Assembly (NCBI GenBank): GCA_963722605.1
Contig: CAVRNO010000004.1
Location: 410,335 to 474,334 of the forward strand
Reading direction: 5' to 3'
From: Candidatus Binataceae bacterium
GTDB taxonomy: Bacteria; Desulfobacterota; Binatia; Binatales; Binataceae
Length of the DNA stretch: 64,000 nucleotides
Numbering within the stretch: position 1 is the first letter of the stretch; each line of letters opens with the position of its first letter. The position numbers were made by a program, and so were the translations under genes. Of this stretch, positions 1 through 64,000 are shown piece by piece. The notes under the pieces were generated by a model. That model did not search any database. It was not told the origin of the DNA and saw only the letters and a list, made by a program, of their open reading frames with translations.

Positions 1-1011
1 CGAGGGGCGCATCCGCGGCGCCATCGAGAGCTTCAGATGATTCTTCACCAGGTACGCGACCCGCTCCTGGACCGCGCGCGAGCGCTTGAGCCGCGCCATG
101 ATTTCCGCCGCCTTCGCAGCGCCATCCTCGGGATGCCCGTAGAAGGTGACCTTGTCGCCGGCGACCGCGCGGCATTGCGGCTTGGCGATGTCGTGCAGCA
201 GGATTGCGAACGCAACGGTCTCGCTGCATCCGGCGCCAAGCATCGCGACGGCAAGCCGCGTATGGGTGTACACGTCGCCCTCGGGATGGAAATTTTCGGG
301 CTGCGCGCATCCGGCCATCAGCGCGACTTCGGGCAGGATCAATTGCATCAGGCCGCTGTCCATCATCAGGTCCATCGCGCGCGCGGCGGCGCCCTCGGTC
401 ATCATCATCACGATTTCTTCGCCGATTCGTTCGGCCGCAATGTCGATGATCGTCGGCGCGGCGCGTTTCATCGCGGCCCAGGTCGCGGGATCGATCGTGA
501 AGTTGAGCCGCGCGGCGAAGCGGGCGGCGCGCAGGATGCGCAAATGATCCTCGTCGAAGCGGTCGTAGGGATTTCCGATCGCGCGGATGATTCCGGCGCG
601 CAAGTCGCGCATCCCGCCGACCAAATCGATCAGGCGATCGGCGATCGGATCGTAAAACATCCCGCCGATGGTGAAGTCGCGGCGAATGGCATCCTCCTCG
701 ATCGCGCCGAAGCGCACCGACGAGGGCCGGCGTCCGTCGGTATATTCGGCGTCGGCGCGAAAGGTCGCGACTTCGATCGGCTTGAGGTCGTCAAACACTA
801 CGCCGATCACGCCGAACTTCGCCCCGACCGCCACCGTGCGATCGAACAGTTTCTGCACAACCTGGGGACGCGCGTCGGTGGCGACGTCGTAGTCCTTGGG
901 CTCGACGCCAAGAATTCGATCGCGCACGCATCCGCCGGCGAAGACGGCGCGAAAGCCGGATTCGACCAGGCGGCGAATGATATGGAGCGCCTTTTGCTCT
1001 TTGTCGCTCAT
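1..1011 (-). CDS. cca: CCA-adding tRNA nucleotidyltransferase / PcnB-family nucleotidyltransferase, N-terminal ~337 codons (3' end beyond window start)
   Basis: Reading the minus strand from ATG 1011..1009 gives MSDKEQKALHIIRRLVESGFRAVFAGGCVRDRILGVEPKDYDVATDARP..., the GGxVRD...DxD signature of the CCA/poly(A) polymerase family. It is missing from the ORF track because it runs off the window edge; + ORF 37..2001 is its antisense shadow. Alternative ATG at 1062. Confidence 0.75.
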   Translation of the reverse strand, partial: MSDKEQKALHIIRRLVESGFRAVFAGGCVRDRILGVEPKDYDVATDARPQVVQKLFDRTVAVGAKFGVIGVVFDDLKPIEVATFRADAEYTDGRRPSSVRFGAIEEDAIRRDFTIGGMFYDPIADRLIDLVGGMRDLRAGIIRAIGNPYDRFDEDHLRILRAARFAARLNFTIDPATWAAMKRAAPTIIDIAAERIGEEIVMMMTEGAAARAMDLMMDSGLMQLILPEVALMAGCAQPENFHPEGDVYTHTRLAVAMLGAGCSETVAFAILLHDIAKPQCRAVAGDKVTFYGHPEDGAAKAAEIMARLKRSRAVQERVAYLVKNHLKLSMAPRMRPS

Positions 1012-1104
1012 GGGCGACTCTCCGGCCGCACATTTTATAGCGCCGCGATTGTGAGGCGCCATACGGGGGAGAGGCTGGATGACGGTTGCGTGCGCGCCCG
1101 GCGC

Positions 1105-2178
1105 TCAGGCTGCTTCCTTGCGATTGCCCGAGTATTCCTTTCTATAGACGCGCAGCAACGACGCAAACACCGACATGATCGCGGGTCCCAGGAACAGGCC
1201 CAGCGGCCCGTAGGCTTCCAGCCCGCCGAGAATCCCCAGAAACAGCGCCATCGTGGGCAGGCCCGTGCCGTGTTTCATCGCCAGCGGCTTGATGAAGTTG
1301 TCGATTACCGCCAGCGCGATCGCACACCAGATGACCAGCCCGACCGCCGCCGACCATCCCGACGTCAAGCCCAGGTAGAGCGTCGCGGGAATCCACACCA
1401 GCGCAGTGCCGCCGATTGGCATCAGTCCCGCGGCGGACGATGCGATCGCCAGGAACAGCCAGTATGGCACGCCGAAGACCAGCATGCCCAGGCCGATCGT
1501 CACGCCCTGCAGCACGGCGGACAGCATCAGCCCGCGCATCACCGACGAAAGCGTCGTGCGCAGCGTGTCGAAGATCGCCTTCTTGTCGTCTTCATGCAGC
1601 GGGGTCAGCTCGCGCAGGCTGTGGTAGTAGTAGTCACCGTCGCGCAGCATATAGAAGAAGCCGAGCAGCGCGATTCCGAAATCGACGACGAACGCGAGGA
1701 CGTTTTTCGCGGCCTGGGTCGCGTTCCTGGCCACGTAATCGCTGGTCATCTGCGCCGCTTGCAGGGTGAGCTTGGGCAGTTGCTCGTCGAGCTTGTAACC
1801 GCGCTCCCCCATTTTTCTGGCGACCCATGCGCCAAGATCGGTGTGGACCGCCCAGTCGTGCAGCTTCGTCACGCCCCCACCGTTGACCGATTCCGCGGCC
1901 TGCGCGTACAGCGCCTGCGCCTCGACCACCAGCCGGCCCGAGAGCCAGATTGCGGGAACGATGACGCCAAGCCCGACGACAACGCTGATAATCGCCGTTG
2001 ACAGCGAGCGCCGCTTGACCAGCTTTTCGACTTCGATCAGCGCGGGATGCGCCATGAATGCGAGCAGGATTCCCCACGCCAACGGCGTCAGGAACGGCAG
2101 CATCAGTTCGTACAGCTCGTAGGCCATCACGGCCAGAAAGCCGAAGAAGAAGAGCTGCACTATGCGCTCGCGTTCCAT
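1105..2178 (-). CDS. AI-2E family (PerM/YhhT-like) membrane transporter
   Basis: ORF 1105..2355; start trimmed to MERERIVQLFFFGFLAVMAYELYEL... (ATG 2178, GGA-rich RBS). Multi-TM protein with typical AI-2E architecture. Confidence 0.7.
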   Translation of the reverse strand: MERERIVQLFFFGFLAVMAYELYELMLPFLTPLAWGILLAFMAHPALIEVEKLVKRRSLSTAIISVVVGLGVIVPAIWLSGRLVVEAQALYAQAAESVNGGGVTKLHDWAVHTDLGAWVARKMGERGYKLDEQLPKLTLQAAQMTSDYVARNATQAAKNVLAFVVDFGIALLGFFYMLRDGDYYYHSLRELTPLHEDDKKAIFDTLRTTLSSVMRGLMLSAVLQGVTIGLGMLVFGVPYWLFLAIASSAAGLMPIGGTALVWIPATLYLGLTSGWSAAVGLVIWCAIALAVIDNFIKPLAMKHGTGLPTMALFLGILGGLEAYGPLGLFLGPAIMSVFASLLRVYRKEYSGNRKEAA

Positions 2179-2368
2179 TTTTTGAGCCGTGGGCGTCCCT
2201 CCGTGCGCGCGCGATACTTGGCGCGAAATCCTAGCAGATGCCCCCGCTGCCGTCGCCTGCCCGCCCACGGCGGATCGGGGGCGCCCGGCGCTTCGGTTGC
2301 CCGCGCGCCCAATATCGGTTACCGTTTGCGTTTGCTTGACGTATCCAGCCAACACCGCTGCCCCGTGA

Positions 2369-2443
2369 AGGCACGTAGCTCAGTGGGAGAGCGCTTCCTT
2401 GACACGGAAGAGGTCGGCGGTTCAATCCCGCCCGTGCCTACCA
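2369..2443 (+). tRNA. tRNA-Val (anticodon GAC)
   Basis: 75 nt cloverleaf read directly. Acceptor AGGCACG/CGTGCCT, U8A9, D-arm GCTC-AGTGGGA-GAGC, anticodon stem CTTCC/GGAAG with loop TTGACAC (GAC), T-arm GGCGG-TTCAATC-CCGCC, discriminator A plus encoded CCA. Confidence 0.85.
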
Positions 2444-2511
2444 GGTCCGTGCCCACAGCCTCGCGCGCGCATTTCGCCCCGCCAGTTTCCTGCAATGATT
2501 AGAATCTTCGC

Positions 2512-4455
2512 TTGATGAGTTCCGAAGTAACCGTAACGCTGATCGGCGAATCGCGCGTCGTGCCGGCCGGCACTATCGTTCGCGAAGTACTCAGCGGGAT
2601 TCCGGGCCGCGAGCTGGTGGCCGCGCGGGTTGACGGCAAGATTGTCGATCTCACGCGCAAGCTCGAACACGACGCGTCGGTCGAGCCGGTGCTCGCCGGC
2701 TCGCCCGAGGGTCTCGAGATAATCCGTCATTCCACCGCTCATCTGATGGCGATGGCGGTGCAATCGCTCTATCCCGGCACGCAGGTGACGATCGGACCGG
2801 TAATCGAGGACGGCTTTTTCTACGACTTCGCCCCCGCCGCGCCGTTCACGGTCGAGGATTTGCCGAAGATCGAAGCCAAAATGCGCGAGCTGGTGAAGGC
2901 CGACCTCAAGATTGCGCGGAGCGAAATCTCGCGCGAGGACGCTATCCGCAAATTCTCGGCGATGGGCGAGAAATACAAGGTCGAGATTATCCAGGGCATC
3001 GCCGACGATCACGTGTCGATCTACAGCCAGGGCGACTGGCTGGATCTTTGCCGCGGACCGCACGTCCCCTCGACCCGCTATCTCAAGGCGTTCAAGCTCA
3101 CCAGCGTCGCAGGCGCGTACTGGCGCGGCGACGAGCACAACGCGATGCTCTCGCGCATCTACGGCACCGCGTTCGCCGGCAAAGAGGCGCTCGAGGAGCA
3201 TCTGAAGCTGGTCGAGCTCGCCCGCCAGCGCGACCATCGCAAGCTCGGCCGCGAGATGGGGCTGTACATTTTCGATCCGATCTCGCCGGGCTCGCCGTTC
3301 TACCTGCCCAAGGGCGTCATCATATTCAACGCGCTGGTGGACTACATGAGGCGGCTGTACCGGCGCTACGGCTACGACGAGGTGGTCACGCCGCTGATTT
3401 TCAAGAACGAGCTTTTCAACACCTCGGGCCACTGGGAAAATTTCCGCGAGAATATGTTTCTCTCGCCGGATCCCGACAGCGATGCGCAGCCGATCGACAC
3501 CGGCCCCGACGGATGGCATCACGGCTACGGGCTGAAGCCGATGAATTGCCCCGGCCACACCTTCGTGTACCGCGCCGAGAAGCGCTCGTACCGCGATCTG
3601 CCGCTGCGCGTGGCGGAGTTCAGCCGGCTGCATCGCGCCGAACGCTCGGGGACGCTGCACGGCCTGATGCGGGTGCGCGCGATGTCGCAGGACGACGCGC
3701 ACATCTTCTGCCGCGAAGATCAGATCGAGGACGAAATCGCGCTCAACCTGCAGATGGTCCGCGACGTTTACGGCGCGCTCGGTTTCGAGCGCGTCGAGTT
3801 CAAGCTGGCGACGATGCCCGAGCATCATCTCGGCACCGCCGAGCAATGGCGAATCACCGAGGCGAAGCTCGGCAACGCGATGAAGCGCAACGATATTGCG
3901 TACGAGATAAATCCGAACGAAGGCGCCTTCTATGGCCCCAAAATCGAGATTTACGTGTCCGACGCGCTCAAGCGCCGGTGGCAGGTGGCGACGATACAGC
4001 TCGATTCCAACATGCCCGAGCGCTTCGGCCTGGCCTATACCAACAGCGCCGGCGCCGAAGAACGTCCGGTGATGATTCATCGCGCTATTCTGGGCTCGCT
4101 CGAACGCTTTATCGGCGTGCTGATCGAGCATACCGGCGGCGTGCTGCCCTTGTGGCTTGCGCCGGAGCAGGCGCGGGTGCTGTCGCTCAGCGAAAAGGTC
4201 GAGGCCTACGCCGCCGAAGTCGCCGCCGTGCTGAGGCGCGAGGGATTCCGCGCCCACGCCGACATCCGCAACGAGAAGCTCGGTTTCAAGGTCCGCGAAG
4301 CGGAACTCGCCAAGGTGCCGTATATGGTAGTAGTCGGCGAGCGCGAGGCGGCCGATCGATCGGTGTCGCTTCGCCTGCTGCGCGGCGAGAAGAGCAATGC
4401 GATGCCGCTGGCTGCCCTGGTCGAGCTATTGAAGAACGAGCCGATTCCGGCTTAG
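2512..4455 (+). CDS. thrS: threonyl-tRNA synthetase
   Basis: 647 aa ORF with TGS/editing/class II core and anticodon-binding regions (…HWENFRENMF…, …GLMRVRAMSQDDAHIF…). ATG doublet at 2512/2515. Confidence 0.95.
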   Translation: MMSSEVTVTLIGESRVVPAGTIVREVLSGIPGRELVAARVDGKIVDLTRKLEHDASVEPVLAGSPEGLEIIRHSTAHLMAMAVQSLYPGTQVTIGPVIEDGFFYDFAPAAPFTVEDLPKIEAKMRELVKADLKIARSEISREDAIRKFSAMGEKYKVEIIQGIADDHVSIYSQGDWLDLCRGPHVPSTRYLKAFKLTSVAGAYWRGDEHNAMLSRIYGTAFAGKEALEEHLKLVELARQRDHRKLGREMGLYIFDPISPGSPFYLPKGVIIFNALVDYMRRLYRRYGYDEVVTPLIFKNELFNTSGHWENFRENMFLSPDPDSDAQPIDTGPDGWHHGYGLKPMNCPGHTFVYRAEKRSYRDLPLRVAEFSRLHRAERSGTLHGLMRVRAMSQDDAHIFCREDQIEDEIALNLQMVRDVYGALGFERVEFKLATMPEHHLGTAEQWRITEAKLGNAMKRNDIAYEINPNEGAFYGPKIEIYVSDALKRRWQVATIQLDSNMPERFGLAYTNSAGAEERPVMIHRAILGSLERFIGVLIEHTGGVLPLWLAPEQARVLSLSEKVEAYAAEVAAVLRREGFRAHADIRNEKLGFKVREAELAKVPYMVVVGEREAADRSVSLRLLRGEKSNAMPLAALVELLKNEPIPA

Positions 4456-4493
4456 AGAAGTTCATCCGGCCACCGAGCCGGAGGAGGTGCCTT

Positions 4494-5027
4494 ATCCGAA
4501 GAGATTTCAGAACCCCGCCCTCAAGGGAGCCCGCGATTCGCATCAACAACATGATTCGGGCTCAAGAAGTCCGTGTAATCGACGCCGACGGTAGCCAGAT
4601 CGGAATCCTGCCGCTGCGCGACGCGGTCAAAGTCGCGGAGAGCCGCGGCCTGGACCTGGTCGAGGTCTCCTCCACGGCGACGCCTCCGGTGTGCCGGGTC
4701 ACCGACTTCGACAAATACCGGTACGCGCAGAAGAAAAAGTCGCACGACTCCAAAAAGCACACCGTCAGCATGATCAAGGAAGTCAAGATGGGGTCGGCGA
4801 CCGGGAAGCATGATGTGGACTTCAAAGTTGCCCACATCAAGCGCTTTGTTGGAGAGGGTCATCGTGTTAAGCTCACGGTTTCGTTCCGCGGCCGCGCGAT
4901 TACCCATCCGGAACTCGGCCGCGCGTTGATCGAGAGAATCATCGCGCAGGTCACGGACATCGCGCAGGCCGAAGGCACGCCGCGGATGGAAGGACGCAAC
5001 ATGTCGGTGCTGCTGACGCCGCGATAG
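4494..5027 (+). CDS. infC: translation initiation factor IF-3 (non-ATG start, ATC 4494 or ATT 4536)
   Basis: In-frame tail of ORF 3048..5027 reads …RINNMIRAQEVRVIDADGSQIGILPLRDAVKVAESRGLDLVEVSS…VCRVTDFDKYRYAQ…MSVLLTPR, aligning with E. coli IF3 from RINGEIRAQEVRL. The first in-frame ATG (4551) would delete conserved N-terminal residues. GGAGGAGGTG RBS at 4481-4490 precedes ATC 4494; infC classically starts with AUU/AUC. Confidence 0.8.
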   Translation: MRRDFRTPPSREPAIRINNMIRAQEVRVIDADGSQIGILPLRDAVKVAESRGLDLVEVSSTATPPVCRVTDFDKYRYAQKKKSHDSKKHTVSMIKEVKMGSATGKHDVDFKVAHIKRFVGEGHRVKLTVSFRGRAITHPELGRALIERIIAQVTDIAQAEGTPRMEGRNMSVLLTPR

Positions 5028-5065
5028 GCCGGAAAAGAAAATTTAAGCAAAGAAGCAAAGCGACC

Positions 5066-5263
5066 ATGCCGAAAATCAGAACCAGCCGTACCGCCGCCAA
5101 ACGCTTTTCCGTGACCAAGAGCGGCAAGGTCAAGTTCAAACACGCGTATGCCCGCCATATGTTCTCGGCCAAAAGCCCGAAACAGAAGGCGCACTTGCGC
5201 ACCACCGGTATTTTGGGAAAGGCCGACGCCGCAAAAGTCCGCGCGATGATGCCGTACGCTTGA
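5066..5263 (+). CDS. rpmI: 50S ribosomal protein L35
   Basis: MPKIRTSRTAAKRFSVTKSGKVKFKHAYARHMF… 65 aa, classic L35. Confidence 0.95.
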   Translation: MPKIRTSRTAAKRFSVTKSGKVKFKHAYARHMFSAKSPKQKAHLRTTGILGKADAAKVRAMMPYA

Positions 5264-5313
5264 GCGCCGCCCCCTAACTTAGCCGATATCTACCAAGGAA
5301 GGATTCGACCCCG

Positions 5314-5679
5314 ATGCCTCGCGCCAAAGGCGGACCCAAGACGCGCCGCCGTCATAAGCGTCAACTCAAGCTCGCCTCCGGCTTTGTCGGCGGGCGCAAA
5401 CTCTACCGGCAGGCCCGCTCGACCCTCGAAAAGGGCCTCACCTACGCCTATCGCGATCGCAAGGCGAAAAAGCGCGACTACCGCACGCTCTGGATTGCGC
5501 GAATCAACGCGCTCGCCCGCGAATGCGGAATCTCGTACAGCAGCCTGATGAACGGGCTCAAGAAGGCGGGCGTCGAGGTCGATCGCAAGATGCTGGCGAA
5601 GCTGGCGCAGGAGCGCGACGGATTGTTTACCGAGCTGGTGCGCACCGCCAAGAGCGCGCTCGGCTCGCAAGCAGCATAG
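5314..5679 (+). CDS. rplT: 50S ribosomal protein L20
   Basis: MPRAKGGPKTRRRHKRQLKLASGFVGGRKLYRQA…RDRKAKKRDYRTLWIARINAL… 121 aa. Confidence 0.95.
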   Translation: MPRAKGGPKTRRRHKRQLKLASGFVGGRKLYRQARSTLEKGLTYAYRDRKAKKRDYRTLWIARINALARECGISYSSLMNGLKKAGVEVDRKMLAKLAQERDGLFTELVRTAKSALGSQAA

Positions 5680-5712
5680 AGCCGCGCCGTTCCAAGCGCC
5701 GCGCACCAGGAA

Positions 5713-5749
5713 CCATGTGGGCCGTCCGCCCACGTGGTTTTTTGTTTTT
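5713..5749 (+). terminator. intrinsic terminator / attenuator between rplT and pheS
   Basis: CCATGTGGGC-cgtcc-GCCCACGTGG hairpin (9 of 10 bp) followed by TTTTTTGTTTTT. Confidence 0.6.
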
Positions 5750-5819
5750 GGCGCGCGCAAGATTGCACGGCGGATCGATTCGATGGCGGCACTCTGCTGG
5801 ATGTCCGGGGAAGACCACG

Positions 5820-6866
5820 ATGAGAGAACAACTCGAAGAAATCAGGCGCCGCGCGATGGCGGAACTCGGCGACGACGCCGCCGAAGCGCAAATCGACGCG
5901 GTTCGGGTGCGCGTGCTCGGCCGCTCGGGCGAGCTTACGGAAATCATGCGCGGGATGCGCGAGGTGCCGGCCGCCGAGCGCCCCGCGCTCGGCCAGCTCA
6001 TCAATCAGATCAAGCGCGAAGTCGAAGCGCGGATCGAGAGCCTGAGCGCGAAACTAAAGGCCGCGGCTCTCGCCCAATCGCTCAGTGAAAAACGGCTCGA
6101 CGTGACCCTGCCCGGCATGCGCATCGCGCGCGGCCGCATCCATCCGATCACCGACATCCTGGAAAAAATGCTGCAAATTTTCGAGTCGATGGGCTTCGAA
6201 GTCGCGATGACCCAGGATATCGAGGACGACTTTCACAACTTCGCCGCGCTCAACTTCACCCCGCATCATCCCGCCCGCGACATGCAGGACACCTTCTACC
6301 TCGAAGGCGGGATGATACTGCGAACCCATACCTCCAACGGCCAGATCCGGGTGATGGAAAAACGCCGGCCTCCCCTGGCGGTCGTTTGTCCGGGGCGATG
6401 CTACCGGCGCGACGACCTGACGGTGCGCAGCTCGCCGATGTTCACCCAGATCGAGGGTTTCATGGTCGATAAGCGCGGGCGCGTCACGATGGCGCATCTC
6501 AAGGGCGTGCTGACCGAATTCGCGCGCGCGTTTTTCGGCACGACCGCGGTCCGGTTTCGCGCCAGCTATTTTCCCTTCACCGAGCCGAGCGCCGAACTCG
6601 ACATGCATTGCCTGCTATGCGACGGCGCGGGATGCCCGGTCTGCAAGCATTCGGGATGGACCGAAGTGCTCGGCTGCGGAATGATCCATCCCAACGTGAT
6701 GCGCGCGGTCGAGTACGATCCCGAGGAATACCAGGGGTTCGCCTTCGGCCTGGGCGTCGAGCGCACCGGCCTGCTCAAGCTCGGGGTTGACGACATGCGG
6801 CTGTTTTTCGAGAACGACCTTCGCTTCTTGAGCCAGTTCCCGGCGCTCAGCGGAGGCGTGCGATGA
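5820..6866 (+). CDS. pheS: phenylalanyl-tRNA synthetase alpha subunit
   Basis: Starts MREQLEEIRRRAMAEL… (ATG 5820, GGGGAAGA RBS) inside the longer ORF 5523..6866. Class II motifs …FTPHHPARDMQDTFY…, …GRCYRRD…, …FPFTEPSAE…GCGMIHPNV…. Confidence 0.92.
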   Translation: MREQLEEIRRRAMAELGDDAAEAQIDAVRVRVLGRSGELTEIMRGMREVPAAERPALGQLINQIKREVEARIESLSAKLKAAALAQSLSEKRLDVTLPGMRIARGRIHPITDILEKMLQIFESMGFEVAMTQDIEDDFHNFAALNFTPHHPARDMQDTFYLEGGMILRTHTSNGQIRVMEKRRPPLAVVCPGRCYRRDDLTVRSSPMFTQIEGFMVDKRGRVTMAHLKGVLTEFARAFFGTTAVRFRASYFPFTEPSAELDMHCLLCDGAGCPVCKHSGWTEVLGCGMIHPNVMRAVEYDPEEYQGFAFGLGVERTGLLKLGVDDMRLFFENDLRFLSQFPALSGGVR

Positions 6867-9292
6867 AGCTCCCGCTCAGTTGGTTGAGGGACTTCGTCAG
6901 CATCGACGCGCCGGTCGAGGAAATCTCGCGCCGGCTCAGTTTCGCGGGATTAGTCGTCGAGAACGTCGAGAAACTCACGCCCGGATTCGCCCGCGTGTAC
7001 GCCGCCCGGGTGCTCCACGTCGAAAAGCATCCCAACGCCGACCGGCTCAGCCTTTGCGAGGTGGACGCCGGCCCAAAAGGCCAATTCAAAGTCGTGTGCG
7101 GCGCGCCCAACGTGAAGGCCGGGATGATGGCGGCGCTCGCTCTGGTTGGCGCGCAACTGGGCAAGCAGCCGCCGCTGGAGGCAGCCGTAATTCGCGGCGT
7201 GCGCTCCGAGGGCATGCTCTGCTCGGGGCGCGAGCTCGGCCTGTCGGATGAACAGGCTGGAATCCTTGCGCTCGGCGCGGATGCGCCGCTGGGCGGGGAC
7301 GTGGCCGCGTATTTGCACCTCGACGACATCGTGCTCGATGTCGAAATCACGCCGAATCGGGGCGATTGCCTGTCGATTCTCGGGCTGGCGCGCGAGATTG
7401 CAGCGTTGTTCGCCGCCAGGCTGCGCGCGCCAAGGCTGCGCGCGGCGCATAGCCCCGTCGCGCCCGGCGGCGAGCACGTTTCGCTTTCGGTTTCGATCGA
7501 AGCGCCCGATCTGTGCCCGCGTTACGCGGCGCTGGCGATGACCGGAATCAAGGTCGGTCCTTCGCCGGCGTGGCTTAAGCGCCGGCTGGAAGTATGCGGG
7601 ATGCGCGCGCTCAACAACGTGGTCGATGCGACCAACTACGTGATGCTCGAACTCGGCCAGCCCTTGCACGCGTTCGACTTCGGCAAAATTGCGGGCGGAG
7701 GGATTGTCGTCCGCCGCGCCGGCGCCACCAGCGAGTTCGTGACGCTGGACAACGTCGCGCGCGCTCTCGATTCAAACGATCTGCTGATCGCCGACAGCGA
7801 CAAGCCGCTGGCAATCGCGGGCGTGATGGGCGGACTCAACTCCGAGGTCGGCGACTCGACCGGGACTATTTTGCTCGAGAGCGCATACTTCGAGCCGATG
7901 ACGATAGCGCGCACCGCGCGCCGCCTGGGCTTGCGCAGCGAGGCAAGTTACCGCTTCGAGCGCGGCGTCGATCGCGCGGGACAGGTCGGCGCGCTGATTC
8001 GCGCGGCCGAATTGATCCGCAAGATCGCCGGCGGACGCGAGGCGTCGCCGATCGCCGACTTCGAGCCGCGCAAGGCCGAGCCGCGCGAGATTGCGCTCGA
8101 CCTGGGCGCGATGGAATCGCTGCTCGGCGCCGCGATACCGCCGGCCGTCGCCCGCAGCCGCCTCAAATCGCTGGGCGCGCAAGTGAGCACCCGCGCCAAG
8201 GGTGTGCTCGCGGTCGTGCCTCCGTCGTACCGCTCCGATCTGGCCGAGCAGGCCGATCTGATCGAGGAAGTCGCGCGCCTGGGCGGCCTCGAGGACATCC
8301 CGGCCCGGCTGCCCGCGCGCGTCAGCTCGCTGGCTCCGGTCAATCGCGAGCGTGATTTCTTGAAGGGCACGCGCGAGGTGATGCTGGGATGCGGGCTGAC
8401 CGAGGCCGCCACCATCGCGTTCATCGGGCCCGCCGACAACGCGCGCTTTCCGGGTATTGAAGCGGCGACGCGGCCGGTCAAGGTGACCAACCCGCTGTCG
8501 GCGGAACTGAGCGAGCTGCGGGTGAGCCTGATGCCGGGGCTGGTCGCCTCGCTCAGGTTCAATTTGAACCGCGAGGCGCGCGCCTTTCACGCGTTTGAAA
8601 TCGGCAAGACCTTTTGCATGCACGGCGACGCCGCGACCGAGCACGATCATCTCGCCGCGGTCAGCTACGGAACGTACGCCGTGTCCGCAATCGGCGAGCA
8701 GAGCGTGGCGGCGGGATTTTTTTCGATCAAGGGAATTCTCGAGACGTACCTGGAAGCGATTGGCATTTCGCCGCGAGTGGCGTACAAAGCTGTCGAGAGC
8801 GGCGAAGCGCCATTTCTTCCATTTCTGCATCCGGGGCGCAGCGCCGTGATCACGCTGGACGGCGCGGCGATCGGTTTGATCGGCGAGTTGCATCCGGCGG
8901 AAGCGATGCGGCTCGATCTGAGCGGTCCCTGCGCGGTGTATGAACTTGACTTGAGTGGGCTCATTGCCTATGGTTTCTCGCCGCGCAAAGCTTTCGAGCC
9001 GCCGCCAAAATATCCCGCGATCAGGCGCGATTTGGCGCTGGTGATGGATCGAAATTTCCCGGCGGATATGGTAGTCAAAGCCATTCGGGAGTGCGGCGCG
9101 TCGCTGCTGGAAAGCGTCGAGGTATTCGACGTGTACGAGGGGACGGCGGTGGCGGCCGGAAAAAAGAGCGTGGCGTTGGCTTGTCGTTACCGTGCAAAAG
9201 ATCGCACGCTGACCGATGAGGAGGTTAACCGCATTCACGCGCTGCTGGTGGAGCAGGCGCGGGTGCGATTAGGGGCTGAGTTGCGGAAGTAA
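6863..9292 (+). CDS. pheT: phenylalanyl-tRNA synthetase beta subunit
   Basis: 809 aa, MKLPLSWLRDFVSIDAPVEEI…, tRNA-binding, B3/4, B5 and FDX-ACB regions; ATGA overlap with pheS. Confidence 0.95.
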   Translation: MKLPLSWLRDFVSIDAPVEEISRRLSFAGLVVENVEKLTPGFARVYAARVLHVEKHPNADRLSLCEVDAGPKGQFKVVCGAPNVKAGMMAALALVGAQLGKQPPLEAAVIRGVRSEGMLCSGRELGLSDEQAGILALGADAPLGGDVAAYLHLDDIVLDVEITPNRGDCLSILGLAREIAALFAARLRAPRLRAAHSPVAPGGEHVSLSVSIEAPDLCPRYAALAMTGIKVGPSPAWLKRRLEVCGMRALNNVVDATNYVMLELGQPLHAFDFGKIAGGGIVVRRAGATSEFVTLDNVARALDSNDLLIADSDKPLAIAGVMGGLNSEVGDSTGTILLESAYFEPMTIARTARRLGLRSEASYRFERGVDRAGQVGALIRAAELIRKIAGGREASPIADFEPRKAEPREIALDLGAMESLLGAAIPPAVARSRLKSLGAQVSTRAKGVLAVVPPSYRSDLAEQADLIEEVARLGGLEDIPARLPARVSSLAPVNRERDFLKGTREVMLGCGLTEAATIAFIGPADNARFPGIEAATRPVKVTNPLSAELSELRVSLMPGLVASLRFNLNREARAFHAFEIGKTFCMHGDAATEHDHLAAVSYGTYAVSAIGEQSVAAGFFSIKGILETYLEAIGISPRVAYKAVESGEAPFLPFLHPGRSAVITLDGAAIGLIGELHPAEAMRLDLSGPCAVYELDLSGLIAYGFSPRKAFEPPPKYPAIRRDLALVMDRNFPADMVVKAIRECGASLLESVEVFDVYEGTAVAAGKKSVALACRYRAKDRTLTDEEVNRIHALLVEQARVRLGAELRK

Positions 9293-9335
9293 GCGTGCCT
9301 AACGCGAGCGGGTGGGGATCGTTACGCCGCAGGGC

Positions 9336-9629
9336 ATGACTAAGGCTGATCTCGTGGATTTGATCTACGAGCGGGTAGGCTCCTCCAAAAAGGAAGCCTG
9401 CGAAGTGGTCGAGGCGGTGTTTGCGATCATCAAGGATTCGTTGCGCCACGGTCAGAAAGTGAAAATTTCAGGCTTCGGCACCTTCCTGGTCAATCAAAAA
9501 CATGCGCGCCGCGGGCGCAACCCGCAGACCGGCGAGCCGATTACCATCGACTCGCGCCGGGTGCTCTCCTTCAAGCCGAGCCAGGTGTTGAAGGATCGGG
9601 TCAACAACGGCTCCAAGCAGGCCGGATGA
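9336..9629 (+). CDS. ihfA: integration host factor alpha subunit
   Basis: MTKADLVDLIYERVGSSKKEACEVVEAVFAIIKDSLRHGQKVKISGFGTFLVNQKHARRGRNPQTGEPITI… HU/IHF fold in the canonical position after pheT. Confidence 0.9.
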   Translation: MTKADLVDLIYERVGSSKKEACEVVEAVFAIIKDSLRHGQKVKISGFGTFLVNQKHARRGRNPQTGEPITIDSRRVLSFKPSQVLKDRVNNGSKQAG

Positions 9630-10096
9630 CGCCGATGCCACGCCAGCCATCGGTTGCGCGGCGAAAACCCAAGCCGGATGCGCGCGCGACGATGCCGCTG
9701 TTCCCCGAGCGGGGGCTCAAGATCGGCGAAGCAGCGCGCGCGCTTGGGGTCGAGACCTACGTGCTGCGTTTCTGGGAGACCCAGTTTCCATTTCTGAAAC
9801 CCCGGCACACCCGCACCAAGCATCGCTTCTACAATGAAAAGGACCTCGACGTGCTGCGCCTGATCAAGCGCCTGCTGCACGACGAAGGCTTCACGATCGC
9901 GGGCGCGAACAAGCACATCAAGGAATTCGGAATCGAAGCCTTAATGAGCGGCAAGCCGGTGGCAAAGCCAGCACCGCCGCCGCCGCAATCGGAGCGCACG
10001 CCTCATCGCCCCGCCGGAATCGACGGCCAAGCCCGCCGCGCACTCAACGAGGTGCGCCGCGAACTCGAATCAATCCACAAAATTTTAGAAGACTGA
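9626..10096 (+). CDS. MerR-family transcriptional regulator
   Basis: …GLKIGEAARALGVETYVLRFWETQFPFLKP… HTH_MerR; ATGA-coupled to ihfA. Alternative start at 9692 (MPLFPERGLKIG…). Confidence 0.8.
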   Translation: MTPMPRQPSVARRKPKPDARATMPLFPERGLKIGEAARALGVETYVLRFWETQFPFLKPRHTRTKHRFYNEKDLDVLRLIKRLLHDEGFTIAGANKHIKEFGIEALMSGKPVAKPAPPPPQSERTPHRPAGIDGQARRALNEVRRELESIHKILED

Positions 10097-10125
10097 GCAG
10101 CGCCCTGCGGTCGCCTACTTTTTGT

Positions 10126-10155
10126 GTCATCCCGACCGAAGTGGAGGGACCCCGG
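10126..10155. repeat. left terminal inverted repeat of retron island
   Basis: gtcatcccgaccgaagtggagggaccccgg; 27 of 30 identical to the reverse complement of 12561-12590. Confidence 0.6.
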
Positions 10156-10486
10156 ATCCGGATCTGCGTATGATCCGCGCTGAGATACCTCGCCCGTTAT
10201 TTTCACGGGAGAGGCGGCCGGCCGCCTTGCGGCCGGTAGGTGAGGGTGCAGCCGGCGAATGCTGACTCCCCTCGCGGCGCGATTTTGTGGTGCGGCGCGC
10301 ATTGCGCGCCCGTGACCGACGCGAAACTGGCTTTTCGGGCGATTTCGTGGGAGGCCAACTGTGCCCCCGCGGCGCCGGAAACACCGTGTGAACAAAACCG
10401 GCTTGGCACCTTGCAGAGGCAGGCCGTTGGGTCTGTAGCGGAGCTGGGCATCGGAGAGTCGAAACGGAAGTTCCGGCTTGCTCCAC

Positions 10487-10515
10487 TTGACGCGATACAT
10501 TCCAATTCGTATTCT
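10487..10515 (+). promoter_or_regulatory. sigma-70-type promoter of retron operon
   Basis: TTGACG-17 nt-TATTCT, predicted TSS ~10522 right at the a1 repeat. Confidence 0.45.
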
Positions 10516-10520
10516 CGTCT

Positions 10521-10676
10521 CGCTCTTAGCTGGGTTCCCGTTGACGAAACGCGAGCCTTATGCCGGGCGATTCGCCAGGCTGTTATGTATTGACCGTCAT
10601 GCTGCGGGCGGGTTTCTCACCCCGCCGAGCACGCTCAGCCGGGCTGAGAAACCCGCCGCGCTCAAAGTAAGAGCAA
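10521..10676 (+). ncRNA. candidate retron msr/msd ncRNA
   Basis: Between promoter and effector ATG. 5' cGCTCTTAg (10521-10529) can pair with 3' gTAAGAGCa (10667-10675) as a1/a2. Stem-loop GCCGGGCGattCGCCAGGC at 10562-10580. A 13 bp perfect stem GGCGGGTTTCTCA/TGAGAAACCCGCC (10607-10657) with a structured 25 nt interior, msd-like. Confidence 0.3.
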
Positions 10677-10678
10677 CG

Positions 10679-11269
10679 ATGAGCCACCCGTTCGATCATC
10701 CGGCGCTGTCCAAGCCTTTGGACAGCGCGATCAATGCCTTCAAAACAAAACGGGTTTCCTTACTTCAAGGAGCCAAGCTTATGTTCGTTTGTGGCGGGCC
10801 TACCGACTCGGTCCCGCCTACTGTACGGCAGAAGTTTCTTGATTGGGCGGCCACCAACATGCCTAATTGGAAGATGTTCTTGGCCGAGAAGGCCGCGGAA
10901 GATGCGCTCTCCAACACCAACCCGCCCCCTCTCAGACTCGCCAAATTCGAAGAATTTCTTGGCAGAGTTGCCGACTGTGTGATCGTATTCCCAGAATCGG
11001 TTGGGTCTTTTGCGGAGACGGGCTACTTCTCAGCCAAGCCCAAGGCCCTCGATAATATCTTGATCGTAAACTCCGACTCTGACGCTGGGCAAAGCAATTC
11101 ATTCCTTAACCGTGGGCCGATTGACGAAATCGAGCGAATCCCAACTAATAAGAAACTCGCGTTGGACTTCGCTGCAAACCCGCCAAACTTTTCACTCATA
11201 AAAGCGCGTCTCGAGGGAGTCCTCCCAAACGGAGGACCGGGGTCTCCATGGAGTCCTTCAAAGGTTTAA
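10679..11269 (+). CDS. retron effector, nucleoside 2-deoxyribosyltransferase-like (SLOG/NDT superfamily) protein
   Basis: 196 aa from MSHPFDH… inside ORF 10478..11269. …LMFVCGGPTDSV… glycine-rich motif and …VIVFPESVGSFAETGYFSA… matching the DSGTAFEIGYA catalytic-Glu motif of NDT. Sits immediately upstream of a retron RT, as for RcaT in retron Sen2. Confidence 0.6.
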   Translation: MSHPFDHPALSKPLDSAINAFKTKRVSLLQGAKLMFVCGGPTDSVPPTVRQKFLDWAATNMPNWKMFLAEKAAEDALSNTNPPPLRLAKFEEFLGRVADCVIVFPESVGSFAETGYFSAKPKALDNILIVNSDSDAGQSNSFLNRGPIDEIERIPTNKKLALDFAANPPNFSLIKARLEGVLPNGGPGSPWSPSKV

Positions 11270-11336
11270 GGGGCGTCGAGCAATTGGCGTTTTTGCTTTA
11301 CCTCTTCGGTTATTCCCGTCCCTCGACCTGGAAGGT

Positions 11337-12532
11337 ATGAAGCGAATTTTTCAGTCGGTATTTGGCACAGGAGGCTGGGATATTAAACGCGTGAGCCACC
11401 TCTTGTCCATCCTCGTCTCGGCGAAATACGTCGACCATCTGGCAGCCGATAACGACTATTATCATTTATCGGACCGCGCCGTCTCCACCATCGTTGATAG
11501 AGATCGTAGGCATAAACCCAGTCAACTGCTAATCCAACATCTCGATATTTATTCACGATATTTCCGACTTTGGTGCCTGCATAAAGAACTGCTGATGTTA
11601 GCTAACGTCCTAGCCGGAAAGACTGGTGTAACTGCTTTGTATATAGAGCAGCTAGCACGCTCGGCTAGTCATTTTTATAAGGTCTATACTATTGATAAGC
11701 GTAATGGTGACAGAAAAGGATCATCCAGCAGCCTTCGCGCGCACTCAAATTTCTCCAGCGCTGGATTGTCGCCAATGTTATACAAGATATTCCGATCCAT
11801 ACCGCCGCGGCGGCGTACGTAAAGGGCAGCAGCATTAGGCTGCATGCTGAGCGGCATGTTGCGAACAACTACCTTTTGAGGTTGGATTTTCAGCGGTTTT
11901 TCCCTTCGATTAAGGTGATCGACATAAGACGACATCTCGTTAAAAATCGGCCGTAGCTTCACTTTGTCGAGGACAGCGATATTGAGCTACTGGTCGCCGC
12001 AGTTACTCGCAGCGGTGGGCTAGTGATCGGCGCACCATCGTCGCCTGCCTTGTCGAATCAGATTATGTTTCAATTTGACGATCTCTTACACCGATGGTGT
12101 GCTGACTCAAACGTGACGTATTCGAGGTATGCTGACGATTTATATTTCTCCACTCGCATGCCTGGCGTCTTGGACGGTGCTCGCGAAAAGGTCGTGGAGC
12201 TTTTGAATTCAATAGACTACCCGCGGCTCCGCTTAAACGACGATAAAACGGTTCACACCTCACGGAAGAAGAAGCGGCTGGTCACAGGGTTGTCGCTTTC
12301 CTCTGACGGAAAGGTTTCATTGGGAAGAGAGAAGAAGCGCGAGATACGAAGCAGGATACATAAGCATGTCGTCGCAGGCTTGGAATCGGAAAAGCGGGCT
12401 TATTTGGCTGGCTACCTCGCATATGCGCGCTCCGTGGAACCACAGTTTATCGCTAGCTTGGACGGAAATACGGTCCAGAGACCGATGCGGGCTGTGATGA
12501 AGATGTCCCAGCCTCCAAGGTCTGGGCACTAG
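11337..12532 (+). pseudogene. retron-type reverse transcriptase, disrupted (frameshift at A4 run 11714-11717 plus in-frame TAG 11954-11956)
   Basis: Three collinear pieces align with Ec86/Ec67-class retron RTs. Frame 0 reaches …YKVYTIDKRNGD. Frame 2 carries KRIIQQPSRALKFLQRWIVANVI…GSSIRLHAERHVANNYLLRLDFQRFFPSI… up to the TAG. After the TAG comes …ELLVAAVTRSGGLVIGAPSSPALSNQIM…VTYSRYADDLYFS…NDDKTVHTSRKKKRLVTGLSLS…LGREKKREIRSRIHKH. One extra A in agaaaagga restores GDRKRIIQQPSRAL. A likelier true start is M at 11595 (MLANVLAGK…). Confidence 0.8.
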
Positions 12533-14897
12533 TAAAGCGCCCGACCTTTCGGGCGAGTACCCGGGGGCGCTCCGCTTCGGTCGGGATGACAAAGGAACGA
12601 GCGACGCAAAGAAAAAGATCCGGGATTCTTCGCTTCGCTCTAGAATGACACGGGCGCGGCGCATCGGGCGACGCAAAGAAGAAGACTGAAGAAACTAGTC
12701 GGAGAGGCGGTCTTGCGAAGCCAATTGGGCGGGGGCGGGGTTGCGGGCGGCGGCGGTATCTTTTGCGACGGAAGGCTGGGCGTATCAGAACGCCTAGCGG
12801 GGCTAGATTTAGTTCGGTTGCGCAATGCTCGGTGGCGCGATGGGCGGTGCGGCCGGCTTCTATCATTTCGGATGCTATGCATACCGCGCCGGCTATCGTG
12901 AGCGCGCCCAGGCCAAGCGCTATCTCGGGCAATCCCGCTATCGCGGCGAATCCCGCGCTTAGCGTGCCCGCCGCCAGAGCTATCTTGGTCATTCGAGTGG
13001 ATTTGATCCGCACCAGCACGCGGTTGGTGACTTTGCCCGCCTCGTGCTCTTCGTCGGCGGTCTTGAGTTCGATTCGGGTCCACGGATTGAGCCGTAGTTC
13101 GAGGTCGTAGTCGTTCCATCCGGGATCGACGATCGGGCCGTAGCCGCTGCGCGCGAACAGCTTGAGCATCCTGTCGATCAGGCGGTCGCGGGTGATGCTT
13201 TCGTTGTTCCAATAGTCCAGCCGGATGGTGCGCCTTAGCCAGTGGATGGTTGGGCGTTGGCGCACGCCGCTTTCGCCGGCGAGTGCGGTCAGGGCTTTCG
13301 CCCGCGTTTTGTAGCGCGTCATCGTTCGCACCATCGGGCCCGTGTAAGCAAGATACGCGATCAGAAGCCGCGCGGTGAGACTTTCGTGAGATTTTTCGAG
13401 CGGCGCATGCCACGCATAGTAGAGCGCCCAAATCGGCCCTAACGCGAGCATCGCAGCCGCGGGAACGATCGAGACGCCGAGTACGATCGACGCGGCGATC
13501 GCGATTGCGGAGAGCATCGTCCATTCGAGCGTCTGCGGGAGAACCATCGCCAGGGTAAGTCCGGGATCGGAAAGCGTCTGCGCGCCGGCGGTCGCGTTTT
13601 TCCACATCACGCGCATCCTGCTCCCGCCGGGAATGGTGCGCGCCAGGCCGGGAATCACCCCGCGCCACGCGATTTGGCCGAGCAGGTTGAAGCGCTCGGG
13701 ATATTTCGGAAAGAGCATCGCCTCGGCGCGTCCGTAGCCGCGCTGCTGTCCGTAGTAAGCCTTGATCGTGTTGCGGCGGAAGTGCCAGACGAAGGCGGCC
13801 GGCGAAAAACCGAGCTTGAAGCCGGCGTCGAGCATCCGCCAGCAGATGTCAACGTCGTCGCCGGCGGCGGTGAACTGCGGATCGAAGCCGCCGATTTTTG
13901 CGAGCGCCGCCTTGGCGAAGAGCATGTTGCATCCCGCCAGATGCTCGGCGCGATCGTCGGCGACCAGCACGTGGCACGGGGCGCCGGGCGAAGCGGCGCA
14001 ACTGGCTTCGATCCATCCGTCTTCGTGCGGCGCGTAGTTGGGACCGCCGCATCCGTCGAAGTTGTTTTCGACCATCGAGCGGACCGCCAGCGTCAGCCAA
14101 TGCGGATCGACGACGCAATCGGAATCGGTGTAGGCGATAATTTCGCCGCGCGCCGCCTGCATCCCGACGTTGCGCGCAACGGCGAGGCCCTTGTTGGGCT
14201 GGCGAATGAGGCGGAACTCGGGAAAATCCGTGGAGATGAGAGCGGTGCGATCGCGCGAGCCGTCATCGACGATGATGACCTCGAAATTGGGGTAGTCGAG
14301 GCGGCGCAGCGACTCGAGGCAATCGCGCATGGTGCGCTCGGCGTTGTAGGCGCAAATGACGACGGAGACCATCGGCATCCTGGGCGGCCGCGGCGGGCAG
14401 GTGCCGTTGAGGGTGACGAAGGGCATCAGCTCCGACGCGCGCATCATGCGCACGCCAAGCCAGTCGTGAGAAACCGGAGCAGGAACGGGCGGAGCAACCA
14501 CGCCAGCCGCACCCGTGCCAAACGCCACTGCGACCGCTTCGTCCTGCCCCGGCGATGCATGTTTGAATTCGATCACCACCGGCCGCGCTTCGGCGAGGTT
14601 GTGCAAGGCGACGACGAAGTCTCGAATCTGGACCGGCTCGAGCGCGGGAATTTCGGCGTAAAGAAAATCCTGTTCCAGGATTGAAAGGGCGCGGGTTTCC
14701 GGCCGGACCTTTATTCCGACAATCGCGCCGGGGGCGTATTCCTTGATCGTGTTGACGACGGCGCGCATCCGCCGCCGCGCGTTTTCGAGTCCGCCCGCGC
14801 GCAGCGCGTCCTGGCCGATCTCGCAATCGAGGATGTAACCGGCGAGCGCAGGATGCCTTCCAAAAATGTTTGCAGTATGCGCGATTCGCGAGAGCAC
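12453..14897 (-). CDS. membrane GT2-family glycosyltransferase (polysaccharide synthase-like), 3' end chimeric with island sequence
   Basis: …MPMVSVVICAYNAERTMRDCLESLRRLDYPNFEVIIVDDGSRDRT…DSDCVV…QQRGYGRAE… GT-A fold with D, DxD and Q(R/Q)xRW-like motifs, then multiple TM helices. The last ~80 codons (12453-12700) are read from low-GC island DNA antisense to the RT. The N-terminal ~185 aa before MPMVSVV is of unclear status. Confidence 0.7.
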   Translation of the reverse strand: MLSRIAHTANIFGRHPALAGYILDCEIGQDALRAGGLENARRRMRAVVNTIKEYAPGAIVGIKVRPETRALSILEQDFLYAEIPALEPVQIRDFVVALHNLAEARPVVIEFKHASPGQDEAVAVAFGTGAAGVVAPPVPAPVSHDWLGVRMMRASELMPFVTLNGTCPPRPPRMPMVSVVICAYNAERTMRDCLESLRRLDYPNFEVIIVDDGSRDRTALISTDFPEFRLIRQPNKGLAVARNVGMQAARGEIIAYTDSDCVVDPHWLTLAVRSMVENNFDGCGGPNYAPHEDGWIEASCAASPGAPCHVLVADDRAEHLAGCNMLFAKAALAKIGGFDPQFTAAGDDVDICWRMLDAGFKLGFSPAAFVWHFRRNTIKAYYGQQRGYGRAEAMLFPKYPERFNLLGQIAWRGVIPGLARTIPGGSRMRVMWKNATAGAQTLSDPGLTLAMVLPQTLEWTMLSAIAIAASIVLGVSIVPAAAMLALGPIWALYYAWHAPLEKSHESLTARLLIAYLAYTGPMVRTMTRYKTRAKALTALAGESGVRQRPTIHWLRRTIRLDYWNNESITRDRLIDRMLKLFARSGYGPIVDPGWNDYDLELRLNPWTRIELKTADEEHEAGKVTNRVLVRIKSTRMTKIALAAGTLSAGFAAIAGLPEIALGLGALTIAGAVCIASEMIEAGRTAHRATEHCATELNLAPLGVLIRPAFRRKRYRRRPQPRPRPIGFARPPLRLVSSVFFFASPDAPRPCHSRAKRRIPDLFLCVARSFVIPTEAERPRVLARKVGRFTSAQTLEAGTSSSQPASVSGPYFRPS
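12561..12590. repeat. right terminal inverted repeat of retron island
   Basis: ccgggggcgctccgcttcggtcgggatgac; reverse complement is gtcatcccgaccgaagcggagcgcccccgg. Confidence 0.6.
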
Positions 14898-15517
14898 GGA
14901 TTTCCATCCGCGGCGGCGCGCAAGCTCATCGGCGGTGATTCTCGAGCTCGACCATCGCGACCAGTCCCGACTGGGCCGCGATGTCCATGCAGGGCTGCGA
15001 CTGCGCCTCGGTCAGGACGACGCCGGTGGTGTGCGCGGCTCTGAGATCGTCGAACCGCTTTCTCAGTTTGAGCTTGTGGGCGAAATCGAGGGTTGCGCCG
15101 ACGCCGTCGAGGCGCATCGCCTTGAAAAAGAACTTCTGTCCTGCGCGGGAAAGGAACTTACCGTGCGGGGTGACGTGTTGTGGCTGAACAGGACCGGAAT
15201 TGGCAAGCATCTGATGTAGGCGTCCTCTGGATCAGGAACCAAGTGCCAAAGCCATGCCATCGGGAAAGTCCAGCGATTATGGGGCTTTTTCGGCGAACCT
15301 CCGCCTCGCACAAACCAATTGGGATGAGCCGTGTACGTTTTGCGCGCCGGGCGGGACCGGGAGCGAGGGGTTCGCAGGGTGCAAAATCAGGCAGGATGCC
15401 GTCGTGATATACACGCATGCCGCCCGGATAGACACCGCTAGATTGGTTATTTTGCGAATGTTATACGTCAGTGGTTGAGATGCTAACGCAAGAATCCTTC
15501 CACCGGGTTTTACCGCA

Positions 15518-17251
15518 ATGAAACTATCGCTCACTTGTGGATGCCGGGGCCCCTCGAAGCTCGAACGAAAGCGTCAAACGACCGACGCGCCAATCGAGGC
15601 CACTGCCGAAGAACTGCAGGCGATGAGGGAGCAGCTCGCTGAGATCGAGCAATCGCTCTCGCGGCTATGGGGTCCGACAATCTGGAGCCGCACGCCCGAG
15701 TGCATCCAGATTCGCGCCGAGGCGGCGGATCTGATCGACCGGCACTTCGACGGGATCGTCGAACAGTGGGGAGATTCGATAGACGTCATCATCGACGGCC
15801 ATTCCAGTTACGACGAGAAGGGGCGCAGAGCGAGTTTGGCCAATGCGCTGATCCGGCTGGTCGATCATCTGCGCGATCCCGACGACATTTGCACCTACGT
15901 TTATCTGCGCCGGCATTGCCAGGAGGGGATGCTGGCGCGGGCCAAACCGTCGCAGTTCAACACCATCCACATCGCGCTCAAGCAAATAATTCTCAATCAC
16001 GTAAAATCCACGATGACCGGTCCGGCGATGGAACGGGTGCGCGACCTGGTGGTCGCGGCGATCGACGAGCGCCGCCTGATGGTCTCGCAGTTCTACATCG
16101 AGTCGCGCGAACGGCTGCTGCGCGAATCCGAAGAGAAGTACCGCAACACGATCGACCACGCGCCGGATCCAATGTACGAGATCGAACCGTACACCTGGAT
16201 CGTGACCGGGATGAATGCGGCTGCGCATCAGCTCGATGCTACGGTGGACGAATCGGGCGAGTATGGGGCGGTGATCGGGCGTCCGCTGCCGGATTGCGTA
16301 CCGCCGGAGGTGAGGGGGAAAGTTATCGAGAGCCTGGAGGCGGGCGTGGTCCCGGTTTTGCACCAGGGATCGACGAAGATCTCGGAGTTTCCGCTCGGGC
16401 CGTTTTTCTTCGACGTAAACTCCGCGCTCATCACTTACGGCAAGAAGCAATTCGTGCAGATGATCCTGCGCGACGTCACGCAGCGGCGCGACATGCTCGA
16501 CTCGCTGATCAAGGCCGAGCGATTGGCGGCGGCGGGCACCTTTGCGGCGGGCGTGGCGCACGAGGTGAACAACCCGCTGGCGTCGATCTCATCGCTGGTT
16601 CAATCGCTGCTGAGCGGCGAGAACGATCCCCAGCGGCGCACCTCGCTGCACACCATCCTGTCCCAGATCACGCGGATTTCGAGCACGCTCAAGGATCTGA
16701 TGAATTTCGCGCGACCCACCACCGCGCAGCGCAAGGCGATCGACGTAAACGGGCTCGTCGCCGAGACGCTGCGGCTGGTCAGCTACAACAAACGCTTCAG
16801 CGGCATCCGGATTGAACCGATTCTTGCACCCGATCTGCGCCGGGTGTTCGCCGACGACAACGAAATTCAGCAGGTGCTGCTCAATCTGCTGTTCAACGCC
16901 GCCGACGCCTCGCCCGCCGAGGGGGCCGTGATCAAGGTGATCACGGAGAACCAGCGGGCGGGACAGGGCGCGGACAAATCGCGCCGGGTGGTAATCAAGG
17001 TGGTGGACAACGGGATCGGAATCCCGCGCGAACATCTGGAACGCGTGTTCGATCCGTTCTTCACCACCAAGCCCGCGGGCGCCGGGGTCGGACTGGGACT
17101 GTCGCTATGCCAGCGGATGATCCTGGCCAATCAGGGCACGATTCGGGTTGACAGCGAGGTCGGCCGCGGCACCGCAGTCACGATCACGCTGGCGGCGGCA
17201 GCCGAGGATTCGGCGCGCGTGGAACCCGCGGCGAGCATGGCCGCGTCCTGA
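15518..17251 (+). CDS. cytoplasmic PAS-domain sensor histidine kinase
   Basis: …AAGVAHEVNNPLASISSLVQSL… H-box, …LLNLLFNAADAS… N-box, …VVDNGIGIP…GAGVGLGLSLCQRM… G-boxes; no TM segments. Confidence 0.85.
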   Translation: MKLSLTCGCRGPSKLERKRQTTDAPIEATAEELQAMREQLAEIEQSLSRLWGPTIWSRTPECIQIRAEAADLIDRHFDGIVEQWGDSIDVIIDGHSSYDEKGRRASLANALIRLVDHLRDPDDICTYVYLRRHCQEGMLARAKPSQFNTIHIALKQIILNHVKSTMTGPAMERVRDLVVAAIDERRLMVSQFYIESRERLLRESEEKYRNTIDHAPDPMYEIEPYTWIVTGMNAAAHQLDATVDESGEYGAVIGRPLPDCVPPEVRGKVIESLEAGVVPVLHQGSTKISEFPLGPFFFDVNSALITYGKKQFVQMILRDVTQRRDMLDSLIKAERLAAAGTFAAGVAHEVNNPLASISSLVQSLLSGENDPQRRTSLHTILSQITRISSTLKDLMNFARPTTAQRKAIDVNGLVAETLRLVSYNKRFSGIRIEPILAPDLRRVFADDNEIQQVLLNLLFNAADASPAEGAVIKVITENQRAGQGADKSRRVVIKVVDNGIGIPREHLERVFDPFFTTKPAGAGVGLGLSLCQRMILANQGTIRVDSEVGRGTAVTITLAAAAEDSARVEPAASMAAS

Positions 17252-17264
17252 GAATCGGACTGCG

Positions 17265-18689
<1,425 letters not shown>

Positions 18690-18778
18690 GAGGGCCACCG
18701 CGTAGGCGTGGCAATCCGGCGGTCAAGGATATAGACTTTTAGCGGGCTGGCTGCATGGCGGCGGGCCCGGAGAAAAAT

Positions 18779-18994
18779 ATGGATCTGTTTGCGCCAACTC
18801 ACCTGCTGATCATTCTGCTGATCATTTTGGTCATCTTCGGGCCCAGCAAGCTCGGCGATGTCGGCGGCGCGATGGGCAAAGCGATTCGCGATTTCAAGCG
18901 CGCGATGAACGAGCCCGACGATGCGGCCAAGACGGTCGCGAAGACCGACGACGCCAAAGCGGCAGAGGCCGCAAAGCCCGACAAGATTTCCTGA
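18779..18994 (+). CDS. tatA: twin-arginine translocase subunit TatA/E
   Basis: MDLFAPTHLLIILLIILVIFGPSKLGDVGGAMGKAIRDFKRAM… single TM plus amphipathic helix, acidic tail. Confidence 0.8.
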   Translation: MDLFAPTHLLIILLIILVIFGPSKLGDVGGAMGKAIRDFKRAMNEPDDAAKTVAKTDDAKAAEAAKPDKIS

Positions 18995-19627
18995 CCCGAA
19001 TCGATTCGCTGATTTTCCCGGACATTTCGGACATTCACTGAATCCGCCTGCGATGAGGCGCGCGTGAAGCGCGCGAGATCGCGACCGGACGGATTTTGAT
19101 CGCGCCGACGGGCGCACGATGGCCTTATCAGGTCTATCGAGCGTTCATCTGTGGTCTGCGTCCGATTTGGAGAGGTTGTGGAATAAAGGCGGCCTGGAAT
19201 CTTGCAGAGGCAGCCTGTTTGAACTAAAAGCGGGTTCAAATTAAAGGGTAAAACACGATCGCGAGAACTGTTACCGGCTTGCAAGGCGGTATAAAATTTG
19301 CTTACTTGGCAGGCAAATGTTTTTAGAATTATTTATGAGACGGCATTTCCCCCATGGCTTACAGGGACAGCGCCCAAGGGCTCAGGCCGATGATGATTCT
19401 TTTGGATACGAACACATCGCCCTTTGGAGGCAGTTGTCCTTGTCTTGGGGCAGAAACAGATTTTTTCCAGAGCAGTGAGAAGGCGAAGCTGACTACGAAG
19501 ATACCGGATCGGGTCCGGAGACGATCAAGACGAGGAAGAGGCCGGGACCAACAACGAATGACCTAACTTTCCGCCGCGGCCCGGCCCGCAAACCAACTGG
19601 CGGAAAAAGAACTGAAGGAGAGGATCC

Positions 19628-20041
19628 ATGGCGGAGAGCTTGAGAACCAACATTCGATCGAGACTGTGGACTTGGACCGCGTCGGCGATACCGGCGGTTG
19701 CGGCGCTGGCGTTGATCTCAACCGTCGCTCGCGCAGCCGATCTGACGTCCGCGGCGAGCAGTTACAAAGATACGTGCGCGAAGTGTCACGGCGACCTCGG
19801 CAAGGGCGACGGCCCCAAGGCGAAGGAACTGAAAGACAAGGAAGGCAAACCGGTCGCGATCGGAGATTTGAGCGATTGCGCCAAGATGGCCAAGGTCACC
19901 GACGACGACATGTTCAAGGAGCTGAAGGAAGGCGGCGCGTCGGTAGGCAAGAGCAAGTTCATGACCCCGTACGGCGACGCGATGGAGGACGACGAAATCA
20001 AGGCGATGGTCGCGTACGTCAGGACTTTGTGCAAGAAGTAG
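19628..20041 (+). CDS. periplasmic monoheme class I cytochrome c (paralog 1)
   Basis: Signal peptide …AVAALALISTVARAAD, single CAKCHG motif, 137 aa; GGAG RBS. Confidence 0.85.
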   Translation: MAESLRTNIRSRLWTWTASAIPAVAALALISTVARAADLTSAASSYKDTCAKCHGDLGKGDGPKAKELKDKEGKPVAIGDLSDCAKMAKVTDDDMFKELKEGGASVGKSKFMTPYGDAMEDDEIKAMVAYVRTLCKK

Positions 20042-20155
20042 CGGCGCGCGACAGGCTCTGAGCAGCGGTGGGCGGTTGAACGCGCGCTTTTGCCAACGGC
20101 AGGCACCCCAGATGGAAACGGCAAGCTGGACGTTAAGCAAGATGGAGGAGAAGCC

Positions 20156-20569
20156 ATGTCGAAGAGTTTGAGAACCGGGATTCGATCGAGGCTGTTGGTT
20201 TGGACCGCATCGGCGATACCGGCGGTTGCGGCGCTGGCGCTGATCTCAACTGTCGCTCGCGCGGCCGATATGACGTCTGCGGCGAGCAGTTACAAAGATA
20301 CGTGCGCGAAGTGTCACGGCGATCTCGGCAAGGGCGACGGCCCCAAGGCGAAGGACCTGAAAGACAAGGATGGCAAGGTCGTTGCCTGCGGAGATTTGAC
20401 CGATTGCGCCAAGATGGCCAAGGTCACCGACGACGACATGTTCAAGGAGTTGAAGGAAGGCGGCGCGTCGGTGGGCAAGACCAAGTTCATGACCCCGTAT
20501 GGCGACGCGATGGAGGACGACGAGATCAAGGCGATGGTCGCGTACGTCAGGACCTTGTGCAAGAAATAG
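20156..20569 (+). CDS. periplasmic monoheme class I cytochrome c (paralog 2, tandem duplicate)
   Basis: Starts MSKSLRTGIRSRL… (ATG 20156, GGAGGAG RBS). Near-identical to paralog 1 at protein and DNA level, including the 3' flank tagcggcgcgcg; 528 bp repeat unit. Confidence 0.85.
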   Translation: MSKSLRTGIRSRLLVWTASAIPAVAALALISTVARAADMTSAASSYKDTCAKCHGDLGKGDGPKAKDLKDKDGKVVACGDLTDCAKMAKVTDDDMFKELKEGGASVGKTKFMTPYGDAMEDDEIKAMVAYVRTLCKK

Positions 20570-20860
20570 CGGCGCGCGCCAGGCTCCAGAACGAGGAGCC
20601 CCGGCGCGCCGGGCTGGGAGCGAGCAGACTCAGGCAGCGGCTGGCGCGGAGTTCGCCGGCGGTATGCCCGGGGAGTTGTGCTCGCCCGTGCCCTGACCAC
20701 CCAAAGCGGCCAAGTGAAAGGGCTGGGACGGGTAGCCGGCGCAATCTCATCAGAGAGCGACCCAGGACAAGCGGGTCCGATCCACGGGATCGGACCGCTT
20801 GCCGCCCGGTAACCGGGCGCCGCTTCCCCGGATACAAGAAAGAAGCAACGCAGGTGGAAT

Positions 20861-22402
20861 ATGCAAACGAGCGGAGATGAGCCGGGCGCGCCGGGACCGG
20901 AGCGCAAGGAACAGCAGACTGGCGCCGAGGCCGAGCGCCAAGTTCCAAGCCTGGCTCGCAACCGGCTGAGCATCGCCGGCCTGATCATCGCCATCGTCGT
21001 GCTGGCGAACATGCTTTCGCTGGCCGGCATGACGATGCTGGGGGTGCAGTTGAACCCCTACGTCGGCATTTTTGCCTACCTGATCGGCCCGGCCGTGATG
21101 ATAGTGGGCCTGTTACTCATTCCGGTCGGGATGCTGTTCGAACGGCGGCGGCGCCGGAAGTATTTGCCGGGTGAGATGCCGCCTTTCCCCAAGCTCGATC
21201 TCAACGAGGCTTCGGTTCGGCGCGGCTTTCTCGGCGCGGTAGGCTTCTCGTTGTTTTTCGTGATTCTCAGCATGGTGGCAAGCTACCAAGGCTACCAGTT
21301 CACGGACTCGCCGATGTTCTGCGGCCAGACCTGTCACGTCCCGATGAAGCCGGAATTCGACGCCTACCAGGGTTCGCCGCACGCGCGGGTCGCATGCGCG
21401 GGCTGTCACGTGGGACCCGGCGCCACTTGGTTTGTCCGCTCCAAGCTGTCGGGCGCCTACCAGGTCTATTCGGTGATGTTCAACAAGTACCCCAGGCCGA
21501 TCGAAACTCCGATCAAGGAGTTGCGCCCGATTCGGGCAGCCTGCGAGCAATGCCACTGGCCGCAGAAGTTCTACGGCGCGCAACTCAAGGTCTTCCCGCA
21601 TTATGGATACGACGAGAAGAACACGCCCATGCGCATCCAGATGCTGATCAAGACCGGCGGTGGAGCTGCCGAGTTCGGCAACGCCACCGGAATCCACTGG
21701 CACATGAACATCGCCAACGAAGTATGGTTCGCGCCTGCTGACAAGCAGTCCCAGGTGATTCCCTGGGTAAAAGTAAAGACCCCTGACGGAAGGACCACCG
21801 AATACGTGGCCAAGGACAGTTCGCTCAGCGCAAAGCAGATCGCGGAGATTCCGATTCAGACGATGGACTGCGTGACCTGCCATGCACGCCCGTCGCATAA
21901 GTTTCTTCCGCCCGATCAGGCGGTCGATGCGGCGTTCGAGGCGGGTCAGCTCGACCCTACTCTTCCCTTCTTGAAGAGGCAGGCGGTCAAGACCCTGGTC
22001 AAGCACTACGACTCGCCGGAAAAGGCGGCCGAGGGAATCGCAACCGCCCTCGATACCTTTTACCGCAATCGCTATCCCCAGATTTATGGCCCGAGGTGGC
22101 CGCAAATCAAAGCTGCCATCGCCGCGGTGCAGGAGATTTACAAAAAGAACATGTTTCCGTATATGCGGGTTGACTGGCGCACCCATCCCGACAACATCGG
22201 CCACCTGTATTACCCGGGGTGCTTCCGCTGTCACGACGGGAAACACGTCAGCGCTGATGGCCGGGTGATTCCCCAGGCATGCGATTCCTGTCACACCGTC
22301 CTTGCAACTCCCACCAGCGTCGCCGAGTTCAAGCATCCGGTTGATCTGAGCGATGTAGGCGGCGCGACCTGTAGCACCTGTCACAGCGGGGGCGTGCTCT
22401 AG
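20861..22402 (+). CDS. inner-membrane heptahaem c-type cytochrome, ImcH-like (NapC/NirT-related quinol dehydrogenase)
   Basis: N-terminal TM helices (…LIIAIVVLANMLSLAGMTMLG…, …IGPAVMIVGLLLIPVG…), then seven CxxCH: CGQTCH, CAGCH, CEQCH, CVTCH, CFRCH, CDSCH, CSTCH; 513 aa. Confidence 0.7.
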   Translation: MQTSGDEPGAPGPERKEQQTGAEAERQVPSLARNRLSIAGLIIAIVVLANMLSLAGMTMLGVQLNPYVGIFAYLIGPAVMIVGLLLIPVGMLFERRRRRKYLPGEMPPFPKLDLNEASVRRGFLGAVGFSLFFVILSMVASYQGYQFTDSPMFCGQTCHVPMKPEFDAYQGSPHARVACAGCHVGPGATWFVRSKLSGAYQVYSVMFNKYPRPIETPIKELRPIRAACEQCHWPQKFYGAQLKVFPHYGYDEKNTPMRIQMLIKTGGGAAEFGNATGIHWHMNIANEVWFAPADKQSQVIPWVKVKTPDGRTTEYVAKDSSLSAKQIAEIPIQTMDCVTCHARPSHKFLPPDQAVDAAFEAGQLDPTLPFLKRQAVKTLVKHYDSPEKAAEGIATALDTFYRNRYPQIYGPRWPQIKAAIAAVQEIYKKNMFPYMRVDWRTHPDNIGHLYYPGCFRCHDGKHVSADGRVIPQACDSCHTVLATPTSVAEFKHPVDLSDVGGATCSTCHSGGVL

Positions 22403-22433
22403 CGCATCGGCGCGGCGCAGGCGGGAGGAACAA

Positions 22434-23807
22434 ATGGCGCAGGGATCATGGGGGATGGTTAGCTCCGGGCGGACGGCTGGCGGCCGCGGGCGCATCGCGT
22501 CCGCTATTGCCGCAATGATGCTGTGCGCGGTTGCGATGGGCCATGCCGCTGCTGCGACGAAGGCCGCTGTGACGCCGGCCGCGACGACGAAGGCGGCTGC
22601 TGCGACCAAGGCTGCTGCGGCGACGAAGCCCACCGCGACGACGCCGGCCGCCGCGACGACGAAGACGCCCACCGATAAGGATTGCCTGGGCTGCCATAAT
22701 CTCAAGGCTAGCGCCAAGTTGCAGGCGCGGCCGGTCAGCGTGTACGTCAATGCGGAGATCTACGAGCCATCGATCCACGCCAAGCAGGGGTGTGTTTCCT
22801 GCCATACCGACATCCGTTCCTTTCCGCATCCCGATCCGGTCACGCCGGTTTCATGCGCCGGCTGCCACGCGAAAGAAACCTCGGCCTACGCGATCAGCGT
22901 TCACGCAACCGCCGAGCGGGAGAAGAAGAGCCGCTTTCCGGCCTGCCTCAATTGTCACGGAAACCCCCACGGCCTGCGGGCGAAGACCGACCCGAAGTCG
23001 CGAGTCTATCCGCTCAACCTGCCGCGCACCTGCGGCACATGCCACGGAAACCCCGAGATTGCCAAGAAATATGGCTTTCCGGACGTGTACGGGCTTTACA
23101 TGGATTCGATTCACGGCTTCGCCCTGACCAGCGACGGGCTGCTGGTGGCCGCCACCTGCGCCAGTTGCCATGGGGCGCATGACGTCCTTAGCAGAAAGGA
23201 TCCGAAGAGCCGGACCTTCCCCAGAAATGTACCTGCCACCTGTGGCGGGTGCCATGCCGGCGTCCAAACCGATTACCTCGCCGGAGCGCACGGCACCGCG
23301 ATGATCGCCGGGCGCCCGAATGCTCCGGTATGCACGAATTGCCATACGGCCCATCAGATTGCCCAGGTGGAGGGCGCGAGCTGGCAACTCAAAACTGTCG
23401 CCACCTGTGGCAACTGCCACAAGGCCAGGCTGCAAAGCTACCACGATACTTTCCACGGGCAGGTGACCCAACTGGGTTTCGTCGCCACGGCGCGGTGCTG
23501 GAGTTGCCATGGCTCTCACTTGATTCTTCGGGCCTCCAATCCCAAGTCCAAGGTGGCGCCGGCCAACCTGCCGATTACCTGCGGCAAATGCCACAAAGGC
23601 GTAACCGCGAGCTTTGTCAGCTACGAGCCACATCCCAATCCGCACGACCGGAAGCAGAACCCGGGGTTATATTACGCGGCGCTATTTATGAACCTGCTGC
23701 TTTCGGCGGTTTTCCTCTTCTTCGGCATGCACACGGCGCTATGGCTTGCGCGGTCGTCGATGGGCGGGTCGCAGGGGAATGGCAATGGAGAAAGCGGTGA
23801 ACAGTAA
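22434..23807 (+). CDS. periplasmic 11-haem c-type cytochrome with C-terminal membrane anchor
   Basis: Signal peptide plus Ala/Thr/Lys-rich linker, eleven CxxCH motifs, repeated DPKS(R/K)xxPxNxPxTCGxCH modules, C-terminal TM …LFMNLLLSAVFLFFGMHTALWL…. Confidence 0.75.
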   Translation: MAQGSWGMVSSGRTAGGRGRIASAIAAMMLCAVAMGHAAAATKAAVTPAATTKAAAATKAAAATKPTATTPAAATTKTPTDKDCLGCHNLKASAKLQARPVSVYVNAEIYEPSIHAKQGCVSCHTDIRSFPHPDPVTPVSCAGCHAKETSAYAISVHATAEREKKSRFPACLNCHGNPHGLRAKTDPKSRVYPLNLPRTCGTCHGNPEIAKKYGFPDVYGLYMDSIHGFALTSDGLLVAATCASCHGAHDVLSRKDPKSRTFPRNVPATCGGCHAGVQTDYLAGAHGTAMIAGRPNAPVCTNCHTAHQIAQVEGASWQLKTVATCGNCHKARLQSYHDTFHGQVTQLGFVATARCWSCHGSHLILRASNPKSKVAPANLPITCGKCHKGVTASFVSYEPHPNPHDRKQNPGLYYAALFMNLLLSAVFLFFGMHTALWLARSSMGGSQGNGNGESGEQ

Positions 23808-24627
23808 CGATTCAGACCGCTATTATTTTCGGTTCTCGCTGGGACAGCGATACCTGCACGGCCTGGTGATCATAACCTTTCTGGGTCTTGCCGCCACCGG
23901 AATGACCTTGCGGTTCAGCGAGCGGGATTGGGCAAAGTGGCTGGCGGAAGCCATCGGCGGATTCACCGCAGTCCTATCTCTGCATAAGCTATGCGCGGTG
24001 CTCATATCAGCCGGCTTTATCTACCATGTTGGAGCGATCCTCTTCAGGGCGATAATCAAGAAGGAGCGGGGCCTCTTTTTGGGGCCATACTCGATGACTC
24101 CGCAGCCCAAGGACGCCATGGACCTTTTTGCGATGCTGCGCTGGTTTCTTTGGATGGGTCCGCGGCCCCAATTCGACCACTTTGCCTACTGGGAGAAGTT
24201 CGACTATTGGGCGGTGTTCTGGGGAATGGCGATTATCGGCATGACCGGCTACATGATGTGGTTCGGGCCTTTCTTTGCCCGCTACGTGCCCGGCTATGTC
24301 CTCAATATCGCGCTCCTGATTCACGGTGAGGAAGCTCTGCTCGCCGTCTGGTTCATCTTTATCGTCCACTTTTTTAATTCGCACCTGCGCCCTGAGGAAT
24401 TTCCGCTCGACCAGGTGATATTCACCGGCCGCGTCAGCGCTGGGGATTATCAGCACGAACGCCCGCTGGATTATTCGCGGCTTGGCGAGTCGGGCGCGCT
24501 TGAAACCTTGCGCGCCGACCCGCCTCCCCGTTGGCTCGAGAATTTCTCGCGGGTGATCGCGGTTATCTCAGTCGGAATCGGCTTTTCACTGCTGGTGCTT
24601 ACTGTGATCTCCTTTTGGGCTGAATAG
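23779..24627 (+). CDS. dihaem b-type cytochrome membrane subunit (FdnI/HydC/PhsC-like)
   Basis: Polytopic protein with conserved His in TM helices (…RYLHGLVIITFLG…, …HKLCAVLISAGFIYH…, …YWAVFWGMAIIGMTG…, …LLIHGEEALLAVWFIFIVHFFNSHL…). Overlaps the stop of the 11-haem gene by 29 nt. Confidence 0.65.
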   Translation: MAMEKAVNSNDSDRYYFRFSLGQRYLHGLVIITFLGLAATGMTLRFSERDWAKWLAEAIGGFTAVLSLHKLCAVLISAGFIYHVGAILFRAIIKKERGLFLGPYSMTPQPKDAMDLFAMLRWFLWMGPRPQFDHFAYWEKFDYWAVFWGMAIIGMTGYMMWFGPFFARYVPGYVLNIALLIHGEEALLAVWFIFIVHFFNSHLRPEEFPLDQVIFTGRVSAGDYQHERPLDYSRLGESGALETLRADPPPRWLENFSRVIAVISVGIGFSLLVLTVISFWAE

Positions 24628-24842
24628 GTGTGAATAGGTGTATGACCGGCGTTCACAGTTTTTTCGTAAGGGTCGCGCGGGCTTGTTTTTGCGGCCTGCC
24701 CGCCGTATGTTGACGCGCATCAAATTCCAGCATCCCATTGAGCTGGAGCGCCGGAACACCTGCGACAGATGCAGCAAAGGCGCAAGGCTTCAACGGGTGT
24801 GGAGAGACCTATGAACTCCGCTATCGCACAAGGAGAATCGCA

Positions 24843-25607
24843 ATGGTATCCGGCGTAGCGATCTTCATCGTCGCAATCTTTATTCTGAGCGGAGTTAAGG
24901 TTCTTAACGAATATCAGCGCGGCGTAATCTTCCGCCTGGGGCGGCTCGCGCCGCACCGCGGCCCGGGCATAGTTTACGTGATCCCGGTGATGGAGCGGAT
25001 GGTCCGCATCGATCTGCGTACGGTCACGCTCGACATCCCGCCGCAGGACGTAATCACCAAGGACAACGTGACCGTCAAAGTGAGCGCGGTGCTCTACTTC
25101 CGGGTGATCGATCCGTCGCGCGCGGTTACCGAGGTGGCAAATTACCTGTTCGCTACCATGCAACTCGCGCAGACCACGCTGCGCTCGGTAGGCGGACAGA
25201 CCGAGCTCGACGAACTCCTGAGCCAGCGCGACAAAGTCAACGCGCGCATCCAGGCGATCGTCGATGCCCAAACCGAGCCGTGGGGAATCAAGGTCATGCT
25301 CGTCGAGTTGAAGAACATTGATCTGCCGCAGGACATGCAGCGCGCCATCGCCGCACAGGCCGAGGCCGAGCGCGAACGGCGGGCCAAGGTGATCGCGGCC
25401 GAGGGCGAATTTCAGGCGGCGCAGCGTCTGGCCGAGGCGGCGGAAATCATGAGCAAAAGCCCCATCACGCTCCAGCTTCGCTACCTGCAGACGCTGGCCG
25501 AGATCGCGACCGAGCACAATTCGACCACCGTGTTTCCCCTCCCAATCGATCTGCTCGAGCCCTTTCGCAAGGTGACAGGCGCCGGCGACGCCGGCAAGCC
25601 GAAGTAA
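24843..25607 (+). CDS. SPFH/band-7 (stomatin/HflC-like) membrane protein
   Basis: [35 protein letters not shown]… N-terminal TM, SPFH core, coiled-coil [17 protein letters not shown]. Confidence 0.85.
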
Positions 25608-25804
25608 GGGGGAGAGAGCACCGCGCCGCCGTGGGGATGTGGCGCGCAGCAGTTGCAGCGTTGGCAATGATTTTGACGGCTGCGGGCAGCAGCGCGGGTG
25701 GCACATTCCGCGCTCGCGTGCAGGTCTTGGCAGACGGCCTGGGACGTGAAGAACGACTGCAGGAGGTCGGATGCCGATGGATTATTATGGCTGACAACTC
25801 AGCT

Positions 25805-25820
25805 TGGAATAAATATTGCT
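25805..25820 (+). promoter_or_regulatory. candidate sigma-54 (-24/-12) promoter upstream of cytochrome c paralog 3
   Basis: TGGAATAaaatATTGCT has GG and TTGC at the consensus 10 nt spacing but a weak -24 hexamer. Confidence 0.3.
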
Positions 25821-25969
25821 AATGCTTAAGCGAAGCGGATGAAGCAAGGGTAATCTATAACGAAAGTCAGAACGAGACGAATGTTACCATGTATCGACCG
25901 AATACACTTGTAGCCTTTCGTCACGATTTTTGGTAACGAAGCGAAAATTTGGAGAAAACAAGGAGCGAA

Positions 25970-26377
25970 ATGATCATGTCAGAAAATTCACCGGTGAAGA
26001 TTCGATCGAAAAGCTGGGGCTGGATACCCTCGGCGGCAGCACTAGCGTTGGTTTTAGCGCCGGCCTTGATCTCAACCGCCGCCCGCGCCGACGATCTGAA
26101 AGCCGCAGCCAGCAACTACACGGAGTCGTGCGCGGGTTGTCATGGCGCGACCGGCAAAGGCGACGGACCCAAGGCCGCGAAACTATCGGTGAAAGTGGGA
26201 GACCTGACCGATTGCGCGAAGATGGGCAAGGTCAGCGACGACGTCCTCCTCAAGGTGATCAAAGAGGGCGGCCCGGCGGCCAACCTCAACAAGGCGATGA
26301 CGGGGTTCGGCGATGCCTTTGAAGACAACGACATCAAAGGTCTGGTCGCCTATATCCGCAGTTTTTGCGCGAAGTGA
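25970..26377 (+). CDS. periplasmic monoheme class I cytochrome c (paralog 3)
   Basis: AAGGAG RBS 25960-25965, ATG 25970 or 25976. Signal peptide, CAGCHG, same fold as paralogs 1 and 2 (…GDLTDCAKMGKVSDD…LVAYIRSFCAK). Confidence 0.8.
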   Translation: MIMSENSPVKIRSKSWGWIPSAAALALVLAPALISTAARADDLKAAASNYTESCAGCHGATGKGDGPKAAKLSVKVGDLTDCAKMGKVSDDVLLKVIKEGGPAANLNKAMTGFGDAFEDNDIKGLVAYIRSFCAK

Positions 26378-26483
26378 AGCGGCGATTTCCAACCGGCTGC
26401 ATCGGTCGGAATCAGCGTGCCGACCGATGGGCGAATAGGTGGCAGGAATCGCAAGGAAATTGAATTGGCTGTGTGGATCTTTG

Positions 26484-26499
26484 TGGCATGCCCATTGCT
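26484..26499 (+). promoter_or_regulatory. sigma-54 (-24/-12) promoter of ACIII/Qrc-like operon
   Basis: TGGCATGcccaTTGCT, a near-perfect match to TGGCACG-N4-TTGCW, 45 nt upstream of ATG 26544. Confidence 0.6.
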
Positions 26500-26543
26500 C
26501 CGCCCTCCAAACTGAGATTATCGATTTGAGGTCATCCATCCAT

Positions 26544-27098
26544 ATGAGGGCGACGCCTTGGAGCACGGCATTTCTGCTGCTGCTATGCGGCTCCGCGTTG
26601 ATGCTAGGCGGCTGCAACTGGACGGTCCCGTGGTTCGGGCCGCCGGCGGCGGTGGAACAACCCATTGCTTTCAACCATCGCAAGCATGCCGCCGGTGCCG
26701 ACGGCATCAAATGCGATACCTGTCACAGCTATAGCTCCGCCACCACCGGAACGTTTGCCGGGCTTCCCCAAGTGGACACCTGCATGGATTGCCACAAGAT
26801 GGTGATGCGGATGCCACCGAAGAAGCTGGCGAAGAAACCGCAGTTCGCCAAGCTCAAGCAGTTCGTCGTCCTCGGCCGCATCCCGTGGGAGCGAGTATAT
26901 GCCGAGCCTGACTATGTCTATTTCTCCCACCGCCGCCACGTCGCAGTCGCGAAACTCGCTTGCGCGAACTGCCACGGCGACGTGCGCAATATGGTCGAAC
27001 CGGTTATGAGTCCGGTGGTCAATCAGTCGATGAATTGGTGCATGAATTGCCATCAACAGAAACGCGCCTCGCAGGATTGCATCGCGTGCCACAAATGA
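26544..27098 (+). CDS. pentahaem c-type cytochrome lipoprotein (ActA/QrcA-like electron-transfer subunit)
   Basis: Starts MRATPWSTAFLLLLCGSALMLGGC (lipobox). CDTCH, CMDCH, CANCH, CMNCH, CIACH; 184 aa. Confidence 0.7.
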   Translation: MRATPWSTAFLLLLCGSALMLGGCNWTVPWFGPPAAVEQPIAFNHRKHAAGADGIKCDTCHSYSSATTGTFAGLPQVDTCMDCHKMVMRMPPKKLAKKPQFAKLKQFVVLGRIPWERVYAEPDYVYFSHRRHVAVAKLACANCHGDVRNMVEPVMSPVVNQSMNWCMNCHQQKRASQDCIACHK

Positions 27099-29416
27099 AG
27101 CACCCGGCGGAAGAGCAAAACGCATTGCCGCGCGGCGACGGCGAGCAGCGAGGGATTGCCCGGCGCGATTTCCTCAAGCTGGCCGGCGCAGGCACGGTCG
27201 CGGCCGCGGTCGCCTCGACCGCGGTGGCGCACGCTGTTTCCGGCGCGCTGGAGGTCCGCGAGGACGAGTTTCCGCAGGGCGGGCCGGAATCCGTCATGGT
27301 GTCGCTGTGCGGGATGTGCCCGCAGCGATGTTCGATGACGGTGCGCGAAATCTCAGACCGGGCGGTTGCGGTCAAGGGCAATCCGCTCGATCCCAGCAAT
27401 CGCGGCGGCCTATGCCCGGTGGGCCAAGCCATCCTGCAACTGGTCTACAACCCCGACCGGGTGCGCAGTCCGATGGTGCGGGAGGGCGATCCAAATGCTC
27501 CGCGATGGCGCGAGATAAGCTGGGCCGAGGCGATCGCGCTGATCAAGAGCCGGCTTGAGGCGATCCGCTCCGGCGCCGGAGCGCATACCGTGGTGGCAAT
27601 CGGCGATGGCACGTCGGAGTTGTCGGGACTGATGATGGCGCGATTGCTGCGCGCCTATGGCTCGGCGAATTTCATCGCCGACGAGTCCGCACAGCCTTCG
27701 CACGGGCAGGATTTGACCCAGGCCATCAATGGCCGGGTGGCCTACGATTTCGAGAACAGCCGCTACATCCTGAGCTTTGCCGCACCGTTGGTGGAAGCCT
27801 GGATGTCGCCGGTGCGCCAGATGCGCGACATCGCGGATTTTCGCGCAGGATGGCTCGGCGAGCGCGGCAAGCTGGTGCAGATCGAGAGCCGCCTTTCAGC
27901 TACCGCGGCCAAGGCCGACGAGTGGATCCGGGTGAACCCCGGCACCGAGGGTGTGCTGGCGCTCGGGATCGCCGGCGTGCTGGTCAGATACCAGTTGTAC
28001 GACGCCGGGTTCGTGAAAGACCATGTGGCCGGCTTTGAGAATCCGCCCAATGAGAAATCGGTGCGCGGCCTGCGCGAGGTGGTCCTCCAAGACTATGATC
28101 CCGCCAAAGTTGCGGCCATCACCGGCGTCTCCAGCGAAGTGATCGTCCGGCTGGCGCATGAGTTTGCCCAGATGCGGCCCGCGCTGGCGGTGCCGCCGGG
28201 AGCGCGCCCCGGACGCCAAGACAAAGACTTTTTGGATGCGGCCACCCAGGCGCTGAACGCGCTGTCCGGCGCGATCGACCGGCCCGGGGGAGTGTTGGTA
28301 AACCGCGAACCGCCGCTGGCAGCCTGGGCGCCAATCAAACCGCAGCCTGATCAAGCCAAGCAGCCGCCCCTGCTCAAATTAAGCGAGCTTGCCGCCGCTG
28401 CCGAGGGGGGACATCCGTACCTTCCGAGCGCAGTGTTCGTGCTCGGGACCAATCCATTGTTCGGTTCCCAACCGATCCGGCCGGACGTGTTTGACCGGAT
28501 TCCATTCAAAGTCGCCTTCACAACGCTGCTCGACGAAACCGCGGCCCACGCCGACCTGGTGCTGCCCGACTGCACTTCGCTGGAGCGATGGGAAATCCGC
28601 ACGGCGACCCCGGGATATGCCCTGACCTCGGTCGGAGTTGGCAGCCCGGCGATCGCTCCCCTTTACGGTTCGCGCCCGGCGGCACAGGTGATCCTGGACC
28701 TGGCAAAGGCGATGGGAGGCGAGGTGGCCGGCGCGCTGGCGTGGAGTGATCCGGGCCAGGCGGTGAAGGAAATGCTTGTGGGGCTGCATGGCGCTGCGCA
28801 CGGCGAGATTTTCTCCGAGCGCTTCCGCCGCGAATACACGCGCCCGGAAATGAGGGCGTGGGGCTGGCCGGCGGATGCTTCGATCAAGCGTGATGAATTC
28901 GTTGAGCTGGTCATCAAACGCGGCGGCTGGATGGACCCGCGCTATTCGTTCGGAGACTACCAGTCGGTCTTGAAGACTCGGTCGGGCAAATTCGAGATGC
29001 CGGAGTTGCTGGGCTCCCCACCGCCGGTGGTTGCAGGCCAGCCCGGCTATCCGTTGGACCTCAATTTTTTCCAGCCGATCGCCTTGATGAGCACCATGGG
29101 GGCAAATCTGCCATACTTGCAGGAGGTGGCGGGCGCTCCCGAGGACTGGCCATGGGATTCTTACATAGAGATCAACCCTGCCACCGCTACCGCGCTCGGA
29201 ATCGACGACGGCGACTGGGTGGTGGTGGTATCGCCCATCGCGCAGATCGAACTGCAAGCTCACCTCTATCCGGGAGCGATGCCCAACGTGGTGAACATAC
29301 CGCTCGGCCAAGGGCATACTTCCCTGGGCCATTGGGCTAGCGGGCGCGGCGTCAACCCGTTCAAGCTGCTGCCCGAGGGCGGCGGCCCAGTGAAAGTGCG
29401 GATCGTAAAGAGATAG
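27095..29416 (+). CDS. molybdopterin-oxidoreductase-family large subunit (PsrA/ActB1/QrcB-like), Tat-exported
   Basis: Starts MKHPAEEQ… (ATGA overlap). Tat motif RRDFLKLAGAGTVAAAVA, N-terminal C-x2-C-x3-C…C cluster motif (SLCGMCPQRCS…GGLCPVGQ), ~770 aa with the CISM/DMSO-reductase-family fold. Confidence 0.75.
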   Translation: MKHPAEEQNALPRGDGEQRGIARRDFLKLAGAGTVAAAVASTAVAHAVSGALEVREDEFPQGGPESVMVSLCGMCPQRCSMTVREISDRAVAVKGNPLDPSNRGGLCPVGQAILQLVYNPDRVRSPMVREGDPNAPRWREISWAEAIALIKSRLEAIRSGAGAHTVVAIGDGTSELSGLMMARLLRAYGSANFIADESAQPSHGQDLTQAINGRVAYDFENSRYILSFAAPLVEAWMSPVRQMRDIADFRAGWLGERGKLVQIESRLSATAAKADEWIRVNPGTEGVLALGIAGVLVRYQLYDAGFVKDHVAGFENPPNEKSVRGLREVVLQDYDPAKVAAITGVSSEVIVRLAHEFAQMRPALAVPPGARPGRQDKDFLDAATQALNALSGAIDRPGGVLVNREPPLAAWAPIKPQPDQAKQPPLLKLSELAAAAEGGHPYLPSAVFVLGTNPLFGSQPIRPDVFDRIPFKVAFTTLLDETAAHADLVLPDCTSLERWEIRTATPGYALTSVGVGSPAIAPLYGSRPAAQVILDLAKAMGGEVAGALAWSDPGQAVKEMLVGLHGAAHGEIFSERFRREYTRPEMRAWGWPADASIKRDEFVELVIKRGGWMDPRYSFGDYQSVLKTRSGKFEMPELLGSPPPVVAGQPGYPLDLNFFQPIALMSTMGANLPYLQEVAGAPEDWPWDSYIEINPATATALGIDDGDWVVVVSPIAQIELQAHLYPGAMPNVVNIPLGQGHTSLGHWASGRGVNPFKLLPEGGGPVKVRIVKR

Positions 29417-29424
29417 GAATTAGT

Positions 29425-30123
29425 ATGGGACAGTCGATGCCGCGATGGGGAATGGTGATCGATCTCGACCGGTGCACCGGATGCCGCGGGTGCGTGGTCG
29501 CCTGCAAGCAGGAGAACAACATCGCCCCCTCGACCCAGGAACAAGCTGAGTCCAGCCGCATGATCTCGTGGATCAACGTGATCACGGTGATGGAAGGCGA
29601 TTACCCGGACGCCAAGCTGCGGATGCTTCCGATGCTGTGCCAGCAGTGCGAAAATCCCCCGTGTGTGCGGGTGTGTCCGGTCGGAGCGACCCAGAAGAGT
29701 TTGCAGGGGATCGTCGGCCAGATTTACCCGCGGTGCATCGGCTGCCGTTACTGCGCCTCCGCCTGCCCGTACCAGGTCAAGTACTTCAACTGGTTCCCGC
29801 CCAGTTGGCCGCGCGAATTTAAGCAATCGCTGAATCCCGACGTATCTGTGCGGCCCAAGGGAGTGATCGAGAAGTGCACGTTTTGCGTTCAGCGCCTTCA
29901 GCGCGCCCGCGATCAGGCCGCCTTCGAAGGGCGCAAGGTGCGCAGCGAAGGCGAGTTCGTTCCGGCGTGCGTGGAAAGCTGCCCGGCCAAGGCGATGTAT
30001 TTCGGCGACCTCGACGATCACACGACCGAAGTCGCCCACCTATCGCGCGACTCGCGAGCCTTTCGGGTAATGGACGAGCTGGGGACCGCGCCAAACATCA
30101 TTTACTTAAAAGAGAGCACCTAG
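29425..30123 (+). CDS. 4Fe-4S ferredoxin-type subunit (PsrB/NrfC/ActB2/QrcC-like)
   Basis: Four Cys clusters (CTGCRGCVVAC, CQQCENPPCVRVC, CIGCRYCASAC, CTFC…C…C). Confidence 0.8.
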   Translation: MGQSMPRWGMVIDLDRCTGCRGCVVACKQENNIAPSTQEQAESSRMISWINVITVMEGDYPDAKLRMLPMLCQQCENPPCVRVCPVGATQKSLQGIVGQIYPRCIGCRYCASACPYQVKYFNWFPPSWPREFKQSLNPDVSVRPKGVIEKCTFCVQRLQRARDQAAFEGRKVRSEGEFVPACVESCPAKAMYFGDLDDHTTEVAHLSRDSRAFRVMDELGTAPNIIYLKEST

Positions 30124-31479
30124 GTGGAAAACCGCGATTCAGAGCAAGATGCGATTCTCTTCGAGCCGGTGCTAAAGACCGGGCCCGGATATTGGCTCTT
30201 GATCTTTGTGTTGGTCAGTATCGTCTTGTGGGCGGTGTATGCATACGTGACCCAGTTTCGCCTGGGGCTGGGGGTTACAGGGCTCAACCGGCCCGTATAC
30301 TGGGGCTTCTACATTACCAATTTCGTCTTTTTTGTCGGTATCAGCCATGCCGGGACGCTGATTTCGGCGATTTTGCGGCTATGCCAGGCCGAATGGCGCC
30401 GGCCGATAACCAGGATGGCCGAGGCGATTACGGTGCTGGTCCTGTTTTTCGGCGCCGGCAACATCCTGCTCGACCTCGGGCGGCCGGACCGGCTGCTTTA
30501 CATGTTCCGTTACGGTCACCTCACTTCGCCCCTCATGTGGGACTGTATCAGCATCACGATCTATCTCTGCGGCAGCACGACCTATTTGTACGTCGCGATG
30601 ATTCCCGACCTGGCGCTCTTGCGCGACCGGATCACGGATTGGCGCCAGCCGATCTATCAGGTGCTCGCGCTGGGATGGAACGGAAGCCATGAGCAGGAGC
30701 AGCGGCTGCAGACCGCGATTGCGATCCTGGCGATCGCCGTCATTCCGATTGCGGTTTCCGTCCATACGGTGGTGTCGTGGGTATTTGCGATGACGATCCA
30801 GCCGATGTGGCACTCGAGTATTTTTGGGCCCTATTTTGTGGTGGGCGCGATTTACTCGGGCATCGCGGCGCTGATGCTGACGATGATTCTGCTGCGCAAA
30901 ATTTACCATCTGGAAGACTACCTGAAGGAAATCCACTTCGAGTATCTCGGCGAGTTGCTGCTGGCCATGTGTCTCTTATGGTTCTACTTCACGTTCGCCG
31001 AGTACCTGACGGCATTCTACGGGCGCGAGCCGGTCGAGATGAAGATCTTCTGGGCGAAGGTGACGGGACACTATGCGCCATACTTCTGGACGATGGTGGT
31101 GACAGACTTTGTCATTCCCCTGTCGATCCTGTGCAACGGCAAGACGCGCAAGATTCCCGGAATCGCGGTGGCCTCGGTATCGGTGTGCATCGGCATGTGG
31201 CTGGAGCGTTTCACGATCGTCGTGCCAACCCTGGTCAATCCGCGCCTGCCTTGGGCGCGGGGTTCGTATGCCCCGTCCTGGGTGGAGATTTCGCTGTTTG
31301 CCGGTTTCATCGCGGGATTTATCCTGCTTTATGCGATTTTCATCAAACTGTTCCCGATCATTTCCATTTGGGAAATACGCGAGGGACGCGAGCAAGGTGT
31401 CGCGGAAGTCACCGAGCGGTTACGCGGCTACCTGCCGGGCGACGGCGGGCTTGACCAGCCTGCTAAAGCCGGATCCTGA
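30124..31479 (+). CDS. NrfD/PsrC-family polytopic membrane quinone-interacting subunit (ActC/QrcD-like)
   Basis: GTG start directly after the upstream TAG. …GLGVTGLNRPVYWGFYITNFVFFVGISHAGTLISA… NrfD signature, ~10 TM, 451 aa. Confidence 0.8.
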   Translation: MENRDSEQDAILFEPVLKTGPGYWLLIFVLVSIVLWAVYAYVTQFRLGLGVTGLNRPVYWGFYITNFVFFVGISHAGTLISAILRLCQAEWRRPITRMAEAITVLVLFFGAGNILLDLGRPDRLLYMFRYGHLTSPLMWDCISITIYLCGSTTYLYVAMIPDLALLRDRITDWRQPIYQVLALGWNGSHEQEQRLQTAIAILAIAVIPIAVSVHTVVSWVFAMTIQPMWHSSIFGPYFVVGAIYSGIAALMLTMILLRKIYHLEDYLKEIHFEYLGELLLAMCLLWFYFTFAEYLTAFYGREPVEMKIFWAKVTGHYAPYFWTMVVTDFVIPLSILCNGKTRKIPGIAVASVSVCIGMWLERFTIVVPTLVNPRLPWARGSYAPSWVEISLFAGFIAGFILLYAIFIKLFPIISIWEIREGREQGVAEVTERLRGYLPGDGGLDQPAKAGS

Positions 31480-31559
31480 TCGGAATATCGAGGCTTGGAC
31501 ACGGGAGGCTTGCGCGCGCCGGCTGCGCGCGCTGGGCACTCCCCGCAACGGGAGATAAT

Positions 31560-31955
31560 GTGAAGCGGTTGGCAATTACAGCGGCAAGCCTGACGATCGC
31601 GGGCGCTCTACTACTGGCCGCCACCGGTCCGTGCATCGCGCAGGACTTGGCGGCGGCAAAGGGCAAATTCGATTCTCTCTGCGTCAAATGCCACGGAGTG
31701 TCCGCAAAGGGTGACGGGCCTGCGGCCGCGACGCTGGTGACCAAACCGGGAGACCTGACGGATTGCACCAAGATGCGTGAGGTTACCGACGACACGCTCT
31801 TCAAGATCATCAAAGATGGCGGCTCGGTGGCCGGTTTCGACCAGGCGATGCAAGGGTTCAGCGAGGGATTGAGCGACGACGAAATCAGGGGTCTAGTCGC
31901 CTACATCCGCAATTTCTGCGACCACCCGACGCCCGTCGCCGCAAGCCAACGCTAG
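31560..31955 (+). CDS. periplasmic monoheme class I cytochrome c (paralog 4, ActE position)
   Basis: GTG start with GGGAGA RBS, signal peptide, CVKCHG, …GDLTDCTKMREVTDD…LVAYIRNFCDH. Confidence 0.75.
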   Translation: MKRLAITAASLTIAGALLLAATGPCIAQDLAAAKGKFDSLCVKCHGVSAKGDGPAAATLVTKPGDLTDCTKMREVTDDTLFKIIKDGGSVAGFDQAMQGFSEGLSDDEIRGLVAYIRNFCDHPTPVAASQR

Positions 31956-32054
31956 CGGATTAAGCGGCGGGCGGGGCGCCAGTCGCGCTGATTTCCTGTT
32001 TCATTCCCGGCCTTTGCGCCCAGATCGCGCCCTCCATCTCCTCGATCGGAAAAT

Positions 32055-32092
32055 AAAAAGGGCCGCGGGATTTTCGCCCGCGGCCCTTTTGG
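32055..32092. terminator. bidirectional intrinsic terminator between convergent operons
   Basis: AAAAGGGCCGCGGG-attttcg-CCCGCGGCCCTTTT, perfect 10 bp GC stem flanked by A/T runs on both sides. Confidence 0.7.
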
Positions 32093-32124
32093 AAATCGGC
32101 CTTTTGACGGTTCACAAGACCGCG

Positions 32125-33480
32125 TCACCCGGGCGGGCGAACGGTCTCTCCACCCAGGTAGAACTGGTGCTGCGCTGCGGCGGCGCCGGCGAACCCGTAG
32201 CCTGCGCGTTCCTGCTCTTGCACCGTTCGCGCCCTGCGCGGCGGGATGCCGAAGACCAGGCCCATCCCCGCCAGAAACACCAGGCAACCAAGCGAGTACA
32301 CCCCGGCCATCAGCGACCATTCCAGCGTTGTTGGCGCGTAGGAGGAGACGGCGCCCGTGAAAGCGGCGGGCCGCATCAACGAAGGCAGCAGCAGGTAGAG
32401 GCGCTCGGCAAACACCCCCACGACCACCAGCAGCGAGGCTACTCCGATGGTGGCGGTCGCCCGCTTGCTCTTCGGTAGCCCGAGCAACAAAAGCGGGATC
32501 AGCAGGCCTACGACCGCGTCGAACCAGAAGATCTTGGAGAAGCGGCCGAAGAGCAGCTCGTTGAACACCGCAAGGTGGGGCACGGTTCCCGAGTATCCGA
32601 CGGTCAGAAATTCGGTGAAGATCATATACATCAGCACCAGGATCGCGACAATCAAGTACCGCGCCAGCATCCGTACGGATTCTTCAGCGACCGGAAACTT
32701 AAACAACCGGCGCCCAACGATCATCGACAGCATGACCATGGCAAACCCCGAGACCAGCGCGGAGGCAATGAACAGGGGCGCCAGGATCGAGGTGTTCCAG
32801 CCGGGCTGGCCTTTTACCAGTCCCAGAATCCATGCGGTCACGGAATGGAGCGCCACCGCGGCCGGGACCGAAATGATCGCAAGCACGCTCAGGCAGCGAT
32901 GGTCCCATTCCAGGGAGCGGGGAGAGAGGCTGGTGTGGCCCAGAGTTGCCAACTCCACCAGGGGACGCAGCGACGGATGATCCTGGAGGCGTTGCACCAA
33001 CTGCTGGCGCGCGCTGAAGTACAACAGCGCGAGACACAGAATCAGGTAGCATGAGATCACGGAGCAATCCCACAATAGCGGCGATTCAATGTTCGGGTGG
33101 CGAAACACGTTGAGCATGTACAGCGGCCGTCCGAGATCCATGATGATGAAGCAAGCGGCCAGGACGAGGAAGCTCGCCGCCAGAATTTCAGACATTATCG
33201 CAACCGGCTTCATCTCTTTCTTGTCGAGCAGATGGACCAGCGCGGAAACTGCTATTCCGCCGGCGCTCAAGCCGACGCAGAATATGAAATTGGCGATATA
33301 CAGGCCCCAGAACACTGGTCGGTTGAGCCCCGTCACTCCCAGCCCCTCAGTGAACTGCTGGGAGTACATGTAAATGGCCCAGCCAATCAGCGCCCCGAAA
33401 ACCGCTGCCGCGGCCCAATAGGGGGTCCGGCTGCCTCTTGGGACGTCCATCGTCCCATTCAATTGGTCATTGTAATTCAT
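32125..33480 (-). CDS. second NrfD-family polytopic membrane protein (ActF-like), no partner Mo/FeS genes
   Basis: Starts MNYNDQLNG… (ATG 33480, GAGGAGAAAGGGA RBS). …GLGVTGLNRPVFWGLYIANFIFCVGLSAGGIAVSA… paralogous to 30124..31479. Confidence 0.75.
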   Translation of the reverse strand: MNYNDQLNGTMDVPRGSRTPYWAAAAVFGALIGWAIYMYSQQFTEGLGVTGLNRPVFWGLYIANFIFCVGLSAGGIAVSALVHLLDKKEMKPVAIMSEILAASFLVLAACFIIMDLGRPLYMLNVFRHPNIESPLLWDCSVISCYLILCLALLYFSARQQLVQRLQDHPSLRPLVELATLGHTSLSPRSLEWDHRCLSVLAIISVPAAVALHSVTAWILGLVKGQPGWNTSILAPLFIASALVSGFAMVMLSMIVGRRLFKFPVAEESVRMLARYLIVAILVLMYMIFTEFLTVGYSGTVPHLAVFNELLFGRFSKIFWFDAVVGLLIPLLLLGLPKSKRATATIGVASLLVVVGVFAERLYLLLPSLMRPAAFTGAVSSYAPTTLEWSLMAGVYSLGCLVFLAGMGLVFGIPPRRARTVQEQERAGYGFAGAAAAQHQFYLGGETVRPPG

Positions 33481-33491
33481 TCCCTTTCTCC

Positions 33492-33674
33492 TCAACCGCT
33501 GACGGCTGCCAGCACCAGCACTCCCATCGCTGCCGCCGTCAATAACACGGACAGTCCGATCAGGATGTTAATGACCACGAAGAAAGTTCGGCCTTCATCA
33601 GCATGCGCGGCGTCGCTAACATGCGTGGCACCGCTAACATGTGCGGCGGCGTTAAGATGCGTGGCGGCGTTCAT
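33492..33674 (-). CDS. small single-TM protein with His-repeat N-terminal tail
   Basis: MNAATHLNAAAHVSGATHVSDAAHADEGRTFFVVINILIGLSVLLTAAAMGVLVLAAVSG; ATGA overlap with the upstream gene. Three roughly 18 nt DNA repeats encode the A(A/T)H(V/A)S units. Confidence 0.5.
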   Translation of the reverse strand: MNAATHLNAAAHVSGATHVSDAAHADEGRTFFVVINILIGLSVLLTAAAMGVLVLAAVSG

Positions 33675-33931
33675 CGTCCTGCCGCCGCTGTCCTATGAAC
33701 ATTTCCGAGTCCCGAAGCCGACCCTCGATGGGCGCCTGTCGCCATCCCGTGCGCGCCTCGCAGCGTGAATACCGCTGCAACAGCGAGCGGGGCAACGGCG
33801 ATCAATCCCATCTGGCCCACGACTGCCCAGTCCACGTATCCATACTGGTAGGTGCTGAGCAGCACGGTCAGGACGTTGATCCAGACGAAGATCGCAACGG
33901 CGATCCCAACGGCAGTTCTTTTGGCGTTCAT
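33671..33931 (-). CDS. small two-TM membrane protein
   Basis: MNAKRTAVGIAVAIFVWINVLTVLLSTYQYGYVDWAVVGQMGLIAVAPLAVAAVFTL…; ATGA overlap with the cupin gene. Confidence 0.5.
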   Translation of the reverse strand: MNAKRTAVGIAVAIFVWINVLTVLLSTYQYGYVDWAVVGQMGLIAVAPLAVAAVFTLRGAHGMATGAHRGSASGLGNVHRTAAAGR

Positions 33932-34311
33932 GATCGTTCATCTCCTTGCTGAATGTCTGCGCCCTCGCGTGCGAAGAACAAGCTGACGAGCTTCGCCCGC
34001 GTGGGAGCTGGGTTCACAATTCTGTAGGGACCCGGCTGGTCGAGGCACAGCCAATGGCCGGGAAGCAATTCCCAACTCTGATCGTCTCGCTGGATGACTG
34101 GCTGGCCTTCGACCACCAGATGCCAGGAGCAACCCGCCCACAACGAAGGCTCAGCGAGAGTTGCACCGCCACCGATCTCGATTGCCAGCACCTCCAGGTT
34201 CTCACGCTGATAGAGGACACTGATCTTGGCATCCTGGCGCTGAACCGAACGCAGCGCCGTGCCGCTTCCGATTACGGGCGCCGTATGCCCAATTGCTCCA
34301 TGCAGGTCCAT
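33928..34311 (-). CDS. cupin-domain protein
   Basis: 127 aa, …GQPVIQRDDQSWELLPGHWLCLDQPGPYRIVN… small beta-barrel cupin signature; first gene after the sigma-54 promoter. Confidence 0.6.
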   Translation of the reverse strand: MDLHGAIGHTAPVIGSGTALRSVQRQDAKISVLYQRENLEVLAIEIGGGATLAEPSLWAGCSWHLVVEGQPVIQRDDQSWELLPGHWLCLDQPGPYRIVNPAPTRAKLVSLFFAREGADIQQGDERS

Positions 34312-34353
34312 CTGCCAATCTCCTCGCGTATCGAGGTACTACAGACCTCTATC

Positions 34354-34368
34354 GCAAGCAGGGTGCCA
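34354..34368 (-). promoter_or_regulatory. sigma-54 (-24/-12) promoter driving cupin / small TM / NrfD-like operon
   Basis: Minus-strand TGGCACCctgcTTGC (plus strand GCAAgcagGGTGCCA), about 45 nt upstream of the cupin ATG. Confidence 0.6.
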
Positions 34369-34516
34369 GCGGATCGAGCAGGGAGCCTTGCAAATAAGGC
34401 TTGAGATTGCTGGAGATTTTAGAGCGGCGGTGCGAGCGGGTGGGCGGTACCCTTACAAAATGTAACCAAGGCCAGGAATTACAGAAATACTATTTCAAAA
34501 TGAAACAGTCCAAGTA

Positions 34517-35890
34517 TCATCGCTCCTCTTCATCATTTTCCTTAGACAACTTCCGCCATAGGGTTACTGATGATACGCCGAGAATTTCGGCGGCGCGGGT
34601 GCGATTGCCACCGCAGGCATCGAGTACCTTTCGAATATGCTCGGATTCCATCTCGCGCAAGCTGCGTAAGGGGTTTACGGGCGCTGGCTCACGATGCGGT
34701 TGCTCCGCGTGCAGGCTCGGGGGCAGTTGAGCCTGACGGATGGGTTCTCCGGGCGTGGCGAAAATCACAGCGCGCTCAACGACATTACGCAGTTCGCGCA
34801 CATTGCCCGGCCAATCGTGGTCAGCCAAGGCCGCGAGCACCTCGGGGGAGAAATCGAGCGGCGCCTTCTTAAGTTCGTGGGCGTAGAATGCCAGGAAGTG
34901 GCGAGCCAGCGGTATGATGTCTTCGGGACGCTTGCGCAACGCCGGCACCTCCAACTGGACGACGTTTAGGCGCCAGTAGAGGTCTTCGCGGAACCTGCCG
35001 GCCTTGATTTCCTGTTCGAGGCTTTTGTTGGTCGCCGCTATGATCCGGACGTCAACGTCCATCGATTCTTCCGAACCCACCCGCTTGATCTGGTGCTCTT
35101 CCAGGGCGCGGAGGATCTTGGCCTGCATCTCGACCGGCATTTCTCCGATCTCGTCGAGGAACAGGGTCCCGCCGTTGGCTAGCTCCCAGCTGCCGCGCCG
35201 GCTGTAGACCGCGCCGGTGAACGCGCCGCGGCGATGGCCGAAAAGTTCCGATTCAAGCAAGTTGGGCGGGATAGCGGCGCAGTTGACGGTGACGAACGGA
35301 TGACCCTTGCGCGGGCTTTCGGCATGGATGAAACGCGCGATCACCTCCTTGCCGGAACCGCTCTCGCCGACCACTAGCACGCTGCTATCGGTGGCCGCCA
35401 CGGTTTTCGCCAGCCTGAACAGACGCTGCATCGCCTCGCTCTGGCCGATCACCACACCGTCGCCGAACAGATTTTGCAGCTCAAGCTTCAAATAGACGTT
35501 TTCGTCGAGCAGCCGCTTCTGCTCCATGGCCCGGGCGATCACATGTCTAAGCTGGTCGGGAGTGAAAGGCTTGGGCAGATAGTCCGTCGCCCCCATCTTG
35601 ATCGCGGCCACCGCGGACTCAATGGTCGCGTAACCGGTGATCATGACGACGATCGTACCGGGACAGGTTTGCTTGATATGTTCGAGCAGCGCCATGCCGT
35701 CCATGCCCGGCAGCTTGATGTCGCACAGCACGAGGTCCACCGGACCGCGCTCGAGCCTGTCTTGGGCGGCTTCGGCGCTGCCCGCAACCTCGACCGAGTA
35801 GCCCACCCGCTCCAGCGCCTTCTTGACCGATTCGACCACGTTGCGCTCGTCGTCAACCGCCAAGATCCTTCCCAACGGCGTCTCGCTCAT
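34517..35890 (-). CDS. sigma-54-dependent response regulator (NtrC family)
   Basis: REC (…ILAVDDERN…DLVLCDIKLPGMDG…), AAA+ GESGSGKE…GAFTGA, Fis-type HTH. Confidence 0.9.
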   Translation of the reverse strand: MSETPLGRILAVDDERNVVESVKKALERVGYSVEVAGSAEAAQDRLERGPVDLVLCDIKLPGMDGMALLEHIKQTCPGTIVVMITGYATIESAVAAIKMGATDYLPKPFTPDQLRHVIARAMEQKRLLDENVYLKLELQNLFGDGVVIGQSEAMQRLFRLAKTVAATDSSVLVVGESGSGKEVIARFIHAESPRKGHPFVTVNCAAIPPNLLESELFGHRRGAFTGAVYSRRGSWELANGGTLFLDEIGEMPVEMQAKILRALEEHQIKRVGSEESMDVDVRIIAATNKSLEQEIKAGRFREDLYWRLNVVQLEVPALRKRPEDIIPLARHFLAFYAHELKKAPLDFSPEVLAALADHDWPGNVRELRNVVERAVIFATPGEPIRQAQLPPSLHAEQPHREPAPVNPLRSLREMESEHIRKVLDACGGNRTRAAEILGVSSVTLWRKLSKENDEEER

Positions 35891-37551
35891 GCCTTCAGCT
35901 CCGTCGAAAGTGGAAGCACGATTCTTACGGTAGTTCCACCCTGGCCGTCGGGACCGGCCGCCTCACGGGTGCAGCTTTCCATCTCAAGTCGGCCCATGTG
36001 CTCCTCGATTATGCCGTAACTGATCGAAAGTCCGAGCCCGGTGCCCTCGCGTTTAGTGGTGAAAAACGGCTCGAATACCCGCGAACGGTTCTCCTCCGAT
36101 ATTCCAACGCCAGTGTCCTTGACCTCGATCGTCAGCGAATTGCCGGTGAGCTGTGCACTGACCGACAGGCGGCCTCCGCTTTCCATCGCCTGGGCGGCGT
36201 TAACGAACAGGTTGGTGAAAACCTGCACCATTCGCTCGGAGTCCCAGAAAACTTCGGGAAGGCCGGCTTCGATTCGGCGCTCAACGCTGATGCCGCGGAG
36301 TTCGATTTCATGCTCGGCCAGCCGCAACGCCTGATCGATCACATCCTCAGGCCTGCATAGCGCCTTGCGCAGGTCGTGGCGGCGCGAAAAAGCGCGCAAG
36401 TCCTCGATGATGCGCCTGCAACGGCCGGCATCTTCGTCGATCCTCTTAAGCTCACCGTAAAGCGGGGAGTCATGCCCGACCTCTTCGATCAGCAGGTTAG
36501 CGTTCATCAGGATGCCGGTCAGCGGGTTGTTGAGTTCATGGCACACGCCGCTGGCGAGCAACCCGAGCGAGGCGAGCTTCTCCGACTGGCGAAGCGCCTC
36601 GTCCTTTCGCTTCAGTTCCTCGGTCCGCCGCATGACGCGCTCCTCGAGGGTGCGGCTGTACCGGTTCAGCTGATCGCGATAGCGCTGTACCTCCTCCACC
36701 ATCGCGTTGAACGACAGGGCCAGTTCACCGATCTCGCCCAATCCGACCATCACTCGGTATCCCCAGTCTCCCGCCCTGACGCGGCGAGTGCCCTGGAGCA
36801 GACTCTGGATGGGGCGCGAGACCCGGTCCGCCAGGAAGGCCGCGATGCACGAGCCCATCACCACCACCGCAACGCTTACCAGGATCATCAGCGTCAATGC
36901 GCGCTCGCTCAGCGCCTGCGACTGTTCGCGCAAGACCGCGACCCGTTTGACCAGGATGTCCGCCATCGTCTGGAGTCGGTGACTTATCCCGGAAACCAGC
37001 AGGTCGACATCGTCCGCCTCGCCCGGGCGGGATGACTGTACGCTCGGGCCCGCGGCGTCGAAGACCTTGAGGCCTTTGATCCGGAGCCGCTCGAACTTGG
37101 GGCTGAGTGAAGCCGCCATCTCTTTGGTCGTCAACAGCGAGTTCCCGTGACAGGAGGCCGAGGCGCATGACGTGAGTTGCTGCTGTGCCGAATGCACCGC
37201 GCCCTCGAACTCCTGCGGGCCGCCGTCGCGCCGGTGCAGCAGGAAAGCCCCCACCGTCGCGTCTGCCCTAAAGAGTGCCAGTTGTATATGGTCGGTGGCC
37301 TCGAGCGACAGGCTGATTTCGTCGAGTTGGCGGTTGACGGCGACCAGCGAGCGGATCGAATAGATCGTGAAAAGCCCCAACAGGATCGTCCCTGGTATGG
37401 TGGCGATTAGGTAGCCTAGTATGAAACGGCGGGTCAGATTCCCCCTGCGGGCCTTATTCTGAAGCTCGCTCTGCGGCTTGGAATTGTCGTCGTGGTTGGT
37501 ATTGATCGGGCCCGCGCTGGAGACGAGCGCCGCTGGCGCGTCGGGAATCAC
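35887..37551 (-). CDS. membrane sensor histidine kinase (2 TM, periplasmic domain with CX4CH motif, HAMP, HisKA, HATPase)
   Basis: TM1 …FILGYLIATIPGTILLGLFTIYSI…, periplasmic ~150 aa including QLTSCASASCHGNS (nt ~37147-37170), TM2 …LTLMILVSVAVVVMGSCIAAFL…, then …SGVCHELNNPLTGI… H-box and N/G boxes. Confidence 0.85.
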   Translation of the reverse strand: MIPDAPAALVSSAGPINTNHDDNSKPQSELQNKARRGNLTRRFILGYLIATIPGTILLGLFTIYSIRSLVAVNRQLDEISLSLEATDHIQLALFRADATVGAFLLHRRDGGPQEFEGAVHSAQQQLTSCASASCHGNSLLTTKEMAASLSPKFERLRIKGLKVFDAAGPSVQSSRPGEADDVDLLVSGISHRLQTMADILVKRVAVLREQSQALSERALTLMILVSVAVVVMGSCIAAFLADRVSRPIQSLLQGTRRVRAGDWGYRVMVGLGEIGELALSFNAMVEEVQRYRDQLNRYSRTLEERVMRRTEELKRKDEALRQSEKLASLGLLASGVCHELNNPLTGILMNANLLIEEVGHDSPLYGELKRIDEDAGRCRRIIEDLRAFSRRHDLRKALCRPEDVIDQALRLAEHEIELRGISVERRIEAGLPEVFWDSERMVQVFTNLFVNAAQAMESGGRLSVSAQLTGNSLTIEVKDTGVGISEENRSRVFEPFFTTKREGTGLGLSISYGIIEEHMGRLEMESCTREAAGPDGQGGTTVRIVLPLSTELKA

Positions 37552-37966
37552 TCGCGCGCCCTAGAACTCGACCCGGATGGAGCTGTTGAATCGGAGCTGC
37601 AAAGTCCATTTTTGCGCCTCATCCACCAGCTGCCTCTTCCACACCACCTCAAGGCGCATCCAAACCCGCATCGATCAGGACTCTTCGAGGATCTTATCAA
37701 ATCGGTAGACGAATTCGAAAACGGAAATCCGGCTTAAGAAAATGCTTGGCCGCCCATAGGCAACCAAGCATACATAACCACTTACATGATTAGGCGATGC
37801 GCAGAGAAAATTCAAGCGGGCGGGCGCATGTCTAGTCGCCAGGGATGAATCGTGATGCTGCGAACCGAGCCCGGCCTTTTCGCCGCTCGGGGCCGTGCGC
37901 CCATTGTCAAAACTTGTTCGATGCAAGCGGGAGCGCATATACTCGAAATGGTCAGGTGATGTATCC

Positions 37967-39085
37967 ATGATGCCCTCGATTGACTTCGCGAAAGCGCCCT
38001 TTCTGGTTATCTGGGAAACGACTCAGGCGTGCGACCTCGCCTGCAGCCATTGCCGCGCCTCGGCTCAGCCGCTGCGCCATTGCGACGAGCTGAACACCGC
38101 GCAAGGCTTCGCGCTGCTTGCCGAGGCCGCCGCGATGGGCACTCCGGTGTTCATCCTGAGCGGTGGCGACCCGCTCAAACGCCCCGACCTGTTCGGCCTC
38201 GTGCGCGAGGGCAAGCGGCTCGGTCTGCGCATGGGAACCATCCCCGCGGCGACTCCGGCGCTGACTGCGGCCGTGGTCCGCCAGTTGAAGGAGGCGGGCC
38301 TGGACCAGATGGCGCTGAGCCTCGATTATCCGCGCGCTGACCTTCACGACGGTTTCCGCGGAGTGCCGGGGGCCTTCAAGAAGACCATGGCGGCCGTCGA
38401 ATGGGCGCGCGAATGCGGCCTGCCGCTGCAGATCAACACGACGCTGTGGGCTGGTTCGGCGCCGTTTCTGTCCGAGATGGCCGAGTTGGTCGAACGTCTT
38501 GGAGCGGTCTTCTGGGAGGTGTTCTTCCTGGTCCCGATGGGTCGCGGCGAGGCCCTCGACGGCGTCGCGGCAAGCCAGTGCGAGGAACTGTTCGCCGTCT
38601 TATACGCGGTTCAGAAAAAGTCCCACTTCGTCGTCAAGGTGACCGAGGCGCCCCACTACCGGCGCTTTGTTGCGCAACACGAGGCGGAAAGCACGGGCAA
38701 GCAGCACCAGGTCCACCCCGGCTCGGTCGCGATGCCCGACATGCTTCGCCGATCGGAAGGTCCCGGGCACACCGTCGGGCTTGCGCCTCACAGCGTCAAC
38801 GCCGGCAAGGGCTTTGTCTTCGTGTCCCACACCGGCGAGGTCTATCCGAGCGGATTCCTGCCGATTTCTGCCGGCAACGTGCGTGAGCAAAGCTTGACCG
38901 CAATTTATCGCGACTCCGAGCTCTTCCGCACGCTGCGCGATCCCGCCGCGCTGCATGGCCGATGCGGGCGGTGCGAGTATAGCTCCTTCTGCGGCGGCTC
39001 GCGCTCGCGCGCCTACGCGCTGACCGGCGACTTTCTCGCGACTGACCCGTGGTGCAACTACCAACCGGCCCGCTCCGCCGCCTAG
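37967..39085 (+). CDS. radical SAM / SPASM-domain protein (AhbC/AhbD/NirJ-like)
   Basis: MMPSIDFAKAPFLVIWETTQACDLACSHCRA… CxxxCxxC, C-terminal Cys-rich SPASM region …CGRCEYSSFCGGSRSRA…; TTGTTC-18-TATACT promoter at ~37913-37942. Confidence 0.7.
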   Translation: MMPSIDFAKAPFLVIWETTQACDLACSHCRASAQPLRHCDELNTAQGFALLAEAAAMGTPVFILSGGDPLKRPDLFGLVREGKRLGLRMGTIPAATPALTAAVVRQLKEAGLDQMALSLDYPRADLHDGFRGVPGAFKKTMAAVEWARECGLPLQINTTLWAGSAPFLSEMAELVERLGAVFWEVFFLVPMGRGEALDGVAASQCEELFAVLYAVQKKSHFVVKVTEAPHYRRFVAQHEAESTGKQHQVHPGSVAMPDMLRRSEGPGHTVGLAPHSVNAGKGFVFVSHTGEVYPSGFLPISAGNVREQSLTAIYRDSELFRTLRDPAALHGRCGRCEYSSFCGGSRSRAYALTGDFLATDPWCNYQPARSAA

Positions 39086-39140
39086 CCAGGCGCTGCTGCT
39101 CGAAAAAACCCTGATCGGATGGGCCGCGGGCCCCGCCCGG

Positions 39141-40874
39141 CTAGCCCTTGCGAAGCGCAGCCGCGGCGCGGCTCGGCTCGATCGCGCCGTAGCATACGAT
39201 TGGCTCGAACAGCTCGAGTATCGTGCGGTCGTCCGACAGCAGGCCGCGCATCGGATGGTGCCCGAGATGCGTTTCGGCGAACAGATGGGCGATCACTGCC
39301 TTGCGCGCGCTGCCGGAAGTGCTGAGCTCGAAGGCGGCCTCCTCCAGCAGCAAGGCGGCTGAGGCGGCGTCGGCAAGATAGTTGCCGAAGACTCGCGCGC
39401 GCAATTGCGCCACCTCGCGATCGACACGCGACAGATGCGCCAGCGCCTCGCGCACTTCGCCGAGCGCGCCCACCACCTTCTCGCGCGTGGCTGCAAGCAG
39501 ATTGCCCGCCGCCTCGGCGCGCTCGCCGAGCGCGGCGAACGCGGCCTGCATCACCTGCTCGCTGCGCAGCGCGCGCAGGATGTCGAGGCAGATGATGTTC
39601 TCGGTGCCCTCCCAGATCGTGTTGCTCTGCGCATCGCGCAACTGGCGCGCGAGCGGCCAGTTCTCCACATAACCGTTTCCCCCATGCACTTCGACCGCCT
39701 GCGACGCGAACTCGATCCCGCGCCGGCTGGCGCGCAGCTTCGCCACCGGCACCAGCAGCCGCGCGAGCGCCTTGTTGTCCGAGACCGAGGCGAATACCAG
39801 CGCCGCGGCGGCCTCCAGCTCGACCGTCATCCCTACCAGCATCTCGCGCATCATCGGCAGATCGCGAAGTGCGCGGCCGAACGCGCGGCGCTGCCAGGAG
39901 AAGATCGCGGACTCGAGGAACGAGCGGCGCATGATGCCAAGGCCCATCACGGCGATGCCGACTCGCGACTCGTCCACCATCTCCATCATGCGGTTGATCC
40001 CTTGACCGTCGGTCGCCGTGCCGCCGCTGCCCGCGAGCAGCGACGCTTCGGCCTCGACGAAATCGACTTCGGCGGTGGGCACCGCGCGGGTGCCGAGCTT
40101 GTCCTTCAGGCGGCGAATCGCGATGCCGTTGCGGGAGCCGTCGCGCCGGATGCGCGGCACCAGGAACAGCGCCACTCCGCGCAGTCCGTCGGCGCCGCCC
40201 TCGGGACGGGCCAGCGTCGCAATCGCGCTCGCATCGACATTCGAGCAGAACCACTTGGAGCCGTTCAGGATCCAGCGATCGCCGTCGCGCCGCGCGACGG
40301 TGGTCAGCGTGGCCAGGTCGGAGCCGCCGGTTTTCTCGGTCATGAACATCGCGCCGTCCCAGGCGTCGTCGAAGTGCTCGGCGGTGAGATGCGGCATGAA
40401 CTCGCGCTGCACCTCGGCCGGCGCGAAGCGGCGCACCAGGCCGATCACCCCGCTGGTCATGCCGACCGCGCACAGCATCCCAATCTCGGCCTGCGATAGC
40501 ATGTACTTGAGCGCGGTCGGGACTCCTTCGTGCAGATGGCGGCCGCGCCGCTGCGCTTCGTTGTACAGGCGTGGGCCGCTTACTCCCGCTTCCCAGAGAT
40601 CGCGCTTGGTGGCGAGCGCGCCCGGATGGTGGCGCACTTCGTCGAGCGGATCGCCCCATCGATCGAACTTTACCAGTTCGGGTGAATGCTTGTCGGTGAC
40701 CTCGGCGCGCGCGGCGACCGGACCGCCGCACAGCGCCCCGATCTTGCGCAGCTCCGGCTCCAGCCATTCGAAGTCGGCGGGGTCGAGCATCCGGCGCATC
40801 AGAAATTGCAGGTTGGGATCGATCTCGTACCAGTTAAGTCCGATTGCGCTCTGGAATTCTGCGTAGTCAATCAT
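39141..40874 (-). CDS. AidB-like acyl-CoA dehydrogenase family protein
   Basis: Starts MIDYAEFQSAIGLNWYEIDP… (ATG 40874); the ORF track also offers TTG at 40940. ~575 aa with the ACAD middle and C-terminal domains (…GGSDLATLTTVARRDGDRWILNGSKWFCSN…). Confidence 0.7.
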   Translation of the reverse strand: MIDYAEFQSAIGLNWYEIDPNLQFLMRRMLDPADFEWLEPELRKIGALCGGPVAARAEVTDKHSPELVKFDRWGDPLDEVRHHPGALATKRDLWEAGVSGPRLYNEAQRRGRHLHEGVPTALKYMLSQAEIGMLCAVGMTSGVIGLVRRFAPAEVQREFMPHLTAEHFDDAWDGAMFMTEKTGGSDLATLTTVARRDGDRWILNGSKWFCSNVDASAIATLARPEGGADGLRGVALFLVPRIRRDGSRNGIAIRRLKDKLGTRAVPTAEVDFVEAEASLLAGSGGTATDGQGINRMMEMVDESRVGIAVMGLGIMRRSFLESAIFSWQRRAFGRALRDLPMMREMLVGMTVELEAAAALVFASVSDNKALARLLVPVAKLRASRRGIEFASQAVEVHGGNGYVENWPLARQLRDAQSNTIWEGTENIICLDILRALRSEQVMQAAFAALGERAEAAGNLLAATREKVVGALGEVREALAHLSRVDREVAQLRARVFGNYLADAASAALLLEEAAFELSTSGSARKAVIAHLFAETHLGHHPMRGLLSDDRTILELFEPIVCYGAIEPSRAAAALRKG

Positions 40875-40998
40875 GGCCGGCTCTCCTGCTGCGGCAAGGC
40901 GCCAGAGATTCGAGGCATGGGCCCGCCGCGCTCGATTCAAAAGTTACTCGCGCGCATGCAAACTGTCTAATGGAGCGCGGGATTCTCCGCGCCGGCGC

Positions 40999-41772
40999 CT
41001 ACTTCTGGAACTTGCGAAAATCCGGCGTCCGCCGCTCCATGAATGCGTTGCGTCCTTCCATCGATTCTTCGGTGCGGTAGTACAGCCCGAGCGAAATTGC
41101 GCCCATCGCTCCGATTCCTTTGATATGGTCGGTTTCGGCGTTGAACGAAGCCTTCGCGATCCTGATCGCGGTCGGGCTCAAGGCGAGCATCTCGCGCGCC
41201 CAGGCCCGCGCCTCGTCCATCAATTGCGCCGCCGGCACCACCTTGTTGACCAGCCCCATCTCCAGAGCTTCATCCGCCGAATACTGGCGGCACAGGTACC
41301 AAATCTCGCGCGCCTTTTTCTCGCCGACCAGGCGCGTCAGGTAGGCCGTGCCGAACCCGGGATCGACGCTGCCAACCCGCGGGCCAACCTGGCCGAAGCG
41401 CGCGGTATCGGCCGCGATCGAAAGGTCGCAGATTATATGGAGGACGTGTCCTCCGCCGATTGCGTAGCCGTTGACCGCGGCGATAACCGGCTTGGGGATG
41501 TCGCGGATCACTTCGTGCAGCTCCTCGACGTTCATCCCGCCGCGATAGCCTGTGCCACTGCGCGCCGCCTGGTCACCGCCAGAGCTAAACGCGCGGTCCC
41601 CAGCTCCGGTCAGAATCACCACCCCTACTGAACGGTCTCGCCAGGCGTCCCTGAAAGCCTCCACCATCTCGTCCACGGTTTGACCGCGAAACGCGTTACG
41701 GACTTCCGGACGGTTCATCGTGACGGTGGCGATCCCGTCCTGCTTCTCGTAGATGATGTCCTGAAACGCCAT
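40999..41772 (-). CDS. menB: 1,4-dihydroxy-2-naphthoyl-CoA synthase
   Basis: Crotonase fold with the MenB-specific …RAFSSGGDQAARSGTGYRGG… and C-terminal …RTPDFRKFQK. Confidence 0.8.
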   Translation of the reverse strand: MAFQDIIYEKQDGIATVTMNRPEVRNAFRGQTVDEMVEAFRDAWRDRSVGVVILTGAGDRAFSSGGDQAARSGTGYRGGMNVEELHEVIRDIPKPVIAAVNGYAIGGGHVLHIICDLSIAADTARFGQVGPRVGSVDPGFGTAYLTRLVGEKKAREIWYLCRQYSADEALEMGLVNKVVPAAQLMDEARAWAREMLALSPTAIRIAKASFNAETDHIKGIGAMGAISLGLYYRTEESMEGRNAFMERRTPDFRKFQK

Positions 41773-41801
41773 CTTCGTCTCCTTCGGCTGCGGCGCCGGG
41801 C

Positions 41802-42746
41802 CTAGCGGGCGAAGGCCGCCCTCAAGGCCTCGGCGGCTTGGCGCTCGCCCTCTTTGCCTTTGTCGAGCAGGTCGGCGAAGCTGACAAAGGCGTGGGTCAC
41901 GCCTTCATACCGGGTGCAGGTCGCTTTGACCCCGGCGGCGATCAGGCGCTCGGCGAACCTCTCGCCTTCGTCGCGCAGCGGGTCGTGGCTGGCAGTCAGG
42001 ACGAGCGCGGGCGGCAGGCCCTTCAAGTTCTTCGCCCGCATCGGACAGGCGTAGGGGTTATTTTTTTCCGTGCCGGGATCGCAGTAATTTTTCCAGAACC
42101 ATTCCATGTCGGCGCGCGACAGCGCGAAGCCGTCTTCGGCGAATTCCTTCTGCGAGGGAGTGTCGAGCGCGCAATCGGTGACCGGATAAAGCAGCAACTG
42201 GAATTTGATCGCGGGTCCGCCGCGATCCCGCGCCATCATCGAGACCACTGCCGCCAGGTTTCCACCCGCGCTGTCGCCGCCCACCGCTATCCGCGCCGGG
42301 TCAGCGCCAATCGCGGCCGCGTTTTCGGCTATCCACTTTGTCGCCGCGTAGCAATCTTCGGCGCCGGCCGGAAAAACGTGCTCGGGCGCGAGCCGGTAAT
42401 CGACCGACACCACCACGCATCCCGCGCCGTTGGCGAGCCCGCGGCAGAGATGGTCGTGACTGTCCAAATCTCCCAGCATCCATCCGCCGCCGTGGAAATA
42501 GGCCAGCACCCCCATCGGCGGGCTGCCCTCGGGGGTGTAAATCCGTGCCGCGATCGGACCGTCGGCGCCCGCAATCTGGCGGTCCTCGACGCGATAGATC
42601 GGGGGCGCCGGCGTCGGATTCGACTCGACCAGCGCGCGCAGCTTGGCCCGCGCCTGCTCGGCGGTTTCCGCGCGCAGGAACATCGGGCCCGCCGCGTTGA
42701 CCATGTCCAGGAGCATTTTCATCTGGGGATCGAGGGCGGTGGCCAT
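41802..42746 (-). CDS. alpha/beta-hydrolase, HSL-family esterase/lipase
   Basis: HGGGW oxyanion motif, GDSAGGNL nucleophile elbow, DPLRDEG…H catalytic residues. Confidence 0.8.
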   Translation of the reverse strand: MATALDPQMKMLLDMVNAAGPMFLRAETAEQARAKLRALVESNPTPAPPIYRVEDRQIAGADGPIAARIYTPEGSPPMGVLAYFHGGGWMLGDLDSHDHLCRGLANGAGCVVVSVDYRLAPEHVFPAGAEDCYAATKWIAENAAAIGADPARIAVGGDSAGGNLAAVVSMMARDRGGPAIKFQLLLYPVTDCALDTPSQKEFAEDGFALSRADMEWFWKNYCDPGTEKNNPYACPMRAKNLKGLPPALVLTASHDPLRDEGERFAERLIAAGVKATCTRYEGVTHAFVSFADLLDKGKEGERQAAEALRAAFAR

Positions 42747-42860
42747 GCAAAAACTCCTCCTGGACCGCGCGTGTTTGACCGTGCTCGGCGACGGTCCAGA
42801 GCTCAGCGAGATACTTAAGTTAGGCGAGGCCGAGACGCAAGCGCCGCCGCGCGCGCGGCG

Positions 42861-43616
42861 CTAATTCTCGAAGCGATGAAAGTCCGCCCGCCAATGCGCG
42901 CGGAACCAGGGCTCGCCGTCGCGCGTGCCGTACACGTCGGCGTTGACGATCATCTCGTCGCCGGCGATCCGGCAGTCGAGATTGGTGGTTTCGTCAACCG
43001 CAAACGTTGGAGACAAGCCGTCGGCGCGAGTTTTGTACTCGTCGAAATCCAGGCGCGAGCGCATCGCGGCGTAAGCGCGGCCGTCGGTCGTGATCGCCGT
43101 CACGTTGCCATGCGGATTGATAATCTTCTCGCTCGGCGCGACGCCGGTCTCGGTGAACGTGAGCGTGAACGGCCGATCGCCGACGCGCTTGTAGCACAGC
43201 CGGTAGGTCTTCGGCGTCCAGAAACCTATCTTGTGCGCACCCGGTTCGCGCCTGATCCAATCGAGTTGATTCACCTGTCCGTTCCAGCATCCGCGGAACA
43301 CCGCCGGCAAAGCAGGAAGCGTTTGCGCCGTCATCGGCGCGGCGTTCACGGGAGGATGCGGGGGCGATTGCGCGGGTGGGAGCGGCGCGGGTGCGGGCTT
43401 CCACAACTCCTGCGGCAGCAGTTGAATCGAGTCGCCGTTATCGGCCCCCGACGGCGCCCACGTGGCCGCTGGCGGCGCCGGACGCGGGGGAATATTCGGC
43501 TGATTCTGCTGCGCGGGTCCGGGAACCTCCAGGGTCGCTTGCGCGCGGGCGGATCGAGTCCCACTCGAAGCAAGTGCGCACGCGAGCGCAAACAGTATGA
43601 GAATACGACTCCGCAT
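42861..43616 (-). CDS. secreted protein of unknown function with Pro-rich linker
   Basis: Start trimmed to the signal peptide MRSRILILFALACALASSGTRSARA; PAPPAATWAPS…PAPAPLPPAQSPPHPP linker then a ~150 aa globular domain. Confidence 0.5.
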   Translation of the reverse strand: MRSRILILFALACALASSGTRSARAQATLEVPGPAQQNQPNIPPRPAPPAATWAPSGADNGDSIQLLPQELWKPAPAPLPPAQSPPHPPVNAAPMTAQTLPALPAVFRGCWNGQVNQLDWIRREPGAHKIGFWTPKTYRLCYKRVGDRPFTLTFTETGVAPSEKIINPHGNVTAITTDGRAYAAMRSRLDFDEYKTRADGLSPTFAVDETTNLDCRIAGDEMIVNADVYGTRDGEPWFRAHWRADFHRFEN

Positions 43617-43760
43617 CGAGCATCTCACTGGTATTCTACTATACTCGAACGCCTCTCGAATGGCGCGGCTGTTGGCGGCTGCGGCGTAGATTGATCGCGA
43701 ATCGACAGCTACCATCGAGAAAAGTTCGCAGGATTTTCCGATCAATACCAACCAAGAAAA

Positions 43761-44492
43761 ATGAGCGATCAAACTGTCAATTTCGAATCCGCGTGGGCTG
43801 CGATGCATCCGCCCGCGACCAGGCGCCGTGCCCAGGCTTATCGATTGGCCGCCGCGATGCGCCGCGTGATCGACCATCTGGTGCAGGTCGCCGCGCCCGA
43901 GGAAGACTTGTCAGCCGCCGCCGACGCGTTGGAGCGCTACGCCCGGCGCTTGTCGAAATATCCGATCTCGCGCAGCTACGAGGGCTTTGCCGAGAGCGCC
44001 AACGCCGGCGACCCGCACGCCTTCTTCGATCACAGCCCGTTGATTGGAATGGCAAATCCGCTTGCGCCGCCGATTCGGATGGCCGTGCTCGGCGACAAGG
44101 TCGAGGGCCGCGGGACGTTCGGCGTCGCATACGAAGGGCCTCCGGGACACGTGCACGGAGGATTTCTCGCCGCCGCCTTCGACGAAGTGCTCGGGATGGC
44201 GCAGTCGCTCACCGGCAATCCCGGCATGACCGGGACGCTTACGATTCGTTACCGCCGCCCGACGCCCTTGCTGACCGAGCTCACCTTCGAGGCCTACGTC
44301 GATCGCGTCGAGGGGCGCAAGATATTCACCCACGGAACCTTGTCGGCCAACGGCCTGCTGACGGCGGAAGCCGACGGACTGTTCATCGCAGTCGGGCAGG
44401 AGCGCTTCGCCGCGATGGCGGCGCTGGTCACAGCGCGCGCCGATTCGGCGAATAAGAAGAAATCCGCGGGAAAGACCGCGCCCGAGAAGTAA
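43761..44492 (+). CDS. hotdog-fold (PaaI/YbgC-like) thioesterase
   Basis: …GTFGVAYEGPPGHVHGGFLAAAFDEVLGMAQSLTG…MTGTLTIRYRRP… 4HBT-type motif. Confidence 0.65.
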   Translation: MSDQTVNFESAWAAMHPPATRRRAQAYRLAAAMRRVIDHLVQVAAPEEDLSAAADALERYARRLSKYPISRSYEGFAESANAGDPHAFFDHSPLIGMANPLAPPIRMAVLGDKVEGRGTFGVAYEGPPGHVHGGFLAAAFDEVLGMAQSLTGNPGMTGTLTIRYRRPTPLLTELTFEAYVDRVEGRKIFTHGTLSANGLLTAEADGLFIAVGQERFAAMAALVTARADSANKKKSAGKTAPEK

Positions 44493-44519
44493 GGGTCGCC
44501 CGGTTCGATCGGCGACAGG

Positions 44520-44954
44520 CTACTTGCAGCTCACGTTCTTGACTACGCGGCGGCCCTCCCCGCCGAAGCGAACGTTGCGCTCGTAGGTGACATCGCATCG
44601 CGAGACATCCGCCGGCAACCGCCGGGAGATCTGCGCCGTGGTGTTCGCATACTCGCACTGCAGCCAGTAACCGCGGTCACTTTTGGCCAAACTCCAGGTC
44701 TGGACCACGATCTCGCTGGTCGTTTGCTCGCGATCGGGCACGAGCGACGCCTGCTCGGCGGGTGGGCCCTCGAAGATGGTGACGCCCGCAAGCGCAGTAT
44801 TGTAGCCGGAGTAAGCAACGGTCCATTCCGGCGCCGGCGCCGCCGTTTTCTGTTCGACCACCAGGGCGGGAGGACAAGTCGCCTGCGCGCACGCGAGATG
44901 CGGCGCCGCAATCGCGCATGCGAACGCAATCAGGGTGATCATAATTTGCTTCAT
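44520..44954 (-). CDS. secreted hypothetical protein
   Basis: Start trimmed to MKQIMITLIAFACAIAAPHLACAQA; 144 aa, four Cys. Confidence 0.5.
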   Translation of the reverse strand: MKQIMITLIAFACAIAAPHLACAQATCPPALVVEQKTAAPAPEWTVAYSGYNTALAGVTIFEGPPAEQASLVPDREQTTSEIVVQTWSLAKSDRGYWLQCEYANTTAQISRRLPADVSRCDVTYERNVRFGGEGRRVVKNVSCK

Positions 44955-45105
44955 TTTGTACCTCCCCGGCCTGGGCGCAAGTTTAGAACGCGGCGCGAGG
45001 AAAAACGAGTGCGGGACGGAGCACGAAGACAATTCGCACTCCGCCCCGCAGAAAAGGCAAGTCGCTTGCGGCGCCGGCGCCGGATTCAGGCGCGGCCGGC
45101 CGGGA

Positions 45106-45216
45106 TTACTGCTCGGCCTTTGGGCTCTTGTAGTAGGGCCTGGCGGGACCCGCGATTATCACAATCGCAATAACCAATCCCGCCACCAAAGATATTGCTT
45201 CCATCATCATGATCAT
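45106..45216 (-). CDS. 36-aa single-TM peptide
   Basis: MIMMMEAISLVAGLVIAIVIIAGPARPYYKSPKAEQ with GGGAGGGAG RBS 8 nt upstream; below the ORF-track size cut-off. Confidence 0.45.
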   Translation of the reverse strand: MIMMMEAISLVAGLVIAIVIIAGPARPYYKSPKAEQ

Positions 45217-45441
45217 GTTGCTAACTCACTCCCTCCCGCCGAGCTCGCGGCCGAGCTGCGCAGCGCAATCTCAGGTCGGTTGTTCACGGCTCGTCCATCC
45301 GCACGTGCGAGGTGCTCATGCGCGTGGCGTGCCGCGATGCGCGCATCTGTCGAGGAAGTAACTCAAGAACGCTTCGGGAAGCCGATCGAAGTTGATTCGC
45401 TTGACCGGGTCCTTCCCGAGCGTGGTATGCGATGCGTCGAT

Positions 45442-45615
45442 TTACAGGCCCATGAACGAGAGCACGATATACGCCAGCGTCAGGAATGCGAACGTCACAC
45501 CGGGCAATTCGCTGAGCATACTGTTTTGCGCGATACGAACCGCCGCAGCAGTCTCGGTCTGCTCCCTTACCTGCTGAAAGCCTGCGAGTCTCCGATCAAC
45601 TGTGGTAGCAGCCAT
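45442..45615 (-). CDS. 57-aa tail-anchored small membrane protein
   Basis: MAATTVDRRLAGFQQVREQTETAAAVRIAQNSMLSELPGVTFAFLTLAYIVLSFMGL with AGGAGGTGA RBS 4-5 nt before the ATG. Confidence 0.45.
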   Translation of the reverse strand: MAATTVDRRLAGFQQVREQTETAAAVRIAQNSMLSELPGVTFAFLTLAYIVLSFMGL

Positions 45616-46013
45616 TTTCCTCACCTCCTGTAAAAGTTCGCCGTCACCGTGGGAAGAGCAAGGCTGATGCCAAGGACCCGATCGTTCATTTCATTGGATT
45701 ATTTTCGACCGACACAGTGCCTATCATTTGCGATTCGCAAAACATTGGCCGCGAGTCGCGAATACTCCGCCATTTTCATAGACACCGTCGTTCAAGCCGG
45801 CTCATCGATGCTAAGCAGCCGAGCGACTGCATGCAGCGCGATCATGTCGTCAAGATGTCACCTAATTGTTACCAACGTGTTGCGGACGCTGTCGCATCTC
45901 GACACCCCCACGGCGTACGCGACGGCTGAGATCGAGCGACATGTAGCGATGGCTAATGGCCGCGCCGCCCTGGCGCCGCTTTCGTTTGACGGCGTCACCC
46001 GACTCGGTCTTTA

Positions 46014-47432
46014 ATGCCCGTCATGGCTGGAATAGTTTCTTACGGTTCATACGTTCCGTACCGACGCCTCAAGCGCTCCGCGATCGCCGCCGTCCTCGGC
46101 ACGCCTGCCGGCAAGGGCGAGCGCGCAATCGCGAGCTTCGACGAAGACAGCGTATCGATGGCGGTCGAAGCGGTTCGCGACGCGCTGAAAGCTGCGCCGC
46201 CCGGCAACGTGCAGGCGCTCATCTTCGCAACCACGACGCCGCCCTACGCGGAAAAACTCAGCGCCGCGGTGATCGGCGCAGCCGCTTTGCTGCCGGCGGA
46301 AATCCGCGCATCGGATATGACCGGCTCGGTCCGCGCCGGCTTGTCTGCCCTGCTGCAAGGCGCCGATGCGATCGGCGGCGGCGCCAAGCGCGCGCTGGTC
46401 GCCATCGGTGATTGCCGGCTGGCGGCGCCCGAGGGCAAGGCCGAGCAGACGACCGGCGACGGCGCGGTCGCTTTTGTCCTCGGTGCGGAGGGCGTGATCG
46501 CCGAAATCGAGGCGAGCGCCTCGCTCACGCGCGAGTTCCTGGACAGTTGGCGCGCGCAGGGCGAGCGTTTTTCGCATTCGTGGGAAGAGCGCTTCACGCT
46601 GACGCAGGCGCATTCTCCGCTGCTCGGCGCGGTGATCAAGAACGTGCTGGGGAAGGCGAAAGTCGCGCCGGGCGATCTGTCGAAGGTGATCCTCGACGCG
46701 CCCAACGTCCGCGCGGCCGACGAAATCGCGCGTGCGCTCAAGATCGATCCCGCCAAATTCTCCGATTCATTTGCCCTGACGGTCGGACAAACCGGCGCCG
46801 CGCACGCGGGCCTGATGCTCGCGGCCGCGCTGCCCTCCGCTAAGCCGGGCGACAGGATACTGGTCGCGACCGTGGCCGACGGCGCCGATGCGATTCTGTT
46901 CCGCGTCACGCCGGCCAACGCCGGCTTCAAGCCGGTGCATTCCGTCGGCCGGATGATCGAGTCCAAGGGCGACGTGTCTTACGCCAGCTATCTCAAGTGG
47001 CGCGAGATTCTGCCCACCGAGCCGCCGCGCCGCCCGGATCCCGATCGGCCCGCGGGACCCCCGATGATGCGCTCGGAGAAGTGGAAGTTCGGGTTTATCG
47101 GTTCGCGATGCACCAACTGCGGGACTCCGCAGCTTCCGCCGCAGCTGGTCTGCGTGAAATGCCATCAGCGCGGCAAGATGGAACCTTATGGATTCGCCGA
47201 CCGCACCGCGAAAATCGCCACCTACGCCATCGATCGCCTCGCCTATTCCCTCAATCCGCCGACGGTTAACGTCGTGCTCGACTTCGCCGGCGGCGGCCGC
47301 TTCCTGTGCGAGATGACCGACTGCGAACCCGACAAGGTCGCGATTGGCGACGAAGTCGAAATGACGTTTCGCCGGCTCTTTACCGCCGCCGGCGTCAACA
47401 ACTATTTCTGGAAAGCGCGCCCCAAGCGTTAA
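46014..47432 (+). CDS. thiolase-fold HMG-CoA-synthase-like domain fused to DUF35/OB-fold Zn-ribbon domain
   Basis: MPVMAGIVSYGSYVPYRRL… HMGCS-like N-terminus; C-terminal …CTNCGTPQLPPQLVCVKCHQRG… Zn ribbon plus OB fold. Confidence 0.7.
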   Translation: MPVMAGIVSYGSYVPYRRLKRSAIAAVLGTPAGKGERAIASFDEDSVSMAVEAVRDALKAAPPGNVQALIFATTTPPYAEKLSAAVIGAAALLPAEIRASDMTGSVRAGLSALLQGADAIGGGAKRALVAIGDCRLAAPEGKAEQTTGDGAVAFVLGAEGVIAEIEASASLTREFLDSWRAQGERFSHSWEERFTLTQAHSPLLGAVIKNVLGKAKVAPGDLSKVILDAPNVRAADEIARALKIDPAKFSDSFALTVGQTGAAHAGLMLAAALPSAKPGDRILVATVADGADAILFRVTPANAGFKPVHSVGRMIESKGDVSYASYLKWREILPTEPPRRPDPDRPAGPPMMRSEKWKFGFIGSRCTNCGTPQLPPQLVCVKCHQRGKMEPYGFADRTAKIATYAIDRLAYSLNPPTVNVVLDFAGGGRFLCEMTDCEPDKVAIGDEVEMTFRRLFTAAGVNNYFWKARPKR

Positions 47433-47449
47433 GCCCGAGGAGAAAATCA

Positions 47450-48635
47450 ATGGCAAGCAGAGGAATCAAGGACCGCGTCGCGATCATCGGGATGGGATGC
47501 ACCAAGTTCGGCGAGCATTGGGACAAGGGGACCGAAGACCTGCTGGTGGATGCCGCGTACCAGGCCTATGAATCGGCCGGCGTCGAGCCCAAAGACGTCG
47601 ACGCGTACTGGCTCGGCACCATGGGTTCGGGAATCTCGGGGCTTACGCTCTCCGAGCCGCTCAAGATTCAGTACAAGCCGGTCACTCGCGTCGAGAACAT
47701 GTGCGCGACGGGATCCGAGGCGCTGCGGCAGGCGTGCTACGCGGTCGCGTCGGGCGCGTTTGACGTCGCGATGGCGATCGGCGTCGAGAAACTCAAGGAC
47801 TCGGGCTACTCGGGATTGGTGATCAACAATCCGCCCAACGACGGCACCCAGGGCAGCATGACGGCGCCTGCGTCGTTCTCGCTGCTGGCGCCGGCGTATT
47901 TCAAGAAGTACGGACTCGACCCCGACAAGGGCAAGGACGTGCTGACGCGCATCGCGTGGAAGAATCACAAGAACGGCGCGAAAAATCCCAAGGCGCAGTT
48001 CCAGAAGGAAATATCGCTCGAGGCGATCAAGAACTCGCCCAAGATTGCCGACCCGCTCGGAATCATGGATTGCTCGGGCGTGTCCGACGGCTCCGCGGCC
48101 GCGATCGTCGTCCGCGCCGAGGACGCGCACAAGTACTGCAAGAATCCCATCTACATAAAGGCGCTCTCGTTCATCGCCGGGCCGGCGGAAGGACCGCTGT
48201 CGCCCGGACTACGATTTCACGACCTTCACCGAGGTCGTCGCCAGCGCCAAAGACGCGTACGCGCAGGCGGGCATCACCAATCCTCGCGAGCAGATCAGCA
48301 TGGCCGAGGTCCACGATTGCTTCACGCCCACCGAACTCGTGCTCTACGAGGATTTCGGCTTCAGCCCGCGCGGGACCGCATGGCAGGACGTGCTGGACGG
48401 GTTTTTCGACCTCGAGGGCAAGCTGCCGGTCAATCCGGACGGCGGTCTCAAGTCGTTCGGTCATCCGATCGGCGCGTCGGGCCTGCGCATGATGTACGAG
48501 ATGTGGCTGCAGTTGCGCGGCGAGGCGGGACCGCGTCAGATCAAGAATCCGAAAGTCGGACTGACGCACAATTTGGGCGGCGCGCCGGGCCGATGCGTCA
48601 GCTTCGTGTCGGTGGTCGGCAGCCAGGTCGGCTAG
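47450..48635 (+). pseudogene. SCP-x-type thiolase (acetyl-CoA C-acyltransferase), frameshifted near 48201-48206
   Basis: MASRGIKDRVAIIGMGCTKFGEHWDKG… active-site Cys region in frame 2. The C-terminal half …PDYDFTTFTEVVASAKDAYAQAGITNPREQISMAEVHDCFTPTELVLYEDFGF…HPIGASGLRMM… is in frame 0. Removing one C from tcgcccgga joins them. Confidence 0.75.
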
Positions 48636-48690
48636 TCGCGCTGTCATTCTGAGCGCAACGAAGAATCCCGATCCTTACTGAGCGGTTAGA

Positions 48691-48725
48691 ACGGCCGGCA
48701 TAAGCGAATGCCGGCCGTTTTCTTT
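48691..48725 (+). terminator. intrinsic terminator after thiolase gene
   Basis: ACGGCCGGCAT-aagcga-ATGCCGGCCGT then TTTTCTTT. Confidence 0.8.
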
Positions 48726-48736
48726 GCGCGACTAAG

Positions 48737-49030
48737 ATGCAGAACGCCGCTCCACTGGTCAAACGAATAGCTACGGTCGTAGCCGTGTTACTATGTATTT
48801 TTTATGCGGGCGAATTTATCTCAGTTAAGTATAGAATTCCCGCAAGCCGCGAGCCTTTCGCAACCGTGCAGATCAATAAGTATTACGCGGTGCCTCAGAA
48901 AAACGGCAAGACCGAGTTCGAGCCCGGTGAGCCTGAGACTCAGACCTGTGTCAACTCGATATTCCCGCACCTGGGTTACAGTCCGTGCTGGTACGTCCGA
49001 CGGCACAAGAACCAGCAAATAAATCTCTGA
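48737..49030 (+). CDS. hypothetical exported/membrane protein in low-GC segment
   Basis: MQNAAPLVKRIATVVAVLLCIFYAGEF… 97 aa, AT-richer than its surroundings; weak support. Confidence 0.3.
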   Translation: MQNAAPLVKRIATVVAVLLCIFYAGEFISVKYRIPASREPFATVQINKYYAVPQKNGKTEFEPGEPETQTCVNSIFPHLGYSPCWYVRRHKNQQINL

Positions 49031-49401
49031 CGGTCGCGCGCCGCCCTCGGTTTGATTGCCTGGATAGGAGGAGCAGCGACGACATAGTTCACCGCCAGAA
49101 TGAACCTCACCGCGGGCGTGTTTCGTTACGGCCGTTCTTCTCGTGCCGGACCGTTCGTGCCGTCAGGGCTATCCAGTGTGATCGAGCCACTTTTGAATCA
49201 TTTCTTGCGCTTCGGGCTTCTTCACGTCGCGAAAAAACTCGTCGCCGTCGAACGCAGGAAACGAGCCCATGAGACAACGCTGATCGGCGCATCGTTGAGG
49301 CTCGGAATTTCAATGAAATTTGCACTGGAAAGCACGATGCATTTTGAAATCTCATGGGATTGCAGAATGCAAAAAACCTTGTAGTATCGGGTTTTCCGGT
49401 T

Positions 49402-49417
49402 TGGCACGCGCGGTGCT
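49402..49417 (+). promoter_or_regulatory. sigma-54 (-24/-12) promoter upstream of kdpF-kdpABC
   Basis: TGGCACGcgcgGTGCT; -24 element perfect, -12 GC conserved with correct spacing. Confidence 0.5.
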
Positions 49418-49622
49418 GATAACCTTGTCGCTCAATTGCGATGCGAGGGAGAGGTCTCAATGAAACACACCGTAGCAGCGACGATGCGCCATGTGTTTGC
49501 GGTCAAAGCACTGGACGCATCGGACGGCCACGCTCCCTGGTTGCCCCAGGAACACTCTCGTCGTTCCGAACTCCCGGCTCACTAAGAGACCGCACTGAAC
49601 TTTACCAGGTGGGGAAGCCATT

Positions 49623-49706
49623 ATGTGGGACTTGATTTCGATTCTCGGCAGCATCGCATTTTTTGCGATTGCAATCGCCTACGTTTGGGGGTGCGACTAC
49701 TTATGA
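49623..49706 (+). CDS. 27-aa hydrophobic peptide upstream of and overlapping kdpF
   Basis: MWDLISILGSIAFFAIAIAYVWGCDYL; ATGA overlap with the kdpF start. Confidence 0.35.
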   Translation: MWDLISILGSIAFFAIAIAYVWGCDYL

Positions 49707-49795
49707 GTCCGGTTGAAACCGTGTTCGGCGGGATATGCGCTGTCTTGCTGGGTGCTTACTTGATTTACGCATTGATCCGTCCCGAAAAATTCTGA
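49703..49795 (+). CDS. kdpF: K+-transporting ATPase subunit F
   Basis: MSPVETVFGGICAVLLGAYLIYALIRPEKF, matching the KdpF motif L(L/G)xYLxYAL(I/L)xPE(K/R)F; below ORF-track cut-off. Confidence 0.7.
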   Translation: MSPVETVFGGICAVLLGAYLIYALIRPEKF

Positions 49796-49820
49796 ACCGC
49801 ACTAGCCGGTACATACCTAC

Positions 49821-51548
49821 ATGCTATCCAATTCGGTAGTTCAGCTCGTTGGTTACTTCCTGCTTGTCACGGCGATCAGCGTGCCGTTGGGCCTGTACAT
49901 GGCGCGCGTGTTCTCGAATGAGCGCACCTTTCTGGACCCGGTGCTCTTGCCGATCGAGAGATTGATTTACAGGATCTGCGGGATAAGCCCCGGCGTCGAG
50001 ATGGGCTGGGCGGGATATACGGTCTCGATGCTCGCGTTCAGCCTGGTCTCGATGGTTTTTCTGTACGCGCTGCAGCGGCTCCAGTACTACCTGCCGCTGA
50101 ATCCGCAGGGACTCGCCGGAGTGCCGCCGGGACTCGCCTTTAACACCGCGGCGAGCTTCACGACCAATACCAACTGGCAAGCATACTCGGGCGAGCAGAC
50201 GCTGAGTTATCTGACGCAGATGGTCGGGCTCACCTCGCACAACTTTCTCTCGGCGGCGGCCGGAATCGCGATGGCGGCGGCGGTGATTCGCGGATTCGCG
50301 CGCCGCAGCGCAAAGACGATCGGTAACTTCTGGGTCGATCTCACGCGCACGACGCTGTGGGTGCTGATTCCCATTTCTTTGATCTTTGCACTGGTTCTGG
50401 TTTGGCAGGGCGTGCCGGACAACTTCAGTCCGTACGTAAACGCGACGACGGTGGAGGGCGCTTCGCAAACGATCGCGCAAGGACCGGTGGCGTCCCAGGA
50501 AATAATCAAGGAGCTGGGCACCAACGGCGGCGGCTTCATGAACGCCAACTCGGCGCATCCCTACGAGAATCCGACGCCGCTGACCAACCTGATCGAGATG
50601 CTCGCGATCTTCTCGATCGGCGCGGGCCTGACCCACACCTTCGGCAAGATGGTCGGTGACCGGCGCCAGGGATGGGCGCTGTTCGCGGTGATGGCGATTC
50701 TGTTTTTGGGCGGCGCGACCACAGCCATCTGGGCCGAGCAGGGCGGCAATCCGCAATTCAGCGCGATTGGAATCGATCAGCATGCCTCCGCAACGCAAAG
50801 CGGCGGCAACATGGAGGGCAAGGAAGTCCGCTTCGGAATCGTCGATTCCGCGCTGTGGGCGACCGTAACCACCGACACCTCGTGCGGCGCGGTCAACTCG
50901 ATGCACGACAGCTACACGCCGCTTGGCGGGCTGGTGCCGATGGTTGACATGCAGCTCGGCGAGGTGATCTTCGGCGGCGTCGGCTCGGGTCTTTACGGAA
51001 TCATCGTGATGGCGGTGCTGGCGGTGTTCATCGCGGGCCTGATGGTAGGCCGGACGCCCGAGTACCTGGGCAAGAAAATCGAAGCGCGGGAAATGAAGCT
51101 CGCGATGCTCTACGTGCTCATCTTCCCCGCCGTCATTCTGATACCGACTGCGCTCGCGACCGTGTTGCCCGCCGGCCTGTCGGGCATTTCCAATCCGGGG
51201 CCTCACGGCTTCTCGCAAATCCTGTACGCGTACACGGAAGCGGGCGCGAACAACGGCTCCGCGTTCGCCGGGCTTAGCGCGAACACGCCCTTCTACAACG
51301 TGTCAATCGCGATCGTGATGCTGCTCGGCAGGTTCATGATGGCGATCCCGGCGCTTGCGATCGCGGGCTCGGTCGCGGCCAAGAAAACCACCGCCGTCAG
51401 CGCCGGCACTTTCCCGACCGACGGCGTCCCGTTCGTGTTCCTGTTGATTGGCGTAATCGTGATCGTCGGCGCGTTGACGTTCTTCTGCGCCGTCGCACTC
51501 GGACCGATCGTCGAGCAACTGCTGATGATGGCCGGGAAACTCTTCTAG
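49821..51548 (+). CDS. kdpA: K+-transporting ATPase subunit A
   Basis: 575 aa, …[15 protein letters not shown]…, …[18 protein letters not shown]… selectivity-filter regions. Confidence 0.95.
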
Positions 51549-51564
51549 GCATGGTGTCCCAAGC

Positions 51565-53607
51565 ATGAGTGATCGCAAGGCTCCCGCACTCTGGAATCGC
51601 GAAATCGTCTCGCGCGCGTCGATCGAATCGTTCGTCAAGCTCGACCCGCGCCTGATGATCAGGAATCCGGTGATGTTCGTGGTCGAAGTCACCAGCGTGA
51701 TGGTGATGTTCACCCTGTTTCGCGACTTGCTGGCTCATCGGATGGCGCTGGCCGGATTCGAATTTCAAATCGCGCTGTGGCTGTGGTTCACCGTGCTCTT
51801 CGCAAATTTCGCGGAGGCAATGGCGGAAGGCCGCGGCAAGGCGCAGGCCGACAACCTGCGCAAGACCCGCACCGAAACCCAGGCCAAATTGGTCATCGAA
51901 GGCGGCAAGACGAATCTCGTGCCGGCCGCACAACTCCGGCGCGGCGACATCGTAATGGTCGCGGCCGGCGACGTCATTCCCGGCGACGGCGAAGTTATCG
52001 AGGGCATCGCCGCGGTTAACGAGGCCGCCATCACCGGCGAATCGGCGCCGGTGATTCGTGAAAGCGGCGGCGATCGCAGCGGCGTCACCGGCGGAACCAC
52101 GGTGATTTCCGACTGGATCAAGGTGAAGATCACCGCCAACCCGGGCGAGACCTTCCTGGACCGCATGATCGCGCTGGTCGAAGGCGCGCAGCGTCAGAAA
52201 ACACCCAACGAGATCGCGCTCAGCATTCTGCTGTCCGGCCTCACCATCGTTTTCCTGCTCGTGGTCGTTACCCTCTACCCGTTCGGGCTGTATGGCGGCA
52301 CGCGGCTGGCGCTGCCGGTGCTGGTGGCGCTGCTGGTATGCCTGATTCCGACGACCATCGGCGGATTGCTCTCGGCGATCGGTATCGCGGGGATGGATCG
52401 CCTGGTGCAGCACAACGTGCTCGCGATGTCGGGCCGCTCGGTTGAAGCGGCCGGCGACGTCGATACCCTGCTGCTCGACAAGACCGGAACCATCACGCTG
52501 GGAAACCGGATGGCGGCGGAGTTCATCCCGGTGGATGGCGTGGACGAGGGCGAACTGGCCGAGGCCGCACAACTCGCGTCGCTGGCCGACGAGACTCCCG
52601 AAGGACGCTCGATCGTCGTGCTGGCCAAACGCAAATACAACCTGCGCGGGCGCGAACTCGGCGAGGACGGCGCCACCTTCATCCCGTTTTCCGCGCAGAC
52701 CAGGATGAGCGGCGTTGACTTCCACGGGCGTCGAATCCGCAAGGGCGCTGCCGAACAGATCGTACGTTTCGTCCAGGACAATCGCGGCACGCCGCCTGCC
52801 GACTTAAAAGCGATCGTCGAGCGCATCGCGCGCGGCGGCGGAACTCCGCTGGTGGTCGCCGACGAGGCCAAGGCGCTTGGCGTGATTCATCTGAAGGACA
52901 TGGTCAAGGAAGGAATCCGCGAGCGCTTCGAGCGGCTGCGCGCGATGGGTCTGCGCACGGTCATGATTACCGGCGACAACCCGCTGACCGCGGCCGCGAT
53001 AGCCAAAGAATCGGGGGTGGACGACTTCCTGGCCGAGGCCACTCCCGAAACCAAGCTGCGGCTGATTCGCGAGGAGCAGAACCAGGGCAAGCTGGTGGCC
53101 ATGATCGGCGACGGCACCAACGACGCACCCGCGCTCGCGCAGGCGGACGTCGGGATCGCGATGAACGCCGGCACCCAGGCTGCGCGCGAGGCCGGCAACA
53201 TGATCGACCTCGACTCGAATCCGACCAAGGTGATGGAAGTCGTCGAGATCGGCAAGCAACTGCTGATGACCCGCGGCGCCTTGACCACGTTCTCGATCGC
53301 CAACGACGTCGCCAAGTACTTCGCGATCATCCCGGCGCTGTTCATCGTGGAATATCCGGAGCTCCAGCGGCTCAACGTGATGCATCTGGCGACGCCGCAG
53401 AGCGCGATTCTGTCCGCGGTAATTTTCAACGCGCTGATCATAGTCGCGCTGATACCGCTGGCGCTGCGCGGCGTGCGCTACCGTCCGGTGGGCGCGGCCG
53501 CGATTCTGACCCGCAATCTTTTTATCTACGGCGTCGGTGGCGTGATTATTCCGTTCATCTTTATCAAGGCGATTGACATTATCGTGGCGGCGCTCCATCT
53601 CGCCTGA
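51565..53607 (+). CDS. kdpB: K+-transporting P-type ATPase subunit B
   Basis: 680 aa, DKTGTIT phosphorylation motif, …[21 protein letters not shown]… hinge. Confidence 0.95.
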
Positions 53608-53617
53608 GGAAAATTCC

Positions 53618-54220
53618 GTGCGAACATTCATATCGGCACTGGTTGTAACTGCCCTGCTCACCGTGATTACCGGCATCGTCTATCCGCTGGCAGTATGGGG
53701 CATCGCGCAGGCGATTTTCCCGGCCCAGGCGGGTGGCAGCCTGGTCGTCGCGGGCAACAAGGTCGCCGGCTCGAGCCTGATCGGGCAGAATTTTTCCTCG
53801 CCCCGCTATTTTCAGAGCCGGCCTTCCGCCGCCGGTGACAAGGGCTACGACGCCGCCAACTCCAGCGGCTCGAATCTCGGGCCGACCAACAAGGCGCTGA
53901 TCGACGCGGTCAAGCTGCGGCTGAAGAACTTCATCGAGAGCAATCCGGCCGCCGATCCGCGCCAGGTTCCGGTGGACCTGGTGACCGCTTCAGGCAGCGG
54001 CCTCGATCCCGAGATAAGTCCGGCCGCCGCCGGCCTGCAGGTGGCACGTGTTGCCCACGCGCGCGGCATAAGCGAAGATCAGGTGCGGCAGTTGATAGCC
54101 GAGAACACGCGGCCGCGATTTGCGGGAATCTTCGGCGAGCCCGGGGTAAACGTGCTGCTGTTGAACCTCGCCCTGGATCGCGCCGCGGGAAGTCATGGCG
54201 GAACAACTCCCGGGACTTGA
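53618..54220 (+). CDS. kdpC: K+-transporting ATPase subunit C
   Basis: GTG start after GAGGA RBS (VRTFISALVVTALLTVITGIVYPLAVWGIAQAIFPAQAGGSLV…); the ORF track extends to 53573. Confidence 0.85.
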   Translation: MRTFISALVVTALLTVITGIVYPLAVWGIAQAIFPAQAGGSLVVAGNKVAGSSLIGQNFSSPRYFQSRPSAAGDKGYDAANSSGSNLGPTNKALIDAVKLRLKNFIESNPAADPRQVPVDLVTASGSGLDPEISPAAAGLQVARVAHARGISEDQVRQLIAENTRPRFAGIFGEPGVNVLLLNLALDRAAGSHGGTTPGT

Positions 54221-55381
54221 ATGAGCGATGATAAACGACTTGAGCCCGAAGCTTATCTCGGTCTGGTGCCCCAAACTCAACGGGGACAGCTCAAAGTCTA
54301 TATCGGTGCGGCCGCCGGCGTAGGCAAAACCTACCGGATGCTCGAGGAGGCGCATCAACTCCGCGCTCGGGGAGTGGATGTGGTGCTTGGCCTGGTTGAA
54401 ACCCATAACCGCCGCGAGACCGAGGAACGGATCGGCAACCTCGAGGCCGTTCCGCGCCGCAAGATTTCGTACCGCGAAGTCACCCTCGAAGAGATGGACG
54501 TCGATGCGATCATCGCGCGCAAGCCCGAGTTCGTAATCGTTGACGAGCTTGCCCACACCAACGCCCCCGGCTCGCACCACGAAAAGCGCTACCAGGACGT
54601 CGAGCAGATCCTGGCCACCGGCATCAACGTGATTACCGCCATGAACATCCAGCACGTCGAAAGCCTCAACGCGCTGCTGCGCCGCATCACCGGCATCGAC
54701 GTGCGCGAGACGGTGCCCGATTCGATCCTGGCGCGGGCCGATCAGATCGTAAACATCGATGTGCCCGTGGAAGCGCTGCGCGAACGGCTGCGCGAGGGGA
54801 AGATTTACCCGCAAGCGCAGATCGAGCACGCGCTCAAGAATTTTTTCAAGCCGAGCAACCTTTCTTCGCTTCGTGAACTGGCGCTGCAAGAGGTCGCGCG
54901 CAGTCTGGACCGCCAGCGCCTCGACCGCGAGGCGCTCAAGCGCGAGGGCGGCCGCCACGCAAACGTGATCGAGCGCATCATGGTCGGAATCTCGTCCAAC
55001 GCCGCCGACACCGGACAGCTGCTGCGCAAGGCCTCGCGCATCGCCGGGCAGCTCAACGCGGAATGGTTCGCCGTGCACATCGAGACCCCGGCCGAGTCGG
55101 TGAAAAATATCGGCACCAGTGATTTCGTCGCGCTGCTCAACAACATCAATGTCGCCAGCGACCTCGGCGCGGAAACCGTGTGGCTCAAGTCCGACGACGT
55201 GGTCAAGGCGTTGATCGACTTCGCCCACGACAAGGGCGTGACCAAGCTGATCATCGGCCGGACCCATCAGCCGCGATGGCGCCGGTGGCTGAAGGGCGAC
55301 GTGCCGGCGCGGCTGGTTGAGGACGCACGCGACCTGGACGTGGAAATAGTCGCGACCGAGGAACGGGAGGAATCGCAATGA
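54221..55381 (+). CDS. kdpD: KdpD N-terminal sensor domain protein (KdpD plus Usp domains, no kinase core)
   Basis: …LKVYIGAAAGVGKTYRMLEEAHQL… Walker-like KdpD domain, then a USP-like domain …RIMVGISSNAADTGQLLRKASRIAG…; 386 aa, no TM/HisKA. Confidence 0.85.
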   Translation: MSDDKRLEPEAYLGLVPQTQRGQLKVYIGAAAGVGKTYRMLEEAHQLRARGVDVVLGLVETHNRRETEERIGNLEAVPRRKISYREVTLEEMDVDAIIARKPEFVIVDELAHTNAPGSHHEKRYQDVEQILATGINVITAMNIQHVESLNALLRRITGIDVRETVPDSILARADQIVNIDVPVEALRERLREGKIYPQAQIEHALKNFFKPSNLSSLRELALQEVARSLDRQRLDREALKREGGRHANVIERIMVGISSNAADTGQLLRKASRIAGQLNAEWFAVHIETPAESVKNIGTSDFVALLNNINVASDLGAETVWLKSDDVVKALIDFAHDKGVTKLIIGRTHQPRWRRWLKGDVPARLVEDARDLDVEIVATEEREESQ

Positions 55382-57165
55382 CCGCGGCATCGCTGCAACG
55401 CCAGATTCGCAACGGCACTTTGCTGATGCTGGCGTTGGTCGTTGTGCTGGGAATCTACACGCTGCCGCGGGTTTACTCGCTTGGCGGCGCAATCCGCGAG
55501 ACCCTTTATCGCAACTACGTCAGCATCGAGGCCGCACAGAACATGCACGCCGCGCTCACGACGCTTCAGGTCGCCGAGCACGACGGCCGCGCCAGGGACG
55601 TTCTGCCCGGGGCGCGGCAAAATTTCCTGCAGTGGATCGACGTCGAGAATCACGACTTTACTGAAGTTGGCGAGCCTGATCTTGCCGCCGATATCGCCCG
55701 GCGCGGCAACCAACTGTTCGCCGCCGTCGCCGCCGCGCCGCCCGGCGCGCTGCACGATCGCGAATTCGCCGAATTGAACGGCCGCCTCGACGATCTGATC
55801 GCGATGAACAAGGCCGCGATGTTCCGCGCGGACAGCCGCTCGGTAAAGCTGGGGCGGCGGCTGGCGTACGAATTCGCCGGCGGGCTTGCGCTGGTGCTGC
55901 TGGTGGGCGCCGCGGTGTCGTGGGGTCTGGGATGGCGGCTCTCAAAGCCGCTGACGGAACTCGCCGAGCGCCTGCGCGGAATCAGTCAGCGCAAGTCGCA
56001 GGTGCGGCTTGGCCCGCAGCCGCTGGCCGAGCTGGAAGCGGTCGCGCGCGAATTCAACCAGATGGCCGAGCGGCTCGAGCACTACGACCAGCTCAACGTC
56101 GAGCGCCTCGTTTACGAAAAGAGCAAGACCGAAGCCATCATCGAGAGCCTCGAAGACGGCGTCGTGCTGATCGACACCGGAGGAATCGTTGCGCACATAA
56201 ATGAGATCGCGTCGCTGATCCTTGGCGTCGATCTTCAGGACGCGCTCGGCAGCCCGTTCGACGACCTCAGCAGCAACCATCCTCATTACCTGCGCGTTCG
56301 CGATGCGTTGCGCGCACTTCAGCGGGCCGGGCCGGAAGGCCAGCGCACTGAAATCGATCTTCACGTCCGCGGCCGCGCCCATTCCTACGTGCTCAAGTCT
56401 GTCCCGCTTCATCACACGGCCGGCGCCTCGCTCGGCACGCTGCTGATTTTGCAGGACGTGACCTACCTCCGCGATCAGGATCGCGCCCGCACCAACCTGG
56501 TCGCCACCCTGTCGCACGAGCTCAGGACCCCGCTCACCTCGCTTGCGCTGTCGGCGGAGCTGCTGGGCCGCGATATGCCGGCTTCAAATCCGAAGAGCAC
56601 CGAACTGTTGCAGGTGATCATCGAAGAATGCACGCGGATGCGTCAGCTTACCGACAACCTGCTCAACCTCGCGCGCGGCGAGATCCCGGCCATCGCGGTT
56701 CAGCAAAAGCGTCTCGATCTTGCCCGTCTGGCGGCCGATGTGACCAGGCGCTTCGCAATCCAGGCCCGCGAGAAGCACGTCGAGATCCAGGAGCAGATCG
56801 GACCGGTGCCCGAGGTGATCGGCGACCCGGTCAAGCTCTCCTGGGTGATATCGAACCTGCTCGGCAACGCGCTCCGCTACACGCCCGCCGGCGGAACCAT
56901 CAAAGTCGCGACCCGCGGCGCCAAGCAGGCGACGCGGCTGGAAGTCACCGACTCGGGGCCCGGAATTCCGCCCGAGCTGAAAGACTATATTTTCGAGCGT
57001 TTCGTGCAGTACGGTTCCGACGGGCTCGAAAAGGGATCCGCCGGGCTGGGATTGTCGATCGTCAAGGAAATTGTCGAGGCCCACGGCGGCAGGATTTTCG
57101 TCGAGAGCGCCAACTCTCACGGCTCCCGATTCATCGTCGAAATTCCCGCCGCGAAGGAGCTTTGA
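55378..57165 (+). CDS. membrane sensor histidine kinase (TM-HAMP-PAS-HisKA-HATPase)
   Basis: …LVATLSHELRTPLTSL… H-box, …ISNLLGNALRYTPAGG… N-box, …DSGPGIPPE…GSAGLGLSIV… G-boxes; ATGA-coupled to kdpD-N. Confidence 0.85.
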   Translation: MTAASLQRQIRNGTLLMLALVVVLGIYTLPRVYSLGGAIRETLYRNYVSIEAAQNMHAALTTLQVAEHDGRARDVLPGARQNFLQWIDVENHDFTEVGEPDLAADIARRGNQLFAAVAAAPPGALHDREFAELNGRLDDLIAMNKAAMFRADSRSVKLGRRLAYEFAGGLALVLLVGAAVSWGLGWRLSKPLTELAERLRGISQRKSQVRLGPQPLAELEAVAREFNQMAERLEHYDQLNVERLVYEKSKTEAIIESLEDGVVLIDTGGIVAHINEIASLILGVDLQDALGSPFDDLSSNHPHYLRVRDALRALQRAGPEGQRTEIDLHVRGRAHSYVLKSVPLHHTAGASLGTLLILQDVTYLRDQDRARTNLVATLSHELRTPLTSLALSAELLGRDMPASNPKSTELLQVIIEECTRMRQLTDNLLNLARGEIPAIAVQQKRLDLARLAADVTRRFAIQAREKHVEIQEQIGPVPEVIGDPVKLSWVISNLLGNALRYTPAGGTIKVATRGAKQATRLEVTDSGPGIPPELKDYIFERFVQYGSDGLEKGSAGLGLSIVKEIVEAHGGRIFVESANSHGSRFIVEIPAAKEL

Positions 57166-58497
57166 TGGCCAGGCTGCTCATTGTCGATGACGAGCGCAAT
57201 ATCCGCCGAAGCCTCGTCGCGTTTTTCGAGTCGCTTGGCCACGAGGTCCGCGCCGCCGAGAACGGCACGCAGGCCGTCGCGATGCTCGCCGAGACCCAGT
57301 TCGATCTGGTGCTGACCGACTACCGGATGGCCGAGATGACCGGGCTCGAACTGCTGCGCGAGATCAAGCGGCGCGCCCCCGACTGCCTGGTAATTCTGAT
57401 GACCGCTTATGCGACCGTTGAAAATGCGGTCGAGGCGATGAAGTCCGGCGCCTACGACTATGTCACCAAGCCGTTCTCGCTCGAACAGATCCAGCACACC
57501 GTCGATCGGGCGCTGCACGTCAGGGTGCTTCAGGCGGAAAATCGCGCACTGCGCAGCGCGATCGACGAGGAGCCGCTGCTCGACTCGCGCAGCCCCGCGA
57601 TGCAACGCCTGCTCGAAACTGCGCGCCAGGCCGCCGCCAGCGACGCGACTATTCTGCTCACCGGCGAGAGCGGCACCGGGAAGAACGTCATCGCCCGCCA
57701 GATTCACCGATGGAGCCGGCGCCAGAGCAAGCCGTTCGTGGTGGTCAATTGCACCACGCTCTCGGAAGAACTGCTGGAGAGCGAGTTGTTCGGGCACATG
57801 CGCGGCGCGTTCACCGGCGCGGTCAAGGACAAGCCCGGGCGGCTCGAGGCGGCCAACGGCGGGACGGTTTTCCTCGACGAGATTGCCGACTTGACGCCCA
57901 CCCTGCAGACCAAGTTTCTGCGCTTTCTCCAGGATCAGAACTTCGAGCGGGTCGGTGGCGAACGCACGATTCACGTCGATGCGCGAATAATCGCCGCGTC
58001 CAATCGCGACCTCGACTCCGAAGTCGCCGCGCATCACTTTCGCGAGGATCTCTACTACCGCCTCAACGTCATCACCCTGCGCGTGCCTCCGTTGCGCGAA
58101 CGCCGCGAGGATATTATCCCGCTCGCACAATGGCTGCTGAACGTCGCCGCAGTGCGCAATTCGCATCCCGGCCTGGCATTTTCACCCGGAGCGATCGCGG
58201 CGTTGACCGCACTATCGATGGCCCGGAAATGTGCGCGAACTTCGCAACGCGATCGAACGCGGCACCGTCCTGATGCACGGCGAGACGATCGCGCCCGAGG
58301 ACCTGCCCGATTCGCTGTTTCACGAATCCACCGACGCCCTCACCGGCATCCCCAACGCCGCCAGCCTCGACGAGGTCGAACGCGAGCATATCGCGCGCGT
58401 GCTCGCCGCCAGCGCCACGCTTGAAGAAGCCGCCGACACGCTCGGCATCAACGTCACGACGCTCTGGCGAAAGCGCCGGCGCTACGGAATCGAATAG
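57165..58497 (+). pseudogene. sigma-54-dependent response regulator (NtrC family), frameshifted at ~58207-58213
   Basis: REC plus AAA+ (GESGTGKN…GAFTGA) in frame 0 up to …AIAALTA. The expected …HYRWPGNVRELRNAIERG…HTH is in frame +1 (ORF 58231..58497). A 1-2 nt indel at accgcactatcg joins them. Confidence 0.8.
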
Positions 58498-58560
58498 CCG
58501 CAGGCGGCCGCGCTTGCCGGAGCTTGAATCGCTTGTTATCCGGTGACTCGGCGGATTCGC

Positions 58561-59376
58561 TTAAGCTCGCTTGCGCGCGCCGAAGGTCAGCACCGAGCCG
58601 TCGAGTTGCGGGCGGAAATCCTCGAAACCTGCCTGAGTCAGGTATCCATCGAGCTGCGCCGGTTCGAACAGCCGCACCCCAACCCGCTCGATACGCTCGC
58701 GGATGCGCTGGTAGCGCAGGATACCCGTGCGCACAGCGGCAAAGGTCGTTACCGCCAGGATTCCGCCCGCTTTCATCACCCGCGCAATCTCGCTGAGCGC
58801 GGCGACCGTGTCTGGAAACAGATGGAGTGCGCCGCCGCACAGAGCGACGTTGAAGAACGCGTCGGGGAAAGGCAAGGCGTCCGAACTCGCGCGCGCGAAT
58901 TCGACGTTGCCGATGCCCGCCTGAGTTACGTAGGCCGCGCCTTGCCGTAACATGCTCCACGAAATGTCGACCCCGTAAACGCTCCTGGTCGGCGACGCGA
59001 TCCGGCGTCCCAGCGTCCCCGGCCCGCAGGCGACGTCCACCACCGGTCCGCTTTGCGCCGCCACTATCGCCCCGACCTTGTCCATCAGCTGCCCGAAGGA
59101 CGGGGCTTTGTTTCCACCGACCATTCTCAGGATCACCGGATACCAGAGCTTGGTCTCGTACAATCGCGAGATCAGTGGCACATTCATCGCGCGCAATGCC
59201 CGGTTCATTCTGGGGCCGATTCTGGAAGCGAAATCTTGCCCGGTGAAATCCGGGATACCTTCGACGATCGGATAGCTGGCCTGACAGGCGCGGCAATCGA
59301 ACGCCACGGCGCCGCGCGTCAGCGGACCTTTACAGGAAGGGCAAACGTAGACGTTGAGTGGCTCGGCCATACTCAC
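58561..59376 (-). CDS. class I SAM-dependent methyltransferase with N-terminal Zn-ribbon
   Basis: CPSCKGP…CRAC ribbon, then …VVDVACGPGTLG… motif I. Confidence 0.75.
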   Translation of the reverse strand: MSMAEPLNVYVCPSCKGPLTRGAVAFDCRACQASYPIVEGIPDFTGQDFASRIGPRMNRALRAMNVPLISRLYETKLWYPVILRMVGGNKAPSFGQLMDKVGAIVAAQSGPVVDVACGPGTLGRRIASPTRSVYGVDISWSMLRQGAAYVTQAGIGNVEFARASSDALPFPDAFFNVALCGGALHLFPDTVAALSEIARVMKAGGILAVTTFAAVRTGILRYQRIRERIERVGVRLFEPAQLDGYLTQAGFEDFRPQLDGSVLTFGARKRA

Positions 59377-59419
59377 TCCTCGCAGCCTGCCGTCTACTCT
59401 CCTTGCCGCCGCGCCGCAA

Positions 59420-61414
59420 CTACGAATTCTCCGGCTCTTCCGTTGCTCTCAAACTTAGCGGACGCAGCCGCGACGACTTCTTGGACTGATGGTCCTGCAT
59501 GCGGCGCAGGATGTCGTCGAGCGCGCTGACCGCCGCGACAATGTGAGGCCCCTTGTTCAGCATCACGCACTCGGCGCGTTCTCCCATCGCGGCGTCGGTG
59601 ATTTCTGCGCGCGACGCCTGGCCTTTCTTGGCCAGCGTCTCGAGCACCTGCGTCGCCCATATCACCGGCAGATGCGCCGCCTCGCAGATCCACAGAATTT
59701 CCTCCTGAACCTCCGCCAGCCGTTCGTAGCCGCACTCCACCGCCAGGTCTCCGCGTGCGATCATGATACCCACCGGTTGCTGCCGCATCGCGGCGAGCAT
59801 CAGGTTGGGCAAACGCTCGAAGCCCTGGCGCGTCTCGATTTTCAGCACGATTCCCAAATGATCGCCGCCAAGCTCCCGCAGTCGCGATTGAAGTTGAACG
59901 ATGTCGCGCTCATGGCGCACGAACGACATCCCGACCAGGTCCGCGTGCCGAACGATAAACTTAAGATCTTCGAGGTCTTTCGGCGTGAGCGCGGGCAGGT
60001 TGATGTGGGTATCGGGCAGATTGATTCCTTTGTCGGCCCCCAGCCGGGTCCCGCCCGCTTTGGCCTCGGTTATCTCGATCCGAAGCGCGCCGGGCTCGGC
60101 CTCCTTCACGATTCCGCCGATCTTGCCGTCGTCGAACCAAATCTTCTCGCCCACGCGAACCATCGGGAAAACCTCCGGCAGCGTGCACGAGACCGTCGCC
60201 GGACTGAGCGTCCGTCCATCCGAATCGACCGAAGCGTTTTTGCCCACGATCGGCTCGCCCGTGAGCAGAATGAAGTCCCCTTTGCGCAGCATGATTCCTT
60301 GCGCGCGGCGCGGTAATTCTCCCACCTGCGCTTCGCGCCTTGCTTCGCGGTCCACATCGACGCGGATCAGGACCGTTCCCGCGGTCACGTAGGCGGTTTG
60401 GCTGCATTGAGCCCATCGCCCTGCCTCGCCGATACCGACCACTTCGAGCACCCGCCGTTTCCCGCGCGCATCTTTGAAGTGGATGCGTTCTCCGGGTTTG
60501 ACCTCATCCAGCCATTGCGCTGAGGCGACGGGGATCGCCGCGTCCGCACCCGGGGGAGGATGGCGGGCCGGCTCGGCGCCCGCGAGCCAGATTCGCGCCG
60601 GTTCCGTCACCCGTCCAAAACTATCGCGCCTGGGATGCCACGCGACCACTTGAGGCCCCGGTTCGATTTCCCCGGTTCGGAGCTTCGGCCCGGCAATGTC
60701 CATCTCGATACGGCATGGCAGACCCAGTTCCCGCCGCGCGCGCTCCAGATGATCGGCCATCCGGCCCCAGATTTCCGGGGTATCGTGCGCGCAGTTTATC
60801 CGCATGCAGTTCATTCCATGGGAAACCAGGTCGCGCACCAGCGCGTAGTCATCCGCAGCCTCGGCTGACATCGTAACCATGATGCGGACGCCGCGATGCT
60901 CCGGCGCGGGACCCAGTAGCGCCTCGGTATTCGCCGCGAGGATCGACCTGCCTTCGCGAAAGCCCGGACATTCCGACGGCGCCGGCGCTTCAATCTTCCG
61001 ACCTGCCAGGCGATGGAGCGCCAGCAGCACCGCATTCAGCGTGCTCATCACGTGGGCTTCCGTCCGGCCGAGCGATGAGAGGCCGAGCACCGCGAGTTCG
61101 TCCTGCAGTATCCGAATATCTTCGCGTCTGAGCGCGAGATAATGGATCAAATTGATCGCGCTTTTCCGATACGCGGGATGGACCGTCGAGGCGCGCTGGT
61201 GAAGTTCGCTTTCGTGCCTTAGCAGCGACCGGCGGATTTCACCAAGCCTCGCGATTAGAGCTTCAAACGAATCGGGGCTTGCTAACGGCGATTCGATTTT
61301 ATTGTTCACGGCGGCACAATAATTGGTGCAATCGACGTGCCGATTCGATTCTACCTCTCGTCTCTCTCCCGTAACAAAGAGAGCATCTGCGCGGCTTCGC
61401 GGAAGCCTCGGCAA
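59420..61414 (-). CDS. pyruvate-kinase-family protein with long N-terminal extension
   Basis: …IMIARGDLAVECGYERL…ICEAAHLPVIWATQVLETL… PK barrel signature; 664 aa; start uncertain. Confidence 0.55.
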   Translation of the reverse strand: MPRLPRSRADALFVTGERREVESNRHVDCTNYCAAVNNKIESPLASPDSFEALIARLGEIRRSLLRHESELHQRASTVHPAYRKSAINLIHYLALRREDIRILQDELAVLGLSSLGRTEAHVMSTLNAVLLALHRLAGRKIEAPAPSECPGFREGRSILAANTEALLGPAPEHRGVRIMVTMSAEAADDYALVRDLVSHGMNCMRINCAHDTPEIWGRMADHLERARRELGLPCRIEMDIAGPKLRTGEIEPGPQVVAWHPRRDSFGRVTEPARIWLAGAEPARHPPPGADAAIPVASAQWLDEVKPGERIHFKDARGKRRVLEVVGIGEAGRWAQCSQTAYVTAGTVLIRVDVDREARREAQVGELPRRAQGIMLRKGDFILLTGEPIVGKNASVDSDGRTLSPATVSCTLPEVFPMVRVGEKIWFDDGKIGGIVKEAEPGALRIEITEAKAGGTRLGADKGINLPDTHINLPALTPKDLEDLKFIVRHADLVGMSFVRHERDIVQLQSRLRELGGDHLGIVLKIETRQGFERLPNLMLAAMRQQPVGIMIARGDLAVECGYERLAEVQEEILWICEAAHLPVIWATQVLETLAKKGQASRAEITDAAMGERAECVMLNKGPHIVAAVSALDDILRRMQDHQSKKSSRLRPLSLRATEEPENS

Positions 61415-61784
61415 AATTATTAGATTCGTTAATTCAAGCCGTCATTTATGTAGATCCGAAGCTGTCCCCCATAGCACCACCGGCCCGCCCTCGCTGATGC
61501 GTACGGACACAGCTAGACGGGCTAACGAACGGAGCCGATGATCAGCCAGGCCCGCAATCGCGAGCGGCCCGCTACCGCCAATCTGGCGCCGACTTGACGC
61601 TGGAACGGCCATCGGGTTAAGAACCGCGTATCTGCAAACTCAAAAACGGAGATCCCGGATTAAGTCCTTTTGTGCCTCTCACCCGATTGGTGAGGGGGGG
61701 CGCAGCCCCGCCGCCCGATGTTAACCCAGGATGGTTTGCCTGAACCAAATTACGGCTGGAAGGCCGGAGAAGGGAATCGTTCAA

Positions 61785-62807
61785 ATGCAATGCTCGAGAA
61801 AATCTGAACCGGCAAGGTCGCGCGCGCTTCGGCGCGGGTTAGGGGCGCTTCTGATCTGTTCGGCGTTGGTGGGTGTTGCCGCGCCGGCCGCACGGGCCGC
61901 GTCAGGCGCTCTATGGATTGCAGACGCGGACAATCACCGGGTTGACGAGTACTTGCCCAGTCAGCTTCAGAGCAGCCACACGCCGACTCCGCTCACTGTT
62001 TCGATTGGGGCTGCGCCATATGGGGTGTGCTTCGACAAATCGAAGAATCTTTGGGTCATCGATAGCGACGAACAGATACTCGGCTTTACCGCCTCGGAGC
62101 TTAAGAAACTCCCAACCGCTCCCAGTCCAACAGTAACGATCACCAGCTCGTCGTTCAAAGACATCGTTGGCTGCGCCTTTGACAAGCACGGCAATCTCTG
62201 GCTGGCGGACCTCGACAAAGACAGTCTGGATAAGATCTCTGCGGCGCAATTGAAAGCCGGCAGCGGCATCATCACTCCCGCCGTCATCATTACGGATTCT
62301 GCGGAGATGTCGTCCGCTGCTCCGGGCTTCGTTACGTTCGACAAATCGGGGAATCTGTGGATGGACGGCGGGGATGACGAGGAGCTCTTCGAATTTTCTG
62401 CTTCTGAGCTCACCTCCGGCGGCGACAAGACCGCGGCAGTTGTCCTGGGGGGCGGCGGGAGTTTGAGCGATCCGGGCCAGATCGGATTCGATGGCCATGG
62501 CAATCTCTGGGTGAGCAGTTACGACGACAATACCGTCGTGGAATTCCCGAAGCGCCAAATCAGCAGCTCGAACAACGACGCGCCGACTGTAACGATTAGT
62601 AGCTCAAGTCTGGACGGGCCATGGGGCCTCGCTTTTCACGGCAGCGACTTGTGGGTGATGGACTACGGCGATGGCAACGCCCAGGAGTTTATTCCCTCTC
62701 AAATTAAGCGCAGTGGGTCGCCTGCTCCGAAGGTTCTCTTGACCGGTGCTGCAGCCACAGATTCGTGGGGAATTACGTTCGGTCCCGCGTTCGGGAAGCT
62801 GCCCTAG
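61785..62807 (+). CDS. secreted NHL/beta-propeller repeat protein
   Basis: Start MQCSRKSEPARSRALRRGLGALLICSALVGVAAPAARA (possible Tat motif RRGLG). Six repeats of …GNLW(V/L)(A/S)D… blades. Confidence 0.65.
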   Translation: MQCSRKSEPARSRALRRGLGALLICSALVGVAAPAARAASGALWIADADNHRVDEYLPSQLQSSHTPTPLTVSIGAAPYGVCFDKSKNLWVIDSDEQILGFTASELKKLPTAPSPTVTITSSSFKDIVGCAFDKHGNLWLADLDKDSLDKISAAQLKAGSGIITPAVIITDSAEMSSAAPGFVTFDKSGNLWMDGGDDEELFEFSASELTSGGDKTAAVVLGGGGSLSDPGQIGFDGHGNLWVSSYDDNTVVEFPKRQISSSNNDAPTVTISSSSLDGPWGLAFHGSDLWVMDYGDGNAQEFIPSQIKRSGSPAPKVLLTGAAATDSWGITFGPAFGKLP

Positions 62808-62960
62808 CAGGGTGTTGAATAACACATATCGAAGGGTAGCCCGGGTCGCGAACCGTTCAACACCCTGCGTAAAAGATGGCTTCTTACCTACAACATCTCC
62901 CCCTTTGGGGGAGACAAGAGAGAGGGAGCAGGCGTTGAAAATTACTTGGTGATTATGCAC

Positions 62961-62989
62961 TTGACAAAAGTGCGCGTCTCTGGTAAAGT
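62961..62989 (+). promoter_or_regulatory. sigma-70 promoter of IS transposase
   Basis: TTGACA-17 nt-TAAAGT, 8 nt before ATG 62998. Confidence 0.55.
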
Positions 62990-62997
62990 TCCAAATC

Positions 62998-63912
62998 ATG
63001 AAGAAAGACGCGCCCAAACAGTCCACGAAGCCGATTCAACCGTCGCTGCTTCAAATCGTCGAACGGTTCCCGTCCGAAGAGAAGTGCATCGCGCATTTCG
63101 AGCGCATCCGCTGGCCGCAAGGTCTGGCGTGCATCCGTTGCGGTGCGATGCGCATTCACAAATTCGACCAAGCGGGGAAGACCGGGAAGATGCGCCATCT
63201 CTACTATTGCCCTGATTGCGACTATCAGTTCTCCGTGACCACGGGCACGATTTTTCACGACTCTCATATTCCGCTCCGCAAATGGTTCATTGCGATCTAC
63301 CTGATTTGCACGGCGAAGAAAGGAATCGCGGCGTTGCGGCTTCAAGAGTACTTGGGTCTCGGCTCTTATCGGACTGCGTGGTACATCGCCCATCGCGTGC
63401 GATTAGCGATGGGGGAAGACTCTGACTTTGCGACAAAGTTCTCCGGAATCGTTGAAGCGGACGAAACCTATATAGGCGGCACACGAAAAGGTCTGCACGG
63501 GCGCGGAAGCGCCAATAAGATTCCCGTAGTCGGTATCCGAGAGAAAACATCAGGCAAAGTCCGCTTGCAGGCTGTAAAGGACTGTTCTAGCCATGTGCTC
63601 GCGGAGTTCATTCGCAAGCATGTGCAGGGCGGCTCTATCCTGCACACCGATGAGTGGCGCGGCTATGCGTGGCTTGATTCGTCCGAGTTTGCACATAAGA
63701 CGGTGCGGCACAACCGGACCTACGTTACCGCTGCTGGCGTGCACACCAATGGAATTGAGAATGTATGGTCCCTGTTCAAGCGTGCTGTCATGGGAACCTT
63801 TCACAAAGTCTCCGCCAAGTATCTTGCGCTCTATCTCGATGAGTTTTCTTTTCGTTTCAACAACCGTGGCGAATTCGACCTGATGGACCGCGTATTGCAA
63901 AGGTGCGATTAA
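62998..63912 (+). CDS. IS1595-family (ISXO2-like) transposase
   Basis: N-terminal Zn-ribbon …CIRCGAMRIHKF…YYCPDCDYQF…, DDE core …VEADETYIGG…ILHTDEWRGY…; 304 aa. Confidence 0.85.
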   Translation: MKKDAPKQSTKPIQPSLLQIVERFPSEEKCIAHFERIRWPQGLACIRCGAMRIHKFDQAGKTGKMRHLYYCPDCDYQFSVTTGTIFHDSHIPLRKWFIAIYLICTAKKGIAALRLQEYLGLGSYRTAWYIAHRVRLAMGEDSDFATKFSGIVEADETYIGGTRKGLHGRGSANKIPVVGIREKTSGKVRLQAVKDCSSHVLAEFIRKHVQGGSILHTDEWRGYAWLDSSEFAHKTVRHNRTYVTAAGVHTNGIENVWSLFKRAVMGTFHKVSAKYLALYLDEFSFRFNNRGEFDLMDRVLQRCD

Positions 63913-64000
63913 GGAGCAAGCCCGCAAGCGGCAAGAATTTCATCCAACGCAGCGTTGTACTTAACCAAGTCTGTCTCTAAACGTCGCGCGATGACTATAG

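Follow-up and report, generated by a model that had tools for sequence, protein, structure and literature searches.

The 64-kb stretch of DNA analysed here (the window) contains what appears to be a cluster of respiratory genes from a Binatus-like bacterium of the uncultured phylum Binatota. At its centre are three tightly linked genes, here named P1, P2 and P3, whose coordinates were confirmed (Table 1). P1 and P2 are separated by 31 nt, within which lies GGGAGG. P3 has four candidate start codons (TTG 23746, ATG 23779, ATG 23785 and GTG 23797), all of which overlap the end of P2 (TAA, 23805-23807), as the initial annotation had described for the cytochrome b gene. The GTG start has a GGAG six nt upstream and gives a protein of 276 aa, the length of most homologues. 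Upstream are tatA and two soluble cytochromes c, which that annotation had also reported; both are monohaem class I proteins and they are 91% identical to each other. Immediately downstream is an SPFH/Band-7 gene, which holds this position in all of the Binatia loci examined (L009, L135, L136, L137 and L138). It is followed by a third monohaem cytochrome c and a Qrc/ACIII-like quinone-interacting complex, which sits where the related locus L136, from a Ca. Binatus genome, has a Rieske protein and cytochrome b.

Table 1. Features of the P1-P2-P3 locus and its neighbours (window coordinates).
Feature	Position	Strand	Basis
Sensor histidine kinase	15518-17251	+	HisKA and HATPase_c; syntenic with L136 1139-2872
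Sigma-54-dependent response regulator	17265-18689	+	Pfam Sigma54_activat 230 bits, Response_reg, HTH_8
tatA	18755-18994	+	PF02416 60.6 bits; TIGR01411 67.6 bits, above cutoff
Candidate sigma-54 promoter (-24 GG / -12 TTGCT) CGGTATAAAATTTGCT	19287-19302	+	Motif match; function inferred
86-bp junction	19453-19538	.	blastn against L136
Monohaem class I cytochrome c, copy 1, signal peptide	19628-20041	+	PF00034/PF13442; one CXXCH
Monohaem class I cytochrome c, copy 2, tandem paralogue	20153-20569	+	Profile match, motif count
P1, ImcH-family heptahaem inner-membrane cytochrome	20861-22402	+	513 aa; motifs, helices, family definition (PMC6295460)
P2, 11-haem periplasmic cytochrome c	22434-23807	+	457 aa; 11 CXXCH, signal peptide, C-terminal TM helix
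P3, dihaem cytochrome b (FdnI fold), 5 TM helices	23797-24627	+	PF01292; model; histidine pattern
SPFH/Band-7 membrane protein	24843-25607	+	PF01145 131.9 bits; ORF opens at TTG 24738
Second candidate sigma-54 promoter TGGAATAAATATTGCT	25805-25820	+	Motif match; function inferred
Third monohaem class I cytochrome c	25949-26377	+	Profile match, motif count
Qrc/ACIII-like quinone-interacting complex	26544-31955	+	NCBIfam QrcA 83, QrcB 291, QrcC 291 bits, all below cutoff; NrfD Pfam 122.7 bits
Qrc/ACIII-like pentahaem subunit	26544-27098	+	
Qrc/ACIII-like TAT-signal molybdopterin-like subunit	27095-29416	+	
Qrc/ACIII-like 4Fe-4S subunit	29425-30123	+	
Qrc/ACIII-like NrfD-type membrane subunit	30124-31479	+	
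Monohaem cytochrome c of Qrc/ACIII-like cluster	31560-31955	+	

P1 has three hydrophobic N-terminal helices (approximately aa 34-60, 66-93 and 121-144) followed by haem motifs at aa 154, 179, 228, 337, 454, 474 and 504. The initial annotation had the helices right and counted seven CxxCH motifs; because the first motif is CGQTCH (CX3CH), the count is six CXXCH and one CX3CH. The chance expectation of CXXCH is far below one per protein, so the 7 motifs of P1 and the 11 of P2 are not chance matches. An NrfH-like quinol-dehydrogenase core with the pattern CX3CH..M is followed by a middle domain and, at the C-terminus, a c7/c3-like trihaem part. The published signature of ImcH, a family delimited by Zhong & Shi 2018 (PMC6295460), includes a CX3CH first haem motif, and P1 shows all of the tabulated hallmarks: three TM helices, the atypical CX3CH directly after the last helix, and six CXXCH at ImcH spacing. 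The motif intervals are 25, 49, 109, 117, 20 and 30 in P1 and 24, 49, 106, 117, 20 and 38 in Geobacter sulfurreducens ImcH (GSU3259), the last being the one that sets the two apart. Both proteins are about 510 aa long with a NapC/NirT-type core. Likeness to GSU3259 was measured by proxy, through the published tables and through ORFs with exactly the GSU3259 coordinates, to which P1 is ~43-44% identical over its full length. One of these, a 507-aa metagenomic ORF (L114) with the length and the motif and TM coordinates tabulated for GSU3259, shares 43.5% identity with P1 across 499 aa (E 1e-154). Helix count, CX3CH, motif spacing and identity thus support the placement of P1 in the ImcH family, as originally proposed. 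P1 differs from ImcH in its setting, since its gene forms a tight operon together with those for a CbcL-type pair and for monohaem cytochromes c; the L114 locus has no adjacent P2- or P3-like gene. The host also belongs to an aerobic soil phylum, and the function of P1 is a prediction from its sequence. The AlphaFold model of P1 is poor (pLDDT 59).

P2 has a signal-peptide-like N-terminus and an Ala/Thr/Lys linker, and its C-terminal part includes a hydrophobic helix (aa 410-439) containing an invariant histidine, His433. Three repeat units, [DN]PKSxxxPxNxPxTCGxCH, lie at aa 186, 256 and 369, each within a ~60-aa two-haem module. The eleven haems, the C-terminal anchor and the internal duplication noted previously are all present. 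P3 matches PF01292 with 41.9 bits (cutoff 30.1), and its predicted model (pLDDT 75.8) has as best PDB fold match FdnI, the cytochrome b556 subunit of E. coli formate dehydrogenase-N (1kqf_C; Foldseek E 8e-5, TM 0.70). All four FdnI haem-ligand histidines are aligned in P3 in the profile alignment, in keeping with the earlier description of an FdnI/HydC-type dihaem cytochrome b. P3 differs from FdnI in having 18% sequence identity, an extra C-terminal helix and, as its partner, a multihaem cytochrome c in place of a molybdoenzyme. There is also an additional conserved histidine in P3 (H77) and another in the P2 anchor helix.

Judged by sequence, P2 and P3 together are best described as a CbcL/MtrH/MtoC-type bc cytochrome with its gene split in the first cytoplasmic loop after helix 1. 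P2 corresponds to the c-domain and TM1 of fused CbcL/MtoC-type proteins and P3 to TM2-TM6, with the junction in the TM1-TM2 loop. Both are collinear with fused 11-haem c + b proteins of 720-784 aa that are encoded beside imcH-like genes elsewhere; haem spacing is nearly identical and identity is 37-42% for P2 and 40-44% for P3 (36% and 30%, respectively, for a Koribacter-MAG fusion). A 9-haem ORF with CbcL-like spacing also has a b domain that shares 41% identity with P3. Likeness to CbcL (GSU0274) was assessed by proxy proteins and the published description, and covers the N-terminal periplasmic haem wire, the six TM helices in total, the FdnI/HydC-type b domain and the histidines, of which helices 1-3 have one each and helix 5 has two. 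This pattern matches that described for CbcL (preprint 10.1101/2021.04.15.440034), and the histidines are invariant. The two-haem modules are shared as well; P2 intervals of 29, 42 and 28 resemble CbcL, and intervals of 30, 25, 30 and 28 resemble MtoC. CbcL differs in being encoded by one gene and in having 9 haems rather than 11. Fused 11-haem forms also exist in other lineages.

The G. sulfurreducens CbcBA complex (GSU0593-0594) resembles P2 and P3 in having separate b-type and multihaem c-type genes, a c subunit anchored by a C-terminal helix with a histidine, and a sigma-54 regulator adjoining the operon. However, CbcB has four helices and only three haem histidines, and CbcA has 7 haems instead of 11. 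With its five helices and the full set of FdnI-equivalent histidines (four), P3 makes CbcBA the less apt comparison. No sequence homology exists between CbcB and CbcL according to the preprint (10.1101/2021.04.15.440034), and P3 groups with proteins of the CbcL architecture. The Cbc-like complex of the initial annotation is therefore better read as a split CbcL/MtrH/MtoC-type protein than as CbcBA.

Further examples of the imcH-mhc-cytb trio come from Binatia, Acidobacteriota and Methylomirabilota, usually next to monohaem cytochromes c and a complex-III-type enzyme. It is present in 9/9 loci retrieved through P1 homologues of 54-88% identity (L001, L003, L005, L007, L009 and L135-L138) and in two loci from a pattern scan (L011 and L012) with P1 homologues of 33-34% identity. 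The combination of an ImcH with a Cbc-type protein in one operon is real but not peculiar to this genome, as imcH/cbcL-type pairing is widespread; P1 and P2+P3 are ordinary new members of known families. Genes similar to mtrAB adjoin the trio in six loci (L001, L005, L009, L135, L136 and L137), while L138 has none at the locus. L136 matches the window flanks at ~90% DNA identity; in blastn, window 19287-19452 corresponds to L136 4983-5148 and window 19539-26385 to L136 8614-15398. Between these blocks, where the window has 86 bp, L136 holds 3.46 kb with an mtrA-like (10 haems) and an mtrB/pioB-like porin gene, located between tatA and the cytochromes c. No MtrA/MtrB-type gene was found in the 64-kb window by tblastn with MtrA/MtrB queries.

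Geobacter ImcH and CbcL are membrane cytochromes that pass electrons from membrane quinones towards outside minerals. To our knowledge, the functions of these two families have been tested only in Geobacter and close relatives. Several close relatives encode the periplasmic monohaem cytochromes c beside an MtrA/MtrB-type porin-cytochrome, and the P1/P2/P3 module is therefore read, with slightly better than an even chance, as that half of an Mtr/Mto-type chain for extracellular electron transfer which lies in the inner membrane and periplasm. On this reading the cluster encodes soluble monohaem cytochromes c and, next to one another, two cytoplasmic-membrane quinol:cytochrome c oxidoreductases of different kinds. 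If it works as NrfH and ImcH do, P1 would oxidise quinol at the periplasmic face, using an NrfH/NapC-type core on three helices that has been extended to seven haems. The FdnI-fold P3 would move electrons across the membrane to the 11-haem wire of P2, whose anchoring helix contributes the conserved histidine. Both P1 and P2+P3 could then deliver electrons to periplasmic cytochromes c, and the two entry points are probably unlike in energy coupling and working potential, as are ImcH and CbcL in Geobacter. Outward flow is the favoured direction, at a roughly even chance. The earlier proposal of an extracellular conduit finds no outer-membrane partner in the window, though several close relatives carry mtrAB-like genes at the locus. 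The search for porin-cytochrome partners proposed with it gave none in the window; because neither an outer-membrane porin nor an additional multihaem cytochrome occurs anywhere in the 64 kb, extracellular electron transfer is only putative for this genome. The periplasmic partners here are class I monohaem cytochromes, which is a counter-point to the extracellular reading. Such cytochromes typically have high potentials, and in Geobacter trihaem proteins of the PpcA type are used instead. The published description of Binatota is of aerobes that possess ACIII and complex IV (PMC8262859), a lifestyle that was counted against outward transfer.

The same proteins could instead work in reverse, at the inner-membrane end of Mto/Pio-type electron uptake during Fe(II), mineral or humic oxidation. 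Electrons would pass from an MtoAB/PioAB-like porin-cytochrome to monohaem cytochromes c in the role of MtoD, and would then be split between terminal oxidases and quinone reduction via an MtoC-like bc cytochrome and the ImcH-like protein. The gene order of the relatives (mtrA, mtrB, cyt c, cyt c, imcH, MHC, cyt b) parallels that of mto clusters (mtoA, mtoB, mtoD, mtoC or cymA) (PMC6295460, PMC8805035), and no MtrC-like surface cytochrome is among the called genes shown for them. The last four P2 haem intervals are close to the 31, 25, 30 and 28 tabulated for Gallionellales MtoC. A complex-III-type enzyme next door (Rieske/cyt b or Qrc/ACIII-like, in L005 also with a cupredoxin), the aerobic character of Binatota (PMC8262859) and the proposal that PioAB homologues in Rokubacteria and Acidobacteria are signs of novel iron oxidisers (PMC10654088) also fit uptake. 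However, ImcH has so far been implicated in quinol oxidation only (PMC6295460), the monohaem cytochromes are weakly similar to MtoD (4xxl, E 0.009), and the window lacks the porin-cytochrome. In addition, if the quinone site of P3 is cytoplasmic as in FdnI, an argument taken from the Fdn-N structure, reducing quinone would generate membrane potential and call for a donor that is strongly reducing. Uptake is a credible but distinctly lesser possibility.

That missing conduit, together with the similar layout of L138, would suit an arrangement with no extracellular role in this genome, in which P1 and P2+P3 serve an ordinary aerobic or microaerobic chain as additional quinol:cytochrome c oxidoreductases. 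They would feed the four class I monohaem cytochromes c encoded in the window, in parallel to the complex-III substitute directly 3' of the locus. This is improbable: reducing a soluble monohaem cytochrome does not need eleven- and seven-haem wires, the trio adjoins mtrAB-like genes in six of the related loci examined, and a conduit may lie elsewhere in the genome. It is very unlikely that P1 supplies nitrogen-oxide reductases as a quinol dehydrogenase of the NapC/NrfH/CymA type. P1 matches Pfam Cytochrom_NNT (37.9 bits), and its sole solved relative is NrfH (2j7a_C), in an alignment that spans TM3 and haems 1-3 and includes the invariant Met after haem 1; such matches are expected, since ImcH itself is a NapC/NirT-family derivative. 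NrfH has 4 haems, 1 TM helix and ~150 aa. Relative to it, P1 carries three more haems, two more helices and a middle domain of ~200 aa, and its first motif is CX3CH. The NrfH, TorC and NrfB equivalog models fall well short of their cutoffs (NrfH 53.5 bits against 134.2), and P1 stays under every equivalog cutoff. The 64-kb window contains no Nap, Nrf, Nir or Hao gene, and the nitrogen-cycle enzymes that the initial annotation named as the competing identification did not emerge. Genes resembling NapA/NapB and Nar come after the trio in L007 and L008, both from Methylomirabilota, which is a point for the nitrogen-oxide role; it also weighs against the extracellular reading, since the ImcH/CbcL-type families may be general quinol dehydrogenases.

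The module favoured here as the inner half of an Mtr/Mto-type chain is probably under the control of the adjacent sensor kinase and sigma-54 activator. The kinase is the first gene of this regulatory pair 5' of the cluster. The response regulator has a receiver, an AAA+ sigma-54 activator and a Fis HTH; its ORF is open from TTG 17148, and ATG 17265 gives 474 aa, the length of the L136 orthologue. Sigma-54-like motifs are kept at orthologous sites: the first candidate promoter recurs in L136 (4983), L009 (9037) and L003 (4501), and a motif identical to the second lies 5' of the orthologous cytochrome c in L135 (17466) and L009 (14661).

The cluster holds three real, tightly linked ORFs on the plus strand, encoding an ImcH-like cytochrome (P1), an 11-haem cytochrome (P2) and a cytochrome b (P3), here called the trio. 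The initial annotation had described such a linkage with an ImcH-like and a Cbc-like component; that observation is confirmed, and its interpretation is supported with refinements. The genes add new Binatota representatives to two cytochrome families already known. Their arrangement is a variant in which an imcH operon includes a split CbcL/MtoC type, with an outer-membrane conduit that some close relatives have and others lack. For the window alone this is a well-supported annotation and not a surprise. ImcH and CbcL serve as marker genes for microbial iron reduction and, to our knowledge, have been studied only in Geobacter. The cassette of imcH, split cbcL and cytochrome c occurs widely among soil phyla that are aerobic (Binatota, Acidobacteriota and Methylomirabilota). 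Positions are collected in the table, where numbers prefixed L denote related loci from other genome or metagenome contigs.

Positions of features in the window and in related loci, with haem intervals of the proteins compared
Feature	Position	Strand	Details
P1, imcH-like gene	20861-22402	+	513 aa; haem-motif intervals (aa) 25, 49, 109, 117, 20, 30
P2, 11-haem gene	22434-23807	+	457 aa; TAA stop 23805-23807; haem intervals 36, 21, 30, 29, 42, 28, 30, 25, 30, 28
P3, cytochrome b gene	end 24627; possible starts TTG 23746, ATG 23779, ATG 23785, GTG 23797	+	
Tandem repeat in P2 gene	22545-22664		
Tandem cytochromes c	19628-20041 and 20153-20569		
Candidate sigma-54 motif	19287		CGGTATAAAATTTGCT
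Candidate sigma-54 motif	25805		TGGAATAAATATTGCT
SPFH/Band-7 gene	24843-25607		ORF from 24738
Segment shared with L136 1-4691	14359-19081		89.9% DNA identity
Segment shared with L136 8614-15398	19539-26385		84.4% DNA identity
Segment shared with L136 17721-21452	37833-41592		89.3% DNA identity
Block at the place of L136 15399-17720	26386-37832		
Second kinase/sigma-54 regulator pair	34517-37551	-	
tRNA-Val	2369-2443		
Low-G+C stretch	10001-12000		G+C 0.545 (about 0.62 elsewhere)
ORF in low-G+C stretch	10478-11269		
NHL-repeat protein gene, then transposase	61731-63912		
L055, fusion	7881-10190	-	
L135, imcH to 11-haem region	11726-14263		
L137, imcH to 11-haem region	11554-14262		
L007, trio region	1316-13909		
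L094, 13-haem ImcH-like	1937-4057	-	
L132, 13-haem ImcH-like	1-2106	-	
GSU3259 (ImcH)			haem-motif intervals (aa) 24, 49, 106, 117, 20, 38 (PMC6295460 table)
Rokubacteria ImcH homologue			haem-motif intervals (aa) 24, 49, 109, 117, 20, 38 (PMC6295460 table)
L053 fused protein			haem intervals 37, 21, 30, 29, 42, 28, 29, 25, 34, 28
L110 9-haem ORF			haem intervals 22, 27, 23, 24, 28, 31, 43, 28
GSU0274 (CbcL)			haem intervals 23, 25, 23, 24, 29, 28, 43, 28

P1 had been credited with seven CxxCH motifs. Seven haem motifs are present, but not all of that type; because the first, CGQTCH at aa 154, is a CX3CH, the count is six CXXCH (aa 179, 228, 337, 454, 474 and 504) plus one CX3CH. The CX3CH lies ten residues past the third of three N-terminal TM helices (hydropathy segments aa 30-64, 64-95 and 121-144), and an Arg-rich loop at 94-100 is consistent with the cytoplasmic side. 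All of 40 homologues keep C154, G155, C158, H159 and M162. Zhong and Shi define ImcH homologues by three N-terminal TM motifs, a CX3CH by the TM domain and six (5-9) CX2CH motifs, and place the GSU3259 helices at 13-35, 45-67 and 100-122 (PMC6295460); all three defining features are found in P1.

A haem-spacing DNA pattern with N{a,a} gaps, applied to metagenome contigs, supplied two ImcH proxies, L114 and L096. The L114 ORF (507 aa) has motifs at 132, 157, 206, 312, 429, 449 and 487 and helices at 10-38, 45-72 and 96-125, which agree with the tabulated GSU3259 values if the table's six CXXCH are numbered from 0. P1 is 43.5% identical to this GSU3259 proxy over 499 aa, from helix 1 to the last haem (E 1e-154), and both keep FCGxxCHVxM. 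The identity is inside the 31.5-49% published between the Geobacter group and other ImcH homologues (PMC6295460); with the L096 ORF it is 44.2%. Three helices, the CX3CH, the motif spacing and the identity to the proxy uphold the ImcH-like description, and P1 is assigned by sequence to the ImcH family. The family is large (among 1.84 billion representatives, 755 clusters at 50% identity reach E <= 1e-30), and the best P1 matches are in Ca. Binatus and Binataceae. An AlphaFold2 model of P1 built from a 40-sequence alignment was poor (pLDDT 59, pTM 0.40) and was left out of the fold comparison.

P1 also matches the Pfam NapC/NirT N-terminal region. Its only solved relative is NrfH (2j7a_C), with an alignment spanning helix 3 and haems 1-3 in which the Met after haem 1, invariant in the 40 homologues, aligns as well. 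A check for NrfH/NapC/Hao-type nitrogen-cycle profiles had been proposed as the one that could count against the initial annotation. The NrfH equivalog model TIGR03153 scores P1 at 53.5 bits, below its cutoff of 134.2; therefore, the ImcH/Cbc reading stands. NrfH has four haems, one helix and an adjacent nrfA, whereas P1 has seven haems and three helices; nrfA is absent from the window. With profile scores under the cutoff and no such genes nearby in the window, a nitrogen-cycle role was rejected as the main explanation and is unlikely.

The P1-P2 gap is 31 nt and holds GGGAGG. P2 has the eleven CXXCH motifs and the C-terminal anchor expected of it (hydrophobic helix, aa 410-439), with a signal-peptide-like N-terminus and an Ala/Thr/Lys linker. 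The repeat units reported earlier are also there, as three [DN]PKSxxxPxNxPxTCGxCH at aa 186, 256 and 369, each forming the latter half of a two-haem module of ~60 aa. The overlap of the P3 start with the P2 stop is true for every candidate start; GTG 23797 has GGAG six bases upstream and gives a product of 276 aa, as in most homologues. P3 matches PF01292, and its AlphaFold model (pLDDT 75.8) has five helices (15-39, 56-87, 131-155, 166-196 and 245-275) with FdnI 1kqf_C as the sole significant PDB fold match (E 8e-5, TM 0.70). In a 36-homologue profile H21, H63, H176 and H191 align with the four haem histidines of FdnI, and these four and H77 are invariant in P3 homologues. The domain match, the fold and the histidines agree with an FdnI-type dihaem b subunit. 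The P2 linker, from signal peptide to first haem, is encoded by 5-7 degenerate tandem copies of a repeat with a period of 15-18 nt, and many P2 homologues are shorter by 20-60 aa.

The decisive evidence for P2 and P3 as a split CbcL/MtoC type comes from fused proteins of 720-784 aa encoded beside imcH-like genes (L016, L053, L063, L067, L102 and L115). Their N-terminal half resembles P2 (37-42% identity) and their C-terminal half P3 (40-44%), and their eleven haems are spaced nearly as in P2; a 651-aa fusion from a Koribacter MAG gives the same P2-then-P3 match pattern. Multiple alignment pairs the C-terminal helix of P2, with its invariant His433, with helix 1 of the fused proteins and puts the P2 stop/P3 start in the loop ahead of helix 2. 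Since the haem domain is taken as periplasmic, this TM1-TM2 loop is placed on the cytoplasmic side. One helix from P2 and five from P3 give six. Helices 1, 2 and 3 hold a single His each and helix 5 holds two, which is the pattern that Joshi et al. give for CbcL; CbcB, unlike CbcL, has four helices in the preprint (10.1101/2021.04.15.440034). The L110 9-haem ORF, a CbcL proxy with CbcL-like spacing, has a b domain that shares 41% identity with P3 (E 1.7e-58), and the final four haem intervals of P2 match the tabulated MtoC values.

In the CbcL/MtrH/MtoC family the c and b domains form one polypeptide, whereas P2 and P3 are two genes. In CbcBA, compared by its published description, a four-helix b subunit lacks one haem His, which the C-terminal helix of a 7-haem c subunit supplies; in P3 there are five helices and none of the four FdnI-equivalent histidines is missing, and P2 has 11 haems. 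CbcBA was therefore rejected as the best match, as helix number and histidine pattern favour CbcL/MtoC. The earlier label "Cbc-like" is right because of the collinearity with fused proteins, the six helices with their histidine pattern, and the L110 and MtoC spacing; the closest relative is CbcL/MtrH/MtoC and the gene layout is CbcBA-like. P2 and P3 are predicted to make up a split CbcL/MtoC-type bc cytochrome.

Every locus reached through a P1 homologue of 54-88% identity (L001, L003, L005, L007, L009 and L135-L138) has the trio, in split or fused form and in one or the other gene order. It is also found in L011 and L012, where the P1 homologues are only 33-34% identical; these come from a haem-spacing DNA pattern scan of genome contigs that returned 5 loci, none from Geobacter, two of them with the trio. 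Many more distant metagenome loci carry it, and at least 16 contigs are shared between the P1 match list and the P2 or P3 lists. The ImcH and CbcL types form one conserved cassette in several uncultured soil phyla, and the CbcL type exists in both fused and split forms. The tables of Zhong and Shi include neighbouring imcH/cbcL locus tags in some Desulfuromonadales MAGs (PMC6295460). The literature search found no paper tying ImcH to Binatota.

Porin-cytochrome partners, which the initial annotation suggested looking for, are missing from the window but present in relatives. Searches by tblastn with five MtrA/MtrB queries found no MtrA/MtrB similarity anywhere in the 64 kb, and the spacer 18995-19627 holds no mtrAB remnants; a complete Mtr/Mto/Pio porin-cytochrome pathway for extracellular electron transfer is not in the window. 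L136 (Ca. Binatus sp., GCA_036567905.1) has mtrAB-like genes at the corresponding position, and in five further loci (L001, L005, L009, L135 and L137) such genes flank the trio. L003, L007, L138 and the window have the trio without adjacent mtrAB. The order in L136 is kinase, sigma-54 regulator, tatA, mtrA-like gene (10 haems), mtrB/pioB-like porin (257 bits), two cytochromes c, imcH, 11-haem gene, cytochrome b, Band 7, cytochrome c, Rieske and cytochrome b. In the window 86 bp (19453-19538) stand in the place of the 3.46 kb of L136 with mtrAB, so that mtrAB is missing. Its presence or absence between genomes ~90% DNA-identical in the flanks is a natural comparison. Since the survey of Zhong and Shi in 2018 saw neither mtrAB nor mtoAB adjacent to imcH (PMC6295460), the cassette beside MtrAB-like outer-membrane conduits in relatives is new. 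The cassette distribution, the fused and split forms and the MtrAB adjacency extend how far extracellular electron transfer is likely to reach in soils, and the cassettes are concrete material for heterologous testing.

The window also has an 11.4-kb block where L136 has Rieske and cytochrome b genes. The block opens with a Qrc/ACIII-like complex, a complex-III-type quinone-interacting complex, and it looks as if complex-III-type enzymes were swapped at a single locus. L135 has both mtrAB upstream and the Qrc/ACIII-like complex downstream. At this position in the window, L135 and L137 the complex consists of pentahaem, TAT-signal molybdopterin-like, FeS and NrfD genes plus a cytochrome c. The block also contains a second NrfD gene and a second kinase/sigma-54 regulator pair, all on the minus strand.

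Geobacter ImcH oxidises menaquinol and is needed to respire acceptors whose potential is above about -0.1 V. If P1 works as NrfH and ImcH do (PMC12307469), its quinol oxidation would take place at the periplasmic face, with protons released on that side. P2 and P3 would pass electrons out through the membrane to the 11-haem wire if the quinone site of the b subunit faces the cytoplasm, as in Fdn-N; this route would conserve less energy and reach lower potentials. With two exits in one operon the cell could adjust how much energy it conserves to the potential of its acceptor, an idea already put forward for Geobacter. From there electrons would move on through the class I cytochromes c, and in relatives an MtrAB-type conduit would be the next step. 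Outward flow has roughly an even chance of being correct.

The flow could run either way, because relatives have a layout like that of the mto clusters in iron oxidisers, the carriers belong to the class I cytochromes and a complex-III-type enzyme is always adjacent. Electron uptake by inward flow is the minority prospect and rather doubtful. A specific form of it, in which the cassette, an MtrC-less MtrAB/PioAB-like porin-cytochrome and the complex-III-type enzyme make up an uptake pathway with ImcH-family proteins as quinone reductases or electron distributors, is slightly more doubtful still. If that form were true, these uncultured lineages would oxidise Fe(II), minerals or humics without having been recognised as oxidisers, the view that ImcH marks only metal reducers would be overturned, and cassette presence or absence would predict the trait, with its mtrAB part gone from the window. 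A purely internal respiratory shunt is improbable; the conduit is absent beside the trio in some loci and present in others.

The tatA gene and two monohaem cytochromes c reported upstream of the trio are present, and the tandem cytochromes are 91% identical to each other. Their nearest solved relative is 6h5l_B, the cytochrome partner of a Kuenenia HAO-like complex (E 2e-9); similarity to MtoD (4xxl) is weak (E 0.009). A GC-rich palindrome (GGCGCGCGCC-like) follows each gene. Sensor kinase and sigma-54 activator genes lie upstream of the cluster, and relatives share its two GG-N10-GC motifs, each at the orthologous position. The cluster may be under sigma-54 control, which would parallel Geobacter cbcBA with its sigma-54 promoter and adjacent RpoN-dependent regulator. 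Scans of the region for sigma-70 promoters and terminators gave counts not above shuffled sequence, and Rfam and tRNA scans returned the tRNA-Val only.

Several relatives vary the theme. L055, L066, L092 and L099 encode natural fusions of 764-769 aa; in L055 an N-terminal PF01292 cytochrome b (aa 24-224, 90.8 bits), without similarity to P3 at E < 1e-5, precedes a complete ImcH-like domain with its CX3CH at aa 403. Such proteins would be "bc-type ImcH" proteins. In the Binatia relatives L135 and L137 imcH is called at only 437 aa (87-88% identical to P1), and genes for a small multihaem cytochrome, FeS and NrfD lie between it and the 11-haem gene. In L003 and L004 FeS and NrfD genes immediately precede imcH with overlapping stop and start. 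L007 and L008 (Methylomirabilota) have the order c7-like trihaem, multihaem (471 aa), cytochrome b and imcH; after these come VKOR, a NapA-like enzyme whose NapB is faint, and Nar-like genes. Such neighbours are a hint that in Methylomirabilota the quinol dehydrogenases of the trio may serve nitrate reduction. L094 and L132 encode ImcH-like proteins of 702-706 aa with 13 haems, extended by a C-terminal c7/paired-CXXCH domain; the 13-motif homologues of the 2018 survey (PMC6295460) look like these proteins.

The SPFH/Band-7 gene follows cytochrome b in the window, L009 and L135-L138, and a small ORF of 44-54 aa lies between the two in L009 and L136. The ORF in the low-G+C stretch has no Pfam match. 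At the edge of the window an IS1595-family transposase comes after a gene for an NHL-repeat protein, and NHL/Kelch beta-propeller genes flank mtrAB in L005, L135 and L137.

Follow-up and report, generated by a model that had tools for sequence, protein, structure and literature searches.

Results

The operon and its neighbourhood

The genes described here lie on a contig of an uncultured Binatia bacterium, in a window of 64,000 nucleotides (the whole stretch of DNA that was analysed). They follow one another on the (+) strand in the order pentahaem cytochrome (A), molybdopterin-family protein (B), iron-sulfur protein (C), NrfD protein (D) and monohaem cytochrome c. Genes A and B overlap in an ATGA, B and C are separated by 8 nt, and C and D are directly adjacent. 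The features of the operon and its surroundings are:

25949..26377, + strand: paralogous monohaem cytochrome c upstream of the operon, with a weaker GG-N10-GC motif before it at 25805
26400..26429, + strand: perfect inverted repeat with 10-nt arms, CATCGGTCGG-N10-CCGACCGATG, lying after the upstream cytochrome c gene and before the promoter
26484..26499, + strand: sigma-54-type -24/-12 motif, TGGCATGCCCATTGCT, 44 nt before the ATG of A
26544..27098, + strand: subunit A, ActA/QrcA-like pentahaem cytochrome c with five CxxCH and, as membrane anchor, a signal anchor or the lipobox LGGC
27095..29416, + strand: subunit B, Tat-exported QrcB/ActB1-like molybdopterin-family protein, FS0 Cys present and Mo-ligand Cys absent, predicted to be non-catalytic
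29425..30123, + strand: subunit C, a ferredoxin of ActB2/QrcC-like type in which all four Cys groups are complete
30124..31479, + strand: subunit D, ActC-type NrfD membrane protein, aligning nearly end to end with ten-helix ActC subunits
31560..31955, + strand: class I monohaem cytochrome c carrying a signal peptide; the island holds four paralogues, this one included
32056..32090, bidirectional: intrinsic terminator, a strong hairpin with a 14-bp stem between A and T runs, closing the operon and shared with the convergent operon
32125..34368, - strand: convergent sigma-54-promoted operon with its motif at 34353-34368, a 127-aa ORF, membrane ORFs of 86 and 60 aa and an orphan NrfD-type protein
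34517..37551, - strand: NtrC-type sigma-54 activator (34517-35890) and HAMP histidine kinase (35887-37551), the closest of the candidate regulators

The gene and motif positions given by an earlier, sequence-only reading of this DNA are borne out by the ORFs and domain matches, and the peptide strings that it quoted are present. Its description of the product as an ACIII/Qrc-like complex with a split B subunit is also supported: A is related to ActA, C to the C-terminal FeS domain of ActB and D to ActC, while the best NCBIfam models for A, B and C are QrcA, QrcB and QrcC. None of the window proteins passes the equivalog cut-off of its model (QrcA 84 bits against 180, QrcB 291 against 440, QrcC 291 against 400, QrcD 39 against 570). 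Judged by these matches, the operon is predicted to encode a membrane-bound respiratory complex with four subunits, belonging to the ACIII/Qrc family.

From D to the terminator there is no gene for ActD, ActF or a lipoprotein monohaem ActE. Oxidase genes are absent within ~10 kb of the operon (gene calls of locus L001) and among those of the longer ORFs in the window that were run against Pfam. Genes for a periplasmic hydrogenase, a formate dehydrogenase or a Cyc2-like protein were not found in the window. Encoded nearby are four soluble c-type cytochromes and two further putative quinol-oxidising cytochrome modules.

Cytochromes and iron-sulfur subunit

Subunit A, whose start codon is the ATG at 26544, matches the ActA subunits of four solved ACIIIs in phmmer searches, with E-values from 7e-25 to 1e-16 (8k9e_A at 7e-25, also 6btm_A, 6f0k_A and 6lod_A). 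Subunit C aligns with residues 797-1023 of ActB in 6f0k at 1e-56, and because all four of its Cys groups are complete it is predicted to hold 4x[4Fe-4S]. Its group-III motif, CIGCRYC (CIGCRYCASACP in the window), has Cys107 where the ActB proteins of R. marinus and 8k9e have Thr, and C does not match the ACIII group-III signature of the quinol-proximal [3Fe-4S] cluster, C-x2-T-x2-C-x3-CP. Since this second group-III Cys is kept, a [4Fe-4S] cluster rather than a [3Fe-4S] cluster is predicted at this position; the quinone-proximal cluster of ACIII is a [3Fe-4S] at +140 mV (PMC5928083). As C lacks a signal peptide, its export probably rides on B.

The cytochrome encoded at the end of the operon is likely to be a redox partner of the complex or, more loosely, an ActE-like terminal haem. 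Its identification as ActE proper was considered and rejected, there being no match to an ActE in the PDB and no lipobox.

Membrane subunit

The relationship of D to ActC is close, with matches to 6lod_C (1e-73), 6btm_C, 6f0k_C and 8k9e_C. It scores 252 bits against ActC but only 39 bits against the QrcD model, and is 21% identical to a validated QrcD. The ActC channel residues (list from PMC8076601) are retained at 13/13 positions on the N-side and 5/6 on the P-side, and Glu394 and Arg395 of ActC are also present.

The quinone site, on the other hand, is altered: His139 and Asp253 of ActC are replaced by Asp117 and Val220, with Ser164 and Asp169 kept, and Tyr323 of ActC is Thr290 in D. An Asp in the column of ActC His139 is common to D and bona fide QrcD, and QrcD reduces quinone. 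The same quinone-site signature recurs in most of the ~50 related loci that have a D with the ActC channel. Across 521 ActC sequences, the quinol-site residues His139, Ser164, Asp169 and Asp253 are more than 95% conserved (PMC8076601).

The molybdopterin-family subunit

Subunit B has the Tat signal ARRDFLK and Pfam matches to Molybdop_Fe4S4, Molybdopterin and Molydop_binding. Its FS0-type cysteines, C72, C75, C79 and C107 (C-x2-C-x3-C-x27-C), are invariant across 60 family members. The earlier premise that this motif sets B apart from QrcB fails. The bona fide qrcABCD locus L079, which passes all four NCBIfam equivalog cut-offs, carries the same motif, as do 118/120 relatives of its QrcB; the sample consists of L079 and these QrcB relatives, and Desulfovibrio-type QrcB lies outside it. 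The motif was moreover published in 2015 for split ActB1, when Kato et al. described the ActB1 of the "ACIII-like" clusters of iron oxidisers with CX2CX3CX27C (PMC4643136). The ActB1 of ACIII is without a prosthetic group (PMC5928083).

The sequence-only reading had also raised the option of a genuine Psr/Ttr-like catalytic subunit, and had proposed an alignment of the Mo ligands as the check. In this alignment, with the Mo-ligand column fixed by locating the HSSVC motif in ArrA, B has a gap at the ligand Cys of ArrA and PsrA. The loop that is conserved after GSPN in catalytic CISM subunits reads ADE----SAQPSH in B and is four residues shorter, which is why the Mo-ligand Cys is missing. No candidate ligand residue is conserved at the Mo position save one Ser, that of the PSH/PSD loop motif, which is kept among, and limited to, four close Binatia sequences. 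Close relatives of B in other phyla carry the ligand motif HSSIC. A protein ligand to Mo is not universal among Mo enzymes, arsenite oxidase being one that lacks it.

Degeneracy extends beyond the ligand. At the position behind the fourth FS0 Cys where Psr/Arr enzymes have the Arg or Lys that joins the cluster to the pterin, B has Val (CPVGQ), against CPRG/CPRQ in PsrA/ArrA and CPKG in many Cys-bearing relatives, and the EGR segment of ArrA and the Cys-bearing relatives is STM; the ETAxxADLVLP and GTNP motifs common to ArrA and PsrA are kept. At 103 positions invariant in ArrA and 13 Cys-bearing relatives, used as a proxy for bis-MGD-binding residues, B retains 68%, the lowest among all loci, and true QrcB retains 73%. 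Against ArrA, B scores 162 bits and a Cys-bearing relative 417, and the family-model scores of B are far under their cut-offs (PhsA 275/694, ArrA 181/1600). The best PDB sequence matches of B are polysulfide/thiosulfate and arsenate reductases (1e-46 and 3e-41). Structure prediction and comparison (AlphaFold/Foldseek) give a complete four-domain Mo-enzyme fold with ArrA and PsrA, not ActB, as nearest structures at TM 0.70-0.73, a result that concerns the fold only and is silent on the cofactor. A neighbour-joining tree of B carries no support values and is used descriptively only.

With the Mo-ligand Cys absent, Arg/Lys replaced by Val and a degeneracy like that of true QrcB, the catalytic option is unsupported. 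The large subunit looks like a non-catalytic scaffold rather than a catalytic molybdoenzyme, and we infer that it lacks a Mo cofactor, as the Qrc literature reports for QrcB, which is without a Mo/W-pterin cofactor (PMC6303296, PMC13059093).

Promoter, regulators and the convergent operon

The near-consensus sigma-54 motif that had been noted upstream of the first gene is present. On its own it is not above chance: the window contains 5 matches with at most one mismatch where 1.75 would be expected, and at least 5 turn up in 3 of 100 shuffles. Its conservation in relatives, named earlier as a further check, is found in L004 and L005, Binatus-like relatives that share just 70-78% identity in A, where the -24/-12 elements and the distance to the start are both kept. 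Locus L002 is without the motif, owing to a 54-bp deletion. Among distant loci, a motif score of at least 18 occurs upstream of A in 13%, against 2.8% of random 300-bp windows, a weak enrichment. Operon starts vary among the distant loci scanned.

Of the three NtrC-type regulators that had been placed within 20 kb, two stand (17148-18689 and 34517-35890), while the third, at about 57.1-58.4 kb, is some 25 kb away. In many distant loci, too, NtrC-type genes are found close to the complex. Sigma-54 control of the complex is plausible on these sequence grounds. The inverted repeat at 26400..26429 could serve as a binding site for an activator or form the stem of a terminator.

The convergent operon turns up alongside the complex in Binatia and also in a Gemmatimonadota MAG, and the sigma-54 motif at its head, which lies beside an NtrC gene, is conserved. 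Its NrfD protein was considered as an equivalent of ActF and rejected, since it matches ActC only and has the residue pattern of the NrfD type found with Cys-bearing Psr-like enzymes. Neither Pfam nor NCBIfam gives a match for the 127-aa ORF, a cupin hit at E 0.064 being non-significant.

Distribution of the complex

Relatives of B occur in more than 570 GTDB species. Genes B, C and D are nearly always syntenic among the 80 loci fetched, and a homologue of pentahaem A is found in 50/83 loci. Identity to the window proteins in the related loci is 33-40% for B and 45-70% for C and D. A Cys-less B accompanies a D with the ActC channel in 48 loci (with 8 near matches), and a Cys-bearing B accompanies another NrfD type in 8 loci. 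Both patterns speak for the loss of the Mo site in B.

Discussion

We consider it fairly probable, from the subunit homologies and predicted sites described above, that the operon encodes a periplasm-facing quinone:cytochrome c oxidoreductase of the ACIII/Qrc clade together with a soluble monohaem partner. Subunit D would bind quinone or quinol on the periplasmic side and provide ActC-type proton half-channels, C would relay electrons through its four [4Fe-4S] clusters, and A, as a wire of five haems, would pass them on to periplasmic class I cytochromes c. In this scheme B would be a relic of a catalytic subunit of the polysulfide/arsenate-reductase type, resembling QrcB/ActB1 and with its molybdenum site lost, that probably still holds the FS0 [4Fe-4S] cluster and likely serves as scaffold and as the Tat carrier of C as passenger. 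The most likely net reaction would be quinol:cytochrome c oxidoreduction coupled to the membrane potential, with expression probably driven from the sigma-54 promoter under an adjacent NtrC-type two-component system. The soluble cytochromes and putative quinol-oxidising modules encoded nearby, and the description of Binatota as aerobic respirers with ACIII (PMC8262859), suit this reading. The altered quinone site and the predicted proximal [4Fe-4S] would fit either direction of electron flow.

Like the ACIIIs of Rhodothermus marinus, Flavobacterium johnsoniae and Roseiflexus castenholzii (PDB 6F0K, 6BTM and 6LOD, with 8K9E as a fourth), the complex has a pentahaem ActA, an FeS module homologous to ActB2, an ActC-type NrfD protein, a periplasmic orientation and a molybdopterin-like subunit without a Mo ligand. 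Unlike them, it has its B split over two genes, with FS0 Cys in B1, no ActD, ActF or ActG, a terminal cytochrome that is not ActE-like, and no oxidase genes within that ~10 kb. With QrcABCD of sulfate reducers it shares the gene order (cytochrome, molybdopterin-like, FeS, NrfD) and a separate Tat-exported B, which is like QrcB in the C-x2-C-x3-C-x27-C spacing, in having no Mo-ligand Cys, in the hydrophobic residue at the Lys/Arg position, and in the QIESRLS segment, identical to that of the validated QrcB of L079. It departs from QrcABCD in its ActC-like membrane subunit, in a Binatia host that is no sulfate reducer, and in class I cytochromes c in place of tetrahaem c3. The likeness to PsrABC, PhsABC and ArrAB lies in the fold, Tat signal and FS0 motif of B; the differences are the missing Mo-ligand Cys, the missing Arg after the fourth FS0 Cys, an ActC-type anchor with extra helices, and an added pentahaem subunit.

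Clusters of the "ACIII-like" actAB1B2C type have been reported from neutrophilic iron oxidisers (PMC4643136), an MBNT15 bacterium (PMC9386147) and, as 'qrcABCD', an acidobacterium (PMC10564751). By their published descriptions, they share with the window complex the split ActB1/ActB2, the CX2CX3CX27C motif, membership of the ACIII-Qrc clade and the lack of linkage to oxidase genes. The iron-oxidiser clusters add actD, actE and actF, which are absent from the window operon, and many relatives in the window family have a ~420-aa tetrahaem protein in place of the monohaem cytochrome. The window complex is thus one more example of a widespread, previously noticed group, with nothing new in kind, and by itself the locus opens no new question.

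The same architecture could run in the Qrc direction, passing electrons from periplasmic cytochromes c to quinone, either electrogenically with a low-potential donor or as reverse transport driven by the pmf. We regard this as rather unlikely, though several observations point that way: the Qrc models are the top NCBIfam matches for A, B and C, the Asp at the ActC His139 position is as in QrcD, and all four FeS sites are predicted [4Fe-4S]. Quinone reduction in reverse electron transport was proposed for the iron-oxidiser clusters by Kato et al. (PMC4643136), and the acidobacterial cluster that its authors named qrcABCD, a possible member of this family, is expressed anoxically (PMC10564751). 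What weighs on the other side is that D is ActC-like by score, that the partners are class I monohaem cytochromes and not tetrahaem c3, that the window is without a periplasmic hydrogenase, formate dehydrogenase or Cyc2-like gene, and that published work describes the host lineage as an aerobic heterotroph/methylotroph (PMC8262859). Binatota are described there as aerobic respirers using ACIII in every genome, which, with the homology of A, C and D to Act subunits, would fit a plain housekeeping ACIII feeding a terminal oxidase. We find that very improbable here. ActD, ActF, ActG and nearby oxidase genes are missing, B is split and FS0-bearing, the sigma-54-type promoter sits among two-component systems, and the quinone and proximal FeS sites depart from residues more than 95% conserved in ActC (PMC8076601); moreover, a complete actABCDEFG has been reported for Binatota, presumably at another locus.

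For B itself, there is hardly any likelihood in our view that it is a genuine or intermediate molybdo/tungsto-pterin enzyme carrying out a periplasmic redox reaction while wired to the quinone pool and the pentahaem cytochrome. The invariant FS0 motif, the complete Mo-enzyme fold with ArrA and PsrA nearest, the HSSIC motif of close relatives in other phyla and the PSH/PSD Ser of the four Binatia sequences would suit such an enzyme. Against it are the absence of an aligned ligand Cys in a loop shortened by four residues, Val at the Lys/Arg link, the change of EGR to STM and the lowest retention of Mo-invariant positions of all loci, features that recur in a bona fide QrcB, a protein reported without Mo/W-pterin (PMC6303296, PMC13059093). 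A redox-active B, acting as an FeS wire through FS0 to a further periplasmic partner or holding a pterin that lacks a protein ligand, is improbable too. Taken with four [4Fe-4S] clusters, an Asp-type quinone site and an ActC-type channel subunit, it would make the complex a third functional class of the ACIII-Qrc clade. If true, hundreds of uncultured species would possess a branched, energy-coupled junction of quinone, cytochrome c and a further substrate.

Returning to the reading of the complex as a quinone:cytochrome c oxidoreductase with a non-catalytic B, its main consequence is for annotation. Complexes composed of ActA, FS0-bearing B1, B2 and ActC occur widely among uncultured lineages of soil and groundwater, such as Binatia, Acidobacteriota, Gemmatimonadota, Nitrospinota, Nitrospirota, Planctomycetota and Anaerolineae, and pipelines name them variously ACIII, Qrc or "molybdopterin oxidoreductase". 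Our analysis suggests that their large subunit is not a catalytic molybdoenzyme, that FS0 is a feature common to QrcB, and that their quinone and proximal FeS sites are consistently unlike those of canonical ACIII. The positions identified in the quinone and FeS sites provide biochemists with concrete targets for testing.

Operon organization and distribution

Five close-set genes on the + strand occupy 26.5–32.0 kb of the window, in the set and order, and with the peptide motifs, described in the sequence-only reading, whose coordinates also hold in general, apart from the start codon of A, which is at 26544. The stop codon of A overlaps the ATG of B. Of the three NtrC-type regulators that had been placed within 20 kb, two are found there and the third lies farther away.

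Features of the operon and the neighbouring modules
15518–18689: second NtrC-type two-component pair, just upstream of the cytochrome island
19616–24627: upstream cytochrome island, including two tandem paralogous monohaem cytochromes c
20861–22402: NrfH/NapC-like protein, 6-haem, membrane-anchored
22434–23807: 11-haem cytochrome with a C-terminal helix
23746–24627: cytochrome b, FdnI/HydC-like
26484–26499: sigma-54 motif TGGCATGCCCATTGCT, 44 nt upstream of the A start
26544–27098, +: A, pentahaem cytochrome, 184 aa; five CxxCH; N-terminal signal ending LGGC
27095–29416, +: B, molybdopterin-family protein, 773 aa; twin-arginine signal ARRDFLK; Pfam Molybdop_Fe4S4, Molybdopterin, Molydop_binding
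29425–30123, +: C, FeS protein, 232 aa; four Cys groups; signal peptide absent
30124–31479, +: D, NrfD family, 451 aa
31560–31955, +: class I monohaem cytochrome c, 131 aa
32056–32090: hairpin with a 14-bp stem flanked by A and T runs, between the operon and the convergent operon
32125–34368, −: convergent operon of a 127-aa soluble ORF, 86-aa and 60-aa membrane ORFs and an orphan NrfD-type protein
34353–34368, −: second sigma-54 motif TGGCACCCTGCTTGCG, at the start of the convergent operon

Near-identical copies are present in one ENA metagenome contig and one NCBI assembly. In a GTDB scan, more than 576 species have a relative of B, and the nearest come from Candidatus Binatus soli (89%), a second MAG (88%) and a MAG of Binataceae (56%), which places the window in a Binatia (Binatota) bacterium. 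B-C-D synteny is kept in nearly all of 80 related loci, and an A homologue is found in 50 of 83, mostly immediately upstream of B; in Anaerolineae, 8- or 10-haem proteins lie downstream in place of A. A tetrahaem ORF (four CxxCH, about 410–450 aa), absent from the window, recurs in many phyla directly after D or before B (L011, L014, L016–L018, L032, L042, L049, L054, L062, L063 and other loci). A possible counterpart is the "ActE-like protein containing four hemes" of MBNT15 (PMC9386147).

A mosaic within the ACIII-Qrc clade

Compared with solved structures, D aligns over nearly its full length with the ActC of four alternative complexes III (1e-73 to 1e-65), and C aligns with the FeS domain at the C-terminus of ActB (6f0k_B residues 797–1023, 1e-56) better than with ArrB or PsrB. 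A aligns with ActA (7e-25 to 1e-16), and B is closest to ArrA (2e-46) and PsrA (3e-41), with a weak match to ActB (5e-11). The top NCBIfam models are QrcA for A, QrcB for B and QrcC for C, all far under their cut-offs; D reaches 39 bits with the QrcD model (cut-off 570). These matches support the ACIII/Qrc-like architecture with a split B subunit, and we infer from them that the operon is a mosaic within the ACIII-Qrc clade, combining ActA and ActC with a QrcB-like B1 encoded on its own and an FeS protein of the ActB2/QrcC-like kind.

Loss of molybdoenzyme features in B

Several features speak against the proposal that B may be a genuine Psr/Ttr-like catalytic subunit. In phmmer alignments, the Mo-coordinating Cys of PsrA (SLCTAPRE) and ArrA (SSVCAEAHK) lie opposite Pro and Gln of B. 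When 80 loci are aligned with ArrA and PsrA, this column holds Cys in the two enzymes and in 13 loci (motif HSSICADG), and window B, like its relatives in Binatia, is four residues shorter at this point (ADE----SAQPSH). The residue after the fourth Cys of the N-terminal FS0 motif (C-x2-C-x3-C-x27-C) is Arg in PsrA/ArrA, Lys in all Cys-bearing relatives and Val in window B; because Lys or Arg is retained in most other Cys-less relatives, this loss is specific to the Binatia/Gemmatimonadota branch. Of the 103 columns invariant in ArrA and the 13 Cys-bearing proteins, window B retains 68%, the lowest of all loci, as against 73% in a validated QrcB; among the lost positions is the EGR segment, replaced by STM. 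Aligned to ArrA, window B reaches 162 bits and a Cys-bearing relative 417 bits. Across phyla, identity is 33–40% for B versus 45–70% for C and D, a much faster divergence in B.

On these grounds, B probably binds neither Mo nor W. The main reason for remaining doubt is its fold, which is intact in a confident AlphaFold model (pLDDT 86.6): the nearest structures are ArrA and PsrA (TM 0.70–0.73), and ActB is not within the top 50 matches. In B of L025 and L035 (Methylomirabilota/NC10) and of L031, a Cys lies one position off the ligand column (SGCEAS, MGCDTS), in L035 at least alongside a membrane subunit with ActC channels; these proteins may be intermediates between catalytic and non-catalytic forms.

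The FS0 Cys (C72, C75, C79 and C107) are invariant across 60 family members and found in 69 of 71 related loci scored. They had been thought to set B apart from QrcB, a distinction that does not survive comparison with a true Qrc. As control we used a Desulfobacteraceae locus (L079), picked from the fetched loci by NCBIfam equivalog cut-offs, all of which it passes (score/cut-off: QrcA 257/180, QrcB 556/440, QrcC 447/400, QrcD 681/570). Its QrcB carries CTLCPGGC...GIC with spacing identical to that of window B. Of its 120 closest protein clusters (several named QrcB by NCBI or JGI, Desulfovibrio-type QrcB not being among them), 118 carry the motif, with the x27 spacing in 112 of the 118. CX2CX3CX27C has also been reported in ActB1 of ACIII-like clusters (Kato et al. 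2015, PMC4643136); by structure, only the canonical fused ActB1 is cofactor-free (PMC5928083). As QrcB is reported to lack a redox cofactor (PMC13059093) and yet conserves the motif, the motif alone is no proof of a cluster. In the complex, FS0 would form the distal end of the FeS wire, and its strict conservation is the sole feature left unexplained by a pure scaffold role.

Four Fibrobacteria and Planctomycetota MAG loci (L067, L068, L075, L077) have Gly in place of the fourth FS0 Cys (LGPKGQ), and QrcB clusters P0139 and P0143 have each lost one motif Cys, so the cluster site is dispensable in some lineages.

Probable electron and proton pathways

Calisto and Pereira (PMC8076601) list functional residues of R. 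marinus ActC; mapped onto D, all 13 of the N-side half-channel and five of six on the P-side are identical (Tyr323 is Thr), whereas two of four quinol-site residues differ (His139→Asp117, Asp253→Val220). In three solved ActC, these positions are His, Asp and Tyr, while the Asp, Val/Ile, Thr pattern recurs in 46 of 51 ActC-channel D subunits of related loci, and validated QrcD shares the Asp at the His139 column. C likewise departs from ActB in Cys group III, which reads CIGCRYC instead of CIGTRYC or CVGTKYC, the Thr substitution that gives ACIII its quinol-proximal [3Fe-4S] cluster; within the C alignment, this Thr is confined to two ActB references. Since none of the 14 correctly indexed cluster positions has lost its Cys in window C or in 79 of 84 related sequences aligned, four [4Fe-4S] clusters are predicted. 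Cys-less B is paired with ActC-channel D in 48 loci (plus 8 near matches) and Cys-bearing B with a different NrfD type in 8, counts that are phylogenetically non-independent.

B and C would be co-exported by the Tat system, C having no signal peptide of its own, and would dock on D next to A, which is anchored in the membrane. The proposed electron route links the quinone site of D, the four C clusters, the A haems and soluble class I cytochromes c, and, judging by the intact ActC-type channels, transfer along it may be coupled to the proton gradient. The flow could run in reverse, as in Qrc, a direction with which the Asp-type quinone site of D and the all-[4Fe-4S] wire of C are consistent; we consider this rather unlikely. 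Quinol to cytochrome c is favoured on three grounds: the resemblance of D to ActC, the class I type of the partner cytochromes, and a host lineage known as an aerobic respirer whose island also has NrfH/NapC-like and multihaem/cytochrome b modules of types typical of quinol oxidation. Four paralogous class I monohaem cytochromes c are encoded in the island. The upstream cytochrome island at 19616–24627 is similar to the split CbcL/ImcH-type quinol:periplasm modules found in metal-respiring bacteria.

The orphan NrfD of the convergent operon has no FeS partner, lacks the ActC channel residues and is similar to the type paired elsewhere with Cys-bearing Psr-like enzymes; the 127-aa ORF has a weak, non-significant cupin match. 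This gene set also adjoins the complex in L004, a Binatus-like relative, and a Gemmatimonadota MAG (L046), and in the Binatus-like L005 it occurs without the NrfD.

Regulation

The promoter motif proposed upstream of A is kept in near relatives: the −24/−12 elements and the 43–44-nt spacing to the start codon are retained in L004 (TGGCACGCGCATTGCC) and L005 (TGGCACGTCCATTGCC), with variable adjacent bases. Such conservation makes sigma-54 control of the operon plausible. A Nitrospirae MAG and a few other loci likewise have strong motifs ahead of A; over distant loci as a whole, the enrichment is modest (13% against a background of 2.8%). The second motif, TGGCACCCTGCTTGCG, has a core that is unchanged in L004 and L005. 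Two TTTCATTTTG(A/T)AA repeats, spaced 40 nt apart, come before it, and the genes for an NtrC-type activator and its kinase lie immediately upstream. NtrC-type genes are close to the complex in many other phyla.

In one public assembly of a near-identical strain (L002, GCA_052916065.1), a 54-bp deletion removes exactly the sigma-54 region upstream of A (L002:922–1052 against window 26378–26560); either natural variation or an error of assembly could account for it. Elsewhere in the window (49402–53607), kdpA, with kdpB after it, has a sigma-54-like motif, TGGCACGCGCGGTGCT, some 400 nt ahead of it, and an IS1595-family transposase gene is at the window end (62998–63912).

Place of the locus in the family

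The locus is probably not a molybdoenzyme wired to a cytochrome; it is a further member of the ACIII-like/Qrc-like group, already noticed and uncharacterised. In an acidobacterial sulfate-reducer MAG, a cluster its authors call qrcABCD, possibly of this family, is transcribed under anoxia (PMC10564751). Given that actABCDEFG is reported for all Binatota (Murphy et al., PMC8262859), the four-gene locus is likely an additional, specialised module.

Follow-up and report, generated by a model that had tools for sequence, protein, structure and literature searches.

The four genes that run on the minus strand from position 34311 to 32125 may encode a second quinone-reactive arm, induced separately and equipped with novel accessory subunits; it would serve a Qrc/ACIII-like quinone:cytochrome c oxidoreductase whose genes converge on these four from the plus strand. 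We put the probability of this reading at about 0.45. The operon leads from a cupin-fold protein through two small membrane proteins, s86 (two transmembrane, or TM, helices) and s60 (one TM helix), to the membrane subunit NrfD2. In many anaerobic respiratory enzymes, energy coupling is the task of a membrane subunit of the NrfD type. Throughout, the window is the whole stretch of DNA that was analysed, 64,000 nucleotides (64 kb) in length. The minus-strand genes, their regulatory features and the hairpin beyond them are as follows.

32056..32090, no strand assigned: GC-rich hairpin between the convergent operons, with a 14-bp stem that includes 10 GC pairs and with A and T runs flanking it
32125..33480, minus strand: NrfD2, a 451-aa, 10-helix NrfD/PsrC-family subunit of the ActC/QrcD/DsrP type (ATG at 33480, stop at 32125)
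33492..33674, minus strand: s60, a 60-aa single-pass membrane protein with the motif (E/N)GR-x-FFVV-x-N-x-L-x-G; its start overlaps the s86 stop (ATGA)
33671..33931, minus strand: s86, an 86-aa protein with two TM helices and a short loop in which (F/Y)GY-x-D is conserved; its start overlaps the cupin stop (ATGA)
33928..34311, minus strand: 127-aa, probably cytoplasmic protein with a cupin fold (AF2 and Foldseek), the first gene of the operon
34354..34368, minus strand: predicted sigma-54 -24/-12 promoter, TGGCACCCTGCTTGC, 42 nt upstream of the cupin ATG
34453..34505, no strand assigned: two palindromic enhancer-like sites, 85-140 nt upstream of the promoter
34517..35890, minus strand: NtrC-type sigma-54 activator, directly upstream, with a receiver, an AAA+ sigma-54 interaction domain and a Fis-type HTH
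35887..37551, minus strand: sensor histidine kinase, overlapping the activator gene (Pfam HAMP, HisKA and HATPase_c)

By its sequence, NrfD2 is a cofactor-less subunit of the ActC/QrcD class that keeps the residues of the periplasmic-side quinone site. The protein is intact, its family signature is conserved, and it matches the Pfam family NrfD (PF03916) with 174.7 bits against a cut-off of 25.8, over profile positions 2-312 of 313. The best NCBIfam models, DsrP (186 bits) and QrcD (70 bits), both miss their cut-offs of 350 and 570. A preliminary description of this DNA had taken NrfD2 for a paralogue of the ActC-like NrfD1 across the terminator, and this is correct (34% identity, E 1e-65). 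It had also called NrfD2 ActF-like, an assignment that we reject. NrfD2 matches ActC chains at E 1e-30 to 1e-22 (21-25% identity), whereas no ActF chain was matched at E<=1e-3, and its AF2 model (pTM 0.77) has a TM-score of 0.73-0.75 to ActC but of 0.58-0.60 to ActF. Furthermore, ActF is without the quinone-site residues (PMC8076601, PMC5928083) that NrfD2 has kept.

The comparison with ActC of ACIII (PDB 6F0K, 6BTM, 6LOD and 8K9E) extends from the shared 10-helix fold, which agrees with the 8-10 TM helices in two four-helix bundles typical of the NrfD/PsrC family, to single residues. D115, S133 and D138 of NrfD2 align to ActC H139, S164 and D169, the last two being the Ser and Asp of SPLLWD, and all three are invariant in 16 orthologues. 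This invariance extends to genomes that encode two NrfD proteins. Also common to both proteins are ActC His247 (H212 in NrfD2) and the Glu-Arg pair of the periplasmic half-channel (E359/R360 in NrfD2). Like ActC, NrfD2 contains no redox cofactor motifs, and CxxCH is absent from it. Other positions differ. ActC His139 is replaced by Asp, as in QrcD and DsrP, ActC Asp253 is replaced by Ile, and an invariant SAGG places Ala where ActC has His97 of the cytoplasmic proton half-channel. Because of this last exchange, the proton path of NrfD2 would differ from that of ActC and NrfD1. NrfD2 has no counterpart of the amphipathic FPIISIWEIREGRE segment at the C-terminus of NrfD1.

The Asp of TMH2 and the quinone-site Ser are shared with QrcD, from the menaquinone reductase QrcABCD of sulfate reducers, and with DsrP, from DsrMKJOP. 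The equivalent residues of QrcD are D120 and S138; S138A abolishes function and D120A retains 68% activity (PMC13059093). The roles of the quinone-site Ser and of the acidic or His residue of TMH2 have been described for the NrfD family, while the coupling between quinone chemistry and proton movement in these subunits is still debated (PMC8076601, PMC13059093).

The likely partner of NrfD2 is the plus-strand operon, with these parts.

26484..31955, plus strand: convergent Qrc/ACIII-like operon, the likely periplasmic partner module
26484-26498, plus strand: sigma-54-like promoter, with a perfect TGGCAC-N5-TTGC at the same spacing in loci L009 and L010
26544-27098, plus strand: pentahaem lipoprotein with five CxxCH motifs
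27098-29416, plus strand: TAT-exported Mo-like subunit, closest to ArrA/PsrA
29425-30123, plus strand: ActB2-like FeS subunit (ActB match E 1e-56)
30124-31479, plus strand: ActC-like NrfD1 (ActC match E 1e-73)
31560-31955, plus strand: monohaem cytochrome c

This set of genes, a multihaem cytochrome c, a Mo-like subunit without Cys at the ligand position, a four-cluster FeS subunit and an NrfD protein, is composed like Qrc. The missing Cys is the one in the SSVCAEAH motif of ArrA, which we take to be a Mo ligand; the aligned residue in the Mo-like subunit is not Cys. However, the NCBIfam matches to QrcA, QrcB and QrcC are all sub-threshold, and for this reason we treat the operon as a relative of Qrc and not as a Qrc equivalog. 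Unlike the locus described here, Qrc contains a single NrfD and lacks accessory membrane subunits. The hosts of our operon are not known to be sulfate reducers.

The small genes in front of NrfD2 are real. The ribosome-binding site, the ORFs and the overlaps of the minus-strand operon were confirmed. All four genes had been thought to be coupled by ATGA overlaps; this holds for the cupin/s86 and s86/s60 junctions, but s60 and NrfD2 are separated by an 11-nt spacer with GGAGAAAGGGA. An s86 profile finds 12 species-level related loci from at least four lineages (E 1e-17 to 1e-42). The s60 profile finds the same 12, with s60 always directly upstream of NrfD2. A thirteenth locus, L089, was recognised by position and not by profile, from ORFs of 81 aa and 44 aa in the places of s86 and s60. 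S26, G31 and M41 of s86 are invariant, and L25, D34 and P47 nearly so.

In GC-rich DNA such as this, which holds many overlapping alternative-frame ORFs, small reading frames can be suspected of being chance ORFs, and NrfD2 of being a decaying duplicate. A dN/dS of about 1 for the s86 gene, measured against its two closest relatives, would agree with this suspicion. We nevertheless consider it refuted, and give it almost no credence, because all four proteins are conserved across phyla with the same gene order and position. The invariant residues and the natural fusions of the cupin point the same way, as do the dN/dS values of 0.14-0.39 for the other three genes (0.14-0.23 for the cupin, 0.27-0.30 for s60). 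The view of the preliminary description that the four genes form one operon behind a sigma-54 promoter is borne out, and the unit is conserved. One of its details is not: the His-rich repeat of s60, described as a tail, sits at the N-terminus and is limited to the closest relatives.

The cupin, s86 and s60 are three undescribed protein families without a Pfam family. The assignment of the first as a cupin stands, since its AF2 model is an all-beta, double-stranded beta-helix (pLDDT 82, above 90 in the core) that Foldseek matches to many cupins with a probability of 1.00 and TM-scores of 0.6-0.7. Its Pfam matches are sub-threshold, the best being Cupin_2 with E 0.063, although a homologue (P0134) reaches 1e-5. 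The family is small, at 48 clusters, and only L20, S22, E40, G69, N100 and R105 are invariant across 33 homologues. The classical His metal triad is not conserved; H64 is kept in seven of eight sequences, and the remaining motif positions are not His. A metal-dependent enzyme is thus unlikely, and a structural or ligand-sensing role is the likelier one. A weak likeness to ligand-binding cupins and to AraC-type domains can also be seen.

In at least three clusters or lineages (L013, P0208 and P0214) the cupin is fused to an s86-type 2-TM protein. These fusions place the N-terminus of s86 on the side of the cupin, and we predict from the sequence that it is cytoplasmic. Such a layout recalls ACIII, in which a second NrfD protein (ActF) is accompanied by ActD, a 2-helix subunit with both its termini and a beta-rich domain in the cytoplasm, and by ActG, which has one helix (PMC5928083). 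The resemblance of the operon to ActD, ActF and ActG, suggested previously, holds for composition, with NrfD2, s86 plus cupin, and s60 as the analogous parts, and may hold for an ActD-like membrane layout of the cupin and 2-TM protein. It fails for NrfD2 itself, which is not ActF-like, and for homology to ActD. Neither s86, the cupin nor the 212-aa fusion gave a Pfam match to ActD/DUF3341 at E<=10, and a profile search for s86 among 1.84 billion representatives returned just 56 clusters, all of small proteins. We therefore reject homology of s86 and the cupin to ActD. The cytoplasmic domain of ActD is a beta-alpha-beta sheet, where we find a cupin. The highly conserved Glu122 in the second TM helix of R. 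marinus ActD has no counterpart in the second helix of s86, where no acidic residue is conserved; the sole conserved acidic residue of s86, D34, lies in the loop between the helices. Among the lower-scoring genome loci (L025-L088), the 30 that were inspected as a source of ActD and ActF sequences (L025-L054) proved to hold FeS-NrfD pairs, in some cases joined by a Mo subunit; none is an act operon.

The genomic context of NrfD2 orthologues is informative about how these proteins are used; our tallies cover 19 loci, many of them on short contigs. In L012, L024, L090 and L091 the orthologue belongs to a Mo-FeS operon or stands at its end, and in L019 and L020 no NrfD but this one adjoins a Mo-FeS-cytochrome c operon. 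Thirteen loci with a separate NrfD2 operon have the accessory proteins, which occur in none of the six where NrfD2 is the sole NrfD beside Mo-FeS genes. A second NrfD lies nearby in nine of the 13 accessory-bearing loci, and an FeS gene is also visible in six of these nine. When "solo" and "duo" genomes of the same phylum are compared, NrfD2 shows 72-74% identity and the FeS subunit 76-81%. The idea of an orphan NrfD protein without Mo/FeS partners is thus right for the minus-strand operon itself, but not for the orthologues in those six loci. The expected tie of the unit to act-like operons was found in many genomes, in the form of act/qrc-like operons.

From these contexts we propose that NrfD2 takes the position of ActC and docks the FeS subunit whose gene lies beyond the terminator, because its orthologues elsewhere are the only membrane anchor next to the orthologous FeS and Mo-like pair. 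This second quinone-coupling arm would act in parallel to, or in place of, NrfD1. The membrane proteins s86 and s60 would be its dedicated subunits, with the cupin as a cytoplasmic domain tethered to s86. The three small proteins are confined to loci whose NrfD2 gene stands apart from the Mo-FeS operon, and they probably stabilise, assemble or gate NrfD2 where it must find its periplasmic partner post-translation. Several observations count against a separate arm: one Mo-FeS pair must serve two NrfD proteins, NrfD2 has Ala at ActC His97, the s86 gene has the high dN/dS given above, and two loci (L017 and L089) have no partner nearby.

The same composition can be read differently, in line with the preliminary description. 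NrfD1 and NrfD2 could share a single ACIII-like particle, like ActC and ActF with their pseudo-symmetric dimer, with NrfD2 conducting protons and exchanging no electrons with quinone, with s86 and the cupin in the place of ActD and s60 in that of ActG. ACIII has just this make-up, with two paralogous NrfD proteins, one 2-TM subunit that carries a beta domain in the cytoplasm, and one 1-TM subunit (PMC5928083). NrfD1 is by far the more ActC-like (252 bits, compared with 108 for NrfD2), a second NrfD is close in most accessory-bearing loci, and the small proteins are missing wherever NrfD2 is alone. The cytoplasmic N-terminus of s86 suggested by the fusions would match that of ActD. Both operons have sigma-54-type promoters, so they may be co-expressed parts of one particle. 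Nonetheless, NrfD2 is nearer to ActC than to ActF in sequence and fold, its quinone-site residues do not vary even where a genome has two NrfDs, and neither DUF3341 similarity nor an equivalent of Glu122 is present. As close orthologues are sole anchors beside Mo-FeS pairs elsewhere, NrfD2 would also need two docking modes. ActF is encoded within an actABCDEF operon, whereas NrfD2 follows three unrelated small genes on the opposite strand, with its own promoter and regulator; ActC likewise differs from NrfD2, which is encoded apart from actA and actB. We consider a single particle of this type rather unlikely.

A further variant is that of a respiratory complex in which both NrfD subunits react with quinone; it would be a surviving intermediate that links dimeric Psr-type enzymes to the ActC/ActF pair of ACIII. 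In such a complex the cupin, 2-TM and 1-TM subunits would serve to couple, or to gate, the second quinone site, controlled by a sigma-54 system that senses haem. This is speculative and, we think, quite unlikely. If it were true, a cell could switch direction (quinol oxidation or quinone reduction) or quinone pool during extracellular electron transfer.

Separate induction, which our preferred reading of a second quinone-reactive arm includes, is suggested by the DNA upstream. The operon is predicted to be sigma-54-dependent, with enhancer-like sites, a -24/-12 promoter and an adjacent activator. The promoter had been called near-perfect, and TGGCACCCTGCTTGC is indeed an exact TGGCAC-N5-TTGC, the single such match in the 64 kb. 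With one mismatch allowed the window holds seven matches where 5.1 are expected, which makes the motif count weak on its own; the call rests on position and on conservation, as 12 of 13 related loci have a sigma-54-type site ahead of the module. A sigma-70 scan of 31400-35000 gave no promoter-like sites. The two palindromes, TTACATTTTGTAA at 34453-34465 and TTTCATTTTGAAA at 34493-34505, are the only exact matches to TTWCATTTTGWAA in the window, and both are in the intergenic region of the cupin operon. They are aligned and conserved in L009, L010 and L011; L021, L022 and L089 have similar palindromes about as far upstream, and L014, L015 and L023 have single 9/10 matches. We infer that the adjacent NtrC-type activator binds them. 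One enhancer for both sigma-54 promoters can be rejected, because TTWCA-N3-TGWAA palindromes are absent upstream of the plus-strand operon. The hairpin at 32056-32090 is followed by TATTTT on the minus strand and resembles a bidirectional terminator. Rfam models detected no RNA family in 25000-38500.

The activator has three Pfam matches (Sigma54_activat E 6e-73, Response_reg E 9e-30, HTH_8 E 3e-14), and the kinase consists of two TM helices, a periplasmic domain, HAMP, HisKA and HATPase. Kinase and/or activator genes lie upstream of the module on the same strand in 11 of the 13 accessory-bearing loci, mostly directly adjacent. A C-x4-C-H motif in the periplasmic domain of the kinase is invariant in nine of nine orthologues, and through this possible haem-c site the kinase may sense the periplasmic redox state, deciding when the NrfD2 arm is made. 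The kinase and activator, the palindromes and the plus-strand sigma-54-like promoter had all been overlooked. Separate sigma-54 control on the opposite strand had been called unusual; the operon does have a promoter and a regulator of its own, but the plus-strand operon also has a sigma-54-like promoter. Geobacter cbcBA and its activator BccR provide an example of RpoN-dependent control of an inner-membrane quinone oxidoreductase. By analogy only, this is a dedicated sigma-54 activator beside quinone-linked membrane electron-transfer genes that are used under particular redox conditions; the families differ, CbcBA being a cytochrome b/c complex and not an NrfD protein.

Across genomes, the gene set kinase-activator-cupin-s86-s60-NrfD2 stays together most consistently. 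Moreover, the flanks of L017 and L089 have no Mo-FeS genes and no second NrfD within 8-10 kb, which means that the module can be encoded away from any partner. Could NrfD2, s86, s60 and the cupin be a stand-alone membrane complex without an FeS partner, for example a sensor or transducer of the quinone pool or proton-motive force? Such a complex could feed back on the adjacent two-component system or simply be its output, and a cupin that is faintly like ligand-binding domains and has no metal triad would suit it. However, an activator beside its target operon is the normal arrangement and calls for no sensory role of the target. Where the flanks are long enough to judge, the module clusters with Qrc/ACIII-like or NrfCD-like genes, multihaem cytochromes, cytochrome b and Band-7. 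The retained quinone-site and gating residues (E359 and R360) fit a working energy-coupling subunit, and we know of no NrfD protein that works without an FeS partner. We hold a stand-alone complex to be very unlikely.

This subfamily of NrfD proteins thus exists in two natural states, within a Mo-FeS operon or split off with three small subunits and a sigma-54 switch. It adds three families without a Pfam entry, one of them a cupin that is predicted to be cytoplasmic and tethered to a membrane part. In Binataceae, Gemmatimonadota, Acidobacteriota and related uncultured groups, the module has genetic links to MtrA/MtrB-PioB porin-cytochrome genes and to genes for multihaem cytochromes. The porin-cytochrome link points to an inner-membrane step of extracellular electron transfer in soil and groundwater bacteria, a function of the NrfD2 module that we infer. 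The four-gene operon is known from a few uncultured bacteria of these habitats. The source of the DNA is probably a member of Binataceae, as identities of 87-88% and an identical synteny to Candidatus Binatus soli and a Binataceae MAG indicate.

The module described here consists of four consecutive minus-strand genes, encoding a cupin, two small membrane proteins (s86 and s60) and an NrfD-family protein (NrfD2). The genes, together with the regulators and sites around them, are:

37551-35887, minus: sensor kinase, immediately upstream of the module with the activator
35890-34517, minus: NtrC-type sigma-54 activator, immediately upstream of the module
34493-34505: palindrome TTTCATTTTGAAA, between activator stop codon and promoter
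34453-34465: palindrome TTACATTTTGTAA, between activator stop codon and promoter
34368-34354, minus: TGGCACCCTGCTTGC, sigma-54 -24/-12 promoter, 42 nt 5′ of the cupin ATG
34311-33928, minus: cupin, 127 aa, first ORF
33931-33671, minus: s86, 86 aa, second ORF
33674-33492, minus: s60, 60 aa, third ORF
33480-32125, minus: NrfD2, 451 aa, fourth ORF
32056-32090: hairpin with a GC-rich 14-bp stem and with A and T runs on its flanks, between this operon and the convergent plus-strand operon

Checks of the ORFs, promoter and hairpin bear out the preliminary description of this operon and its coordinates. The coupling by ATGA overlaps that it reported holds at the cupin/s86 and s86/s60 junctions, but between s60 and NrfD2 lie 11 nt that include a GGAG-type ribosome-binding site. 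The His-repeat, described as a tail of s60, sits at the N-terminus, where A-(T/A)-H-(L/V)-(N/S) is repeated four-fold (33600-33674, minus); this repeat occurs only in Binatus-like loci (the window, L009 and L010) and is missing from orthologues of other lineages.

Whether the small ORFs recur in relatives, a point raised at the outset, has a clear answer. Profiles of s86 and s60 find both, in the same gene order and immediately 5′ of an NrfD2 orthologue, in 12 species-level loci; these belong to Binataceae, Gemmatimonadota, Acidobacteriota, Tectomicrobia and unclassified ‘Deltaproteobacteria’, with E-values of 1e-17 to 1e-42 for s86. On a Methylomirabilales contig (L089), candidate counterparts of 124, 81 and 44 aa agree with the three small ORFs in size and order. 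The four genes of the module are real.

The kinase and activator genes upstream were not mentioned in the preliminary description. A same-strand kinase and/or activator lies 5′ of the module in 11/13 loci, directly adjacent in most, and a sigma-54-type promoter precedes it in 12 of the 13. In the 64-kb window TGGCACCCTGCTTGC is the sole exact match to TGGCAC-N5-TTGC. Allowing a single mismatch gives 7 sites where 5.1 are expected; such a count says little by itself, and the argument rests on position and conservation. The two palindromes are the only exact TTWCATTTTGWAA matches in the window. Both align with equivalent sites in the related loci L009, L010 and L011, and the Acidobacteriota and Methylomirabilales loci have similar palindromes approximately 100-160 nt 5′ of the promoter. 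By its layout the module is a textbook enhancer-dependent operon, and we infer that the adjacent activator would bind at the two palindromes.

The periplasmic domain of the kinase (residues ~120-135) contains a C-x4-C-H motif, CASASCH here, that is invariant in 9/9 orthologues from several phyla. C-x4-C-H is a c-type haem attachment site in cytochrome c3; from its sequence, the kinase motif could be such a haem site, or a Cys/His metal or redox site. A radical-SAM/SPASM-domain gene (37895-39085, plus) is divergent from the kinase gene.

The convergent operon begins with the gene for a pentahaem lipoprotein cytochrome, followed in turn by those for a Mo-oxidoreductase-like protein with a TAT signal, an FeS protein with four clusters, a second NrfD protein (NrfD1) and a monohaem cytochrome c. 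On the same strand 5′ of it are two monohaem cytochromes c, a hexahaem and an 11-haem cytochrome, a cytochrome b and a Band-7 protein. The located features of this strand are:

15518-18689, plus: second sigma-54 two-component system (kinase 15518-17251, activator 17148-18689), 5′ of the plus-strand operon
~18780-19000, plus: TatA-like small ORF, read by eye, after the second two-component system
20861-22402, plus: NapC/NirT-like hexahaem cytochrome
22434-23807, plus: 11-haem cytochrome
23779-24627, plus: cytochrome b
24738-25607, plus: Band-7 protein
26484-26498, plus: TGGCATGCCCATTGC, sigma-54-like site, 45 nt 5′ of the pentahaem gene start at 26544
27098-29416, plus: Mo-oxidoreductase-like protein

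The likely true start of the pentahaem gene, with a lipoprotein signal, is 26544, and the longer ORF from 26439 is probably a false start. The cytochrome b and Band-7 genes accompany the NrfD2 cluster in other genomes as well.

L009 and L010 have a perfect TGGCAC-N5-TTGC at the same spacing as TGGCATGCCCATTGC, and a window-wide motif search found no TTWCA-N3-TGWAA-type palindromes at this plus-strand site. Together with the second two-component system, this site makes sigma-54 control a feature of the whole cluster. The ‘separate sigma-54 control’ first proposed for the module is thus plausible, given its own promoter and palindromes, but it is not peculiar to the module.

ArrA and PsrA are the nearest relatives of the Mo-like protein, which has kept its TAT signal and N-terminal 4Fe-4S Cys motif. 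However, it has a non-Cys residue (in ADESAQPSH) at the position aligned to the Cys of ArrA SSVCAEAH, which we take to be the Mo ligand, and this suggests a cofactor-less scaffold like QrcB or ActB1. The FeS protein most resembles the ActB2 portion of alternative complex III (ACIII; E 1e-56), and NCBIfam gives QrcA, QrcB and QrcC matches in the operon, all sub-threshold. Judged on these similarities, the operon is a putative Qrc/ACIII-type quinone:cytochrome c module in which ActB is split and actD and actF are absent.

The two NrfD proteins, the only ones encoded in the whole 64 kb, are 34% identical. NrfD1 is by sequence a clear ActC relative, with E-values of 1e-73 to 1e-65 against ActC chains and weak matches to ActF chains as well. 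NrfD2, labelled ActF-like in the preliminary description, scores 174.7 bits on Pfam NrfD and matches the same ActC chains at E 1e-30 to 1e-22; no ActF chain was matched at E<=1e-3. Its AlphaFold model (pTM 0.77) superposes on ActC chains with TM 0.73-0.75 and on ActF chains with TM 0.58-0.60. We took the quinol-site residues from the ACIII structure paper and an NrfD review (PMC5928083, PMC8076601) and mapped them by HMMER alignment to Rhodothermus marinus ActC:

ActC His97 (cytoplasmic half-channel): A73 in NrfD2, inside an invariant SAGG; His retained in NrfD1
ActC His139: D115
ActC Ser164: S133
ActC Asp169: D138
ActC His247: H212
ActC Asp253: Ile in NrfD2, Val in NrfD1
ActC Glu394/Arg395: E359/R360

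D115, S133, D138, H212 and E359/R360 are all invariant across 16 NrfD2 orthologues. Asp at the His139 position is also stated for QrcD, DsrP and HybB (PMC5928083, PMC8076601). In QrcD, mutating the equivalent of S133 abolished electron transfer to menaquinone, and mutating that of D115 reduced it (PMC13059093). Among NrfD-like proteins, ActF alone is described as missing these residues and as not binding quinone (PMC8076601). An ActF-type identity is therefore rejected for lack of a sequence match, the lower TM and the presence of the quinone-site residues. By its ActC-side match in sequence and predicted fold and its retained quinone-site residues, NrfD2 is an ActC/QrcD-class subunit that probably reacts with quinone. 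Its best NCBIfam score (DsrP, 186 bits against a cut-off of 350) places it outside every curated subfamily.

Of the species genomes scanned, only 16 contain an NrfD2 orthologue (41-88% identity); the next-best matches, at <=35% identity, are other NrfD proteins. The locus of Candidatus Binatus soli is 87-88% identical with the same gene order, which indicates that the organism of the window belongs to Binataceae. Three extra metagenome contigs bring the informative loci to 19, and contig ends bound the context counts. In class A (n=13, with the window) the s86 and s60 genes precede NrfD2, as does the cupin in 11, and NrfD2 lies behind its own sigma-54 promoter, never within a Mo-FeS operon. 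A second NrfD is nearby in 9/13, with an FeS gene also visible in 6 of these; two contigs are too short to judge partner genes. In class B (L012, L019, L020, L024, L090 and L091) NrfD2 is the sole NrfD, beside a Mo-like/FeS pair, and the small genes are absent from 6/6 loci. NrfD2 shares an operon with this pair in L012, L024, L090 and L091, whereas in L019 and L020 the NrfD2 gene converges on a Mo-FeS-cytochrome c operon that itself lacks an NrfD gene. The classes are not separate clades: between them, NrfD2 and FeS proteins are 72% and 81% identical within Gemmatimonadota and 74% and 76% within Acidobacteriota.

Gene context implies that class B NrfD2 must be the quinone-coupling anchor of the FeS/Mo-like module. 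Since class A NrfD2 and the FeS proteins encoded near it are close orthologues of the class B ones, and the quinone site is intact, the most economical reading here, to which we give a probability of roughly 45%, is that NrfD2 docks onto the FeS subunit encoded by the plus-strand operon. It would then form a second, separately induced quinone-coupling membrane arm of the Qrc/ACIII-like enzyme. As the small proteins are found only where NrfD2 is separate from the Mo-FeS operon, they may be subunits, assembly factors or gating factors specific to this uncoupled state. We think it unlikely that, as an ActF-like role would have it, NrfD1 and NrfD2 sit together in a single complex: this neatly explains why small proteins accompany a second NrfD, but it needs two docking modes among close relatives and leaves the invariant quinone site without explanation. 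Two class A loci, L017 and L089, have no second NrfD within 8-10 kb. They are the main evidence for a stand-alone or sensory complex, which we regard as improbable.

In L011, from a more distant Binataceae genome (11486-18057, contig shared with L002), a different gene set comes after the module on its own strand. This set comprises multihaem cytochromes, an FeS protein, a 398-aa NrfD that is divergent (25% identical) and the cytochrome b orthologue, and it lacks a Mo-like subunit. Such differing partner genes imply that the module is not bound to a single fixed partner operon.

The small proteins were likened to ActD and ActG. The predicted layout is similar, with a putative cytoplasmic domain and two helices plus a one-helix protein, but they are not homologous to these subunits; overall, the first observation of the operon is confirmed and its interpretation only partly supported. 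The cupin has no significant Pfam match. An alignment of 33 sequences gave an AlphaFold model (pLDDT 82) with an all-beta barrel fold that matches dozens of cupins (Foldseek probability 1.00, TM 0.6-0.7). Cupin and s86 form one polypeptide in L013 and in the protein clusters P0208 and P0214, and this natural fusion argues that the cupin is located at the cytoplasmic side of the membrane-embedded portion. In s86 a conserved (F/Y)GY-x-D loop connects two hydrophobic helices; S26, G31 and M41 are invariant, and L25, D34 and P47 almost invariant. By contrast, s60 is a single helix with a conserved start, GR-x-FFVV-x-N-x-L-x-G. All three families are small: the cupin has 48 clusters, and s86 has 56 in a set of 1.84 billion representatives.

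Compared with the two closest relatives (L009 and L010), the cupin gene has a dN/dS of 0.14-0.23, the s60 gene of 0.27-0.30 and the NrfD2 gene of 0.30-0.39, at dS of 0.17-0.44. The s86 gene has a dN/dS of ~0.9-1.0 with an unusually low dS (0.11). Possible causes are noise from a small sample, variability in the C-terminal tail and constraint at the DNA or RNA level; the value does not outweigh the cross-phylum conservation of s86.

What is new here is an unclassified NrfD subfamily that comes with three accessory proteins not described before and with its own sigma-54 switch. The set is joined to a Qrc/ACIII-like respiratory cluster and is of relevance to bioenergetics and environmental microbiology. 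In three class B loci the adjoining genes encode a decahaem MtrA-like cytochrome and a porin of the MtrB_PioB family (PF11854), at L012 4433-7586, L090 2600-5759 and L091 692-4386. No MtrB-like porin was identified among the window ORFs examined; multihaem cytochromes are present. The gene neighbourhood in relatives points to a possible part for NrfD2 modules in extracellular electron transfer, in iron reduction or iron oxidation.
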